Positions 1 to 25,326 of a DNA stretch of 25,326 nt are shown here, piece after piece (within the stretch, counting starts at the first letter, position 1; each line of letters opens with the position of its first letter). This DNA is from Candidatus Woesearchaeota archaeon (GTDB taxonomy: Archaea; Nanobdellota; Nanobdellia; SCGC-AAA011-G17; GW2011-AR17). The position numbers and the translations under genes were made by a program. The notes beneath the pieces were generated by a model. The model was given only the letters and a program-made list of their open reading frames with translations. It had not been told where the DNA came from and made no database searches. Location: contig CAZFZD010000002.1 in NCBI GenBank assembly GCA_964522895.1, positions 1 to 25,326 on the forward strand. Direction: 5' to 3'.

Positions 1-353
1 TCTGAAAGCCTGTCAAGAAAATTTCTTGCTTTGACTAAATATTGTGATTGGGCCTTTTGGTTTGCTAAAAGATCATAGAGGCTGCTGGTGAAGTTGCTTG
101 CAGCATAAGAGCTGTCAGCAGCCAATACCCTATAGTAATGTGGCCTTATCCTCGTAGCATCCACAAGCGGATAATTGCTTTTTTTCTTGAGATCAGTGTC
201 GACTGCTGCAACAAGTGAAGCGGCCCATTCAAGGTGAGACTTGTCTTTGCTGTCAATGCCTTTCTCAAGCATAAGGTTGTCAAGGCTTGAAGCTGCGGAT
301 TTTAACCTTACGCTCGTATAAAACAATCCTGCCTTAGTAACCATGTCGTCCAT
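1..353 (-). CDS. hypothetical protein. The N-terminal 117 codons are in the window and the 3' end runs off the left edge.
   Basis: Manual reverse-strand translation from ATG (rc of 351..353) reads MDDMVTKAGLFYTSVRLKSAASSLDNLMLEKGIDSKDKSHLEWAASLVAAVDTDLKKKSNYPLVDATRIRPHYYRVLAADSSYAASNF... and stays open to position 1. It is not in the supplied ORF track. A TATA-like TTTAAATA lies 24 nt upstream. I recognised no family. Confidence 0.4.
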   Translation of the reverse strand, partial: MDDMVTKAGLFYTSVRLKSAASSLDNLMLEKGIDSKDKSHLEWAASLVAAVDTDLKKKSNYPLVDATRIRPHYYRVLAADSSYAASNFTSSLYDLLANQKAQSQYLVKARNFLDRLS

Positions 354-376
354 GGAAAATTAGCAATACTGAAATC

Positions 377-384
377 TTTAAATA
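377..384 (-). promoter_or_regulatory. TATA-box-like element for the leftward partial gene
   Basis: TTTAAATA (rc TATTTAAA) sits 24 nt upstream of the ATG at 353. The same spacing recurs across the window. Confidence 0.35.
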
Positions 385-408
385 ATTATTGCAGTATTTC
401 GCAAAATC

Positions 409-416
409 TTTATAAA
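409..416 (+). promoter_or_regulatory. TATA-box-like element for valS (leaderless-type spacing)
   Basis: TTTATAAA ends 24 nt before the ATG at 440. There is no Shine-Dalgarno (SD) site in between. Confidence 0.4.
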
Positions 417-439
417 GCAGCTTGATTTAACAAGATTCC

Positions 440-2827
440 ATGCCAAATCCCAAAATCAAGGAAAAAAAGTGGACAAAAGACCAGGAGGGAGAAATATATG
501 AATCCTGGAAAGCTGATAAGGTCAATCACTTTGATGAGAATTCTGACAAACCAGTATATTCTATTGATACTCCTCCGCCTTATGTAAATGCTCCTGTGCA
601 TATAGGGCAAGCAACAACTTACGTGTTGATGGACATGTTTGCAAGGTTCAAGAGAATGACGGGGCATAATGTTTTATTCCCATTAGGATTAGACAGGAAT
701 GGCCTTCCTATCGAAATGGCTGTTGAAAAGAAGTTTAAAGTTAAACTAACAGAAACTCCCAGAGAAGAGTTTCTCGAGCTTTGCAAACAAGTTCTGGAAG
801 AGTCAAGTACTACCTCTACAGACACTTTTCTCAGACTGGGAATAAGCTTCAATTCATGGGAAATCGGGAAAAATCTAGGCAACATATACCTTACTGATTC
901 TGATGATTACAGGCAATTGACACAAGAAACTTTCATAGACATGTGGCACAAGAACCTGATTTATGAAGATACAAGGATAAACAATTGGTGCCCAGGTTGC
1001 CAAACTACGCTAGCTGATGCTGAAGTGGATTATGATGAGCTAAAAACAAAGTTTAATGACATAATCTTCAAAGTGAAAGAGACTGGAGAGGAGATTATAA
1101 TAGGTACCACAAGACCTGAATTAGTATGCACATGCGGCATGGTAATCTTTAATCCTGAAGATGAGAGGTATCAACATCTTGAAGGAAAGACCGCGATAAG
1201 CCCTGTTTTCAACAAGGAGATTCCTATCAAGAGCCATAAGCTTGCAGAAATAGACAAGGGAACTGGCCTAGTTATGATGTGTTCTGCTGGAGATTTGTCT
1301 GACATACGATTCTTTCGCGATATGAACCTAAAGCCAGCCATTGCAATCAATAAGGACGGCACGATGAATGAGAATGCCGGTTTTTTAGAAGGTCTTAAGG
1401 TAAAAGATGCCAGAAAGAAGATGATTGAAGAGCTTGAAAAGCAGGGATTGCTTGTGAAACAAAAGACAGTGATGCATAGGACACCCGTATGTGAAAGAAG
1501 CCAGGATCCTATTGAATTCATCGAAATGAGCGAATTTTACATAAAACAAGTTGACAAAAAAGAAAGAATGAAGGGCATAGCAAAGGAGCTTAACTTTTAT
1601 GCGCCTGAGTCCAGGCAGATTCTTCTTGACTGGATAGATAAAATTTCGATAGATTGGCCAATAACAAGAAGGAGATATTATGCCACTGAAGTGCCACTCT
1701 GGTACTGCAAGGAGTGTAATGAGCCATTCGTTCCTCCTAAAGGGAAGTATTACAAACCATGGAAAGAGAAGCCACCTATAGAAAAATGCCAAAAATGCGG
1801 ATGCAAGGAATTCAGGGGAGAAGAGAGAGTATTCGATACATGGTTTGATTCTTCAATATCGCCATTATACATCTTAAAGTATTCACGCAAACAAAATTTC
1901 TTTGAAAAGAATTCTCCCTGCTCATTAAGGCCCCAGGGCAAGGAAATAATAAGAACATGGCTCTATTATACGTTGCTGAAATGTGATTACCTTACAAACA
2001 TGACAATTTTCAAAGATGTATGGATTAATTACCATATCCTTGACGGTAATGGAAAAAAGATGAGCAAATCAAAAGGCAATGTCATAAATCCGCAAGACGT
2101 CCTGAAACAGTTCGGTGCAGAACCTTTTAGAATGTGGACTGCAATTGAAGGAAATCTTGACAAAACAGATTTCAGGTGCTCAATGGACAGAATAGATGGA
2201 ACAAGAAAAACTCTCGTAAAATTATGGAATGTCGCAAGGTTCGTTTCAATGTTTGAAAGCACAGGCAAAAACCCAAAGCTCAATGAATTGGATCAATGGA
2301 TTCTAAAAGAAGTCAATGGGCTTGTTGAAATATCTAAAGAATGTTATTCAGAATACAATTTTCATAAACCGGCAATAAATATAAAACATTTCCTCTGGGA
2401 AACATTCTCTTCACATTATCTCGAATTGGTGAAAAACAGAGCATACAATCCTGAAGGAAATTATTCAGAAGAAGAACAGGAAGGGGCAATCTTTACCCTC
2501 AACAAGTGTCTTAAAATATTGTTGAAACTTCTTGCTCCAATATTGCCCATGCTCACTTACAAACTTTACAAAGGGCTCAATGATAAAGATATACATATAC
2601 AGCAATTCCCTGAAAAAGAGGAACATGTTAGCAAGGTGGATTCCAAAAAGCTTATTGAGCTTAATAGTTCAATCTGGAAAGAGAAAAAAGATAATGGCCT
2701 GAGCCTTAGGTCAGAAATCAAGAGACTTATTCTTACAGAGGAATTTAAGATAATAGAAAAAGATTTAATTGCCGCGCACAATGTAATTGATGTCAGTTAC
2801 GGTAATAAAATCAAGATTGAGCTTTAG
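440..2827 (+). CDS. valS: valyl-tRNA synthetase (class I aaRS, archaeal type)
   Basis: The N-terminus YSIDTPPPYVNAPVHIGQATTYVLMDMFARFKRMTGHNVLFPLGLDRNGLPIE matches the archaeal ValRS IDTPPPTVSG-HIGH block. The editing-domain TTRPE motif (GTTRPELVCTCGMVIFNPEDERY), WCPGCQTTLADAEVDY and KMSKS (GKKMSKSKGN) are all present. Length is 795 aa. Confidence 0.88.
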   Translation: MPNPKIKEKKWTKDQEGEIYESWKADKVNHFDENSDKPVYSIDTPPPYVNAPVHIGQATTYVLMDMFARFKRMTGHNVLFPLGLDRNGLPIEMAVEKKFKVKLTETPREEFLELCKQVLEESSTTSTDTFLRLGISFNSWEIGKNLGNIYLTDSDDYRQLTQETFIDMWHKNLIYEDTRINNWCPGCQTTLADAEVDYDELKTKFNDIIFKVKETGEEIIIGTTRPELVCTCGMVIFNPEDERYQHLEGKTAISPVFNKEIPIKSHKLAEIDKGTGLVMMCSAGDLSDIRFFRDMNLKPAIAINKDGTMNENAGFLEGLKVKDARKKMIEELEKQGLLVKQKTVMHRTPVCERSQDPIEFIEMSEFYIKQVDKKERMKGIAKELNFYAPESRQILLDWIDKISIDWPITRRRYYATEVPLWYCKECNEPFVPPKGKYYKPWKEKPPIEKCQKCGCKEFRGEERVFDTWFDSSISPLYILKYSRKQNFFEKNSPCSLRPQGKEIIRTWLYYTLLKCDYLTNMTIFKDVWINYHILDGNGKKMSKSKGNVINPQDVLKQFGAEPFRMWTAIEGNLDKTDFRCSMDRIDGTRKTLVKLWNVARFVSMFESTGKNPKLNELDQWILKEVNGLVEISKECYSEYNFHKPAINIKHFLWETFSSHYLELVKNRAYNPEGNYSEEEQEGAIFTLNKCLKILLKLLAPILPMLTYKLYKGLNDKDIHIQQFPEKEEHVSKVDSKKLIELNSSIWKEKKDNGLSLRSEIKRLILTEEFKIIEKDLIAAHNVIDVSYGNKIKIEL

Positions 2828-2841
2828 CTCTTTAATTTAAA

Positions 2842-3939
2842 ATGGCATTAACCAGCTTACAGAAACATAAACTTAAGAAGTTTGTGAGGAATTTGGAAAA
2901 AATAAGGGGCAGGCACACTGAACTCGTGTCTGTGTATATCCCTGCAGGCTATGACTTGAATAAGATATTGACTCATCTGTCGCAAGAGCAGGGAACCGCC
3001 TCTAACATAAAAGACAAGAACACAAGGACAAGAGTGATTGACAGCCTTGAAAAGATGATAAGGCATCTGAGAGTATACAAAAAGACTCCGGAGAACGGCC
3101 TTGCAGTCTTTGCAGGCGATGCTGCTGAGAGAGAAGACAAAGTAGATATCAAAGTGTGGAGCATCGAACCGCCCTCACCAATCAATGTCAGGACTTACAG
3201 GTGCGACCAGTCATTCCAGCTCGATATATTGAAAGATTTTCTTGAACACAAGGAGATGTATGGGCTGATAATCCTTGACAGGAAAGAAGCGACAATCGGA
3301 ATGCTGAAAGGCACGCAGATAACTGAATTGGTAAGCATGCATTCCAGTGTTCCAGGAAAGTTCAAGGCAGGAGGGCAATCAGCTCAGAGATTCTCAAGGA
3401 TAAGGGAAGAAGCAACTAAAGAGTTCCTGAACAGGATCAACAATGCTGCACAAAAAGAATTCTTGGGATTGAAGAATCTCAAGGGAATATTGCTAGGCGG
3501 GCCCGGCAATCTAAAACACGACCTTATGAATTCCAGCTATTTCAACAATGAACTTAAGGAGAAGGTTATCTCTGTCCAGGATTTGAGTTATACTGGCGAG
3601 TTCGGATTGAATGAGCTTGTAGAAAAGAGCAAGGAAGTGATTGCAAAGGAAATCATATCTGAAGAAAAGGAGATAATGAACAAGTTCATGAAATTGCTCG
3701 CAAAGAACGAGAAGATGGTAGCCTATGGAAAAGCTGAAGTTGAGCAGGCATTGGACATGAATGCAGTTGATAAACTGCTTATTTCAGAAGAAGTAGATGA
3801 GAAACTATCGGAAGAACTGGAAGACAAGGCTGAAAGTGCGGGCACTGAAGTCATATTTATTTCTACAGAAACAAATGAAGGGCTGCAATTGAAAGAATTG
3901 GGCGGCCTAGGCGCATTGTTAAGATACGCTCTGCATTGA
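2842..3939 (+). CDS. prf1: peptide chain release factor aRF1
   Basis: GGQ motif (KFKAGGQSAQRFSR), NIKS-type loop (TASNIKDKNTR), YxCxxxF motif (YRCDQSF) and a typical aRF1 N-terminus (KLKKFVRNLEKIRGRHTELVSVYIP). Confidence 0.92.
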   Translation: MALTSLQKHKLKKFVRNLEKIRGRHTELVSVYIPAGYDLNKILTHLSQEQGTASNIKDKNTRTRVIDSLEKMIRHLRVYKKTPENGLAVFAGDAAEREDKVDIKVWSIEPPSPINVRTYRCDQSFQLDILKDFLEHKEMYGLIILDRKEATIGMLKGTQITELVSMHSSVPGKFKAGGQSAQRFSRIREEATKEFLNRINNAAQKEFLGLKNLKGILLGGPGNLKHDLMNSSYFNNELKEKVISVQDLSYTGEFGLNELVEKSKEVIAKEIISEEKEIMNKFMKLLAKNEKMVAYGKAEVEQALDMNAVDKLLISEEVDEKLSEELEDKAESAGTEVIFISTETNEGLQLKELGGLGALLRYALH

Positions 3940-3983
3940 AGCAAACATAAAGTTTAAAAATCCAAATTTCTTATGAAAGGGTT

Positions 3984-4571
3984 ATGGAAGATGTTAAAAA
4001 CCGTATAGAAGCAATTCTCTTTACTACAGGAAGATTCATGGATATTGAGGAAATCGGAAAACTGACAAACATAGCTTCTGTCGGGATTGTGAAAGATGCG
4101 ATGGAATCGCTTGTGCACGAATATAATGAAAGAGAGGGTTCGCTTGAAATCTCTCAGGAAAATAACAAGTACAAGCTGGCAATAAGAAAAGATTACGTCT
4201 ATTTAACTTCAAAGTTGCTCAATGACAGTGAACTTGACAGGCCCACCCAGGAGACCTTGGCAGTAATAGCTTACAAGCAGCCAGTATTACAGGCTGAAGT
4301 CGTAAAAATAAGAGGCAATAATTCATACGACCATATAAAATCCCTTAAGGAGAACGGATTCATTACTTCAGAGAAACACGGAAGGACCAGGTTGCTAAAA
4401 TTAACTTCAAAATTCTATGACTACTTTGATACAGCTGGCGAAAATATCAAAGCCCTGAAAAGCGCATTTTCTAAAGTTGAAGAGAAAGTCGGGGTAGATG
4501 AAATCCGCGAGATAGAAAAACAGGTTGAAGAGGAGATGGAATCAAAAGAAGAAAAGGAGAACAAGGAGTGA
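3984..4571 (+). CDS. scpB: segregation and condensation protein B (ScpB)
   Basis: IEAILFTTGRFMDIEEI, then ETLAVIAYKQPVLQAEVVKIRGNNSYDHIKSLKENGFI and GRTRLLKLTSKFYDYF reproduce the ScpB double winged-helix signature (LETLAIIAYkQPITraEIeeIRGV...GRP..Y.TT.FL). Confidence 0.82.
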   Translation: MEDVKNRIEAILFTTGRFMDIEEIGKLTNIASVGIVKDAMESLVHEYNEREGSLEISQENNKYKLAIRKDYVYLTSKLLNDSELDRPTQETLAVIAYKQPVLQAEVVKIRGNNSYDHIKSLKENGFITSEKHGRTRLLKLTSKFYDYFDTAGENIKALKSAFSKVEEKVGVDEIREIEKQVEEEMESKEEKENKE

Positions 4572-4575
4572 TATC

Positions 4576-6039
4576 ATGAAAAAGGCACACATAGTCCTTT
4601 TTGTTATCTTTATCGTAGTTTTTCAATTCAGGCTTCTTTTCGCATTTCAAACACCTTATTTAAGTTCTGATGATGCCTATTATAATCTTAGGTCTGCTGA
4701 AAAGATTACAGAAGATTTTAGCCCTATGCTTTTTGATGAGTTAAGCTATGGCGGAAGATATATTATCGATTCTCATCTATTTCATTATTTTCTTGCATTC
4801 CTTAACTTAATCCTTCCAATGAGCATAGTGTTCAAGCTTATCCCTGAACTATTGTTTGCATCATTGGTTTTTATCGTGTATGCAATCGCTAAAAAGATTA
4901 CTGAAAACAGCCATGCTGCACTTTTTGCGGCTTTCATTTCTGGTTTCATCCCTATACTGATAAGCAATACGCTGAATAATCTTACAGAATATGCATTGCT
5001 TTTCCCATTGTTGTTTTATCAAGTCTATTGTATGCTTAATCTTAAAACACATATGACCAAGTTCATAGTGCTGTCTTTCATATTGCCCTTATTGCATCCT
5101 TTCAGTTTCATACTCAGCATTGCAATGATATTTTACATAATACTGCTGAACCTTGAAGGGAAAAAGGTAGTAAAGGTACAAAGAGAAAGCATATTATTCT
5201 ACATCCTTATAGGCCTGCTGATCAACCTCATACTATACAAGAAAGCTTTCCTTGTTTCAGGGCTGCAGGCTGTATGGCAGAACATACCCCGTGCGCTTCT
5301 TGCAGAACATTTTGCCAACATAAACGTGCTTGCACTAATATACAACATAGGCTTTATACCATTAATCCTTGGGATTTTAGGAATTCTCATTGGAATGTTC
5401 AAGGAAAAACAAAAACCTGCCTATCTTTTAAGCGCAATGATTCTCACAACTTTTGTGCTTCTCTTCCTAAAGCTTATCAGCGTAGAATTAGGAATGATTT
5501 TCTTGGGTATACTTCTTGCAATCATCTCCGCATTGTCAATTGAAAAATTCATCAGCTACCTTGATATGACCAAATTTGTAAAGTATAAGGAAATAATCTT
5601 TTTTATCAGCATAATCCTTATAGTTTTAACCATAATTGTGCCATCTTACTATAATGCGAAAAATGCCCTTGACAATACCATTTCCTTTCAAGAAGTTGAA
5701 GCATTGAAATGGATTAAAGAAAATACAGAAGAAAAAAGCACAATCTTGTCTGCAGTCAATGAAGGGCATTATATAACAGGAATTGCTGACAGAAGGAATG
5801 TGGCGGATGATAATTTCATGCTTGCCCCTGACCGATATTCTGATGTCCAGGAAATGCTTACCACGGAATCACAGGTTAAGGCTCTGCAATTGATGGATAA
5901 GTACAGTGTAGATTATATCTATCTTAGCGAAAGAGCAAAGAAAGCTAAAGGCATAGAACAATTACGCTATGCTGATGAAGAATGTTTTAATAATATTTTT
6001 AAAAATGAAAAAGCGAAAATATACAAGGTATTATGTTAG
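4576..6039 (+). CDS. polytopic membrane protein, STT3/AglB-like GT-C glycosyltransferase homolog with a degenerate WWDYG motif (paralog 1)
   Basis: Start moved to the in-frame ATG at 4576 (MKKAHIVLF...), because the 4525 start overlaps scpB. About 11-13 hydrophobic helices. The first-loop motif SSDDAYYNLRSAE resembles the STT3 FDPYFNYR block. After the last TM, EALKWIKENTEEKSTILS-AVNEG-HYITGIADRRNVADDNF aligns with [26 protein letters not shown] of STT3. Confidence 0.55.
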   Translation: MKKAHIVLFVIFIVVFQFRLLFAFQTPYLSSDDAYYNLRSAEKITEDFSPMLFDELSYGGRYIIDSHLFHYFLAFLNLILPMSIVFKLIPELLFASLVFIVYAIAKKITENSHAALFAAFISGFIPILISNTLNNLTEYALLFPLLFYQVYCMLNLKTHMTKFIVLSFILPLLHPFSFILSIAMIFYIILLNLEGKKVVKVQRESILFYILIGLLINLILYKKAFLVSGLQAVWQNIPRALLAEHFANINVLALIYNIGFIPLILGILGILIGMFKEKQKPAYLLSAMILTTFVLLFLKLISVELGMIFLGILLAIISALSIEKFISYLDMTKFVKYKEIIFFISIILIVLTIIVPSYYNAKNALDNTISFQEVEALKWIKENTEEKSTILSAVNEGHYITGIADRRNVADDNFMLAPDRYSDVQEMLTTESQVKALQLMDKYSVDYIYLSERAKKAKGIEQLRYADEECFNNIFKNEKAKIYKVLC

Positions 6040-7426
6040 TATTGCAATAGTCTTGGCAGTATTCCTGCTTTCCATAGTGCCATTGCTGAGAACCAACCAT
6101 TCTTTTGCAGGCGAAGAAGCATACATGCTGCTGAGGATGGCAGAAAACCAAGGATTTTATGATGCATTGAGTTTTGGAGGCAGGTTCGCGCCTTATGCTC
6201 TGGGAACGGCTTCCATACTAAAGCCCAATCCTGAACTTCTAGGCTATGCATTGCCTTTCATAGCTGGTATGCTTTGCCTCTTATTGTTTCTGGGAATCTT
6301 GAAAAAGTTTGAGATTAAGGAAAGAGGCCTGGCAATAATTTTGTTTGTGCTTTCCCCTTCTTTCATCTATCTCTTTGGCACCCTGAATCAGCTTCTGATG
6401 CCAGTTGTGATTGTGCTATTGGCTTTTTTCGTCATGCTGAGAGATGGAAAAATAAGCTATCTTTCCGTTCCGCTGTTTGCAATCCTTCCTTTCTTCAATT
6501 TCATAGTAACACTTATTGCCTTATTCATGGCTTTTCTTTTGGTACACTTTAAGTTAAAGGGGAAATCTGCAGTATTTTATTCAAGCCTTGGCCTTACATT
6601 GCTCACTGGATTGGGTTTCTTGGGTTATATCTATAAGAATGCTGGATTCGAAAGTTTGCTTTTCACTTACGGTAAAACTGGAATCAATGGCGCAGTACAA
6701 AGATTGTTTGCTGAGATGGGGGGCAAATATGGACTAAGCATCTTCGGCTCAATTCTTGCCATCTTCGGAATAATTAACAATTGGAAAAAGAAGTACAAGG
6801 ACCTGTTTGTTTTCTTTTCGGTTTTTGCCCTTTTCATTCTTATGCTTTTCAGAGTTGAAGCAATAATTTTTATGAATCTATTTATCGCTGTGTTTGCTGC
6901 GAAAGGATTTACCTATTTCCTCAATGCCAGATGGGAAGCGAAAAATCTGCGCTTTTTCATAATCTTAACATTCATCTGCGGTATCCTCTTCATTACAGCA
7001 GCAGAAGAGAACCGCATAATAGATGAAAATCCTAATCTTGCTATGATTGAAGGGATGGAATTTTTAGAAAAACTTCCAAGCGGAACTGTCTTTTCAGATT
7101 ATAGTCGTGGTTTCTGGATAAATTATGCAGGAAAAACAAATGTTATGGACAGCAACTTTAAGTTTGCCCCTGATGTCAATGAAAGATGGAAAGACAGCCA
7201 AACATTATTCTTTACCAGAGACTGGAAAACTGCAAAAAGCATAATTGAAAAATACGAAATAAAGTATGTCTGGATTGATGAAATGCTCAAGCAAAAAATA
7301 TGGAATGATGAGGTTGAAGGGCTCCTTTTCCTTGCAAAATACGGCAAAAATCTAAAGAAGGTTTATGACAATACAGATATGCATGAAGAAATGGGCGTCA
7401 GGATCTGGGAATTTCAGGAAGAATAA
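6005..7426 (+). CDS. polytopic membrane protein, STT3/AglB-like GT-C homolog with a degenerate WWDYG motif (paralog 2)
   Basis: Start placed at ATG 6005 (MKKRKYTRYYV...). It overlaps the upstream gene by 35 nt. The architecture matches the upstream gene: GEEAYMLLRMAE, SFGGRF (upstream gene: SYGGRY), TVFS-DYSRG-FWINYAGKTNVMDSNFKFAPD, and KYEIKYVWIDE (upstream gene: KYSVDYIYLSE). Confidence 0.55.
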   Translation: MKKRKYTRYYVSIAIVLAVFLLSIVPLLRTNHSFAGEEAYMLLRMAENQGFYDALSFGGRFAPYALGTASILKPNPELLGYALPFIAGMLCLLLFLGILKKFEIKERGLAIILFVLSPSFIYLFGTLNQLLMPVVIVLLAFFVMLRDGKISYLSVPLFAILPFFNFIVTLIALFMAFLLVHFKLKGKSAVFYSSLGLTLLTGLGFLGYIYKNAGFESLLFTYGKTGINGAVQRLFAEMGGKYGLSIFGSILAIFGIINNWKKKYKDLFVFFSVFALFILMLFRVEAIIFMNLFIAVFAAKGFTYFLNARWEAKNLRFFIILTFICGILFITAAEENRIIDENPNLAMIEGMEFLEKLPSGTVFSDYSRGFWINYAGKTNVMDSNFKFAPDVNERWKDSQTLFFTRDWKTAKSIIEKYEIKYVWIDEMLKQKIWNDEVEGLLFLAKYGKNLKKVYDNTDMHEEMGVRIWEFQEE

Positions 7427-7428
7427 AA

Positions 7429-8694
7429 ATGCAAATTACAATAACCAGCATAGCAATATGGATTGTTTATGTATTATCATTATTCTTTCTCACATTCTGG
7501 CTTTTGACATTTCTTGAAAAAGGCTTGAAAGATAAGAAACAGAAACTGGATTCTTTTCCAAAAGTTACTGTGAGTGTTCCTGCATACAATGAAGAAGAGG
7601 GCCTGGCAGAAACTGTGAATTCAATATTGGCTCTTGATTATCCCAGGGATAAAGTGGAAATTATCATTGTCAATGACTGTTCCAAGGATAATACGAGAAA
7701 AGTTGCTGAACAGTTGAAAAAAGATAATGCTAACAGAGACATAAAGATAATCAACCATAAAACTAATCTTGGAAAAGGCAGGGGCATGAATAATGCGCTT
7801 AAGCTTGCAAATGGAGAATTCTTCGTGTGCCTTGATGCTGATTCTGTAATCCAGCCTAATGCATTGAAAAAGATGGTTCCTGTGTTCAAGGACAAAAAGG
7901 TTTCAACAGTGCTCCCATTGATGAAAGTGAAGAACCCCAAGGGCATGTTAGGAAAACTGCAATGGTGCGAATATCTCATAAACTTGTTTTATAAAGGAAT
8001 AATGGGCAAGGTAGACTGCATACATGTGTCGCCCGGACCTTTCAGCATATACAGAAAAGAAGCATTAGATAAGGTCGGAGGATTTGATGAGAATAATCTT
8101 ACTGAAGACTTAGAGATCACATTAAGAATGCAGAAAGCCAATTACAAGATTGTACAACTGCTTAATACTGTCGTTTACACTAGAGTTCCCCTTACCTGGA
8201 AAGGTTTTTATAAGCAAAGAAACAGATGGTATAAAGGCACAATGATTAACATGTTCGGATACAAGGACCTTTTACTAAATAAGAAATACGGTGATTTCGG
8301 CATCATACAAATGCCAAAAATCCTATTATCAGGATTCATAGCGGTCTTTGTGTTTTTTCTCATATTGTATCATCTCATAAGACCGCTTTTCATGTGGATC
8401 TATAATTCAACTTTTGTAAATTTCAATCTTGATGTGATGATTGCAAATTTTTACAATACTATAACTAATTTCAATCTTTTAGACCTCAATTACACCAACA
8501 TAATCTTCGGCGCAACAAGCATCATACTGGCCTTAATAATATTAAAACTGGCATTCAAATATACGCAAGAGCGGTACTCAAATCAAGGGTGGCTTTCTGT
8601 GCCGGCTTATTTGATACTTTACGGAATAATTGCTTCAGGCATCTGGCTGGGAGTTTTTATTGACTTAATATTCAGGAGGATACAAAAATGGTAA
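7429..8694 (+). CDS. family 2 glycosyltransferase, processive synthase type (PgaC/NodC/chitin- or cellulose-synthase-like), membrane-integrated
   Basis: N-terminal TM, then VSVPAYNEEE...IIVNDCSKDNT, DAD (VCLDADSV), TED (NLTEDLEITLRMQ) and QxxRW (YKQRNRWYKG), followed by several C-terminal TM helices. Confidence 0.8.
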   Translation: MQITITSIAIWIVYVLSLFFLTFWLLTFLEKGLKDKKQKLDSFPKVTVSVPAYNEEEGLAETVNSILALDYPRDKVEIIIVNDCSKDNTRKVAEQLKKDNANRDIKIINHKTNLGKGRGMNNALKLANGEFFVCLDADSVIQPNALKKMVPVFKDKKVSTVLPLMKVKNPKGMLGKLQWCEYLINLFYKGIMGKVDCIHVSPGPFSIYRKEALDKVGGFDENNLTEDLEITLRMQKANYKIVQLLNTVVYTRVPLTWKGFYKQRNRWYKGTMINMFGYKDLLLNKKYGDFGIIQMPKILLSGFIAVFVFFLILYHLIRPLFMWIYNSTFVNFNLDVMIANFYNTITNFNLLDLNYTNIIFGATSIILALIILKLAFKYTQERYSNQGWLSVPAYLILYGIIASGIWLGVFIDLIFRRIQKW

Positions 8695-9374
8695 GAAGTG
8701 CAAGCAAAAAAAACATGCTTATAGCTGCTGTGATAACATTCAGCATATTTATAATCGGACTTTTAGTGGGAGTCTCAATGAGCGCGGAACGGGCAGAATA
8801 CAGCAATGAACAGATGATAGAGCATAAGATGGAACTGGATAGCCTACAACTGCAGTATGCGTTTATCAATGAGGTTGAGATGGAAAACCACTGTGCGGCA
8901 CTTTCAACTGCTATTGAAGAAAACGTGAAAAAGCTCGGGATTCTTGGGAGCAAAATCCAAAAATATTCAAGCGACATGAACTTTGATGAAGAAGAATATA
9001 ACAGGCTTAAAAGAGAGTATGTGCTTTCAGAGATGAGGTTCTGGCTGTTCTCAAAAAAGGCACAAGAACTTTGCAAAGAAGACACAGCAAGAATAATCTA
9101 TTTCTATTCCAATGAAGAAGAATGTTTCAATTGCGATGCTCAAGCAAAAGTGCTCACTTACTTGAAAGAGCAATTGCAGGATAAACTGCTCATCTTCTCA
9201 ATTGACACTGCATTCAGGCAAGAGCCGCTGGTAGAAATGCTGCAAGAGACCCATAACATCACAGAGTATCCTTCAATACTTATCAACAACAAGCTTTATT
9301 CAGGGTTGCTTGACGAAGATGAATTAAGTCAGAGATTATGCGATATCTATAAAGAAAAACCTGCTATCTGTTAA
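8688..9374 (+). CDS. membrane-anchored thioredoxin-fold protein (CxxC)
   Basis: N-terminal TM (LIAAVITFSIFIIGLLVGV). The C-terminal region reads RIIYFYSNEEECFNCDAQAKVLTYLKEQL...LLIFSIDT...ITEYPSILINNKLYSG, which fits a beta-CxxC-alpha pattern with a cis-Pro-like YPS. The ATG overlaps the GT2 stop codon (ATGGTAA). Confidence 0.5.
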   Translation: MVRSASKKNMLIAAVITFSIFIIGLLVGVSMSAERAEYSNEQMIEHKMELDSLQLQYAFINEVEMENHCAALSTAIEENVKKLGILGSKIQKYSSDMNFDEEEYNRLKREYVLSEMRFWLFSKKAQELCKEDTARIIYFYSNEEECFNCDAQAKVLTYLKEQLQDKLLIFSIDTAFRQEPLVEMLQETHNITEYPSILINNKLYSGLLDEDELSQRLCDIYKEKPAIC

Positions 9375-10698
9375 ATACCCAATATTTGCATCCTGGCGTT
9401 TCAGCCCGGTAAGCGATATTGAATTCAGAGCTTAGCAGATTTATCAATTCCTGCTTCTTTTTTTCGCAGGCAGAGTCATCAGGCGGGCAAAGCATGCCGC
9501 CTTCGCAAGTGTCCAGGAATATGTAACTTATGTTTTCAGGGTTTTCCTGGATATAGTCTATCCAATGCTGCGCAAGTTCTGTGTCAAAGACCATATAATA
9601 CATTGGTATGACCTGCTTGGGAGAATATAAGTTTATTTTAGGGTGCATTGTCAAAATTTCGTGCTCAACTGATGAGACATTTTCAAGAAAAGAATGATAA
9701 TTGGCACTAGATTCGGATGGTTGATGGAGAGGCTGCAGGTTTGCAAAAAGGAATGCAATGCTAAGCACTAAAACTCCCCAGAAAATCCATGATTTCCTGA
9801 AAACTTTTTTCATGCCGATAGCTGCCAGAATTGCCATGTATGGCAGGAAGATTATTGCAAACCTTATCTCCTTGTGGACATGCTGACTGAAATACAGGAA
9901 GAACAATGAACCCAGCAACAAAACAAGCTTATGCTTCCTTTTGAACAGGATTACAAAGCCCAAGACTGCAAAGATGTAGAACGCATTCTGCTTTAGGAGT
10001 TCCACAATGTAAAAATACCATGGGCCTGAAAAGATCCATGTGCCTGCCCTCTTGACTATAGAGCTTGCCCAAAGCAAAGGGATTACAGGGTTTTTGTAAA
10101 GGAAATAATTCACGATAAAATACGGCAGTGTCACAAGCAGGAAGGTAGTTATCATCAAGGCCAGCTGCTTGTACTTTCTTATGAGCAATATGGAGAACAC
10201 AACAATCAATATGCCTTGCGGAAATTTTGTGAGAAATGCGATCCCTGAAAAAAGGCCTGCATGGATGTATCGCTTTTCCATAAAGAAGTATATTGCAAGG
10301 AGCGCGAAGAATACTGATGGAATCTCTGTGTAAAGCCTGAAAGTGAATGAGAAGAACACTGCTGAAAAGGCAAACAAGATTGCTGCAAACTTTCCAGAAC
10401 CTTTTTCAATCTTTTCAGATATTAAGTATAAGAAGTAGATGGAACCCAAGCTTAAGAGCATTGTGATTAGTTTTCCCACCCATATCATGCTATAGCCCAT
10501 TTTCCAGAAAACTCCTAATATCAGCGGCCAGACAAGAGGCCTTACTGGCTCCCAAAGGCCCATGTTGCCTAGTGAAAAAATATATTTAGCCATACCCAAG
10601 TAGACTGAAGCATCCCACCAGACAGCCTGCTGTTTAACCAAATAGATACACTGCAACACAAATGCTACAACCATTATAACAAATATTCTCAATCTCAT
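9364..10698 (-). CDS. GT-C fold glycosyltransferase, ArnT/PMT_2 (GT39/GT83)-like
   Basis: About 11 TM helices. The first-loop motif AVWWDASVYLGMAKYI resembles the DE/DA..Y...A motif of ArnT/PMT-like enzymes. There is a C-terminal soluble Cys-containing domain. The start overlaps the upstream gene's stop by 4 nt. Confidence 0.55.
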   Translation of the reverse strand: MRLRIFVIMVVAFVLQCIYLVKQQAVWWDASVYLGMAKYIFSLGNMGLWEPVRPLVWPLILGVFWKMGYSMIWVGKLITMLLSLGSIYFLYLISEKIEKGSGKFAAILFAFSAVFFSFTFRLYTEIPSVFFALLAIYFFMEKRYIHAGLFSGIAFLTKFPQGILIVVFSILLIRKYKQLALMITTFLLVTLPYFIVNYFLYKNPVIPLLWASSIVKRAGTWIFSGPWYFYIVELLKQNAFYIFAVLGFVILFKRKHKLVLLLGSLFFLYFSQHVHKEIRFAIIFLPYMAILAAIGMKKVFRKSWIFWGVLVLSIAFLFANLQPLHQPSESSANYHSFLENVSSVEHEILTMHPKINLYSPKQVIPMYYMVFDTELAQHWIDYIQENPENISYIFLDTCEGGMLCPPDDSACEKKKQELINLLSSEFNIAYRAETPGCKYWVFNR

Positions 10699-12188
10699 AG
10701 TATTATTGGGTTTATATCATCAAAACTCGTCTGGCTTTTGAATTCCCTTGCAAGCTTGTAGCCGTAAGGGTATGCCTCTGAATGAAACAGTATTGCCTTA
10801 TTAGTTATATCTTTTTCAAGCCATGCCTTTACTGCGTTATAATCGTCTGATGAAAATATCCTTACAGCAATTATGCTTGAATCCAATTTCTCTGCCTTTT
10901 CTATGACTCTTGACATCTGGCCAAATCCATCAACTCTTACAAAAGATGTATTAAGGGGGATGCCTGCCTCATCAAGCTGGTTGAAATATCTAGCTGGTGC
11001 GTCATAATACATAACACCAAATGTTTCAGGGTAAGCATCCATGACAACTACTGGCTCATGTTTTGTTATTTCTATGGGCCTGTTACCGAAAATTAATTTC
11101 TTATCTTTGATTTCGAAGGGAGCAGAACCCAAGATATTAAGATCTTGCCCCATAAGCCTAGGCAGGAAGCGGTCAGTATTGCATATGACTTTTATGCCTT
11201 TTTTTGCGATATATTCTGCTGCCTTTATCTTTCCGGGATGGTCGCAGCAGCCCATTACTGCAGAAGCGTTGCTGCTTATTGCCTGTTCCACTATCATGTT
11301 TATGCCGTGGGTGTCGATGACCATGGCTATGTCCTGCCTTAAGAACCTGGTTGTAGGGTACATTACCTTGTCTGCAGGAACCTCAAACATGAAGATGCCA
11401 TTCTCGTTAGGAGCATACCATTTGCCTTGGTACTTTTTCAAAATCGTGCCCGTGGCTACTTCGTGTTTCAGCCCAGACGCTTTCATCTCAATTATCCTTC
11501 CGCCCTCGTGCCATCCTATGTCAGGCAAAAGCTCGTCTTCAGGATAAGTCAGGCTTTCTGAAAAAGTGTTAAGAGTGTTCGTGCTATAAGGGCTTTGTAT
11601 CTGATAAGAAAGCCAATCCCTTGAAACCCTGTCTGCTTGCGATATCAAAACATCATTACTGTCCAATATGAATCCTGAGCTTCCTATTATAATGCTGGAA
11701 AAGTTTCCTGAAAAGAACTTGTTTTCATGCACCTGCCCAATCTCATAATCAAAATCGGGCTCTATTCCAAAACCCAAATCAAAATTGAGTTTGGACCTGA
11801 AATTGTTTCCGGTCTTGCGCCAGGCATCGGCTGCCCTTACGAAATAATACCTGCTGTCTTTAAGACTTGCCAAGGTTTCATAAAGCAATGCTTTCTTTTT
11901 CCAATCAGTGGTATACTCAATCTCGCGATAATAAAAGTCCTGGGCCAGGAAAAGCATGTCAGGATCGTTTTTGAGCCTGCCAAGCATCAGTGCTATGTCG
12001 CCCCTGGAAAACATGTCTGTAGTATTTTTCAGGCTTTTTTCAAGATGCGCCACATAATTGTCAACATCATAGCCTGAATCGCTCAAGACAGAAGTGAAAT
12101 TATAAGCTTCTGCATTAGTATCAAATTCAGTTGCTGAACATCCCAGCAAAAATAATGTAAAAAATATTGCAATAAACCACGTTTTCAT
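10695..12188 (-). CDS. secreted lipoprotein, unknown function
   Basis: Signal peptide with lipobox MKTWFIAIFFTLFLLGC|S. It is a 497-aa soluble protein with several N-x-S/T sequons. I recognised no family. It is translationally coupled (4-nt overlap) to the downstream GT-C gene. Confidence 0.5.
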   Translation of the reverse strand: MKTWFIAIFFTLFLLGCSATEFDTNAEAYNFTSVLSDSGYDVDNYVAHLEKSLKNTTDMFSRGDIALMLGRLKNDPDMLFLAQDFYYREIEYTTDWKKKALLYETLASLKDSRYYFVRAADAWRKTGNNFRSKLNFDLGFGIEPDFDYEIGQVHENKFFSGNFSSIIIGSSGFILDSNDVLISQADRVSRDWLSYQIQSPYSTNTLNTFSESLTYPEDELLPDIGWHEGGRIIEMKASGLKHEVATGTILKKYQGKWYAPNENGIFMFEVPADKVMYPTTRFLRQDIAMVIDTHGINMIVEQAISSNASAVMGCCDHPGKIKAAEYIAKKGIKVICNTDRFLPRLMGQDLNILGSAPFEIKDKKLIFGNRPIEITKHEPVVVMDAYPETFGVMYYDAPARYFNQLDEAGIPLNTSFVRVDGFGQMSRVIEKAEKLDSSIIAVRIFSSDDYNAVKAWLEKDITNKAILFHSEAYPYGYKLAREFKSQTSFDDINPIIL

Positions 12189-12225
12189 GTAATCTTAGAA
12201 AGAATGTAAATTAAAAAAGGTTTTG

Positions 12226-12609
12226 TTACTCAACCAAAAGCACTGCGTTTACACTGCCTTCTTGGCCCGGTCTTGAAGTTACTTTTGCCTTGCCAGCTTC
12301 AGTCTCAATAACTGCGCCCTTTGTAAGGATGTTTCTCCTGATAAAATGCCTGTTGGCAGAATTGTCCACTATGGCCTTAATCTTTACCTTCTTGTATTTC
12401 TTGTCCTTTGGATTATAAAGATTTACAATGTCAGCAGTCAACAACAGCTGTTTCTTATGTCCTCCTCGGGTCCTTAGTTCAGATTTCTTGGTCTCTCCCA
12501 ATTTGGTCATTGTGGGAAGCCTTCTTTTTTCGTATGCCCTTTTCTTTCTGTAATCGACATACCTGCTTCCTGATACTTTTCTTCTTGGTCTAGATTTAGT
12601 TAATGCCAT
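12226..12609 (-). CDS. rps8e: 30S ribosomal protein S8e
   Basis: SRPRRKVSGSRYVDYRKKRAYEKRRLPTMTKLGETKKSELRTRGGHKK...NSANRHFIRRNILTKGAVIETEAGKAKVTSRPGQEGSVNAVLL is a typical S8e. Length is 127 aa. Confidence 0.92.
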   Translation of the reverse strand: MALTKSRPRRKVSGSRYVDYRKKRAYEKRRLPTMTKLGETKKSELRTRGGHKKQLLLTADIVNLYNPKDKKYKKVKIKAIVDNSANRHFIRRNILTKGAVIETEAGKAKVTSRPGQEGSVNAVLLVE

Positions 12610-12632
12610 AAAAATTATTGAAATATGAGTCC

Positions 12633-12640
12633 TTTAAATA
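12633..12640 (-). promoter_or_regulatory. TATA-box-like element for rps8e
   Basis: TTTAAATA lies 24 nt upstream of the rps8e ATG (12609), with no SD site. Confidence 0.4.
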
Positions 12641-12650
12641 GTTTGTGTTT

Positions 12651-12986
12651 TTACTTCTCTGGCCTGTATTCCTTAATCCACTTGGTAAGCGTTTCTAGCG
12701 GCACTTTTTCGCCATTATTGTACCTTGGAAGCCTGCCATGCATTTGCATAACACCCTTGTCTTTTAAAAGGTCAACTGCGAACTCGTCGCCTTCCTCGGC
12801 AGTTACTATGCCATCTTGATTCTTATCCGCATACTTGAATATGGCCTTGTCCCATGCCTCATTATATTCTATCTCTATTATTGTGGGCCTTATGAATAAA
12901 TAAAATGCTCCTGCTGAGATACCTGCAGCTATTGCGCCTACGAATGCTCCCTTGCATACCTTTAATAGAATATTTTCTATTGTCAT
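12651..12986 (-). CDS. small membrane-anchored protein with a canonical EF-hand Ca-binding loop
   Basis: Start set at ATG 12986 (MTIENILLKV...). It has a Gly/Ala-rich TM (GAFVGAIAAGISAGAFYLFI) and then the loop DKNQDGIVTAEE. That loop has D1, N3, D5, G6, V8 and E12, as in canonical EF-hand loops. Confidence 0.5.
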   Translation of the reverse strand: MTIENILLKVCKGAFVGAIAAGISAGAFYLFIRPTIIEIEYNEAWDKAIFKYADKNQDGIVTAEEGDEFAVDLLKDKGVMQMHGRLPRYNNGEKVPLETLTKWIKEYRPEK

Positions 12987-13048
12987 AAAAAGTCCCTTGC
13001 TTATTTCATTTATATATTTTTGGAAATGAAGAATCCTGAAACACAAAA

Positions 13049-13056
13049 TTTATAAT
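13049..13056 (+). promoter_or_regulatory. TATA-box-like element for the cysteine desulfurase gene
   Basis: TTTATAAT ends 23 nt before the ATG at 13079. Confidence 0.4.
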
Positions 13057-13078
13057 AAGCTTGGTATTCTTTTGAGCC

Positions 13079-14233
13079 ATGAGATTCAAAGAAGTTTATC
13101 TGGACAATGGAGCCACTACCAAAATAGACCCTAAAGCGCTTGAAGCCATGAGGCCATATTTTGAAAAGTATTACGGCAATCCGTCTTCCATACACACTTT
13201 TGGAGAAAAGGCCGGCGAAGGGCTAGAGAAGGCGAGAAAGATAATCGCAAAATCAATCAATGCAAAACCTGAAGAGATATATTTCACTTCAGGAGGCACT
13301 GAATCGAACAATCTGGCCCTGAAAGGCATTGCATTCGCAAACAAGGATAAGAATCACATCATTACAACAAAAGTTGAGCACAAGTCTGTCATCAACACCT
13401 GCAAGTGGCTGGAGAAGCAGGGCTTTAAGGTTAGCTATCTGAGCGTGGACAAGGAAGGGTTTGTTGATCCTGAAGAGCTCAAATCTGCAATCACCCCAGA
13501 AACTTTGATGTTCAGCGTAATCCACGGCAACAACGAAATAGGTACAATAAATAATTTGGAAGCATTAGGCAAGCTGTGCAAAGAAGCAGGCATAGAGTTC
13601 CATACTGATGCTTGCCAAAGCTATACGAAAACTGAGATAGATGTTGAAAAGCAAAATCTCAGCATGGTCACGTTAAACTCGCATAAGATTCATGGGCCTA
13701 AAGGCGTTGGCGCATTATACATAAGAAAGGGACTAAAGCTTGAGCCTTGGCAGCACGGCGGCAACCATGAAAAAGGCATGAGATCTGGAACAGAAAACGT
13801 GCACGGCATTGTGGGGTTTGCAGAAGCTGTGAAGCTTGGCATGAACAAGAAGCACGTGAAAACGATGGCTGAACTCAGGGACAGGCTTATTGAAGGCGTA
13901 TTAAAGATTCCTGATACAAAGCTCAACGGGCCCAATGGGGAAAAAAGATTGTGCAACAATGCAAATTTCTCCTTTTTAGCAATCGAAGGCGAGGCAATTG
14001 GAGGCTACCTAAATCAGAAGATGGTGGCAAGCTCTACAGGCTCTGCTTGTTCTGCAAAGACGCTGCAGCCAAGCTATGTGCTAAAGGCGATTGGACTTAC
14101 AGATGAGGAAGCCAATGGCAGCCTGAGGCTTACATTGAGCAGGTTCACAACAGAAGAAGAAATTGATTATGTTGTAAAGGTCCTGCCCAAGATAGTAAGC
14201 AAGCTAAGAAGATTCTCGCCCTTGACAAGTTAG
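13079..14233 (+). CDS. iscS: cysteine desulfurase (NifS/IscS family, PLP-dependent)
   Basis: YLDNGATT, FTSGGTESNN, PLP-lysine block LNSHKIHGPKGVGALY, MRSGTENV and active-site SSTGSACS. Length is 384 aa. Confidence 0.9.
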   Translation: MRFKEVYLDNGATTKIDPKALEAMRPYFEKYYGNPSSIHTFGEKAGEGLEKARKIIAKSINAKPEEIYFTSGGTESNNLALKGIAFANKDKNHIITTKVEHKSVINTCKWLEKQGFKVSYLSVDKEGFVDPEELKSAITPETLMFSVIHGNNEIGTINNLEALGKLCKEAGIEFHTDACQSYTKTEIDVEKQNLSMVTLNSHKIHGPKGVGALYIRKGLKLEPWQHGGNHEKGMRSGTENVHGIVGFAEAVKLGMNKKHVKTMAELRDRLIEGVLKIPDTKLNGPNGEKRLCNNANFSFLAIEGEAIGGYLNQKMVASSTGSACSAKTLQPSYVLKAIGLTDEEANGSLRLTLSRFTTEEEIDYVVKVLPKIVSKLRRFSPLTS

Positions 14234-15063
14234 AATATTTTTTTCAATACTTTAATTCTTGCATCATAATCCAATGAGAACCTGAAGATATTCCAAAAAA
14301 CCTTTTGCAACCAAGCAATCCATTCCTCATCATAGACATCATAATAAATCCTTTTGCTCTTTTCCATCTCATAAGATTTAAAATTTTTCTCTTCTACCTT
14401 AAACTGTGCAAAGCTATCATCTATTATGGCTCCTCTTAAGGGCTGATAACAATGCCTTATTTCAATAAGGTTGGGATATTTTTTGATTAATGGCAAAAGT
14501 TGATTGATATTCCTTATGGAAGAAAAAGTTATTCTCGATAAGATTTTAAGAGAGACCTTCCTTTGGAGAAGTTCTTCCATAACAGATAAAACTTTTTTAC
14601 CATTCTCTTCAATATTAGTAAAGGATAAATTGCCTGAGAAAAAAAGGATTTGGTTTTTTGCCTTCTTCATATTTGAAATCAAATTTTGATTATGCGGCAA
14701 TTCATCTTCATGATAATCTTCCACAGAGGCCTTTTTCTTCTCTTCAGGAATAAACTGGTAAATCTCCATGAAATCAAAATCTTCTTTTCTCCTTCCCAAT
14801 TTGATTTGCTCATAAAAATTCTCTTTCAAATCATCAGTGTGCATCGATTCTGCATGATTGTAGAATACAATCTTCAAGGCTCCTTGAGTCCCTTTTCTGA
14901 AAGTCTTTATGTCTAAGCGGCCGGTTTGGCTTTTTATCTGCTTTACATAAGAGTCTGCCGTGAGCCAGCTTTTCTTTATGAGCTTAGAAATTTCCTGTAC
15001 TGTCTTAGGCTCAGCTTTTACAAAATTGATTATTTTCTTGATATCCTGTTCTCTCAGCACCAT
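14230..15063 (-). CDS. hypothetical protein, possible winged-HTH regulator with a degenerate PLD-like C-terminal domain (TrmB-like architecture)
   Basis: The N-terminus KTVQEISKLIKKSWLTADSYVKQI...ALKIVFYN looks like a wHTH. The C-terminus ILFFSGNLS...IEIRHCYQPLRGAIIDD resembles degenerate HKD/PLD-like repeats. The gene is divergent from the radical SAM operon. The call is weak. Confidence 0.3.
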   Translation of the reverse strand: MVLREQDIKKIINFVKAEPKTVQEISKLIKKSWLTADSYVKQIKSQTGRLDIKTFRKGTQGALKIVFYNHAESMHTDDLKENFYEQIKLGRRKEDFDFMEIYQFIPEEKKKASVEDYHEDELPHNQNLISNMKKAKNQILFFSGNLSFTNIEENGKKVLSVMEELLQRKVSLKILSRITFSSIRNINQLLPLIKKYPNLIEIRHCYQPLRGAIIDDSFAQFKVEEKNFKSYEMEKSKRIYYDVYDEEWIAWLQKVFWNIFRFSLDYDARIKVLKKIF

Positions 15064-15086
15064 TTTATATAAGGAAACATAAGGAG

Positions 15087-15094
15087 TTTAAATA
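15087..15094 (-). promoter_or_regulatory. TATA-box-like element for the 14230..15063 gene
   Basis: TTTAAATA lies 24 nt upstream of the ATG at 15063. Confidence 0.35.
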
Positions 15095-15171
15095 ATTTAT
15101 TAAACAATGTTATAAAAAAATTGAACTTAAGCTTATATCTAATTAAACACTATACTGTATTGGGTGATATC

Positions 15172-15462
15172 ATGATTAGAGGGATAGGCATTGACGGCGT
15201 CGTATCTGAAATAGGATGCTTGACAAAGAGTGATAGATTTATTGCTAAAAGGGAAGAATTGACAAAAAGCCTGATGCGCAGGTATAAGGCTGAAGACCTT
15301 GAAGCTGAAAGAGCCATAAATCATGCGATAGATTGTGGAGCCATATACCAAGAAGGCAGCAATATATGCCTAAGCATGGAAACAAACGAAAACTTGTTAG
15401 AAAAGATTTGCCCTTTCTGCGGTAAGGCCTTGAATTACAAGAAAGAAGATTATAACGAATAA
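15172..15462 (+). CDS. small (96 aa) Cys-containing protein, first gene of the radical SAM operon; function unknown
   Basis: I prefer ATG 15172 (MIRGIGIDGV...) over the TTG at 15121 because the SD-like GGTGAT at 15163..15168 precedes it. It has five Cys, including a C-terminal CPFC. Its stop is 3 nt before the radical SAM start. Confidence 0.45.
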   Translation: MIRGIGIDGVVSEIGCLTKSDRFIAKREELTKSLMRRYKAEDLEAERAINHAIDCGAIYQEGSNICLSMETNENLLEKICPFCGKALNYKKEDYNE

Positions 15463-15465
15463 AAA

Positions 15466-16737
15466 ATGATTTCAAACATAGTAAAGATAGAAAAAGAAAA
15501 GGACTGTTATGTGCTTTTCAACAAGAGAGGCATGGTGCTTGAACTAAGCCCTGAAGAATACAGCACCTTCAAGAAATACGGAAAGCAGAAAAATTTTCCT
15601 AAGAGGCATAGGGAATTTTTCAACAAACTGTGCAATTATGAAATGACTGACTTCCAGGATTATCAAGCTAAAGATGCAAAGAAAGACTATTCAAAAAGGC
15701 TGCTCCATCATGATTCTGCTGATCCAGTTTTTAAGGCTCCAATCATAGCACACTTGGGCATAACGCAAAGATGCAACATGCGCTGCAGATACTGTTCTGT
15801 CAGGGAACCTTACGAGAGTATGAAGGAACTTTCAACAGAGGAATGGAAAAAAATAATCAAAAATATTGCCGAGCTTGGAGTTTTTCAGATAGGCTTCACA
15901 GGAGGAGAACCAACATTAAGAGAGGATTTGATTGAACTTGCAGAATATGTCAACAGCTTAAACTGTACTTTTAATCTGACAACGAACTGCTGGCACCTCA
16001 GTGAAGAAATGATTGCCAAGCTAAAGAAAGCAGGCATGAGGCAATGCCAGGTATCATTAGACAGCCATTTGCCTGAAGTTAACGACAAACTCAGAACCGA
16101 AGGCAGTTGCAAAAAGGTGCAAAAAGCCATAAGGCTGCTTAGGAAACATAATATAACTGTGGGCATAGACTGCGTTGTTTCAAACAATAACATAAGGCAT
16201 ATAGAAAGCTTTGTGGAATGGCTGGGAAAAGAAAATGTGCCCTTTCTTACACTGATAAAAATCAAGCAGGGAGATTTGGCTCTAAGCTTATTCAAGGAAC
16301 TGCTGCCTCCTTATGAAAAATACAGCAGGCTTATTGAAAAGCTTTGCAGCAGGGAAAATAAAAATCCAAACATAACAATAGACTGCGGTTCAGTGAGCAA
16401 CCTGCAATATTCATTGAAAGAGGAAGATTTGCATAAGATACCTGTTGCAGGCTGTCCAGCAGGGCATACATTATTGTCCATCTCTCCAAACGGAGACATG
16501 TATCCGTGCGTGGCCCTAGGGCAGGATGAATTCAAGATAGGCAATGCGCTGAAAGATGATCTGAAAAAGCTGTGGCAAAAAAGCAAAGTCCTTAGAGAAC
16601 TTAGGCAGGTTAAATCAAAAGTAAGCGGAAAATGCAGGGATTGCGACAGGCTGGACTACTGCAGGGGCGGATGCAGAGGGATAGCATACTCGCTTTACCA
16701 TAATCTGTGGGAAGCAGATAAAACATGTAGGAGGTGA
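15466..16737 (+). CDS. radical SAM enzyme with a C-terminal SPASM domain and a ~95-aa N-terminal extension (possible RiPP recognition element)
   Basis: CX3CX2C at C103/C107/C110 (GITQRCNMRCRYCSV) and GGEPTL. The SPASM signature is CPAGHTLLSISPNGDMYPC (Cx12Gx4C) plus CRDCDRLDYCRGGC (Cx2Cx5Cx3C). The N-terminal CYVLFNKRGMVLELSPEEYSTFKKY resembles PqqD-like RRE strands and helix. Confidence 0.85.
   Translation: MISNIVKIEKEKDCYVLFNKRGMVLELSPEEYSTFKKYGKQKNFPKRHREFFNKLCNYEMTDFQDYQAKDAKKDYSKRLLHHDSADPVFKAPIIAHLGITQRCNMRCRYCSVREPYESMKELSTEEWKKIIKNIAELGVFQIGFTGGEPTLREDLIELAEYVNSLNCTFNLTTNCWHLSEEMIAKLKKAGMRQCQVSLDSHLPEVNDKLRTEGSCKKVQKAIRLLRKHNITVGIDCVVSNNNIRHIESFVEWLGKENVPFLTLIKIKQGDLALSLFKELLPPYEKYSRLIEKLCSRENKNPNITIDCGSVSNLQYSLKEEDLHKIPVAGCPAGHTLLSISPNGDMYPCVALGQDEFKIGNALKDDLKKLWQKSKVLRELRQVKSKVSGKCRDCDRLDYCRGGCRGIAYSLYHNLWEADKTCRR
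16729..16737 (+). promoter_or_regulatory. Shine-Dalgarno site for the 21-codon ORF
   Basis: AGGAGGTGA forms the last two codons plus the stop of the upstream radical SAM gene. It is followed by a 4-nt spacer and the ATG at 16742. It is complementary to the conserved archaeal/bacterial 16S 3' end (CCUCC core). Confidence 0.6.
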
Positions 16738-16741
16738 AACT

Positions 16742-16807
16742 ATGGAAATAAGAGCTGACGTCTTTATGAGCGGGCATTATGCTTATTTTTGCGAGCTGCC
16801 TTGCTAA
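16742..16807 (+). CDS. 21-aa candidate precursor peptide MEIRADVFMSGHYAYFCELPC
   Basis: Read by hand: ATG GAA ATA AGA GCT GAC GTC TTT ATG AGC GGG CAT TAT GCT TAT TTT TGC GAG CTG CCT TGC TAA. It is not in the ORF track because it is too short. It has a strong SD site, sits between two radical SAM/SPASM genes, and has an aromatic/Cys-rich C-terminal half. Confidence 0.5.
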   Translation: MEIRADVFMSGHYAYFCELPC

Positions 16808-16821
16808 ATATATGGATAAGC

Positions 16822-16849
16822 AGAATTAAAAAAATTCTTTTTTTATTTT
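16822..16849 (+). terminator. hairpin plus T-tract, possible attenuator or partial terminator after the peptide ORF
   Basis: AGAATT (16822..16827) pairs with AATTCT (16833..16838) across a 5-nt A loop. The following TTTTTTTATTTT tract resembles the oligo-T signals at which archaeal RNA polymerase terminates. Confidence 0.3.
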
Positions 16850-16865
16850 AACCAAGGGAGGAAAA

Positions 16866-17846
16866 ATGGAAAGGAGACTAGTTGAAGTGGCTTTCGAGGT
16901 CACCTACAAATGCAACCTGAGATGCAGACACTGCTATAACAGGAAAAATCTCAGCAATAAAGAAGAAATGGAAACAAGAGAGGTTTTCAAGGCATTAGAG
17001 ATAATAAGGAGATTCGGTGCAGAGAAAGTCAAGTTCGGGGGAGGAGAACCGCTAACAAGAAGAGACTTCTTTGAAATATTAAATCATGCAAATGGGCTAG
17101 GTTTTGAGACCAATTTTTCAAGCAATGGACTATTAATTCAAAAAAATCTACAGGAAATTGTGGCTGCAGGAATGAAAAGAGTGCAGATCAGCCTTGATAG
17201 TGTCGGCGAGAAACATGACACAGCAAGAAATTACAAGGGCCTGTTCAAGATAGTTGAAAATTCAGCAAGAATCCTCAAGGAAAAAGGCATAAAAGTTGAT
17301 TTCGCCACCACATTAACAAGAAACAATCATCGTGATTTTAATTTAATTCTTGATTTCTGCAAGAGAAACAATGCAAGAAGATGGCGGATAATGAAATACA
17401 TCCCTTATGGGATTGAAGATAAACTGATGCTCACTAAAAAGGAATATAAGGCAGCTATAGAAAGTATCCTGAAACTTAAAGGAGAGACAAAAGAACCAGA
17501 AATAATAGTCGCAAGGGAATTTGACCTGATAAGGGATAAAAAAGACTACAATGACATGCAGTGTTTCGGAGGCAAGAGCTTTTTCAGCCTGAAGGCAAAC
17601 GGAAATGTCACGCCCTGTTCCTACATAGACAACATAATATGTGGCAACATTCTCAGAGACAGAATTGAGGATATCTGGAATAACATAAGGATGGTTGAAT
17701 TCAGCAGGGACCACCATGATACAGGATGCGAATTTGCAGAAAAATGCAAGGGCGGTTGCAAGGCAGTATCCCTTCGCCTTGGAAAGAAAGTTCATTGTGA
17801 TCCTTACTGCTGGACAAAAATGTCTAGAAATTCTACAAGAGCTTAA
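16866..17846 (+). CDS. radical SAM enzyme with a SPASM/twitch-type C-terminal domain and no N-terminal extension
   Basis: SD GGGAGG at 16856..16861. CX3CX2C at C16/C20/C23 (TYKCNLRCRHCYN) and GGGEPLT. C-terminal CFGGKSFFSLKANGNVTPC (Cx12Gx4C), then DTGCEFAEKCKGGC (the first Cys of Cx2Cx5Cx3C is replaced by Asp), then CDPYC. Confidence 0.85.
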   Translation: MERRLVEVAFEVTYKCNLRCRHCYNRKNLSNKEEMETREVFKALEIIRRFGAEKVKFGGGEPLTRRDFFEILNHANGLGFETNFSSNGLLIQKNLQEIVAAGMKRVQISLDSVGEKHDTARNYKGLFKIVENSARILKEKGIKVDFATTLTRNNHRDFNLILDFCKRNNARRWRIMKYIPYGIEDKLMLTKKEYKAAIESILKLKGETKEPEIIVAREFDLIRDKKDYNDMQCFGGKSFFSLKANGNVTPCSYIDNIICGNILRDRIEDIWNNIRMVEFSRDHHDTGCEFAEKCKGGCKAVSLRLGKKVHCDPYCWTKMSRNSTRA

Positions 17847-17913
17847 GGAAAGATTTATAAACAAACATCTTTTCCTTGTAATAACAAATTTTTGTTTTAT
17901 TGGAGGAAACACA

Positions 17914-18141
17914 ATGGAAAGTACAGACAGGCCATTAGACGCATTAAACAATGCACGAAACCAAAGAGTCATAGTAGAACTGAAAAACAAGGCACAAGTT
18001 ACCGGCAAGCTGAAAGCATTCGACATACATATCAATGTTGTTCTGGAAGAAGCTGAAGAGCTTGAAAACGGCGAATTGAAAAGAAAATTAGGAACCACAT
18101 TCATCCGTGGCGACATGATAGTAATCATATCACCTGCATAA
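17914..18141 (+). CDS. Sm-like (LSm/SmAP) archaeal protein
   Basis: Start at ATG 17914, preceded by GGAGG (17902..17906). RPLDALNNARNQRVIVELKNKAQVTGKLKAFDIHINVVLEEAEELENGE...KLGTTFIRGDMIVIISP gives the Sm1 and Sm2 motifs. The conserved archaeal Sm-L37e gene pair is present. Confidence 0.9.
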   Translation: MESTDRPLDALNNARNQRVIVELKNKAQVTGKLKAFDIHINVVLEEAEELENGELKRKLGTTFIRGDMIVIISPA

Positions 18142-18156
18142 AGGTTTTTTTAGAAA

Positions 18157-18342
18157 ATGACAAAAGGCGCAGCATCAATGGGTAAAAAATCCGGTAAGGA
18201 TATACATATCCGTTGCAGAAGATGTGGAAGAGCAAGTTATCACAAGATTGACGGAGTCTGTTCTTCTTGCGGTTACGGCAGAAGCAAAAAGATGCGCAAA
18301 TACAATTGGCAGAAACCGGAAAAAAGGCCCACCAAACGCTGA
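18157..18342 (+). CDS. rpl37e: 50S ribosomal protein L37e
   Basis: GKKSGKDIHIRCRRCGRASYHKIDGVCSSCGYGRSKKMRKYNW contains a C4 zinc ribbon typical of L37e. Length is 61 aa. Confidence 0.92.
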   Translation: MTKGAASMGKKSGKDIHIRCRRCGRASYHKIDGVCSSCGYGRSKKMRKYNWQKPEKRPTKR

Positions 18343-18354
18343 ATTCTTTAGACT

Positions 18355-18996
18355 ATGAAAGACCTTAGCATCTTGCTTAATAAATATTTTGACAGCAAAA
18401 AGCTTAATCCTGAAGAGCAAAGACTAATAGATGAATACAGGCTTGATTGCATTCTTGAGGCAAATTGTCCTGATTTTACGCACCCTTACACAGCCTATAG
18501 CTATAACCTGCCCATATATCTTAAGCTGGCACAGTCACATACTGATTTTGAAAGCATATTAAAGAAAGAGCTGAAAAACAGAAAACTTATCGAGCTGGGC
18601 CCGGGTGCAAATCCGCAGGCAGAATGGGCACTAAAATACGGCATAAAAGAATATGTCGGAGTAGAGCCTTTTAATTCTGAAATCTCAGCAAAGGCTCTTC
18701 CCAAAGATCAAAAGCTTAGCATAGAGCCATGCAAGGAAGCGCTGCATTATCTGCTTGGAGTTGAAGAATCAAGTTCAGTAGTGATAAGCATGGGCATGAT
18801 GTGCGAAGAGGTTTATCATTTCAGCAACAAGGACTATTATAAGTTCCTAATTAAAGAGATTGCAAGGGTAACTCCAAAAGGTGCGCCAACAATCCACATA
18901 AATGGACCCCATAACAGTTTTGCAGAATATTTCAGGCAATTCGGATTCAAGGCCCTGGAAGGCCTCTTGGGAGACGCAATTTTCATAAAACAATAA
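18355..18996 (+). CDS. hypothetical protein, possibly a class I SAM-dependent methyltransferase fold
   Basis: Motif-I-like LIELGPGANP, an acidic residue after the next strand (YVGVEPF), and VVISMGMM. The assignment is weak. Confidence 0.3.
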   Translation: MKDLSILLNKYFDSKKLNPEEQRLIDEYRLDCILEANCPDFTHPYTAYSYNLPIYLKLAQSHTDFESILKKELKNRKLIELGPGANPQAEWALKYGIKEYVGVEPFNSEISAKALPKDQKLSIEPCKEALHYLLGVEESSSVVISMGMMCEEVYHFSNKDYYKFLIKEIARVTPKGAPTIHINGPHNSFAEYFRQFGFKALEGLLGDAIFIKQ

Positions 18997-18998
18997 CA

Positions 18999-19006
18999 TT
19001 TTTATA
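18999..19006 (+). promoter_or_regulatory. TATA box for tRNA-Leu
   Basis: TTTTTATA ends 27 nt before tRNA position 1, which is the classic archaeal TATA-to-TSS spacing. Confidence 0.5.
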
Positions 19007-19032
19007 GCCAATGTTACTTACTTTTTGCTTAT

Positions 19033-19116
19033 GCAGGGGTGCCGGAGCGGTCAAACGGGATGGGCTTAGGACCCATTGGCTTAGTGCCTTCGCAGGTTCG
19101 AATCCTGTCTCCTGCA
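19033..19116 (+). tRNA. tRNA-Leu (anticodon UAG), 84 nt, long variable arm, no encoded CCA
   Basis: Hand-folded. The acceptor GCAGGGG pairs with CTCCTGC and the discriminator is A. The anticodon stem ATGGG pairs with CCCAT around the loop C-T-TAG-G-A (U33, G37). The variable arm is GGC-TTAG-TGCC. The T arm is GCAGG-TTCGAAT-CCTGT. Confidence 0.9.
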
Positions 19117-19121
19117 TTTTT
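19117..19121 (+). terminator. oligo-T termination signal after tRNA-Leu
   Basis: TTTTT follows the discriminator base immediately. Confidence 0.35.
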
Positions 19122-19174
19122 CTAAAATAGCCTTGCACAATAACTACCTGCCGTAAGTATTCTAAAACGAAAAG

Positions 19175-19182
19175 TTTATAAA
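19175..19182 (+). promoter_or_regulatory. TATA-box-like element for the beta-barrel-like gene
   Basis: TTTATAAA ends 27 nt before the ATG at 19209. Confidence 0.4.
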
Positions 19183-19208
19183 TATGGGTATTACTAATTA
19201 GTAGTAAA

Positions 19209-20048
19209 ATGTTAAATAAAATTATCAAAAAAGCCAAGAAAATTGTCCCAGCATTAGCACTTGCAGGAATGGCTTATATGCCAGCAAATGCAAAAGCTGA
19301 CTGGGGAGATAAGGTAACTAATCCAAAATCCGAAATTGTAGTTACTCTTGGCCAAAAAAATGAAGAGCTTATGGGAAGACCTTTCTCAAAAGGCCCAAAG
19401 ATTGAGATGCACGGAAAGGGAAGGCTAAAGTTCAATGAGGTTTCTGGCTTGAAGCTTGAAGGAAGGCTTAATCTTGAAAACCTTGCTTATGAGAATTTTG
19501 ATGGAAGGAACCAAAGAACAGAGCTTGAAACAAATGGCATCTTTGAAGTTTATTTCAACAATTCGCCTAACTTAACATTCAAATCAGGTTTTGGTGTTGA
19601 TCTTGATTTTAACCATACAATAGAAAGGATTGAAAACACAAAAGTAAAATCAAGCAATATAACTGTAGGGCCAGCATTGACAGGCAACATGGATTCAAAG
19701 TATGTTGATTTTGATGTTCTAGTAAGCGCGGGTTTCGGAGAAGCAGGAAACGGCGTCCGCGGAAGAGGGCTTGCGATAAAGCCTAAGCTGCAAAGCGAAT
19801 TGGATATTGACTTAAGGCCTGTAAATGTGCCGCTTAACCTAGAAGGCATAGGAGAGATTGAAGTTACTGTTTTGGAAACAGAAAATACTTCAAGAAACGA
19901 ATATAATCTTAAGGCTGGCGCAAGATTGAATTATGAGGTATATGACAACACTTCAATAACTCTTGATTACAGCCATACATGGCATTACGGGAATCAGGAC
20001 AATGTCAGCTCAGATAATTTATCTGCTGGTTTAAAATACGAATTTTAA
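19209..20048 (+). CDS. secreted protein with outer-membrane beta-barrel (OMP/porin)-like features
   Basis: Signal peptide MLNKIIKKAKKIVPALALAGMAYMPANAKA|D. It has many amphipathic alternating strands (LKLEGRLNLENLAY, GIFEVYFNN, LTFKSGFGVDLDF, YVDFDVLVSAGFG, YNLKAGARLNYEVY, SITLDYSHTWHYG). The C-terminus is SAGLKYEF with a terminal Phe. Confidence 0.5.
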   Translation: MLNKIIKKAKKIVPALALAGMAYMPANAKADWGDKVTNPKSEIVVTLGQKNEELMGRPFSKGPKIEMHGKGRLKFNEVSGLKLEGRLNLENLAYENFDGRNQRTELETNGIFEVYFNNSPNLTFKSGFGVDLDFNHTIERIENTKVKSSNITVGPALTGNMDSKYVDFDVLVSAGFGEAGNGVRGRGLAIKPKLQSELDIDLRPVNVPLNLEGIGEIEVTVLETENTSRNEYNLKAGARLNYEVYDNTSITLDYSHTWHYGNQDNVSSDNLSAGLKYEF

Positions 20049-20075
20049 CACTTTTAAATGATAAATATAGAAAGA

Positions 20076-20083
20076 TTTATAAA
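20076..20083 (+). promoter_or_regulatory. TATA-box-like element for the surface protein gene
   Basis: TTTATAAA ends 24 nt before the ATG at 20107. Confidence 0.4.
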
Positions 20084-20106
20084 GCAAATCTTGTTCGATT
20101 CTAACC

Positions 20107-21291
20107 ATGAAAAAGCTAATGTTGATGTTACTGGGATTAATAGTACTTTTTTCCGCATGTGTTAGTGCGGCAGACTATCAGATTGAAAAGCTTGCCATAA
20201 ACGGGCTTATCATTGAAGATGAAACAGTGGCATTAGACCTGGGCACTAGAGTGCAAGTGGATGTCTGGGTAAAAGGTTTTGATGAGCAGGATGTAAAAGT
20301 GAAGGCATGGATTGCAGGCTATGAATATGATGATGTGCAGGATGTGTCCGAAACTTTCCAGGTTTCTGAAGATACTATGTACAGAAAAGAATTGTACTTG
20401 GAAATTCCAAGAGATTTAAGGCTTGATGACAAGGATTACAAGCTTTACATTGAAGTGTATGATAATGAAGATTATGTCGAGAAAAGCTATGACATCTATA
20501 TACAGGAAAACATCCATGATGTGGTAGTGCAGGACGTAATCATAAGGCCCAACACTATTGTTGATGCAGGAAACACATTAGCAGTCAAGGTTAGGCTTGA
20601 AAATTATGGAAAAAGGAAAGAGCAGGATGTCAAGGTGAAGGTTTCAATGCCGCAGCTTGGCACTACTTCAGTAACATGGGTTGACCTGCTTGATTCAATT
20701 GACAGTGATGATAATTCTGAGAGCACAAGCTTCATTCCCTTGAACATTCCGGAAGATGCTCCTACAGGAGATTTCCAGCTTAAAGTTGAAGCATACTACA
20801 GCAATCTTCACGAGACTGCTGAAACTGGCAGAATGATAAGAGTTAAAGGCATTGATGATGTGGCTGAAAAGCAACAAGGCAGCATTGTTTCCATAAACTC
20901 TAAAAAGGAACTTGAGCTTGAAAAGGAAACCGAGTATAAAGTGGGCATAATGAACCTTGAAGATGAAAGTAAAAAGTATGAGCTTGTTGTAAGCGGATTG
21001 AGTTCATGGGCAGAGTATGAAGTTCATCCTGAAAACCTTATGCTTTCAAGCAAAGAAGGTTCAGAGTTTACCATAGCGATATTGCCTGTTGAAGAAGGAA
21101 GCCACAGGTTCAGCATCAAGGTTCTTGAAGGCGGTGTTCTTATTAAGGAAGCACTTTATGATCTCAATCTTGAAGATGATAGCGGATTGTTTGACAGCAA
21201 TAGGAACCTAGTGCTTGGAATAATGATTGTTGTCTTGGTAATCGCATTGATTGCAACTATCGCGCAGGCAATGAGGCCCGACAACAGTTAA
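20107..21291 (+). CDS. cell-surface protein with beta-sandwich (CARDB/NEW3-like) repeats and a C-terminal TM anchor
   Basis: Signal peptide MKKLMLMLLGLIVLFSACVSA. It has two to three roughly 110-aa beta-rich modules (for example VVVQDVIIRPNTIVDAGNTLAVKVRLENYGKRKEQDVKVKVSMP). The C-terminus is LVLGIMIVVLVIALIATIAQA followed by a short tail, as in archaeal S-layer-type anchors. Confidence 0.55.
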   Translation: MKKLMLMLLGLIVLFSACVSAADYQIEKLAINGLIIEDETVALDLGTRVQVDVWVKGFDEQDVKVKAWIAGYEYDDVQDVSETFQVSEDTMYRKELYLEIPRDLRLDDKDYKLYIEVYDNEDYVEKSYDIYIQENIHDVVVQDVIIRPNTIVDAGNTLAVKVRLENYGKRKEQDVKVKVSMPQLGTTSVTWVDLLDSIDSDDNSESTSFIPLNIPEDAPTGDFQLKVEAYYSNLHETAETGRMIRVKGIDDVAEKQQGSIVSINSKKELELEKETEYKVGIMNLEDESKKYELVVSGLSSWAEYEVHPENLMLSSKEGSEFTIAILPVEEGSHRFSIKVLEGGVLIKEALYDLNLEDDSGLFDSNRNLVLGIMIVVLVIALIATIAQAMRPDNS

Positions 21292-22289
21292 GGTTTTTTT
21301 AATAGTTCTAAGAATTTTGGCAATGAGTCCCTGTAAAATGTGAAGCCGCCGGCTTTCTCATGCCCTCCGCCAACAAAACCTTCTATCTTATCATTGAATT
21401 CGCTTAAAAAAGATCCTGCGTCAAAATCCATTGTATCAGGGACACGCATACTGCCTATGACTTCCTCGTTATAGAGGTTCATGACCATAATGGGCTTGTT
21501 GTTTATGTGGCGCGCTGCAAGCACTCCCTGCACATTGTACTTGTCTTCTATTATCATGTAGTCAAGCTCGCCATTGGATTCAATCTCCACTTCCTGGCTA
21601 TAGCTGTCCCTTAAAATTCTCTTGAAGTTCTGCAGTTCCATGGCCAAAGGATGCATGTTGTTGACAAAAGGCTTGTAGCATTCTATGCTCTTCAACAGTT
21701 CCAGCGGTATGTCTCCGCACCAGTGCAGCCTTTTTCCCGTGTTAAGGGCAGACACATACTTTTCTATTTCAAGGTAATGGCCGTCAGAAAAGAAGCTTTT
21801 CCTCTTTTGCATCATTTCAGGCATAATCTGGTTTGCTGTTATGTGCAGTTCTGGAGGTATGTCTTCCCTGTCGCCTCCATCTCCAAAATAACCCATCAAT
21901 ACTAGAAAAATTAAATAGGGATCAGTTGTACCCTTAAGAAAATTCTCATAAATCAATAATGTGTTGGATTGTTTTTCAGGATCATGGACTGTAAGGTGGA
22001 ACTTGTCAGCATCTTCATTAGGATGGTGGTCAATGTATACTACTTCTACTGGTTTTTTTAGGATTTCTGTAGAAGCTGCAATGTCTGCACAGACAACCAC
22101 TTCAGTCTCTTCTTCTATGTCTTCAGTTTCAATAAGAAACGGCTTTCCTTTAGTCATGGTTTTTATGTTTTTAGCATAAGGCTTTATTATGTGGTACATC
22201 AATGCTGCGGAAGCTACACCGTCAGTGTCCCAGTGGCCGCAGACCTGTACTTTTTTTCCCTTGACCATAGAAATTAGTTCTTGTTTCAT
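21288..22289 (-). CDS. DHH/DHHA1 family phosphoesterase (NrnA/RecJ-like)
   Basis: Motif I HWDTDGVASAA, the DHH motif (VVYIDHHPNE), and DHHA1 GGGHEKAGGF near the C-terminus. Confidence 0.8.
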   Translation of the reverse strand: MKQELISMVKGKKVQVCGHWDTDGVASAALMYHIIKPYAKNIKTMTKGKPFLIETEDIEEETEVVVCADIAASTEILKKPVEVVYIDHHPNEDADKFHLTVHDPEKQSNTLLIYENFLKGTTDPYLIFLVLMGYFGDGGDREDIPPELHITANQIMPEMMQKRKSFFSDGHYLEIEKYVSALNTGKRLHWCGDIPLELLKSIECYKPFVNNMHPLAMELQNFKRILRDSYSQEVEIESNGELDYMIIEDKYNVQGVLAARHINNKPIMVMNLYNEEVIGSMRVPDTMDFDAGSFLSEFNDKIEGFVGGGHEKAGGFTFYRDSLPKFLELLKKP

Positions 22290-22324
22290 TCCAACAATTT
22301 AAAAAAAACCGATCATATATTAAG

Positions 22325-22960
22325 CTATCTGCTTTTTTTCACATTCCTTTTCTCACAGAGCTTTTCAATTATGCATTTGGAACAGAAAGGGCTTATTGGC
22401 TTGCAAGTGTTCTGGCCGTGCTTGACAAACAGCTCATTTATTTCTAGCCAATGCTTTTTCGATATAATCTTCATTAGTTGGAGTTCTGTCTCTTCAGGGC
22501 TTTTTGTCTTTACCAAGCCGAGCCTGTTTGATATTCTGTGGCAATGTGTGTCAATCGGCATGGCTGGCTTCTTGAACGCGTGAGTCAGTACAATCCCTGC
22601 TGTCTTCCTTCCGACGCCCTTAAACTTCAACAGCTCCTGCATAGTATCAGGAACTTGTCCAGAATATTCTTTTATGATCTTTTTGCTCGCTTCCCTTATC
22701 CTTTTTGCCTTGGTCTTGTAAAACCCTATAGGATATATGAGCTTCTCTATCTGCTTTGGAGTTAATCCTGCCATCTTCTTGGGCGTATCGGCTTTTTCAA
22801 AAAGCCTTGTTGCAGTGGGATAAGTGAGTTCGTCCTTTGTCCTGTGGGAAAGCATGCAGCTTATCAGCACGTAAAAAGGGTCGTCGTTTGCCTTGGCAAG
22901 AAAGAATGTATCATCGTATTGCTTTTTCAGCAGACTTATTATCTTGTTGACTTTTTTCAT
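22325..22960 (-). CDS. nth: endonuclease III (HhH-GPD DNA glycosylase with 4Fe-4S cluster)
   Basis: LISCMLSHRTKD, the HhH motif LLKFKGVGRKTAGIVL, IDTHCHRISNRLG, and the C-terminal CKPISPFCSKCIIEKLC (Cx6Cx2Cx5C). Confidence 0.9.
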   Translation of the reverse strand: MKKVNKIISLLKKQYDDTFFLAKANDDPFYVLISCMLSHRTKDELTYPTATRLFEKADTPKKMAGLTPKQIEKLIYPIGFYKTKAKRIREASKKIIKEYSGQVPDTMQELLKFKGVGRKTAGIVLTHAFKKPAMPIDTHCHRISNRLGLVKTKSPEETELQLMKIISKKHWLEINELFVKHGQNTCKPISPFCSKCIIEKLCEKRNVKKSR

Positions 22961-22981
22961 CCAATATTAGGTAGGGGAAAG

Positions 22982-22991
22982 TTTTATAAAA
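22982..22991. promoter_or_regulatory. palindromic TATA element between divergent genes
   Basis: TTTTATAAAA is a perfect palindrome. It lies 22 nt from the nth ATG (22960) and 32 nt from the ATG at 23023. Confidence 0.35.
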
Positions 22992-23022
22992 GACTTCTGT
23001 TACTGCCAGTTGCATTTCAAAT

Positions 23023-23223
23023 ATGGAGGCAGGTAAAATGAACCAGTACAGAATGGACGGAACAAACTTTTTGGGCATTGAAAGCAAGAACGATGCAGAA
23101 GAGCATGAAGATGTCAAAAAGATGAAAACCCTTGAGGCAAAGCTCAACAAGCATTTTGATATGAACTGGCCTAAGAAGGACGAAAACTTCTATAGAAGCG
23201 ACATCTGGCTAGGCATATATTAG
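23023..23223 (+). CDS. small hypothetical protein (66 aa)
   Basis: This is an ORF with no recognised motif. Its stop overlaps the convergent methyltransferase stop in the same TTAG pattern seen at other convergent pairs. The start is uncertain (23023 or 23038). Confidence 0.3.
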   Translation: MEAGKMNQYRMDGTNFLGIESKNDAEEHEDVKKMKTLEAKLNKHFDMNWPKKDENFYRSDIWLGIY

Positions 23224-24128
23224 ATTTTTTTTATCTTTGCCACAAAGAATCCTTCGGTGTCGTTGTCTTGGGGCCAAATCCTTAATGTTTTTTTTACTTC
23301 TGATGAATATTCTTTTCCATTGAATTCTTGTATGGGCCTGCTGCTCTTGATATCCAAGCTTATCTTCTCAACCTTTATGTTGTCAAACTCTTCCAGCATA
23401 AAATCCACTATGCCTTCGTTCTCATCCGGCTCAAGAGTGCAAGTGCTGTAAACTAACGTGCCTTCTGGCTTAAGCCTGTTGAAGGCTGTCTTTACGAGCT
23501 GCTTTTGCAGGCCGTGCATCTTTCTTGAAAATTCAGGATTCCAAATATCTATTGTTTTCAATGATTTTCTTATTGTGCCGATACCTGAACAAGGAGCATC
23601 CACAAGAATCTTGTCAAAGTCAATGCCTGTCTTTTCAAAATGCCTGCCCTGCATCAATGTTATGACTGTGTTTGTTGTTCCGCAGCGTTCAAGATTGGTT
23701 ACTAAAGGCTTCATCCTGTCTATGCGGTTGTCGTTTGCTATCAAGAGGCCCTGATTGTCCATCATTGCCGCAATCTGTGAGGCTTTGGATCCAGGTGAAG
23801 CGCACATGTCCAAGACTTTTTCATCTTTTTTTGGATTGAGGACAATAGGTGGTATCATTGAAGCTGCGCCCTGTATGTATATCTTACCTAAGAAATGTTC
23901 CATAGTATTTCCTATGCCATAACCTTCAAGCCAAAAGCCCTGTTTGCACCAAGGAACTTGTTTGAGTTTCATGCCCTTGAAATTCTCTTTTATTTCCTTG
24001 ACAGTTGACTTTATGGTGTTAACGCGGATAGATTTTTTCAACGGTTTTACAGAGTATTCGAGAAACTTATCTATGTCAGTAAGAGGCTTATAATGTTCAA
24101 TGAATCGCTTTTTCCATTGCGGAGGCAT
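23220..24128 (-). CDS. NOL1/NOP2/Sun family RNA (cytosine-C5)-methyltransferase
   Basis: SAM motif VLDMCASPGSKASQIAA and catalytic motifs DKILVDAPCSGIGTIRK and LVYSTCTLEPDENE. I prefer the start at ATG 24128 (MPPQWKKRF...) because the palindromic TATA at 24151..24158 lies 23 nt upstream, and a 24224 start would overlap the divergent gene. Confidence 0.85.
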   Translation of the reverse strand: MPPQWKKRFIEHYKPLTDIDKFLEYSVKPLKKSIRVNTIKSTVKEIKENFKGMKLKQVPWCKQGFWLEGYGIGNTMEHFLGKIYIQGAASMIPPIVLNPKKDEKVLDMCASPGSKASQIAAMMDNQGLLIANDNRIDRMKPLVTNLERCGTTNTVITLMQGRHFEKTGIDFDKILVDAPCSGIGTIRKSLKTIDIWNPEFSRKMHGLQKQLVKTAFNRLKPEGTLVYSTCTLEPDENEGIVDFMLEEFDNIKVEKISLDIKSSRPIQEFNGKEYSSEVKKTLRIWPQDNDTEGFFVAKIKKI

Positions 24129-24150
24129 GTTTACTGTTATGAGGATAACT

Positions 24151-24158
24151 TTTATAAA
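24151..24158. promoter_or_regulatory. palindromic bidirectional TATA element
   Basis: TTTATAAA is its own reverse complement. It lies 23 nt from the leftward ATG (24128) and 26 nt from the rightward ATG (24184), within a 55-nt intergenic gap. Confidence 0.45.
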
Positions 24159-24183
24159 GCTATTCTTCTTAAATTGAATAACC

Positions 24184-24519
24184 ATGTACCACCCAGGAAA
24201 AGTTCTAGGAATATTCAGAAGCAAGGAAAAGGACGTAAAGTCTTCAGACGAAAGTACTCAAGCATTGATTGAAATGTGGGACGAGAACATATTCACATTA
24301 TTAGTTGATCCAAAGATAGCTAAGAGCTTAAAAGAAAAAGATGTTGTGCTGGTAGATTACAGCCCGATTTCTGAAAAAATGCCCGTAGCAAAACAGACTG
24401 TGAAGAAAATAGTTTATAAGAAAAAGGCAAAGAAGCTATGGGATGATTATAAAGAATATGCAAGAAAAAAGAAAAAAGAGAGTGCTACTAAAGCGCCCAT
24501 AAGAAGTTATATGGGTTAG
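24184..24519 (+). CDS. hypothetical Lys-rich protein (111 aa)
   Basis: This is an ORF with promoter support. I recognised no family. The C-terminal tail is basic (KKKAKKLWDDYKEYARKKKKE). Confidence 0.4.
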   Translation: MYHPGKVLGIFRSKEKDVKSSDESTQALIEMWDENIFTLLVDPKIAKSLKEKDVVLVDYSPISEKMPVAKQTVKKIVYKKKAKKLWDDYKEYARKKKKESATKAPIRSYMG

Positions 24520-24743
24520 CCTTCAATACACTTTTGGCCATCCCAGCATTCGTCTGGACCGCAGTCGCAGCTTTCTGTCAATACTTGCGCACACATATCT
24601 CCTGCGTTGCAGAAGTCAGCGCATGCATCTGGGAATGTTTTCCATTCTCCGCCCTGTTCTTCACAAGATCCCTGCTCAGTCATAGTTCCTGAGCATCCTG
24701 CAATTAAGAGCAAGGCAGCCAATAATATTATTATGCGTTTCAT
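24516..24743 (-). CDS. small Cys-rich secreted lipoprotein
   Basis: I prefer the start at ATG 24743 (MKRIIILLAALLLIAGC|SG, a lipobox), with TTTAAAA 23 nt upstream (24766..24772). The mature ~59 aa contain 9 Cys, including the lipobox Cys. Confidence 0.45.
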   Translation of the reverse strand: MKRIIILLAALLLIAGCSGTMTEQGSCEEQGGEWKTFPDACADFCNAGDMCAQVLTESCDCGPDECWDGQKCIEG

Positions 24744-24819
24744 GTGTTGATTTAATCTTTCTCTGTTTAAAAGGATTGTCATAGCTTTTATTTAAGTTGA
24801 AGTATCCTAATTCTAAAAA

Positions 24820-25326
24820 TCATTCTAGCAGTAATCCGTTATATTTTATAATCTTTTCAAAAATCTTTTCATTCTTGAGACTATTATTTATCAAGGAAAG
24901 ATAATCTGAATTAAGAGAATTTGCTAGGTCTTCCGGTGTTTTAAAAACTATATTTGCTGCTGGCATCCATTTATAGCCGTGCATATATTCAAAACCTTCT
25001 TCAATAATCTGGAACCTTGACCAATAACCATATCCGCTTTTATGCCCAAGTCGGTGTCCATGTGATTGGGATGCAAAAACCTCTAGCTTTCCAGGGCATA
25101 GCTTGAACATTTGCTTGCCTTCAAAAGTTTTTAAAAACTCGTCGCGCCAAGAGAATATATCTTGTGAGATGTATAATTTTGAATCTGCCTTTAAATTTTC
25201 CTGTTGCTGCTTTTTAATTTTAATTCTTTCAGATTCCTCTTTATCTCTTTGCATCTCTTTTTTTCTTTTTGCATCTTTCAATGCTAAATCACGGACCAAT
25301 TCTTTTATCTCTTTAGGGATTTTCAT
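24820..25326 (-). CDS. hypothetical protein; its first codon is at the window edge, so the true start may lie outside the window
   Basis: 168-codon ORF. It has a charged, coiled-coil-like N-terminus (KRKKEMQRDKEESERIKIKKQQQENLK), then SQSHGHRLGHKSGYGYWSRF. I recognised no family. Confidence 0.4.
   Translation of the reverse strand: MKIPKEIKELVRDLALKDAKRKKEMQRDKEESERIKIKKQQQENLKADSKLYISQDIFSWRDEFLKTFEGKQMFKLCPGKLEVFASQSHGHRLGHKSGYGYWSRFQIIEEGFEYMHGYKWMPAANIVFKTPEDLANSLNSDYLSLINNSLKNEKIFEKIIKYNGLLLE

Follow-up and report, generated by a model that had tools for sequence, protein, structure and literature searches.

A three-gene cassette with two radical SAM/SPASM enzymes that probably matures a short conserved peptide in a woesearchaeotal archaeon

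The 25,326-nt window analysed here contains a three-gene cassette, comprising a gene for a 21-residue peptide and the genes for two radical SAM (rSAM) enzymes (hereafter designated rSAM-A and rSAM-B), which probably matures a ribosomally made peptide and constitutes a new family, "new" being meant relative to Pfam and NCBIfam models and the searchable literature. The initial annotation had proposed a RiPP or peptide-derived-cofactor operon, and both the conserved, co-inherited peptide and the RRE-like enzyme fold support this proposal. Found in organisms ranging from tiny archaeal symbionts to bacteria of the gut, the peptide with its two rSAMs would mark an uncharacterised family of enzyme-modified peptides. 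The four co-directional ORFs described for the region are all present at the coordinates given below, with gaps of 3, 4, and 58 nt, and lie, as had been noted, among core translation genes (S8e upstream, LSm and L37e downstream); eRF1 in the genomic context confirms that the organism is an archaeon. The features are as follows.

14230..15063, minus strand: divergent TrmBL2-like 277-aa protein (AF2 model, Foldseek)
15172..15462, plus strand: 96-aa ORF upstream of rSAM-A (ATG start; 113 aa if TTG at 15121)
15466..16737, plus strand: rSAM-A, 423-aa radical SAM/SPASM enzyme (Pfam, structure model, orthologues)
15466..15645, plus strand: N-terminal segment of rSAM-A, putative RiPP recognition element (predicted fold)
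16730..16737, plus strand: Shine-Dalgarno-like GGAGGTGA (direct sequence reading)
16742..16807, plus strand: precursor-like peptide gene, 21 aa, MEIRADVFMSGHYAYFCELPC (motif conservation, codon statistics, profile search)
16838..16849, plus strand: T-run TTTTTTTATTTT 3' of the peptide ORF (direct sequence reading)
16866..17846, plus strand: rSAM-B, 326-aa partner radical SAM enzyme (Pfam, cysteine conservation)

Conservation of the small ORF in homologous neighbourhoods, at first a point to be checked, was found throughout. Thus, the motif x9-G-H-Y-[A/C/S]-[Y/F]-[F/Y/L]-x-[E/R]-L-P-x-R adjoins the rSAM-A orthologue in 33/33 loci (non-redundant loci with the relevant flanking sequence present), which span DPANN archaea, a CPR bacterium, Clostridia, and Bacilli, and it gave 0 matches in control loci carrying distant rSAM/SPASM genes (97 loci, 946 kb). 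The median distance from the rSAM-A stop codon to the peptide is 3 nt across loci, and 32 of the 33 have a strong GGAGG-type Shine-Dalgarno sequence ahead of the peptide start; in the window, the Shine-Dalgarno-like GGAGGTGA is located 4 nt 5' of the peptide ATG and overlaps the rSAM-A stop codon. Variability in the peptide ORF was 0.56 at the third codon position versus 0.29 and 0.21 at the other two, and synonymous to nonsynonymous changes stood at ~1:1 in frame versus ~1:9 in shifted frames; these statistics indicate protein-level selection on the peptide. Judged from sequence, the 21-aa ORF is translated, and its peptide product is strongly conserved and strictly co-inherited with rSAM-A. 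A peptide profile retrieved 28 unnamed proteins of 24–72 aa (E ≤ 6e-6; 5.8e9 sequences searched), and neither Pfam and NCBIfam models nor the searchable literature yielded a description of the peptide.

Within the peptide, only G11, H12, and L19 are invariant, position 14 is occupied by A, C, or S throughout, and residue 18 is Glu here and Arg in bacteria. Residues 1–9 are a putative leader and residues 10–20 (S-G-H-Y-A-Y-F-C-E-L-P) a putative core, and the C-terminal tails of the archaeal peptides are variable. No family member is shorter than the window's peptide, in which both the near-invariant Arg22 and the tail are missing, so that this copy could be impaired. It had been described as a tiny Cys/aromatic-rich peptide; the peptide itself is borne out, but its richness in Cys is incidental, since its two Cys residues are not conserved.

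The ORF was left out by the gene callers in this genome, and it is separated by 4 nt from rSAM-A on its 5' side and by 58 nt from rSAM-B on its 3' side, with a T-run behind it, an arrangement that would also suit a translational-coupling or attenuation device (upstream ORF), or a chance ORF, with a functionless product. We consider this highly improbable, as conservation across domains extends beyond position to the amino-acid sequence, with a strong preference for synonymous changes. Moreover, the gene order in bacterial loci is partner rSAM, rSAM-A, and peptide, followed by a hairpin, and the peptide ORF, being the last gene of the operon there, is thus more than an upstream ORF for rSAM-B; in another locus (L020), where the order also differs, the peptide precedes the partner gene. 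The chance-ORF version is further opposed by the lack of motif matches in the control loci. The conservation, gene-order, and control-locus data thus contradict both versions. The T-run TTTTTTTATTTT between the peptide gene and rSAM-B may act as an archaeal termination/attenuation signal, a candidate role read from its sequence; T-rich stretches also occur 3' of the peptide ORF in two further loci (L002 and L014), and region 16838..16849 showed no significant RNA structure and no match in a terminator scan.

That the peptide is a substrate for maturation, the reading we favour, is consistent with the properties of rSAM-A. The 423-aa enzyme had been assigned a CX3CX2C motif and a full SPASM domain; indeed, it exceeds the Pfam thresholds (Radical_SAM, 103.6 bits; SPASM, 44.4 bits), and the Fe-S cysteines of CX3CX2C (C103/C107/C110) and all eight of SPASM (C307, C330, C348, C390, C393, C399, C403, and C421) are invariant in 32 orthologues; orthologues from archaea and bacteria are 41–70% identical along their entire length. 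Its AF2 model (pLDDT 86) has a beta-beta-beta-alpha-alpha arrangement at residues 5–57 (strands 5–11, 14–19, and 24–27; helices 29–38 and 46–57; pLDDT 79–92). The enzyme models as an N-terminal RRE-like domain (about aa 1–60), a radical SAM core, and a full SPASM domain, and the putative N-terminal beta3-alpha2 domain, an assignment backed by structural alignment to the RRE-bearing maturases SuiB and CteB along their whole length, would bind the N-terminal leader of the peptide; the Pfam PqqD model gave no sequence-level match in rSAM-A. The best Foldseek matches were SuiB (5v1t; E 1.9e-16, TM 0.66, full length) and CteB (5why), the best PDB sequence matches PqqE (E 1.9e-28) and SuiB, and the best NCBIfam matches the peptide maturases GeoRSP, MftC, WgkB, PqqE, and ScmE; ChlB, the sole triceptide synthase in the PDB, was distant (28.5 bits). 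The SuiB structure has been solved with its peptide.

rSAM-B, which has no RRE, also exceeds the Pfam thresholds (Radical_SAM, 99.6 bits; SPASM, 38.6 bits), with CX3CX2C at C16/C20/C23 and an SPASM-type C-terminus in which 6–7 cysteines are kept (C233, C251, C288, C294, C298, C311, and C315); the first Cys of the CX2C motif is missing, in agreement with the "partial SPASM" first ascribed to the 326-aa enzyme. It belongs to an archaeal partner group (B0; 14 members). Wherever the contig allows, an SPASM-type partner rSAM adjoins rSAM-A, except for one locus with a truncated remnant. The partners form three divergent groups that resemble one another no more closely than they resemble rSAM-A; the partners may therefore differ in job between loci. 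Their nearest curated relatives, far below cutoff, are the tetrapyrrole enzymes AhbD and NirJ2.

This relationship, the nucleotide-metabolism accessory genes in many loci (AAA_28/dTMP-kinase-like, CYTH, His_Phos, Ham1, DCD-like, and NUDIX regulators), and weak matches of both enzymes to prokaryotic viperin models could mean that the rSAMs have a small-molecule substrate (tetrapyrrole, nucleotide, or cofactor precursor), with the peptide as an accessory subunit, scaffold, or regulator. Such a role is unlikely, however, given scores of 146–184 against the AhbD cutoff of 500 and 82 against the viperin cutoff of 180, the RRE-type N-terminal domain of rSAM-A with its full-length likeness to peptide maturases, and the fact that the nucleotide-type genes are not universal and in archaea track the TrmBL2-like gene, not the cassette. 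Also against this role, viral contigs contained no orthologues and no membership in a defence library was found. Grouping with non-peptide radical SAM enzymes, raised at the outset as the contrary outcome, was not seen in the HMM comparison: models for AhbC/AhbD/NirJ, sulfatase maturases, and tungsten-cofactor maturases scored 88–146 bits with the two enzymes, versus cutoffs of 349–650. Neither enzyme reached the curated family cutoffs for PQQ, mycofactocin, AhbD/NirJ, sacti/ranthipeptide, or viperin.

The peptide is inherited with rSAM-A and a second SPASM rSAM across DPANN archaea, CPR bacteria, and Firmicutes; the system is thus not confined to DPANN, as CPR bacteria, Clostridia, and Bacilli also have it. 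Its distribution is patchy: a scan of 185,579 species genomes for exact sequence patterns, which sets a lower bound, found it in at least 31. This patchy spread and an integrase near the cassette in one locus (L001) are as compatible with a mobile accessory trait as with a housekeeping function. The 96-aa ORF, initially counted as an operon member, has no counterpart in related loci (tblastn, 52 loci), only 14 relatives in 1.84e9 representative proteins, and no match in Pfam, NCBIfam, or PADLOC; it is probably a real small gene of a rare family and no conserved component of the system. The divergent gene product combines an N-terminal wHTH with a PLD-like C-terminal domain (AF2 pLDDT 87.6); Foldseek gave TrmBL2 (5bpd; E 1.2e-8) as its best match and PLD-family Nuc/NucT for the C-terminal domain. 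Its family exceeds 500 clusters. The gene is a conserved neighbour in archaea, transcribed away from the cassette in 14 loci, but L053 and L055 have it beside other cassettes and L054 beside none. Thus, the protein may regulate the operon, as had been surmised, but it is not dedicated to it, since it also flanks unrelated cassettes.

Thioether chemistry is excluded by the lack of a conserved Cys in the peptide, which rules out the sactipeptide or ranthipeptide first considered. The most likely chemistry, for which we infer modification, site, and product alike, is that of a His-centred cross-linked peptide. Presumably, the amphipathic N-terminus (residues 1–9, M-E-V-R-A-D-K-F-L or similar) would be the leader and, in beta-strand form, dock onto the N-terminal recognition domain that is fused to rSAM-A; the enzyme would cleave SAM reductively, abstract a hydrogen atom in the core, and form a carbon-carbon (or C-N/C-O) cross-link within G11-H12-Y13-[A/C/S]14-[Y/F]15-[F/Y/L]16. 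The likeliest cross-link centre would be the invariant His12, for example with His-C2 joined to the C-beta of residue 14, which is always small, following a three-residue cyclophane pattern; H12-Y13-[A/C/S]14 corresponds to the triceptide motifs of His-X-small type, HAA and HAS (PMC11499958, PMC12912966). rSAM-B would add a second modification, for example at the aromatic-X-X triplet starting at residue 15, the SPASM auxiliary clusters would take care of the second electron, and the product would be a small, rigid cross-linked peptide.

The same maturation could instead yield a secreted RiPP, either an antimicrobial or a symbiont-host or inter-microbial signal, the kind to which most characterised rSAM-modified peptides belong (reviews PMC8326336 and PMC5682303). 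The patchy, HGT-like archaeal and bacterial spread, the variable archaeal tails, the integrase in L001, and a lineage-specific HExxH protein 3' of the peptide in Clostridia, which could be a processing protease, are in line with this role; nonetheless, we regard it as possible but rather doubtful. Family-wide, there is no conserved transporter, immunity gene, or leader peptidase, and the core is near-invariant between domains while the enzyme is only 41–48% identical, which is unusual for conflict molecules. In addition, the adjacent regulators (NUDIX/NrtR-type in bacteria and TrmBL2-like in archaea) are of the metabolite- or nucleotide-sensing type. For these reasons, namely the near-invariant core in two domains of life, the lack of a conserved exporter, immunity gene, or protease in the neighbourhoods, and the type of regulator, the product looks more like a housekeeping or cofactor-type (SCIFF-like) intracellular molecule than a variable bacteriocin; no enzyme that would be the client of a cofactor turned up.

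Among known systems, PQQ (PqqA, PqqE, and PqqD) likewise has a very short conserved peptide beside an SPASM enzyme and no exporter, provides the precedent for a peptide-derived cofactor, and includes the top PDB sequence match of rSAM-A. However, TIGR02109 scored 150 versus a cutoff of 381, PqqD is separate whereas the RRE is fused here, PqqB, PqqC, and PqqF are absent from every neighbourhood, and there is no conserved Glu-X3-Tyr pair, because Glu18 is Arg in bacteria. Mycofactocin (MftA/MftB/MftC), a redox-cofactor precedent, shares an SPASM maturase with a small conserved peptide, and MftC is the second-best NCBIfam match of rSAM-A (157.8 versus a cutoff of 265), but the peptide here lacks the C-terminal Gly-Val-Tyr, and MftB, MftD, MftE, and MftF genes are missing. 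SCIFF/ScfB in Clostridia pairs a small, highly conserved peptide of housekeeping appearance with a dedicated rSAM/SPASM maturase that forms Cys thioethers, and to our knowledge SCIFF systems have neither exporter nor immunity gene. The present cassette resembles it in all these respects except that it has no conserved Cys, employs two enzymes, and is also present in archaea and CPR bacteria; TIGR03974, the model for the SCIFF maturase, matched the Clostridial partner enzyme only weakly (85.7 bits, cutoff 425). In the sactipeptide clusters of thuricin CD and ruminococcin C, two radical SAM enzymes are encoded together and act jointly (PMC12093266, PMC8188230), as would be the case here. Those clusters differ in having Cys-dependent sactionine bridges, longer variable bacteriocin precursors, and export and immunity genes. 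Streptide (StrA/SuiA with StrB/SuiB) is alike in the RRE, radical SAM core, and SPASM domain with two auxiliary clusters, in the adjacent short precursor gene, in SuiB being the best structural match to rSAM-A, and, as proposed here, in a carbon-carbon cross-link that involves an aromatic ring and no Cys. It differs in that identity is only ~18–19%, the KxxxW motif and a StrC-type transporter/protease are missing here, and the second rSAM and cross-domain spread are found only here. Finally, the present motifs occur as single copies, not repeats, with two different rSAMs and weak similarity to ChlB, in contrast to triceptides, whose investigators have catalogued ~3900 pathways; radical SAM/SPASM enzymes are nevertheless common to both. 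The triceptide enzymes HaaB, HtkB, YhhB, and MicB act on the His motifs HAA, HTK, HNR, and HAS, and H12-Y13-[A/C/S]14, with a second aromatic-X-X triplet at residues 15–17, fits the aromatic-X-X motif and the known cross-links of His-C2 to the C-beta of Ala/Ser (PMC11499958, PMC12912966).

The four co-directional ORFs reported in the initial annotation were confirmed at their positions in the window, with intergenic gaps of 3, 4, and 58 nt. They are listed here together with the ribosome-binding sequence of the peptide.

15172–15462, + strand: 96-aa ORF, upstream of rSAM-A
15466–16737, + strand: rSAM-A, a 423-aa radical SAM/SPASM enzyme passing the Pfam Radical_SAM and SPASM thresholds
16730–16737, + strand: Shine-Dalgarno-type sequence GGAGGTGA, preceding the peptide and overlapping the rSAM-A stop codon
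16742–16807, + strand: 21-aa peptide, MEIRADVFMSGHYAYFCELPC, beginning 4 nt after rSAM-A
16866–17846, + strand: rSAM-B, a 326-aa partner enzyme passing the Pfam Radical_SAM and SPASM thresholds

The window carries archaeal markers (eRF1, ribosomal proteins S8e and L37e, and LSm), and the nearest relatives of all the window genes examined belong to Nanoarchaeota and Woesearchaeota MAGs. An Rfam search over positions 14800–18400 gave only a chance lncRNA match, and neither the promoter and terminator scan nor RNA folding of the spacer between the peptide and rSAM-B gave anything above shuffles. Elsewhere in the window, a tRNA-Leu with the anticodon TAG (19032–19117, +) is the sole tRNA, and a 279-aa ORF (19209–20048, +) with a signal-peptide-like N-terminus matches the outer-membrane beta-barrel domain OMP_b-brl of Pfam (33.7 bits; cutoff, 28.7), which is odd for an archaeal contig.

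A small ORF of the same pattern was found directly 3′ of the rSAM-A homologue in every neighbourhood fetched, at increasing distance. A scan for exact sequence patterns in which each species was represented by one genome, the count of which is a lower bound, identified at least 31 loci with full-length rSAM-A orthologues (41–70% identity) in Nanoarchaeota, Woesearchaeota, Pacearchaeota, a CPR bacterium (Portnoybacteria), Clostridia, and Bacilli. Of these loci, 29 have the motif G-H-x2-[YFWH]-[YFLW]-x2-L-P; one of the two remaining loci ends at a contig edge, and the other has a peptide with L-V for L-P. After removal of duplicates, the peptide was found in every one of the 33 non-redundant orthologous loci that include the flank, whereas the same regular expression gave no match in the 946-kb six-frame translation of 97 control loci, which encode distant radical SAM/SPASM relatives only. 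The short ORF that had been proposed to accompany the maturase is thus co-inherited with it and kept in the homologous neighbourhoods.

The rSAM-A stop codon and the peptide start are separated by a median gap of 3 nt, and a GGAGG-type Shine-Dalgarno sequence precedes 32 of the 33 peptide ORFs. Pairwise differences among the peptide genes at codon positions 1, 2, and 3 were 0.29, 0.21, and 0.56, respectively, and synonymous and nonsynonymous codon differences stood at 1113:1200 in frame, the two out-of-frame counts being 215:2126 and 262:2013. These sequence features indicate that selection acts on the precursor peptide at the protein level and that it is in all probability translated. The bacterial loci are arranged as partner radical SAM enzyme, rSAM-A, peptide, and hairpin; since the peptide is the last gene there, its ORF is not just an upstream ORF for rSAM-B, and this explanation was ruled out.

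A search of 5.8 billion sequences with a peptide profile, derived from an alignment headed by a 50-aa family member, retrieved only 28 protein clusters (24–72 aa, all with E ≤ 6e-6), every one of them unnamed or designated ‘hypothetical’. A longer member of the family is MEVRADKFLSGHYAYFVELPERKEQ. The exact window peptide and the common Clostridial peptide are absent from a 15-billion-protein collection, never having been called as genes. Moreover, the peptide sequences matched no family in NCBIfam (June 2026) or Pfam, and the family, motif strings included, is not described in searchable full text, that is, outside survey supplements and subscription papers; it may have been entered earlier in a large genome-mining catalogue. 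For this family missed by gene callers, we propose GH-x2-[YF]-[FYL]-x2-LP as the annotation motif.

Residues G11, H12, and L19 of the peptide are invariant, and Y13 (31/33, with Met or Leu in two Bacilli), P20 (32/33), and R22 (28/33) are nearly so. Position 14 is always Ala, Cys, or Ser, position 15 is Tyr or Phe, and position 16 is Phe, Tyr, or Leu. Residues 1–9 constitute a conserved segment of alternating hydrophobic and polar residues, with the archaeal form M-E-V-R-A-D-K-F-L and the bacterial form M-K-V-I-V-S-K-M-A. Beyond L-P-x-R, the archaeal peptides bear a variable tail of 0–40 residues, and the bacterial ones end within one to three residues; the window peptide, ending in E-L-P-C without Arg22 and without a tail, is the shortest known copy. 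The initial annotation had described the peptide as Cys/aromatic-rich. The alignment contains no conserved Cys column, however, and Cys17 and Cys21 of the window peptide, lying at variable positions, are therefore incidental. Glu18 is not conserved. The archaeal tails frequently end with a Tyr in the final six residues, mostly as K-Y or E-Y (about 14 of 22 in a hand count of the sequences from loci L001, L008, L009, L011–L013, and L015 and protein entries P0121–P0148), which could be a second site for recognition or modification.

rSAM-A is conserved over its full length, including the first 90 residues, and its CX3CX2C motif and eight further SPASM cysteines are invariant in 32 orthologues. 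The AlphaFold2 model, built on 17 homologues (pLDDT 86; pTM 0.88), places three β-strands and two helices (residues 5–57) before the radical SAM barrel. The best structural match found by Foldseek was SuiB (E 1.9e-16, full-length alignment), the streptide maturase whose structure has been solved with its precursor peptide, followed by the sactipeptide maturase CteB and then by PqqE, anSME, and SkfB. Both SuiB and CteB bear an N-terminal RiPP recognition element (RRE), and the model predicts one in rSAM-A at the level of the fold only; Pfam PqqD was not detected by sequence. The top NCBIfam matches of rSAM-A are all peptide maturases (GeoRSP, MftC, WgkB, PqqE, and ScmE), each scoring far under its cutoff (GeoRSP, 165 against 400; MftC and PqqE are treated with their pathways below).

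A second SPASM-type radical SAM gene adjoins rSAM-A wherever the contig allows, except in the Pacearchaeota locus L004 (on the same contig as L033), where only some 40 residues of it are left directly after the peptide gene (remnant at 7424–7560: MKRSLFEVAWEITDGCNLECIHCYNP, followed by a stop codon); the partner appears to be pseudogenised there. rSAM-B itself is without an N-terminal extension, keeps CX3CX2C and 6–7 C-terminal cysteines, and scores far under the cutoffs of its best curated matches (GeoRSP, 157 against 400; AhbD, 145.5 against 500; NirJ2, 141.1 against 500). Three divergent groups of partners can be told apart, namely B0 from archaea, to which rSAM-B of the window belongs, B1 from bacteria, and B2, again from archaea; they are similar to one another at 116–165 bits, no higher than to rSAM-A; the role of the partner is therefore conserved, and its sequence is not. 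The N-terminal extension of the 420-aa Clostridial partner resembles that of rSAM-A, but hhalign gave no significant result, and an RRE in this partner was dropped.

The minimal conserved unit is the peptide, rSAM-A, and the partner radical SAM enzyme, and it is most economically read as a cassette that matures a ribosomal peptide. The RiPP-type operon originally suggested by a radical SAM/SPASM enzyme beside a tiny peptide is supported by the conserved, apparently translated, and co-inherited peptide and by the predicted RRE-type fold. A more exact description is that of a new, cross-domain family whose peptides have a Cys-free core centred on His and are putatively modified by radical SAM/SPASM enzymes.

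The 96-aa ORF, originally counted as a member of the system, does not belong to it, having a counterpart in none of the related loci; a role as precursor or chaperone was ruled out by the same absence. It is probably a real gene from a rare small-protein family, as a set of 1.84 billion representative proteins holds just 14 relatives. One of these (P0270) is 918 aa long and contains 12 repeats that match residues 59–85.

The divergent winged-helix (wHTH) gene (14230–15063, −; 277 aa), suggested earlier as a possible regulator, neighbours the cassette in 14 archaeal loci. Its model (pLDDT 87.6) gave TrmBL2 (5bpd, E 1.2e-8) as the top Foldseek match, with a wHTH and a PLD-like domain, the C-terminal domain matching Nuc/NucT; its sequence did not match the Pfam TrmB model. 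The wHTH and its conserved adjacency stand, but not its dedication to the cassette: the TrmBL2-like family comprises more than 500 clusters in Woesearchaeota, and its genes are also divergent beside unrelated cassettes, namely a dTMP-kinase-like gene, a 242-aa radical SAM enzyme, dCTP deaminase, AAA_28, and CYTH in locus L055, and a MiaB-like radical SAM enzyme, a kinase, and a His-phosphatase/NUDIX fusion in locus L053 (locus L054 has nothing obvious). A dedicated regulator was thus ruled out, and the TrmBL2-like protein may regulate the operon as a general factor. With their many genes for radical SAM enzymes and nucleotide metabolism, the surroundings of these genes have the look of a shared regulon or of a hotspot for variable cassettes. 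In the window, a NifS/IscS-type cysteine desulfurase gene (13079–14233, +; 503 bits against the NifS cutoff of 531) runs at its 3′ end 4 nt into the convergent TrmBL2-like gene. It could feed sulfur to the six Fe-S clusters of rSAM-A and rSAM-B, and is no conserved neighbour of the cassette in other loci.

In 12 bacterial loci and in CPR contigs, the cassette is preceded by a regulator with NUDIX and wHTH domains (NrtR/AraR-type). Recurrent, non-universal neighbours are AAA_28 or dTMP-kinase-like P-loop proteins, histidine phosphatase, Ham1, and a DCD-like protein; examples (L030, 4144–4758; L031, 2470–3024; L005, 3838–4983; L026, 1972–2568; L008, 1610–2752) include a 381-aa AAA_28 protein with a long C-terminal extension in L005, a histidine phosphatase between regulator and partner in Bacilli, Ham1 in Clostridia, and the DCD-like protein in an archaeon. 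Homologous Cys-rich proteins of 239–248 aa without a Pfam match, encoded directly upstream of the radical SAM genes in an archaeal (L008, 2775–3494) and a bacterial-type locus (L032, 3563–4309), may be extra accessory proteins. The HExxH protein C3 (215 aa) is confined to the Clostridial lineage and was rejected as a family-wide protease. The neighbourhoods of the family as a whole have no exporter, immunity gene, or protease in common.

These neighbourhoods bear on the role of the product. The patchy distribution of the cassette, suggestive of horizontal transfer, and the variable archaeal tails would suit a secreted signal or antimicrobial, which we keep under consideration. We are inclined to favour an intracellular role of a conserved kind, like that of a cofactor or of SCIFF, over a bacteriocin, because the core is near-invariant across two domains of life, export and immunity genes are lacking, and the regulators are of the metabolite-sensing type, all of which speak against secretion. 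A more far-reaching version of the intracellular role, which we regard as rather improbable, is that PQQ and mycofactocin would be joined by a third cofactor or metabolite derived from a peptide: a His-centred cross-linked unit would be excised from the ~20-residue peptide and shared horizontally among anaerobes with reduced genomes (DPANN archaea, CPR bacteria, and gut Firmicutes), its production being tied to nucleotide/ADP-ribose status through the NrtR-type (bacteria) and TrmBL2-type (archaea) regulators, along with the recurrent AAA_28, CYTH, NUDIX, and His-phosphatase neighbours.

The tiny genomes of DPANN and CPR organisms retain few accessory pathways. To our knowledge, radical SAM-modified peptides from archaea are almost unexplored, and those of DPANN or CPR organisms are not described in the searchable full-text literature. 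New here are a ~20-residue peptide with a core essentially invariant between archaea and bacteria and its pairing with two dedicated three-cluster iron-sulfur enzymes. The cassette would offer a new, directly testable substrate–enzyme pair for work on radical SAM reactions, which may include the anaerobic formation of His–aromatic cross-links. Its product would be a candidate for a conserved small molecule with a part in the life of gut Clostridia and of episymbionts, both archaeal and bacterial.

Known systems were compared with the cassette by curated models and by peptide sequence. Neither enzyme falls within AhbC/AhbD/NirJ, the tetrapyrrole enzymes named earlier as a non-peptide alternative; the equivalog cutoffs of 500 were missed by far (AhbD, 132.8 for rSAM-A and 145.5 for rSAM-B; NirJ2, 138.9 and 141.1; bacterial partners, at most 183.7). 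A defence system or prokaryotic viperin was likewise rejected: rSAM-B scored 81.9 with NF038283 (cutoff, 180), the PADLOC matches span only the generic radical SAM core shared with viperin, and no orthologue occurs on viral contigs. Glycyl-radical activases are not known as SPASM enzymes, and the likeness of S-G-H-Y to the glycyl-radical motif was therefore set aside. Among peptide pathways, sactipeptide and ranthipeptide chemistry is excluded as the conserved reaction, since the core has no conserved Cys donors; the maturase also missed the family cutoffs (StsB, 123.7 against 625; PapB, 99.4 against 340; SkfB, 95.3 against 300). The PQQ pathway was rejected on the TIGR02109 scores (150.4 for rSAM-A and 115.5 for rSAM-B; cutoff, 381), on the variable Glu18, with which the Glu-X3-Tyr of PqqA is not matched, and on the lack of PqqB/C/D/F genes in the neighbourhoods. 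Mycofactocin was rejected on the TIGR03962 score (157.8; cutoff, 265), on peptide C-termini that are variable or absent in place of Gly-Val-Tyr, and on the lack of MftB/D/E/F genes nearby.

His12 is the sole invariant reactive side chain of the peptide and residue 14 is always small, and a triceptide cross-link is therefore the closest documented chemistry. Triceptides are defined by an aromatic-X-X motif in the core (PMC11499958), and cross-links from His C2 to the C-β of the third residue are known for HAA, HAS, HTK, and HNR motifs (PMC11499958, PMC12912966). In the peptide, the (near-)invariant H12-Y13-[A/C/S]14 is followed by [Y/F]15-x-x, a resemblance of sequence pattern only. Presumably, residues 1–9 would serve as the leader, docking on the fused recognition domain of rSAM-A, and G-H-Y-[A/C/S]-[Y/F]-[F/Y/L] would be the core, receiving one modification per enzyme: a three-residue cyclophane from His12 C2 to the C-β of residue 14, and a second modification perhaps at the aromatic-X-X triplet of residues 15–17, which could be the target of the partner. 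Although this His-centred, triceptide-type chemistry is suggested by the peptide, rSAM-A is only weakly similar to the radical SAM domain of ChlB, the one triceptide synthase of solved structure (9gm3; 28.5 bits), its closest solved relatives by sequence being PqqE (102.6 bits) and SuiB (97.5 bits). Collectively, the cassette may be likened, with a putative modification, to the streptide/triceptide/PQQ class, that is, to the Cys-independent SPASM cross-linking systems.

Follow-up and report, generated by a model that had tools for sequence, protein, structure and literature searches.

Does the short gap between two radical SAM genes of a woesearchaeal contig hold a gene of its own, and if so, what might its product be for? 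The window, a stretch of 25,326 nucleotides from Candidatus Woesearchaeota archaeon (assembly GCA_964522895.1, contig CAZFZD010000002.1), codes for two radical SAM/SPASM enzymes, here called rSAM1 and rSAM2, and 128 nt separate the end of rSAM1 from the next gene start, ATG 16866. The original prediction placed in this gap a small, unannotated gene that serves the radical SAM enzymes.

RESULTS

A 21-codon reading frame and its ribosome-binding site

The features of the gap and of the genes on either side of it are as follows.

15466 to 16737, plus strand: rSAM1, a radical SAM/SPASM enzyme of 423 aa whose N-terminal domain is RRE-like (Pfam, AF2, Foldseek)
16729 to 16737, plus strand: Shine-Dalgarno site AGGAGGTGA, made of the final two amino acid codons of rSAM1 and its stop codon
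16742 to 16807, plus strand: peptide gene, 21 codons and TAA, product MEIRADVFMSGHYAYFCELPC
16742 to 16771, plus strand: leader-like part of the peptide, M1 to S10 (MEIRADVFMS)
16772 to 16801, plus strand: conserved core, G11 to P20 (G-H-Y-A-Y-F-x-E-L-P)
16835 to 16849, plus strand: T-rich tract TTCTTTTTTTATTTT, 3' of the peptide gene and before rSAM2
16866 to 17846, plus strand: rSAM2, a radical SAM/SPASM enzyme of 326 aa that lacks an RRE (Pfam), with a GGGAGG Shine-Dalgarno site at 16856 to 16861

Inspection of the sequence confirmed the predicted arrangement in full. The rSAM1 gene ends with TGT AGG AGG TGA, four nucleotides (AACT) lie between AGGAGGTGA and the ATG at 16742, and the frame closes with TAA at 16805 to 16807. 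AGGAGGTGA occurs a single time in the window when both strands are scanned. It would pair with the 3' end of 16S rRNA, as Shine-Dalgarno sites generally do; the window itself holds no 16S gene. The shorter GGAGG is found at 0.43 per kb per strand, and the only starts in the window that it precedes are those of the peptide, rSAM2, LSm, and the 8688 gene; the start of the 4576 gene has AGGAG only. The sites of this type that had been reported before 16866 (GGGAGG) and before 17914 (GGAGG) are both present.

A peptide family conserved across two domains

Forty distinct homologous peptide genes were found, coding for 21 to 66 aa, with the window peptide the shortest of them, and all adjoin orthologues of rSAM1. 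The hosts belong to two domains and comprise DPANN archaea (Nanoarchaeota, Woesearchaeota, and Pacearchaeota), one candidate-phylum bacterium (Portnoybacteria), and gut Firmicutes (Clostridia and Bacilli). The rSAM1 orthologues that bear an adjacent peptide share at least 41% identity; beside more distant radical SAM genes, a peptide gene was found in none of 34 loci. At one archaeal locus, L013, the peptide gene has been relocated upstream of the enzyme pair and is still linked to it. The few orthologous loci with no recognizable peptide either have a scaffold gap 150 nt downstream (L026/L049) or lie at contig ends (L047, L052, and L053). An apparent fusion protein of 685 aa (P0060) is the product of a deletion that joins a truncated rSAM1 to rSAM2 with loss of the peptide, and it is uninformative.

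In frame 0, pN/pS was 0.146 in 13 close archaea and 0.012 in nine Clostridia, at pS values of 0.52 to 0.85 in the archaeal and clostridial sets. The other two frames gave pN/pS of approximately 0.6 to 1.5, and the third codon position varies 3 to 5 times more than positions 1 and 2. A GGAGG-type Shine-Dalgarno site lies no more than 20 nt upstream of the ATG in 39 of the 40 members. An ATG frame of 21 codons is not rare in 128 nt of DNA with 39% G+C, and a chance ORF in an AT-rich spacer might look much the same in a single genome, but the conservation, the pN/pS ratios, the retention of the Shine-Dalgarno site, and the restriction to rSAM1 orthologues all contradict this explanation and leave it a negligible probability. 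The 21-codon frame is a genuine gene under purifying selection, not a chance ORF, and its peptide is strictly linked to rSAM1 and constrained at the protein level. The original prediction had proposed a comparison of related genomes, and in those loci the ORF is indeed intact, with synonymous change far above nonsynonymous change.

The peptide had also been described as split between a charged N-terminal half and a C-terminal half dense in modifiable residues, and the conservation follows the same division, with a leader-like part of approximately 10 aa that is lineage specific and a core that is shared between domains. Within the core, G11, H12, and L19 are invariant in both domains and Y13 and P20 nearly so; residue 14 is A, S, or C, residue 15 is Y or F, and residue 16 is F, L, or Y. 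Most relatives extend 2 to 45 codons beyond L-P, in a hypervariable C-terminal tail that is missing from the window peptide, whose last residue, C21, is not conserved. MVKLIISAMACGHYCYYSRLPKRG is a peptide sequence of the GHY-core family.

The peptide family has largely escaped annotation. The exact 21-aa sequence is missing from approximately 15 billion predicted proteins, in agreement with the description of the ORF as unannotated, and seven other members of 22 to 27 aa are missing from the same collection, in which longer archaeal members occur solely as "hypothetical protein." Five family members scanned against Pfam and NCBIfam at E values up to 10 matched no model. Full-text literature searches with motif strings (GHYAYF, GHYCYY, and others) returned nothing relevant, and the literature on RiPPs, radical SAM enzymes, and NrtR in DPANN archaea and Woesearchaeota yielded no description of this peptide-enzyme system.

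A peptide encoded between two genes could also, instead of being a substrate, tune rSAM2 expression as a regulatory leader, as an arrest peptide, or through translational coupling. Its position would suit such a role, as would the T-rich tract that follows it and its L-P end, a motif type that occurs in some stalling peptides. TTCTTTTTTTATTTT is possibly an archaeal oligo-T terminator or attenuator acting between the peptide gene and rSAM2, and 25 of the 40 family members have a run of at least five T's no farther than 80 nt from the stop codon of the peptide gene. A regulatory role is nonetheless very improbable: the amino acid core is shared by two domains, yet the gene that follows is rSAM2 in archaea and, in bacteria, either one for an HExxH protein or none; at L013 the peptide gene stands ahead of both enzyme genes; translation runs beyond L-P in most relatives; and the fold of the peptide spacer is not significant (z = -0.15). 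An RNA element in place of a gene was likewise rejected, the one Rfam match in the window being a tRNA elsewhere. A scan of the plus strand near the ORF for sigma-70 promoters and hairpin terminators, with models not designed for archaea, returned nothing.

rSAM1 as the candidate maturase

Pfam assigns Radical_SAM (PF04055) and SPASM (PF13186) domains to rSAM1. The cysteines of the radical SAM core (C103, C107, and C110, in a CX3CX2C motif) are invariant, as are C307, C330, C348, C390, C393, C399, C403, and C421 in the C-terminal region, with a full 7-Cys SPASM. In the AF2 model (pLDDT 92.9), approximately residues 1 to 60 form a separate domain with strands at 5 to 11, 14 to 19, and 24 to 27 and helices at 29 to 38 and 49 to 57. 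Because this domain has three strands and just two clear helices, where the textbook winged-helix RRE has three of each, the model suggests a domain that is RRE-like and not a textbook RRE; no PqqD-type domain was matched in rSAM1 by Pfam.

The best Foldseek match of the rSAM1 model, over its full length, was SuiB with bound SuiA (5v1t; TMq 0.70), followed by PqqE, anSME, and SkfB. Among solved structures, the best sequence match was PqqE (6c8v; E value of 8.8e-29). PqqE, SuiB, and anSME scored approximately 100 bits against rSAM1, versus 36 bits for ChlB, whose similarity is limited to the core. An rSAM1 profile aligns along its full length with TigE (8VPO), over residues 4 to 421, and residues 3 to 85 of TigE are an RRE (PMC10878394). 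Assignment to a named family failed throughout. All 104 NCBIfam families that match rSAM1 fall below their cutoffs, the best being GeoRSP at 165 versus 400, and so do all 81 that match rSAM2; none of the curated SPASM maturase families, including GeoRSP, WgkB, DynA, ScmE, and ACGX, reaches its NCBIfam cutoff with either enzyme. No XyeB-type model is among the best 25 of the 104 matches to rSAM1. A viperin-like defense system was considered separately and rejected, in that the PADLOC pVip matches are confined to the radical SAM core (86 to 101 bits), the NCBIfam viperin model scores 82 versus 180, and both enzymes have SPASM domains.

The peptide gene is always found beside a peptide-modifying radical SAM enzyme, and its product is therefore most likely the peptide that this enzyme modifies. 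We consider it likely that the ORF is a real, translated gene encoding a precursor-type substrate peptide of rSAM1. Docking of the leader on rSAM1 is suggested by the fold match to the SuiB-SuiA complex together with the alignment to TigE. The strict co-occurrence and the strength of the purifying selection would be compatible, too, with a binding partner that is not modified, namely a small subunit of the radical SAM complex with a structural or regulatory role, and the RRE groove of TigE is filled by the enzyme's own C-terminal tail (PMC10878394). Such a subunit is very improbable, given that the pairing of a 21-aa peptide with a SPASM enzyme bearing an RRE is the canonical one for a substrate and that the invariant His and Tyr and the aromatic position are targets of known radical cross-linkers (PMC11499958).

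A second SPASM enzyme is encoded downstream or upstream in every locus with sufficient flank, and in close archaeal loci it is an rSAM2 orthologue (46 to 60% identity) directly 3' of the peptide gene. This synteny makes rSAM2 a probable second modifying enzyme.

Which residues could be modified

The first chemistry to have been proposed, thioether cross-linking of the two cysteines as in a sactipeptide or ranthipeptide, draws on Cys17 and Cys21 of the window peptide and on a generic sactisynthase likeness of the enzyme (StsB, 124 bits; PapB, 99 bits), with both models far below their cutoffs. In homologues, residue 17 is V, S, A, C, E, or T, Cys21 occurs in the window peptide only, and many family members, for example MEVRADKFLSGHYAYFVELPER, are free of cysteine. 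The core thus has no conserved Cys donors. Because neither Cys of the window peptide is conserved, we rejected the thioether reading, to which scarcely any probability can now be given.

The proposed likeness to PqqA held in size and layout. PqqA has approximately 23 aa, and the short forms of the present family have 21 to 24; in both, a tiny peptide combines a short recognition segment at the N terminus with an aromatic core that is conserved across a wide phylogenetic distance, and it is paired with a radical SAM/SPASM enzyme and an RRE or, here, an RRE-like domain. PqqE is the second-best fold match of rSAM1. The suggested Tyr and Glu cross-linking partners did not hold: E18 is not conserved, being replaced by R, G, or N in bacterial loci and by Q at L013, and the peptides have no E-x3-Y pair. 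Further, the RRE-like domain is fused in rSAM1 and PqqD is a separate protein, rSAM1 scores 150.4 against the PqqE model TIGR02109 (cutoff, 381), no pqqB-, pqqC-, or pqqF-like neighbors were seen, and a second SPASM enzyme is present. Overall, the gene, its conservation, and its linkage to the radical SAM enzymes stood up, and the thioether and PqqA-type chemistries did not.

An aromatic three-residue cyclophane is the sole chemical suggestion that fits the conservation pattern as read from sequence. The core contains overlapping aromatic-X-X motifs as defined in PMC11499958, a weak feature given how short such motifs are. As in the substrates of the triceptide enzymes HaaB, HtkB, YhhB, and MicB, candidate motifs can be read at H12-Y13-A/S/C14, at Y13-x-Y/F15, and at Y/F15-F/L/Y16-x. 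The leader differs in having just approximately 10 aa, and there is one conserved motif block with no repeats. ChlB (9gm3), the sole listed solved enzyme named a triceptide synthase in PMC11499958, is only weakly similar to rSAM1. Because rSAM1 is far closer to PqqE, SuiB, and anSME than to ChlB, the cyclophane proposal follows from motif logic and not from kinship of the enzymes.

Other short peptides with radical cross-links offer partial parallels. The streptide enzyme SuiB (StrB), which makes a side-chain C-C cross-link in the short peptide SuiA (StrA), has the same three-domain plan as rSAM1, with a matched N-terminal peptide-binding domain. rSAM1 is only approximately 19% identical to SuiB, however, the peptides have no conserved Lys/Trp pair, no export or processing gene was seen in the loci examined, and the hosts and the second enzyme are different. 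In darobactin and dynobactin, SPASM enzymes (DarE and DynA) build fused rings on neighboring aromatic residues of a short core, and dynobactin carries a His-Tyr link. Two rings could account for two enzymes here, although a single enzyme makes both rings in those systems; rSAM1 scores 106 against the DynA model (cutoff, 450), and the peptides have no W-x-W type motif.

Neighboring genes and the possibility of a cofactor

Two further genes lie on the 5' side of rSAM1.

14230 to 15063, minus strand: TrmBL2-like protein of 277 aa with a winged HTH and a PLD-fold domain (AF2 and Foldseek), in divergent orientation
15169 to 15462, plus strand: ORF of 97 aa just 5' of rSAM1, with an AGGTGA Shine-Dalgarno site and a C-terminal CxxC

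The former has no Pfam match; its AF2 model (pLDDT 88.5) is closest in Foldseek to TrmBL2 and then to PLD-fold nucleases. Its family occupies the same position in 17 archaeal loci, and among the best 120 of its 517 homologues, those from named organisms are from Nanoarchaeota and Woesearchaeota, and the proteins are either unnamed or called "predicted transcriptional regulator." It is likely a regulator tied to the cluster. The 97-aa ORF gives weak zinc-ribbon hints and has no counterpart in related loci, where other genes, often AAA_28 kinase-like, are found instead; its membership in the peptide system is doubtful. Recurrent nearby are genes for an NrtR-type Nudix regulator and for AAA_28 kinase-like, CYTH-like, and His_Phos_1 proteins, and the flanking housekeeping genes include LSm, NifS-like, EF-1alpha, S10, PurA/PurB, and Pol I. 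No conserved protease or exporter was found in archaeal loci, and the bacterial flanks yielded housekeeping genes only, with no exporters or proteases. In Clostridia alone, the peptide is followed by an HExxH protein with a weak metallopeptidase match (E value of 0.0057).

These surroundings raise a different fate for the same peptide and enzyme pair. A small molecule could be excised from the cross-linked His/Tyr core and serve as an intracellular cofactor or metabolite, as with PQQ and mycofactocin. What archaea and bacteria have in common is the core and not the leader, in the manner of PqqA and MftA and in contrast to bacteriocin-like RiPPs. Each locus has a single peptide gene, with no exporter or immunity gene and with housekeeping flanks, and among the hosts are a CPR bacterium and DPANN archaea with small genomes. 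PqqE is the closest solved sequence relative of rSAM1, and MftC and PqqE are among its top NCBIfam similarities, below cutoff. The putative HExxH peptidase of Clostridia and the recurrence of nucleotide-handling genes point the same way. Against excision, the archaeal loci have no conserved tailoring or excision enzymes of the PqqB/C/F or MftD/E/F kinds, no partner oxidoreductase was found, and PqqA lacks long, variable C-terminal tails such as those seen here, in peptides of up to 66 aa. On this contextual evidence we regard an excised cofactor as a serious though unlikely possibility.

The mycofactocin system illustrates both sides. As in MftA/MftB/MftC, a small peptide and a SPASM enzyme could together yield a redox-cofactor precursor. 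MftA chemistry requires a C-terminal Val-Tyr, however, and the core here is internal, with C termini that are variable and never the conserved part. In addition, rSAM1 scores 157.8 against the MftC model TIGR03962 (cutoff, 265), and no equivalents of mftD, mftE, or mftF were seen.

DISCUSSION

On our best reading, the peptide would be a precursor of the RiPP type, with radical cross-linking of its His/Tyr core. It would be translated from its strong Shine-Dalgarno site, which stands at the observed 4-nt spacing, and translation is probably coupled to that of rSAM1. The MEIRADVFMS segment, with its alternating hydrophobic pattern, may dock as a strand on the RRE-like domain of rSAM1. A 5'-deoxyadenosyl radical would then abstract a hydrogen in the core, G11-H12-Y13-(A/S/C)14-(Y/F)15-(F/L/Y)16, and a side-chain cross-link would form as the two SPASM auxiliary clusters accept the electron. 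By precedent, the likeliest link would be a three-residue cyclophane from His12-C2 to the C-beta of residue 14, and/or one that joins the ring of an aromatic residue (Tyr13 or residue 15) to the C-beta two residues on. In HAA, HNR, and HTK motifs, radical SAM enzymes join His-C2 to the C-beta of the third residue (PMC11499958), and the HAS motif is linked likewise (PMC12912966). The second SPASM enzyme, rSAM2 in the window, could add a second cross-link or another modification. L19-P20, with the basic residue that follows in relatives, is probably a recognition or cleavage site, and the variable tail of relatives would be dispensable.

To our knowledge, very few RiPPs are known from archaea. 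An archaeal genome-mining survey counted radical-SAM clusters, including those of DPANN archaea, and activated none (bioRxiv 10.1101/2024.10.07.616454). What is new here is a candidate precursor for one archaeal radical SAM cluster type, belonging to a family of 21 to 66 aa with a G-H-Y core that crosses domains, together with its candidate maturase, which bears an RRE-like domain, and a constant second SPASM enzyme. The peptide family is undescribed in Pfam, NCBIfam, and the literature searched. The peptide-enzyme pair is small and directly testable by coexpression and mass spectrometry.

Gene callers miss the short forms, all bacterial members included: the roughly 15 billion predicted proteins contain none of the eight that were tested. 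As a result, the system went unnoticed in gut Firmicutes, too. Archaea and bacteria share the core but not the leader, so the molecular function of the product is probably conserved too. One rather unlikely proposal is an undescribed His-Tyr(-aromatic) cross-linked cofactor or metabolite that would be made by two SPASM enzymes, excised, and used inside the cell, and that would be common to DPANN archaea, a CPR bacterium, and gut Clostridia and Bacilli. It may involve nucleotide or NAD-type chemistry, since the cluster repeatedly has Nudix, AAA_28, CYTH-like, and histidine-phosphatase genes for neighbors. The probable conservation of the product's function makes a new peptide-derived cofactor a realistic and testable prospect in organisms whose metabolism is poorly understood.

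A 21-codon gene led by the stop of the first radical SAM gene

The gene for the candidate maturase, rSAM1, ends in ACA TGT AGG AGG TGA, and the last three of these codons form the Shine-Dalgarno (SD) site of a small downstream frame. Everything described in the original prediction is present: the SD site in the rSAM1 stop, the 4-nucleotide AACT, the ATG, the 21-codon frame, and the TAA.

15466-16737, +, rSAM1 gene, 423 codons
16729-16737, +, SD site AGGAGGTGA, formed by the end of the rSAM1 gene, stop included
16742-16807, +, peptide gene, ATG at 16742 and TAA at 16805-16807, reading MEIRADVFMSGHYAYFCELPC
16866-17846, +, rSAM2 gene, second radical SAM/SPASM enzyme, 326 amino acids

The peptide gene occupies a 128-nucleotide spacer between rSAM1 and rSAM2. 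Its 9-mer SD site is found once in the window, where GGAGG has a frequency of 0.43 per kb per strand. GGAGG-type sites sit before internal genes only, namely those at 8688, 16866, and 17914 and the peptide gene; the sites before 16866 and 17914 had been noted previously and were confirmed. The gene start at 4576 has AGGAG without a full GGAGG. Most first genes carry a TATA-like TTTATAA or TTATAAA about 25 to 30 nucleotides 5' of the ATG and no SD site, which suggests that their mRNAs are leaderless. Archaea usually combine first genes that are leaderless with internal genes led by an SD site, a pattern applied to the window here by inference.

The frame is coding and conserved

Loci were retrieved on the basis of an alignment of 36 rSAM1 homologues, and we compared 32 loci (one genome per GTDB species), 55 from JGI metagenomes, and the contig of the closest relative. 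The original prediction had proposed conservation and synonymous versus nonsynonymous change as its check, and both bore it out. The ORF is kept in relatives, with a pN/pS of 0.146 (pS 0.85) among 13 close archaeal sequences and 0.012 (pS 0.52) among nine Clostridia, each over 20 aligned codons; the two other frames gave values of approximately 0.6 to 1.5. Variability at third codon positions was 0.36 versus 0.11 and 0.07 at the others. A GGAGG-type site lies upstream of 39 of the 40 peptide genes, and in several family members an ATGA joins the two genes, the ATG of the peptide running into the stop codon of rSAM1. No Rfam family matched the ORF or spacer, and the spacer RNA had no significant fold. 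The low in-frame pN/pS, the third-position variability, the conserved SD site, and the lack of an RNA family or fold together show that the ORF codes for a protein and is under purifying selection.

Almost every rSAM1 orthologue (41 to 70% identity) is accompanied by a small frame that shares this core, and the motif is absent from all 34 loci whose radical SAM genes are further removed (≤31% identity). The 40 distinct peptide genes encode 21 to 66 amino acids, that of the window being the shortest. The archaeal consensus is M-E-V/I-R-A/V-D-K-F/L-x-S/G-G-H-Y-A/S-Y/F-F/L-x-E-L-P-x-R followed by 0 to 45 variable residues; the peptide reads MVKLIISAMACGHYCYYSRLPKRx in Clostridia, MKVIVSKMAAGHLSYFTRLPKR in Bacilli, and MVKVVISAMATGHYAYFSRLPKRNKKRVEKKK in Portnoybacteria. 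Exceptions to its presence are three loci in which the contig ends at that point (L047, L052, and L053) and a Micrarchaeota-labelled locus (L026/L049) with no recognizable G-H-Y peptide and a scaffold gap 150 nucleotides downstream. This locus has three consecutive SPASM radical SAM genes, one being the most divergent rSAM1 orthologue, matching from residue 50. In one locus the peptide gene (L013:1132-1218) lies upstream of both enzymes rather than after rSAM1, so the peptide gene goes with the enzyme pair rather than keeping a fixed place in the gene order.

Residue pattern of the peptide

All members share G11, H12, and L19, and Y13 and P20 are nearly invariant (Val or Leu replaces Pro20 in L007/L037). 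The residues found are A/S/C at position 14, Y/F at 15, and F/L/Y at 16. Residues 1 to 10 are kept within lineages and differ between archaea and bacteria, and beyond P20 both the length and the sequence of the tail are hypervariable. This pattern divides the peptide into a short leader, a core shared by both domains, and a follower that some members lack. The main claim of the original prediction, a genuine small gene paired with radical SAM enzymes, stands, and two of its three chemical suggestions fall. Thioether links between the two cysteines are rejected because Cys17 is elsewhere V/S/A/C/E/T and Cys21 occurs in the window peptide only; a PqqA-like Tyr-Glu cross-link is not supported, Glu18 being R/G/N/Q at other loci.

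Two SPASM enzymes and a proposed chemistry

Both rSAM1 and rSAM2 match the radical SAM and SPASM models (Pfam PF04055 and PF13186), and neither reaches the curated cutoff of any NCBIfam family. The best scores for rSAM1, with cutoffs, were GeoRSP 165/400, MftC 158/265, WgkB 153/650, and PqqE 150/381. Nanoarchaeota and Woesearchaeota MAGs supply the nearest database relatives. In the AF2 model of rSAM1 (pLDDT 92.9), three strands and two helices make up an N-terminal domain that precedes a radical SAM barrel and a SPASM domain. Foldseek ranks SuiB with bound SuiA first, the match running along the entire length, followed by PqqE, anSME, and SkfB, and the best solved relative by sequence profile is PqqE (E value, 8.8e-29). 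The profile also aligns to TigE (8VPO) over residues 4 to 421, and the RiPP recognition element (RRE) of TigE comprises residues 3 to 85 (PMC10878394). Eight C-terminal cysteines, invariant in the 36-homologue alignment, are consistent with a complete SPASM domain that holds two auxiliary clusters.

A second SPASM enzyme is found at every locus with enough flank. Close Nanoarchaeota and Woesearchaeota relatives have a downstream rSAM2 orthologue (46 to 60% identity); other Woesearchaeota, Portnoybacteria, Clostridia, and Bacilli have a different type, upstream. The two types group together apart from rSAM1 in a neighbor-joining tree without support values. A 685-amino-acid JGI contig protein (P0060) was considered as an rSAM1-rSAM2 fusion and rejected; a deletion removes the rSAM1 SPASM end and the peptide gene, and the protein is either a degenerate copy or an assembly artifact.

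The small gene shows strict linkage to an RRE-like SPASM enzyme, and the constraint on it falls on a His/Tyr/aromatic core. We propose that the leader would dock on the N-terminal domain of rSAM1, that rSAM1 would make a radical cross-link within H12 to F16, and that the second SPASM enzyme may contribute another modification. H12-Y13-A/S/C14 would be the most economical target, since HAA, HNR, HTK, and HAS are known as motifs in which radical SAM enzymes join His-C2 to C-beta of residue 3 (PMC11499958; PMC12912966). Y13-x-Y/F15 could be an alternative target or a second ring. However, rSAM1 is not close (36 bits) to the solved ChlB, which is named as a triceptide synthase (PMC11499958), so the proposed likeness to triceptides is one of working alike and not of family membership.

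Gene neighborhood and standing of the system

4525-7426, +, two overlapping multi-pass membrane protein genes, 504 and 485 amino acids
7429-8694, GT2-like gene, after the two membrane protein genes
14230-15063, -, TrmBL2-like protein, 277 amino acids
15169-15462, +, 97-amino-acid ORF directly before rSAM1, with its own AGGTGA SD site, a C-terminal CxxC, and weak zinc-ribbon hints
19032-19117, +, tRNA-Leu (anticodon TAG), the only Rfam/ARAGORN match in the window

The membrane protein and GT2-like genes (4525-8694) resemble, by eye, a glycosylation module. An LSm gene (Pfam) starts at 17914, after rSAM2, and aRF1-, S8e-, and ValRS-like ORFs were read from translations, which give the window the look of DNA from a DPANN archaeon. 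The 97-amino-acid ORF has no counterpart in any related locus.

The TrmBL2-like protein, a probable regulator, has no Pfam hit; its model (pLDDT 88.5) matches TrmBL2, with a winged helix-turn-helix (wHTH) and a PLD-fold domain. At 17 archaeal loci, a 277- to 279-amino-acid version lies divergently, on the opposite strand, next to the radical SAM operon. The family has 517 homologues, and those named among the best 120 are from Nanoarchaeota and Woesearchaeota, nearly all as unnamed proteins. In all bacterial loci, an NrtR-type Nudix and wHTH regulator occupies this position. In Clostridia (L018 to L023, L029 to L032, and L048), the peptide gene is always followed by a 215-amino-acid HExxH protein (VLEHELFH; e.g., L020:5475-6122), a candidate leader or excision peptidase that matches nothing but a phage metallopeptidase model, and that weakly (E value, 0.0057). 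An uncharacterized protein of 239 to 248 amino acids, with no match in Pfam, is encoded immediately 5' of the radical SAM genes in a Nanoarchaeota locus (L001:2775-3494) and a Gammaproteobacteria-labelled one (L027:1563-2309), which hints at joint cross-domain transfer of cluster genes or at mis-binning.

Nucleotide- or organophosphate-handling genes recur by the cluster. An AAA_28 (NadR kinase-like) gene adjoins it in at least seven archaeal loci (L006, L009, L012, L028, L033, L047, and L053) and has an ExExK domain, CYTH-like by our reading, fused to it or next to it in L009, L012, and Clostridial L029; the NrtR-type Nudix and, in Bacilli, a His_Phos_1 protein complete the set. These neighbors also fit a reading in which the peptide gives a small molecule like PQQ or mycofactocin. 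So do the cross-domain conservation of the core and not of the leader, the single peptide gene per locus, the housekeeping context (bacterial flanks include PurA, PurB, Pol I, and similar genes), the small genomes of the hosts, and the absence of export genes; neither an exporter nor an immunity gene was seen in the loci examined. We nonetheless consider this outcome rather unlikely.

The peptide has no match among Pfam or NCBIfam models, the longer archaeal members are in databases as "hypothetical protein" only, and eight short members, including that of the window, are missing from approximately 15 billion predicted proteins. Literature searches found no description of the motif or system; a survey of archaeal RiPPs reports radical SAM clusters across archaeal groups including DPANN, none characterized (bioRxiv 10.1101/2024.10.07.616454). 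We file the peptide as a new family in the class of RiPP-type precursors with RRE-SPASM maturases. The peptide gene is well supported, not described before, and directly testable.

Follow-up and report, generated by a model that had tools for sequence, protein, structure and literature searches.

The window, i.e. the whole stretch of 25,326 nucleotides that was analysed, carries a gene for a putative exported β-barrel protein, referred to below as the barrel; its open reading frame, re-read from the sequence, is identical to that of the initial annotation (Table 1). The order of the surrounding genes—Sm, L37e, tRNA-Leu, barrel, S-layer-like protein, DHH, Nth and RsmB—is shared by several Woesearchaeota/Nanoarchaeota MAGs, the synteny being seen in NCBI entries titled 'Nanoarchaeota archaeon' or 'Ca. 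Woesearchaeota archaeon' as well as in metagenome contigs. The archaeal flanks that had been claimed for the gene (aRF1, S8e, Sm, L37e, tRNA-Leu, DHH and Nth) are indeed present; the gene immediately downstream is, however, that of the S-layer-like protein and not DHH, and a 213-aa gene between L37e and the tRNA had been missed. The flanking markers exclusive to archaea and eukaryotes comprise aRF1, S8e, L37e, Sm, Nop10, eIF2-alpha, S27e and L44e.

Table 1 Features of the barrel gene and its immediate surroundings in the window
Feature	Position	Strand	Remarks
tRNA-Leu (anticodon TAG)	19032..19117	+	ARAGORN; conserved upstream flank of the barrel
BRE/TATA-like element cgAAAAGTTTATAAATA	19168..19184	+	~25-40 nt upstream of the barrel ATG; putative promoter
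Barrel gene	19209..20048	+	ATG start, 279 aa product
Sec-type signal peptide, residues 1-30	19209..19298	+	Predicted cleavage after A-K-A
Mature barrel chain, 249 aa	19299..20045	+	11-residue N-terminal tail, then 12 predicted antiparallel strands (residues 42-278)
Most conserved motif of the family, G-x-G-x-A-G-N-x-V-x-G, residues 175-185	19731..19763	+	Alignments A1 and A2
Conserved G-N-Q-D-N hairpin, residues 261-265, strands 11/12	19989..20003	+	Invariant in alignment A2
Terminal strand with β-signal-like S-A-G-L-K-Y-E-F, residues 272-279	20022..20045	+	Sequence and family comparison
Separate BRE/TATA-like element GAAAGATTTATAAAG, putative promoter of the S-layer-like gene	20070..20084	+	From sequence; kept in loci L003 and L016
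S-layer-like surface protein, 394 aa	20107..21291	+	Immediate downstream gene; conserved, linked to the barrel

The barrel gene is native to a Woesearchaeota/Nanoarchaeota-type (DPANN) archaeon and represents neither a chimera nor a contaminant. The initial annotation had considered chimerism unlikely, and this is borne out by an independent Logan assembly that matches at 99.93% across both barrel junctions, with 7 SNPs, as well as by the same gene order repeated in at least eight other assemblies from different samples, in which the barrel proteins share 26–50% identity. A tRNA-Leu(TAG) gene lies directly upstream of the barrel orthologue also in the loci L003, L015 and L016. The TATA spacing described as common to the barrel gene and its neighbours was confirmed and is kept in the orthologous loci, too; a block reading cgAAAAGyTTATAAATA…TAGTAGTAAAATG is nearly identical upstream of the orthologues in L003, L016 and L008, the proteins of which are just 37–49% identical. 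The GC content of the barrel gene (38.1%) equals that of its surroundings (38.9% for the window), and no integrase or other mobile-element gene adjoining it was found by Pfam searches with the window genes. Judged from dN/dS values of 0.22–0.43, the barrel gene is under purifying selection.

The barrel family is small, with about 9 clusters found by exhaustive phmmer among 1.84 billion representatives, and its taxonomic distribution, earlier suggested as a check, is confined to DPANN archaea among all the named members. The same search yielded no bacterial homologue at E ≤ 1e-3; since, in addition, the synteny is kept across lineages diverged to 26% identity, the recent horizontal acquisition proposed previously is unlikely. 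No relatives were found in viral contigs, and a viral or mobile-element origin has therefore been dropped. A word-indexed homology search with the barrel returned the query alone and its profile version only two proteins; genome contigs were searched with a profile of the four closest barrel sequences, and a pattern search with G-N-Q-D-N recovered further relatives. A 704-aa repeat protein from the exhaustive search (P0010) was discarded as spurious. Carriers of the barrel family include the MAGs GCA_018896675.1, GCA_018895155.1, GCA_018898035.1, GCA_018221085.1, GCA_043805025.1, GCA_028706745.1 and GCA_964644775.1 as well as a 517-kb contig with the member P0040; SRR15425350 and, for the JAHI* MAGs, groundwater are among the source samples. 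Two members, P0012 and L020_495, consist of a signal peptide, a long Pro-rich linker and a C-terminal barrel; a LysM domain suspected by eye in the N-terminus of the latter had no Pfam support at E ≤ 1.

With regard to the protein itself, its N-terminus, MLNKIIKKAKKIVPALALAGMAYMPANAKA followed by DW, exhibits on inspection an n-region rich in Lys, an h-region of hydrophobic character and the cleavage motif A-K-A, and all complete relatives have, again by inspection, a corresponding signal peptide with a site of the AxA type. In the AlphaFold (AF2) model, a helix at residues 2–21, of low pLDDT, falls within the predicted signal peptide, in agreement with the Sec-type peptide and AxA site postulated originally. 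At the opposite end, the claimed β-signal G-L-K-Y-E-F is present as a motif: the stretch SAGLKYEF fits the descriptor zeta-x-G-x-x-[aromatic/hydrophobic]-x-[aromatic/hydrophobic] (PMC10945584) and agrees with the consensus LGLGYRF (PMC10629564) at five of seven positions. The last residue is aromatic in 14 of 14 family members (F in 11, Y in two, W in one) and Gly occupies the position −6 from the C-terminus in 11 of them. It should be pointed out that 'BAM-type', when used for this C-terminus, is a label of the sequence motif only.

The barrel scores 33.7 bits with the Pfam family PF13505 (OMP_b-brl; gathering cut-off 28.7, E = 5.1e-8, residues 87–279); matches to this family at E ≤ 1 were obtained for five of the nine family members, others matching weakly the β-barrel-porin family BBP2_2. 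Dyad-amphipathic 9-mers number 5.0 per 100 aa in the barrel and 0–2.8 in the other 19 window proteins (2.0 in the β-rich S-layer-like neighbour), i.e. the amphipathic-strand density of the barrel is 2–5 times that of the other window proteins and well above background. Within the most conserved motif of the family, alignment A1 shows no variation at G177, G180 and N181, and alignment A2 none at A179, V183 and G185.

The AF2 model was built on alignment A1, consisting of nine sequences, and reached a pLDDT of 83.6 and a pTM of 0.75, the five models spanning pLDDT 81.7–83.6; the barrel sequence alone gave an uninformative prediction (pLDDT 35). It contains 12 strands, within the range of about 10–14 amphipathic strands estimated in the initial annotation, and each of them is apolar on one face and charged on the other, with apolar runs of 4–7 alternate residues. 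These runs are in register near the barrel end that bears both termini, as in bacterial outer-membrane proteins (OMPs). Strands 1 and 12 are each 13 residues long and mutually antiparallel, and the connections are short on both sides, none exceeding 7 residues. According to the strand map, the motif G-x-G-x-A-G-N-x-V-x-G lies at the barrel end away from the termini, at the hairpin joining strand 7 to strand 8.

The fold is thus predicted to be neither a β-sandwich nor a jelly-roll, the two outcomes that had been named as speaking against a barrel. Foldseek against the PDB gave 221 matches at E ≤ 1e-3, all 50 of those listed being bacterial outer-membrane barrels; they include the 12-stranded autotransporter β-domains Hbp, EstA, NalP and BrkA, as well as OpcA, OmpG and CymA (TM ~0.45–0.5). 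The similarity to solved barrels is moderate, the matches listed reaching a TM-score of 0.51 at the most. A structure search of BFVD likewise retrieved outer-membrane barrels only, and PDB sequence and profile searches yielded nothing meaningful apart from a chance galectin match (E = 0.01). From the fold matches, the modelled barrel is probably closed, and its apolar faces would point outward. The core of the original proposal—an outer-membrane-type barrel that ends in a β-signal-like motif and is natively archaeal—is supported by the PF13505 match, the AF2 model, the fold matches, the synteny and the promoters.

Compared with PF13505 proteins, the barrel shares the above-cut-off score, the signal peptide, the antiparallel amphipathic strands and the C-terminal pattern hydrophobic-G-hydrophobic-x-aromatic-x-F. 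It differs in standing under a putative archaeal promoter, in matching the family over only a part of its length, in lacking a bacterial sequence relative by phmmer, and in having connections opposite the termini that are short and conserved instead of long and variable; its DPANN host, moreover, has no outer membrane or BAM known to us. The best structural matches listed are the β-domains of type Va autotransporters (Hbp 3aeh, EstA 3kvn, NalP 1uyn, BrkA 3qq2; E ~1e-8, TM ~0.46), which have 12 strands and short loops, and the long region preceding the C-terminal barrel in P0012 and L020_495 is a further likeness; the sequence identity is, however, only 9–13%. The window barrel has no passenger domain because only 11 residues separate its signal peptide from strand 1, and there is no PF03797 match at E ≤ 1, so that it was not assigned to the type Va autotransporters; no pore-filling linker helix is predicted either, the only helical element beyond residue 21 of the AF2 model being a 3-residue turn. 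A general trimeric porin (16–18 strands, L3 loop) was rejected on account of the 12 strands and short connections of the model, the TM-scores of which to Omp32, PorB and OmpC-type porins are 0.35–0.40. A β-pore-forming toxin, contributing one or two hairpins per soluble monomer, was discarded as well, the whole mature chain being modelled as one 12-strand meander; Pfam and PDB sequence and profile searches gave no toxin-family matches.

Parallels exist also among envelope proteins. The OmpM/SlpA-type tethers of Negativicutes and Deinococcus (PMC10628300, PMC9388160) resemble P0012 and L020_495 in having an N-terminal envelope-spanning region followed by a C-terminal barrel and are tied to S-layer biology; their barrels are, however, trimers of greater size that come with SLH domains and coiled coils, neither of which was detected in the DPANN barrel family, and the window protein is devoid of the N-terminal region. 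The PopA superfamily of Bdellovibrio offers a small OMP-like barrel from a cell living on other cells, with a possible distant archaeal (Altiarchaeales) relative (PMC12228718), but the barrels of the PopA type are small ones that assemble into oligomeric chambers trapping lipid, the archaeal lineage is a different one, and no sequence or profile link between this superfamily and the DPANN barrel family was found.

As for the S-layer-like neighbour, it has Ig/CARDB-like domains in addition to a signal peptide, and its C-terminal TM helix precedes an R-P tail. Its score with NCBIfam NF033506 ('PACE-CTERM putative S-layer protein'), 67.6 bits, is below the cut-off of 110, and there are weak Pfam matches to NPCBM_assoc and FixG_C. 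Its orthologues adjoin the barrel gene, or lie one gene away, in at least six lineages (L003, L010, L011, L015, L016 and L019), and they are better conserved than the barrel (40–65% versus 26–50% identity; dN/dS 0.17 versus 0.33). A gene for an HExxH lipoprotein of roughly 550 aa also adjoins the barrel in some relatives; neither the 551-aa HExxH protein nor the S-layer-like one gave any matches in PDB searches. No barrel gene lies within 10 kb of the more distant S-layer-like homologues in L021 and L022, and the module of the two genes is therefore clade-restricted.

Based on the above results, we favour, with moderate confidence, a native and vertically inherited DPANN gene for a Sec-exported, single-chain, 12-stranded transmembrane barrel of the OMP class, which would reside in an extracytoplasmic lipid layer as part of an S-layer-like envelope module. 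The gene would be transcribed from its own conserved archaeal BRE/TATA element, a step with direct support in the locus if the element acts as the promoter it appears to be, and the product would be exported by means of its predicted cleavable signal peptide, which is likewise counted among the supported steps. The mature chain is then expected to form the 12 long antiparallel strands predicted with confidence by AF2, while the gene is kept beside that of the S-layer-like protein and sometimes also that of the ~550-aa lipoprotein. The charged faces would line a water-filled lumen, and the barrel would sit in a lipid layer beyond the cytoplasmic membrane, be it an outer layer of the archaeon itself or a host contact zone. 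It may serve there as a small passive channel and/or as a membrane anchor cooperating with the S-layer-like protein; the latter has its own C-terminal TM anchor, and therefore an anchoring barrel is not obviously needed. On the far side, the conserved hairpins LMGRxF, GxAGNxVxG and GNQDN may represent a functional or partner-binding mouth, the conserved terminal strand may serve barrel closure and insertion, and the insertion itself would be either spontaneous or mediated by a non-Omp85 factor.

OMP-class transmembrane barrels mark the outer membranes of diderm bacteria, mitochondria and plastids, and an Omp85-family insertase is needed in all of these. We know of no OMP-type barrels in archaea and of no archaeal machinery inserting them; nor, to our knowledge, has a second or double membrane been reported for Woesearchaeota-type cells. 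The characterised outer-membrane protein of Ignicoccus is α-helical and not an OMP-type barrel. Diderm archaea have been reported—Ignicoccus, but also ARMAN and Altiarchaeum (PMC8871954)—and provide an archaeal precedent for a second membrane able to house an exported membrane protein. The open-access literature contained no report of OMP-type barrels or porins in DPANN/Woesearchaeota, and among the genes called in the 25-kb window and the related loci (up to 10 kb either side) there was no Omp85 or POTRA Pfam match; a survey of 2014 did not detect any Omp85 family member in archaea (PMC4104836). A conserved DPANN barrel family with a C-terminal β-signal raises the questions of whether some uncultivated DPANN archaea possess a second membrane, by which route β-barrels are inserted where no Omp85 is known, and whether the barrel is part of an interface for metabolite or lipid uptake by genome-reduced archaeal symbionts. 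A tentative and somewhat doubtful extension is that a clade of Woesearchaeota/Nanoarchaeota-type DPANN archaea builds a lipid outer layer or host-contact membrane patch filled with bacterial-type barrels, which are assembled without an Omp85 insertase. If true, this would amount to the first proteome of OMP-type barrels in archaea and to a natural insertion route, either independent of BAM or using a new insertase, for barrels still bearing the classical β-signal; with its mature chain of 249 aa, the window protein is a compact candidate for direct biochemistry.

Ectosymbiosis predominates among DPANN archaea (see also PMC11329633), which lends some weight to an unlikely but tangible alternative: that the secreted barrel inserts from outside into a host membrane, either a bacterial outer or an archaeal one, as a metabolite conduit for the reduced symbiont, the N-terminal linker of the long variants tying the barrel back to the symbiont cell. 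Such a destination would suit a protein that has a signal peptide yet, in a monoderm archaeon, no membrane to which it would obviously belong, as well as a small 12-stranded barrel predicted to have a charged lumen and no plug domain; its far-side hairpins, being conserved and not hypervariable, could touch a conserved host compartment. The porin-like PopA of the predatory Bdellovibrio, with the Altiarchaeales relative that its superfamily may include, provides a precedent (PMC12228718). The setting of the gene speaks against it: the neighbourhood is a housekeeping one, with a strong-consensus, constitutive-looking promoter and the S-layer-like gene alongside, and neither an effector or secretion-system locus nor a delivery apparatus is encoded nearby. 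The barrel, furthermore, diverges more than its S-layer-like partner, yet under purifying selection, with no host-driven diversification seen.

DPANN archaea generally lack lipid synthesis. This, along with the tight linkage to the S-layer-like gene and a lineage without a known second membrane, would be compatible with a barrel that spans no bilayer, its apolar surface being hidden within a homo-oligomer or by contact with the S-layer-like protein (a lattice or 'sheath'), or binding a hydrophobic ligand such as host lipid; an oligomeric, lipid-trapping OMP-like superfamily is known (PMC12228718). We nevertheless consider this quite improbable: the fold matches, among those listed, are all integral outer-membrane barrels, and the apolar runs on 12 of the 12 strands would cover the full circumference, exceeding the needs of an interface. 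As the putative lumen faces are strongly charged, the barrel is not expected to be a hydrophobic ligand channel.

Even less probable is that the barrel enters the cytoplasmic membrane of the archaeon itself from outside and works there as a passive pore for uptake, the membrane bioenergetics of the cell being minimal. The cytoplasmic membrane is the sole one known for these cells, and both the signal peptide and the small size of the barrel with its predicted charged lumen would agree with such a location. As with porins, however, an open β-barrel would run down the gradients across the only membrane that is ion-tight, and the Pro-rich linkers of P0012 and L020_495 are better explained by the spanning of an inter-membrane or inter-cell space.

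Finally, although the OMP_b-brl family is overwhelmingly bacterial and the barrel adjoins a tRNA gene, a common integration site, the artefact reading—a bacterial gene brought in by a chimeric contig or contaminated bin, or a very recent non-functional bacterial transfer—is effectively refuted by the recurrence of both junctions in the independent assembly with its SNPs, the gene order kept in the other assemblies, the archaeal BRE/TATA promoter conserved across orthologues, the matching GC content, dN/dS below 0.45, the lack of a bacterial protein in the exhaustive search at E ≤ 1e-3 and of any integrase or mobile-element gene beside the barrel. In one of the related loci, L019, three barrel paralogues are present within a single gene cluster.

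The barrel gene encodes a protein that starts with MLNKIIKKAKKIVPALALAGMAYMPANAKA/DW, a stretch which, judged by sequence, has the n/h/c layout typical of Sec signal peptides and offers A-K-A as cleavage motif, and ends with …SAGLKYEF; Asn, Gly, Leu, Glu and Lys are abundant in it and Cys is missing. The ORF, the signal peptide, this C-terminal end and the alternating strands agree with what the initial annotation had described. In a simple tally of 9-residue segments having one apolar and one polar face, the barrel protein reached 5.0 per 100 aa versus 0-2.8 in the other 19 proteins of the window (2.0 in the beta-rich Ig-like neighbour), so that the alternating pattern lies far over the local background. 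Concerning profiles, Pfam OMP_b-brl (PF13505) covers residues 87-279 with 33.7 bits against a curated cut-off of 28.7 (E=5.1e-8), accompanied by weak secondary matches to DUF5777 and BBP2_2, both membrane-beta-barrel families.

The single sequence gave no usable AF2 model (pLDDT 35). With an alignment of nine family sequences, a mean pLDDT of 83.6 and pTM of 0.75 were obtained (81.7-83.6 over five models), and the model directly supports a confident 12-strand OMP-class fold, consisting of long antiparallel strands joined by connections of 2-7 residues. Foldseek against PDB yielded 221 matches at E<=1e-3; the 50 listed were without exception bacterial outer-membrane barrels, led by the 12-stranded autotransporter beta-domains of Hbp, EstA, NalP and BrkA and followed by OpcA, OmpG, CymA, FadL and general porins (TM 0.45-0.51); the BFVD fold search returned phage-encoded OMP or autotransporter barrels only. 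Neither a sandwich nor a jelly-roll fold appeared among the PDB matches listed or in BFVD, the barrel proposed earlier having passed this structural check. In the strand map, each strand has one apolar face, such as L-F-S-F-V-L-F (strand 5) or I-L-Y-H-W-Y (strand 11), the other face carrying many K, E, R, D and N residues. The apolar runs of the meander are in register at the end bearing both termini, and the longer strands 4-6 project as polar hairpins at the opposite end. In the model, this arrangement corresponds to the layout of bacterial OMPs; from the fold matches we infer a closed barrel with apolar faces pointing outward. According to the alignments and the strand map, the most conserved motifs of the family lie in hairpins on the side away from the termini; bacterial OMPs carry long, variable loops there, whereas the archaeal barrel has short, conserved connections, suggestive of a mouth with a function or of a partner that is itself conserved.

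Coordinates of the barrel gene, its predicted elements and associated genes (residues refer to the barrel protein)
Feature	Position	Strand	Remarks
Barrel ORF	19209..20048	+	ATG start, 279 aa
AF2 strands 1-6	residues 42-54, 57-74, 79-94, 99-119, 122-141, 144-163
AF2 strands 7-12	residues 166-181, 185-201, 209-223, 228-245, 248-261, 266-278
Conserved hairpin L-M-G-R-x-F	residues 54-59		side opposite termini
Conserved hairpin G-x-G-x-A-G-N-x-V-x-G	residues 175-185		side opposite termini
Conserved hairpin G-N-Q-D-N	residues 261-265		side opposite termini
tRNA-Leu(TAG)	19032..19117
S-layer-like protein gene	20107..21291		downstream of barrel, 394 aa
HExxH protein genes in related loci	L010:1017-2672, L019:8258-9922, L009:3-1628

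Judged by profile score, predicted fold, signal peptide and terminal motif, the barrel protein passes as a member of the OMP class; its identity as an autotransporter, a general porin or a beta-PFT was considered and rejected on the features of those classes. The fold and the class are already known; this class has so far not been described from this domain of life or this kind of envelope. Searches of the open-access literature yielded no account of OMP-type barrels in Woesearchaeota or further DPANN archaea, the sole exception being a passing mention of a possible PopA relative in Altiarchaeales.

The family is small. A word-indexed homology search returned the query alone, and exhaustive phmmer over 1.84 billion cluster representatives gave 10 proteins at E<=1e-3, none of them bacterial. 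One of the 10 was the cluster of the query itself, eight (P0002-P0009) were true relatives, and the last, a repeat protein, was spurious and was discarded. Further members came to light when the retrieved loci were searched locally with profiles, namely two paralogues (259 aa, 207 aa) upstream of the 274-aa member in L019 (GCA_028706745.1) and a distant 495-aa protein in L020 (E=3.8e-8 against the extended profile; PF13505 match at E=5e-4). No relatives were found on viral contigs. Every complete member has a signal peptide, the terminal residue is aromatic in 14/14 (F 11, Y 2, W 1) and Gly occupies position -6 in 11/14; as sequences, these C-termini fit the published beta-signal descriptor zeta-x-G-x-x-[aromatic/hydrophobic]-x-[aromatic/hydrophobic] (PMC10945584) and the 'prototypical' consensus LGLGYRF (PMC10629564). 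In some members, extra N-terminal sequence separates the signal peptide from the barrel, amounting to 40-60 charged residues in P0003 and P0006, about 260 Pro/Lys/Ser-rich residues in P0012 and about 270 residues, including a Pro/Thr/Val/Glu linker, in the 495-aa member. The three L019 paralogues lie in one cluster (L019:5434-8254), all with a signal peptide and an aromatic C-terminus, and two small Cys-rich genes (79, 71 aa) separate the 259-aa and 274-aa ones; by eye, the 71-aa product resembles a Cys-rich protein of 83 aa that is encoded in L012, upstream of P0008.

As for origin, the data directly support the barrel gene as native to the archaeon and equipped with a promoter of its own, and its product as having an export signal and amphipathic strands. 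The window also encodes aRF1, ScpB, S8e, L37e, an Sm protein and a class-I aminoacyl-tRNA synthetase, as well as NifS-like, DHH/DHHA1, Nth and RsmB-like proteins. The GC contents of the gene (38.1%) and the window (38.9%) can be taken as equal, with no compositional break around the gene in the window. A Logan contig from a separate assembly (SRR15425350; 9416 bp) matches window 13592..23007 with 99.93% identity (7 SNPs), running across both junctions of the gene. P0002, an orthologue 50% identical and present in three NCBI MAGs, lies in the order Sm, L37e, tRNA-Leu, barrel, 395-aa protein, …, DHH, Nth, …, RsmB, with Nop10, eIF2-alpha, S27e and L44e farther along; the metagenome contigs L015 and L016 share this order. 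Members only 26-27% identical, namely P0005 (GCA_043805025.1), P0006 (Logan contig) and the 274-aa protein of L019, retain barrel, (551-554 aa protein), S-layer-like protein, …, DHH, …, RsmB, and in L010 and L019 Nth is also inside the block. Members that come with a source name are without exception 'hypothetical protein' entries from 'Nanoarchaeota archaeon' or 'Candidatus Woesearchaeota archaeon', the last lineage being placed by NCBI in the kingdom Nanobdellati. The 40 nt 5' of the ATG (cgAAAAGTTTATAAATA…TAGTAGTAAAATG) read as a BRE/TATA element with archaeal spacing, a block nearly identical in front of orthologues sharing 37-49% protein identity, and the downstream gene has a separate promoter-like element, GAAAGATTTATAAAG. 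The dN/dS values span 0.22-0.43; for L003 and L016, the pair with the least saturation, dN is 0.143, dS 0.433 and the ratio 0.33. Based on GC content, the independent assembly across both junctions, synteny down to 26% identity, the retained BRE/TATA and dN/dS, misassembly (a chimeric contig), bin contamination and recent transfer are effectively excluded, and the earlier view that chimerism is unlikely holds. The upstream flank of Sm, L37e and tRNA was likewise correctly named, except that a 213-aa gene (18355-18996) between L37e and tRNA-Leu had been passed over; it shows a weak Methyltransf_23 match (E=0.14), and an ORF of the same length occupies the corresponding position in L016 and is absent there in L003. 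The mechanical ORF of the Sm protein (17695-18141; TTG start, 148 aa) is too long at its start: the gene called in the independent contig L001 equals window 17914..18141 (75 aa), the LSM domain covering residues 84-147 of the long ORF.

Both the terminal motif and the linkage to a surface-protein gene are conserved, as the data directly support. The 394-aa neighbour has a signal peptide, Ig/CARDB/NPCBM_assoc-like domains and, at the C-terminus, a TM helix and then an R-P tail; it matches NCBIfam 'PACE-CTERM putative S-layer protein' below threshold. Its orthologues, 40-65% identical, adjoin the barrel gene or sit one gene away in all contigs long enough to judge. The S-layer-like family comprises at least 33 clusters, the named ones all from Nanoarchaeota, Nanoarchaeia, Woesearchaeota or unclassified archaeon MAGs; since its distant members (about 32% identity) in L021 and L022 have no barrel within 10 kb and a different neighbourhood, the pairing is a clade-specific module. 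In the window (21230-21291) and orthologues, the helix precedes a short tail of small residue-R/K-P (…AQAMRPDNS, …AQGMKPEKH, …VAGTRPRY, …SYGLRPHHHHRL), which looks like a PACE-CTERM- or archaeosortase-type sorting signal. Three distant lineages have, directly beside the barrel gene, a gene for an HExxH (zincin-like) protein of 541-554 aa, and two of these copies carry a lipoprotein-like signal. The protein has no copy in the window and gave no match in Pfam or PDB; it could serve the module in processing or assembly. In L020 (6900-9062), a 720-aa secreted protein with repeated PKD/Ig-like domains and a lipoprotein-like N-terminus lies between the barrel-like and S-layer-like genes.

The PF13505 match, AF2 model, fold matches, synteny and promoter support the core of the initial annotation, an OMP-type barrel encoded by an archaeal gene. 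The protein would be exported by Sec, cleaved between A30 and D31 and folded into a barrel that has an apolar belt and whose charged lumen is probably filled with water; it would reside in a lipid environment outside the cytoplasmic membrane, where it may act as a small channel and/or an anchor together with the S-layer-like protein. Since a 2014 survey did not detect Omp85/TpsB in archaea (PMC4104836), insertion would be spontaneous or assisted by a factor outside the Omp85 family; how much beta-signal residues contribute energetically when barrels fold unassisted has been measured (PMC5519381). Diderm archaea are reported for Ignicoccus, ARMAN and Altiarchaeum (PMC8871954), not for the barrel-bearing lineage. 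In domain order, the variants whose N-terminal linker is long and Pro-rich resemble OmpM, a bacterial outer-membrane tether (PMC10628300), and this analogy favours a gap between barrel and cell body; possible sites are an outer layer of the archaeon itself and a host membrane, the latter being the place of a rival reading, a host-directed pore. A second rival, a non-membrane lattice or ligand barrel, has to be weighed against the predicted apolar belt, and a third, insertion into the cytoplasmic membrane, against the favoured gap. The biological role of the barrel is experimentally tractable.

Elsewhere in the window, 4525-10698 is a glycosylation cluster, the products of which may glycosylate the surface proteins. 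It contains two weakly paralogous multi-pass membrane proteins whose ORFs overlap, one at 4525..6039 (weak archaeal STT3/AglB-like N-terminus) and one at 5969..7426, followed by a GT2 glycosyltransferase at 7429..8694 and, on the minus strand, a PMT_2/ArnT-like protein at 9364..10698. A 497-aa protein (10695-12188, minus strand) with a bacterial-style lipobox-like N-terminus (…FLLGC/SATEF) matched no family in Pfam or NCBIfam. Two radical-SAM/SPASM genes in a row (15466..16737; 16866..17846) are preceded by a small ORF (15121..15462), at the matching position of which a 96-aa gene is called in L001; the layout of 15121-17846 is of the peptide-maturase (RiPP-like) cluster type, and related loci (L003) have a single radical-SAM gene at the position of these two.
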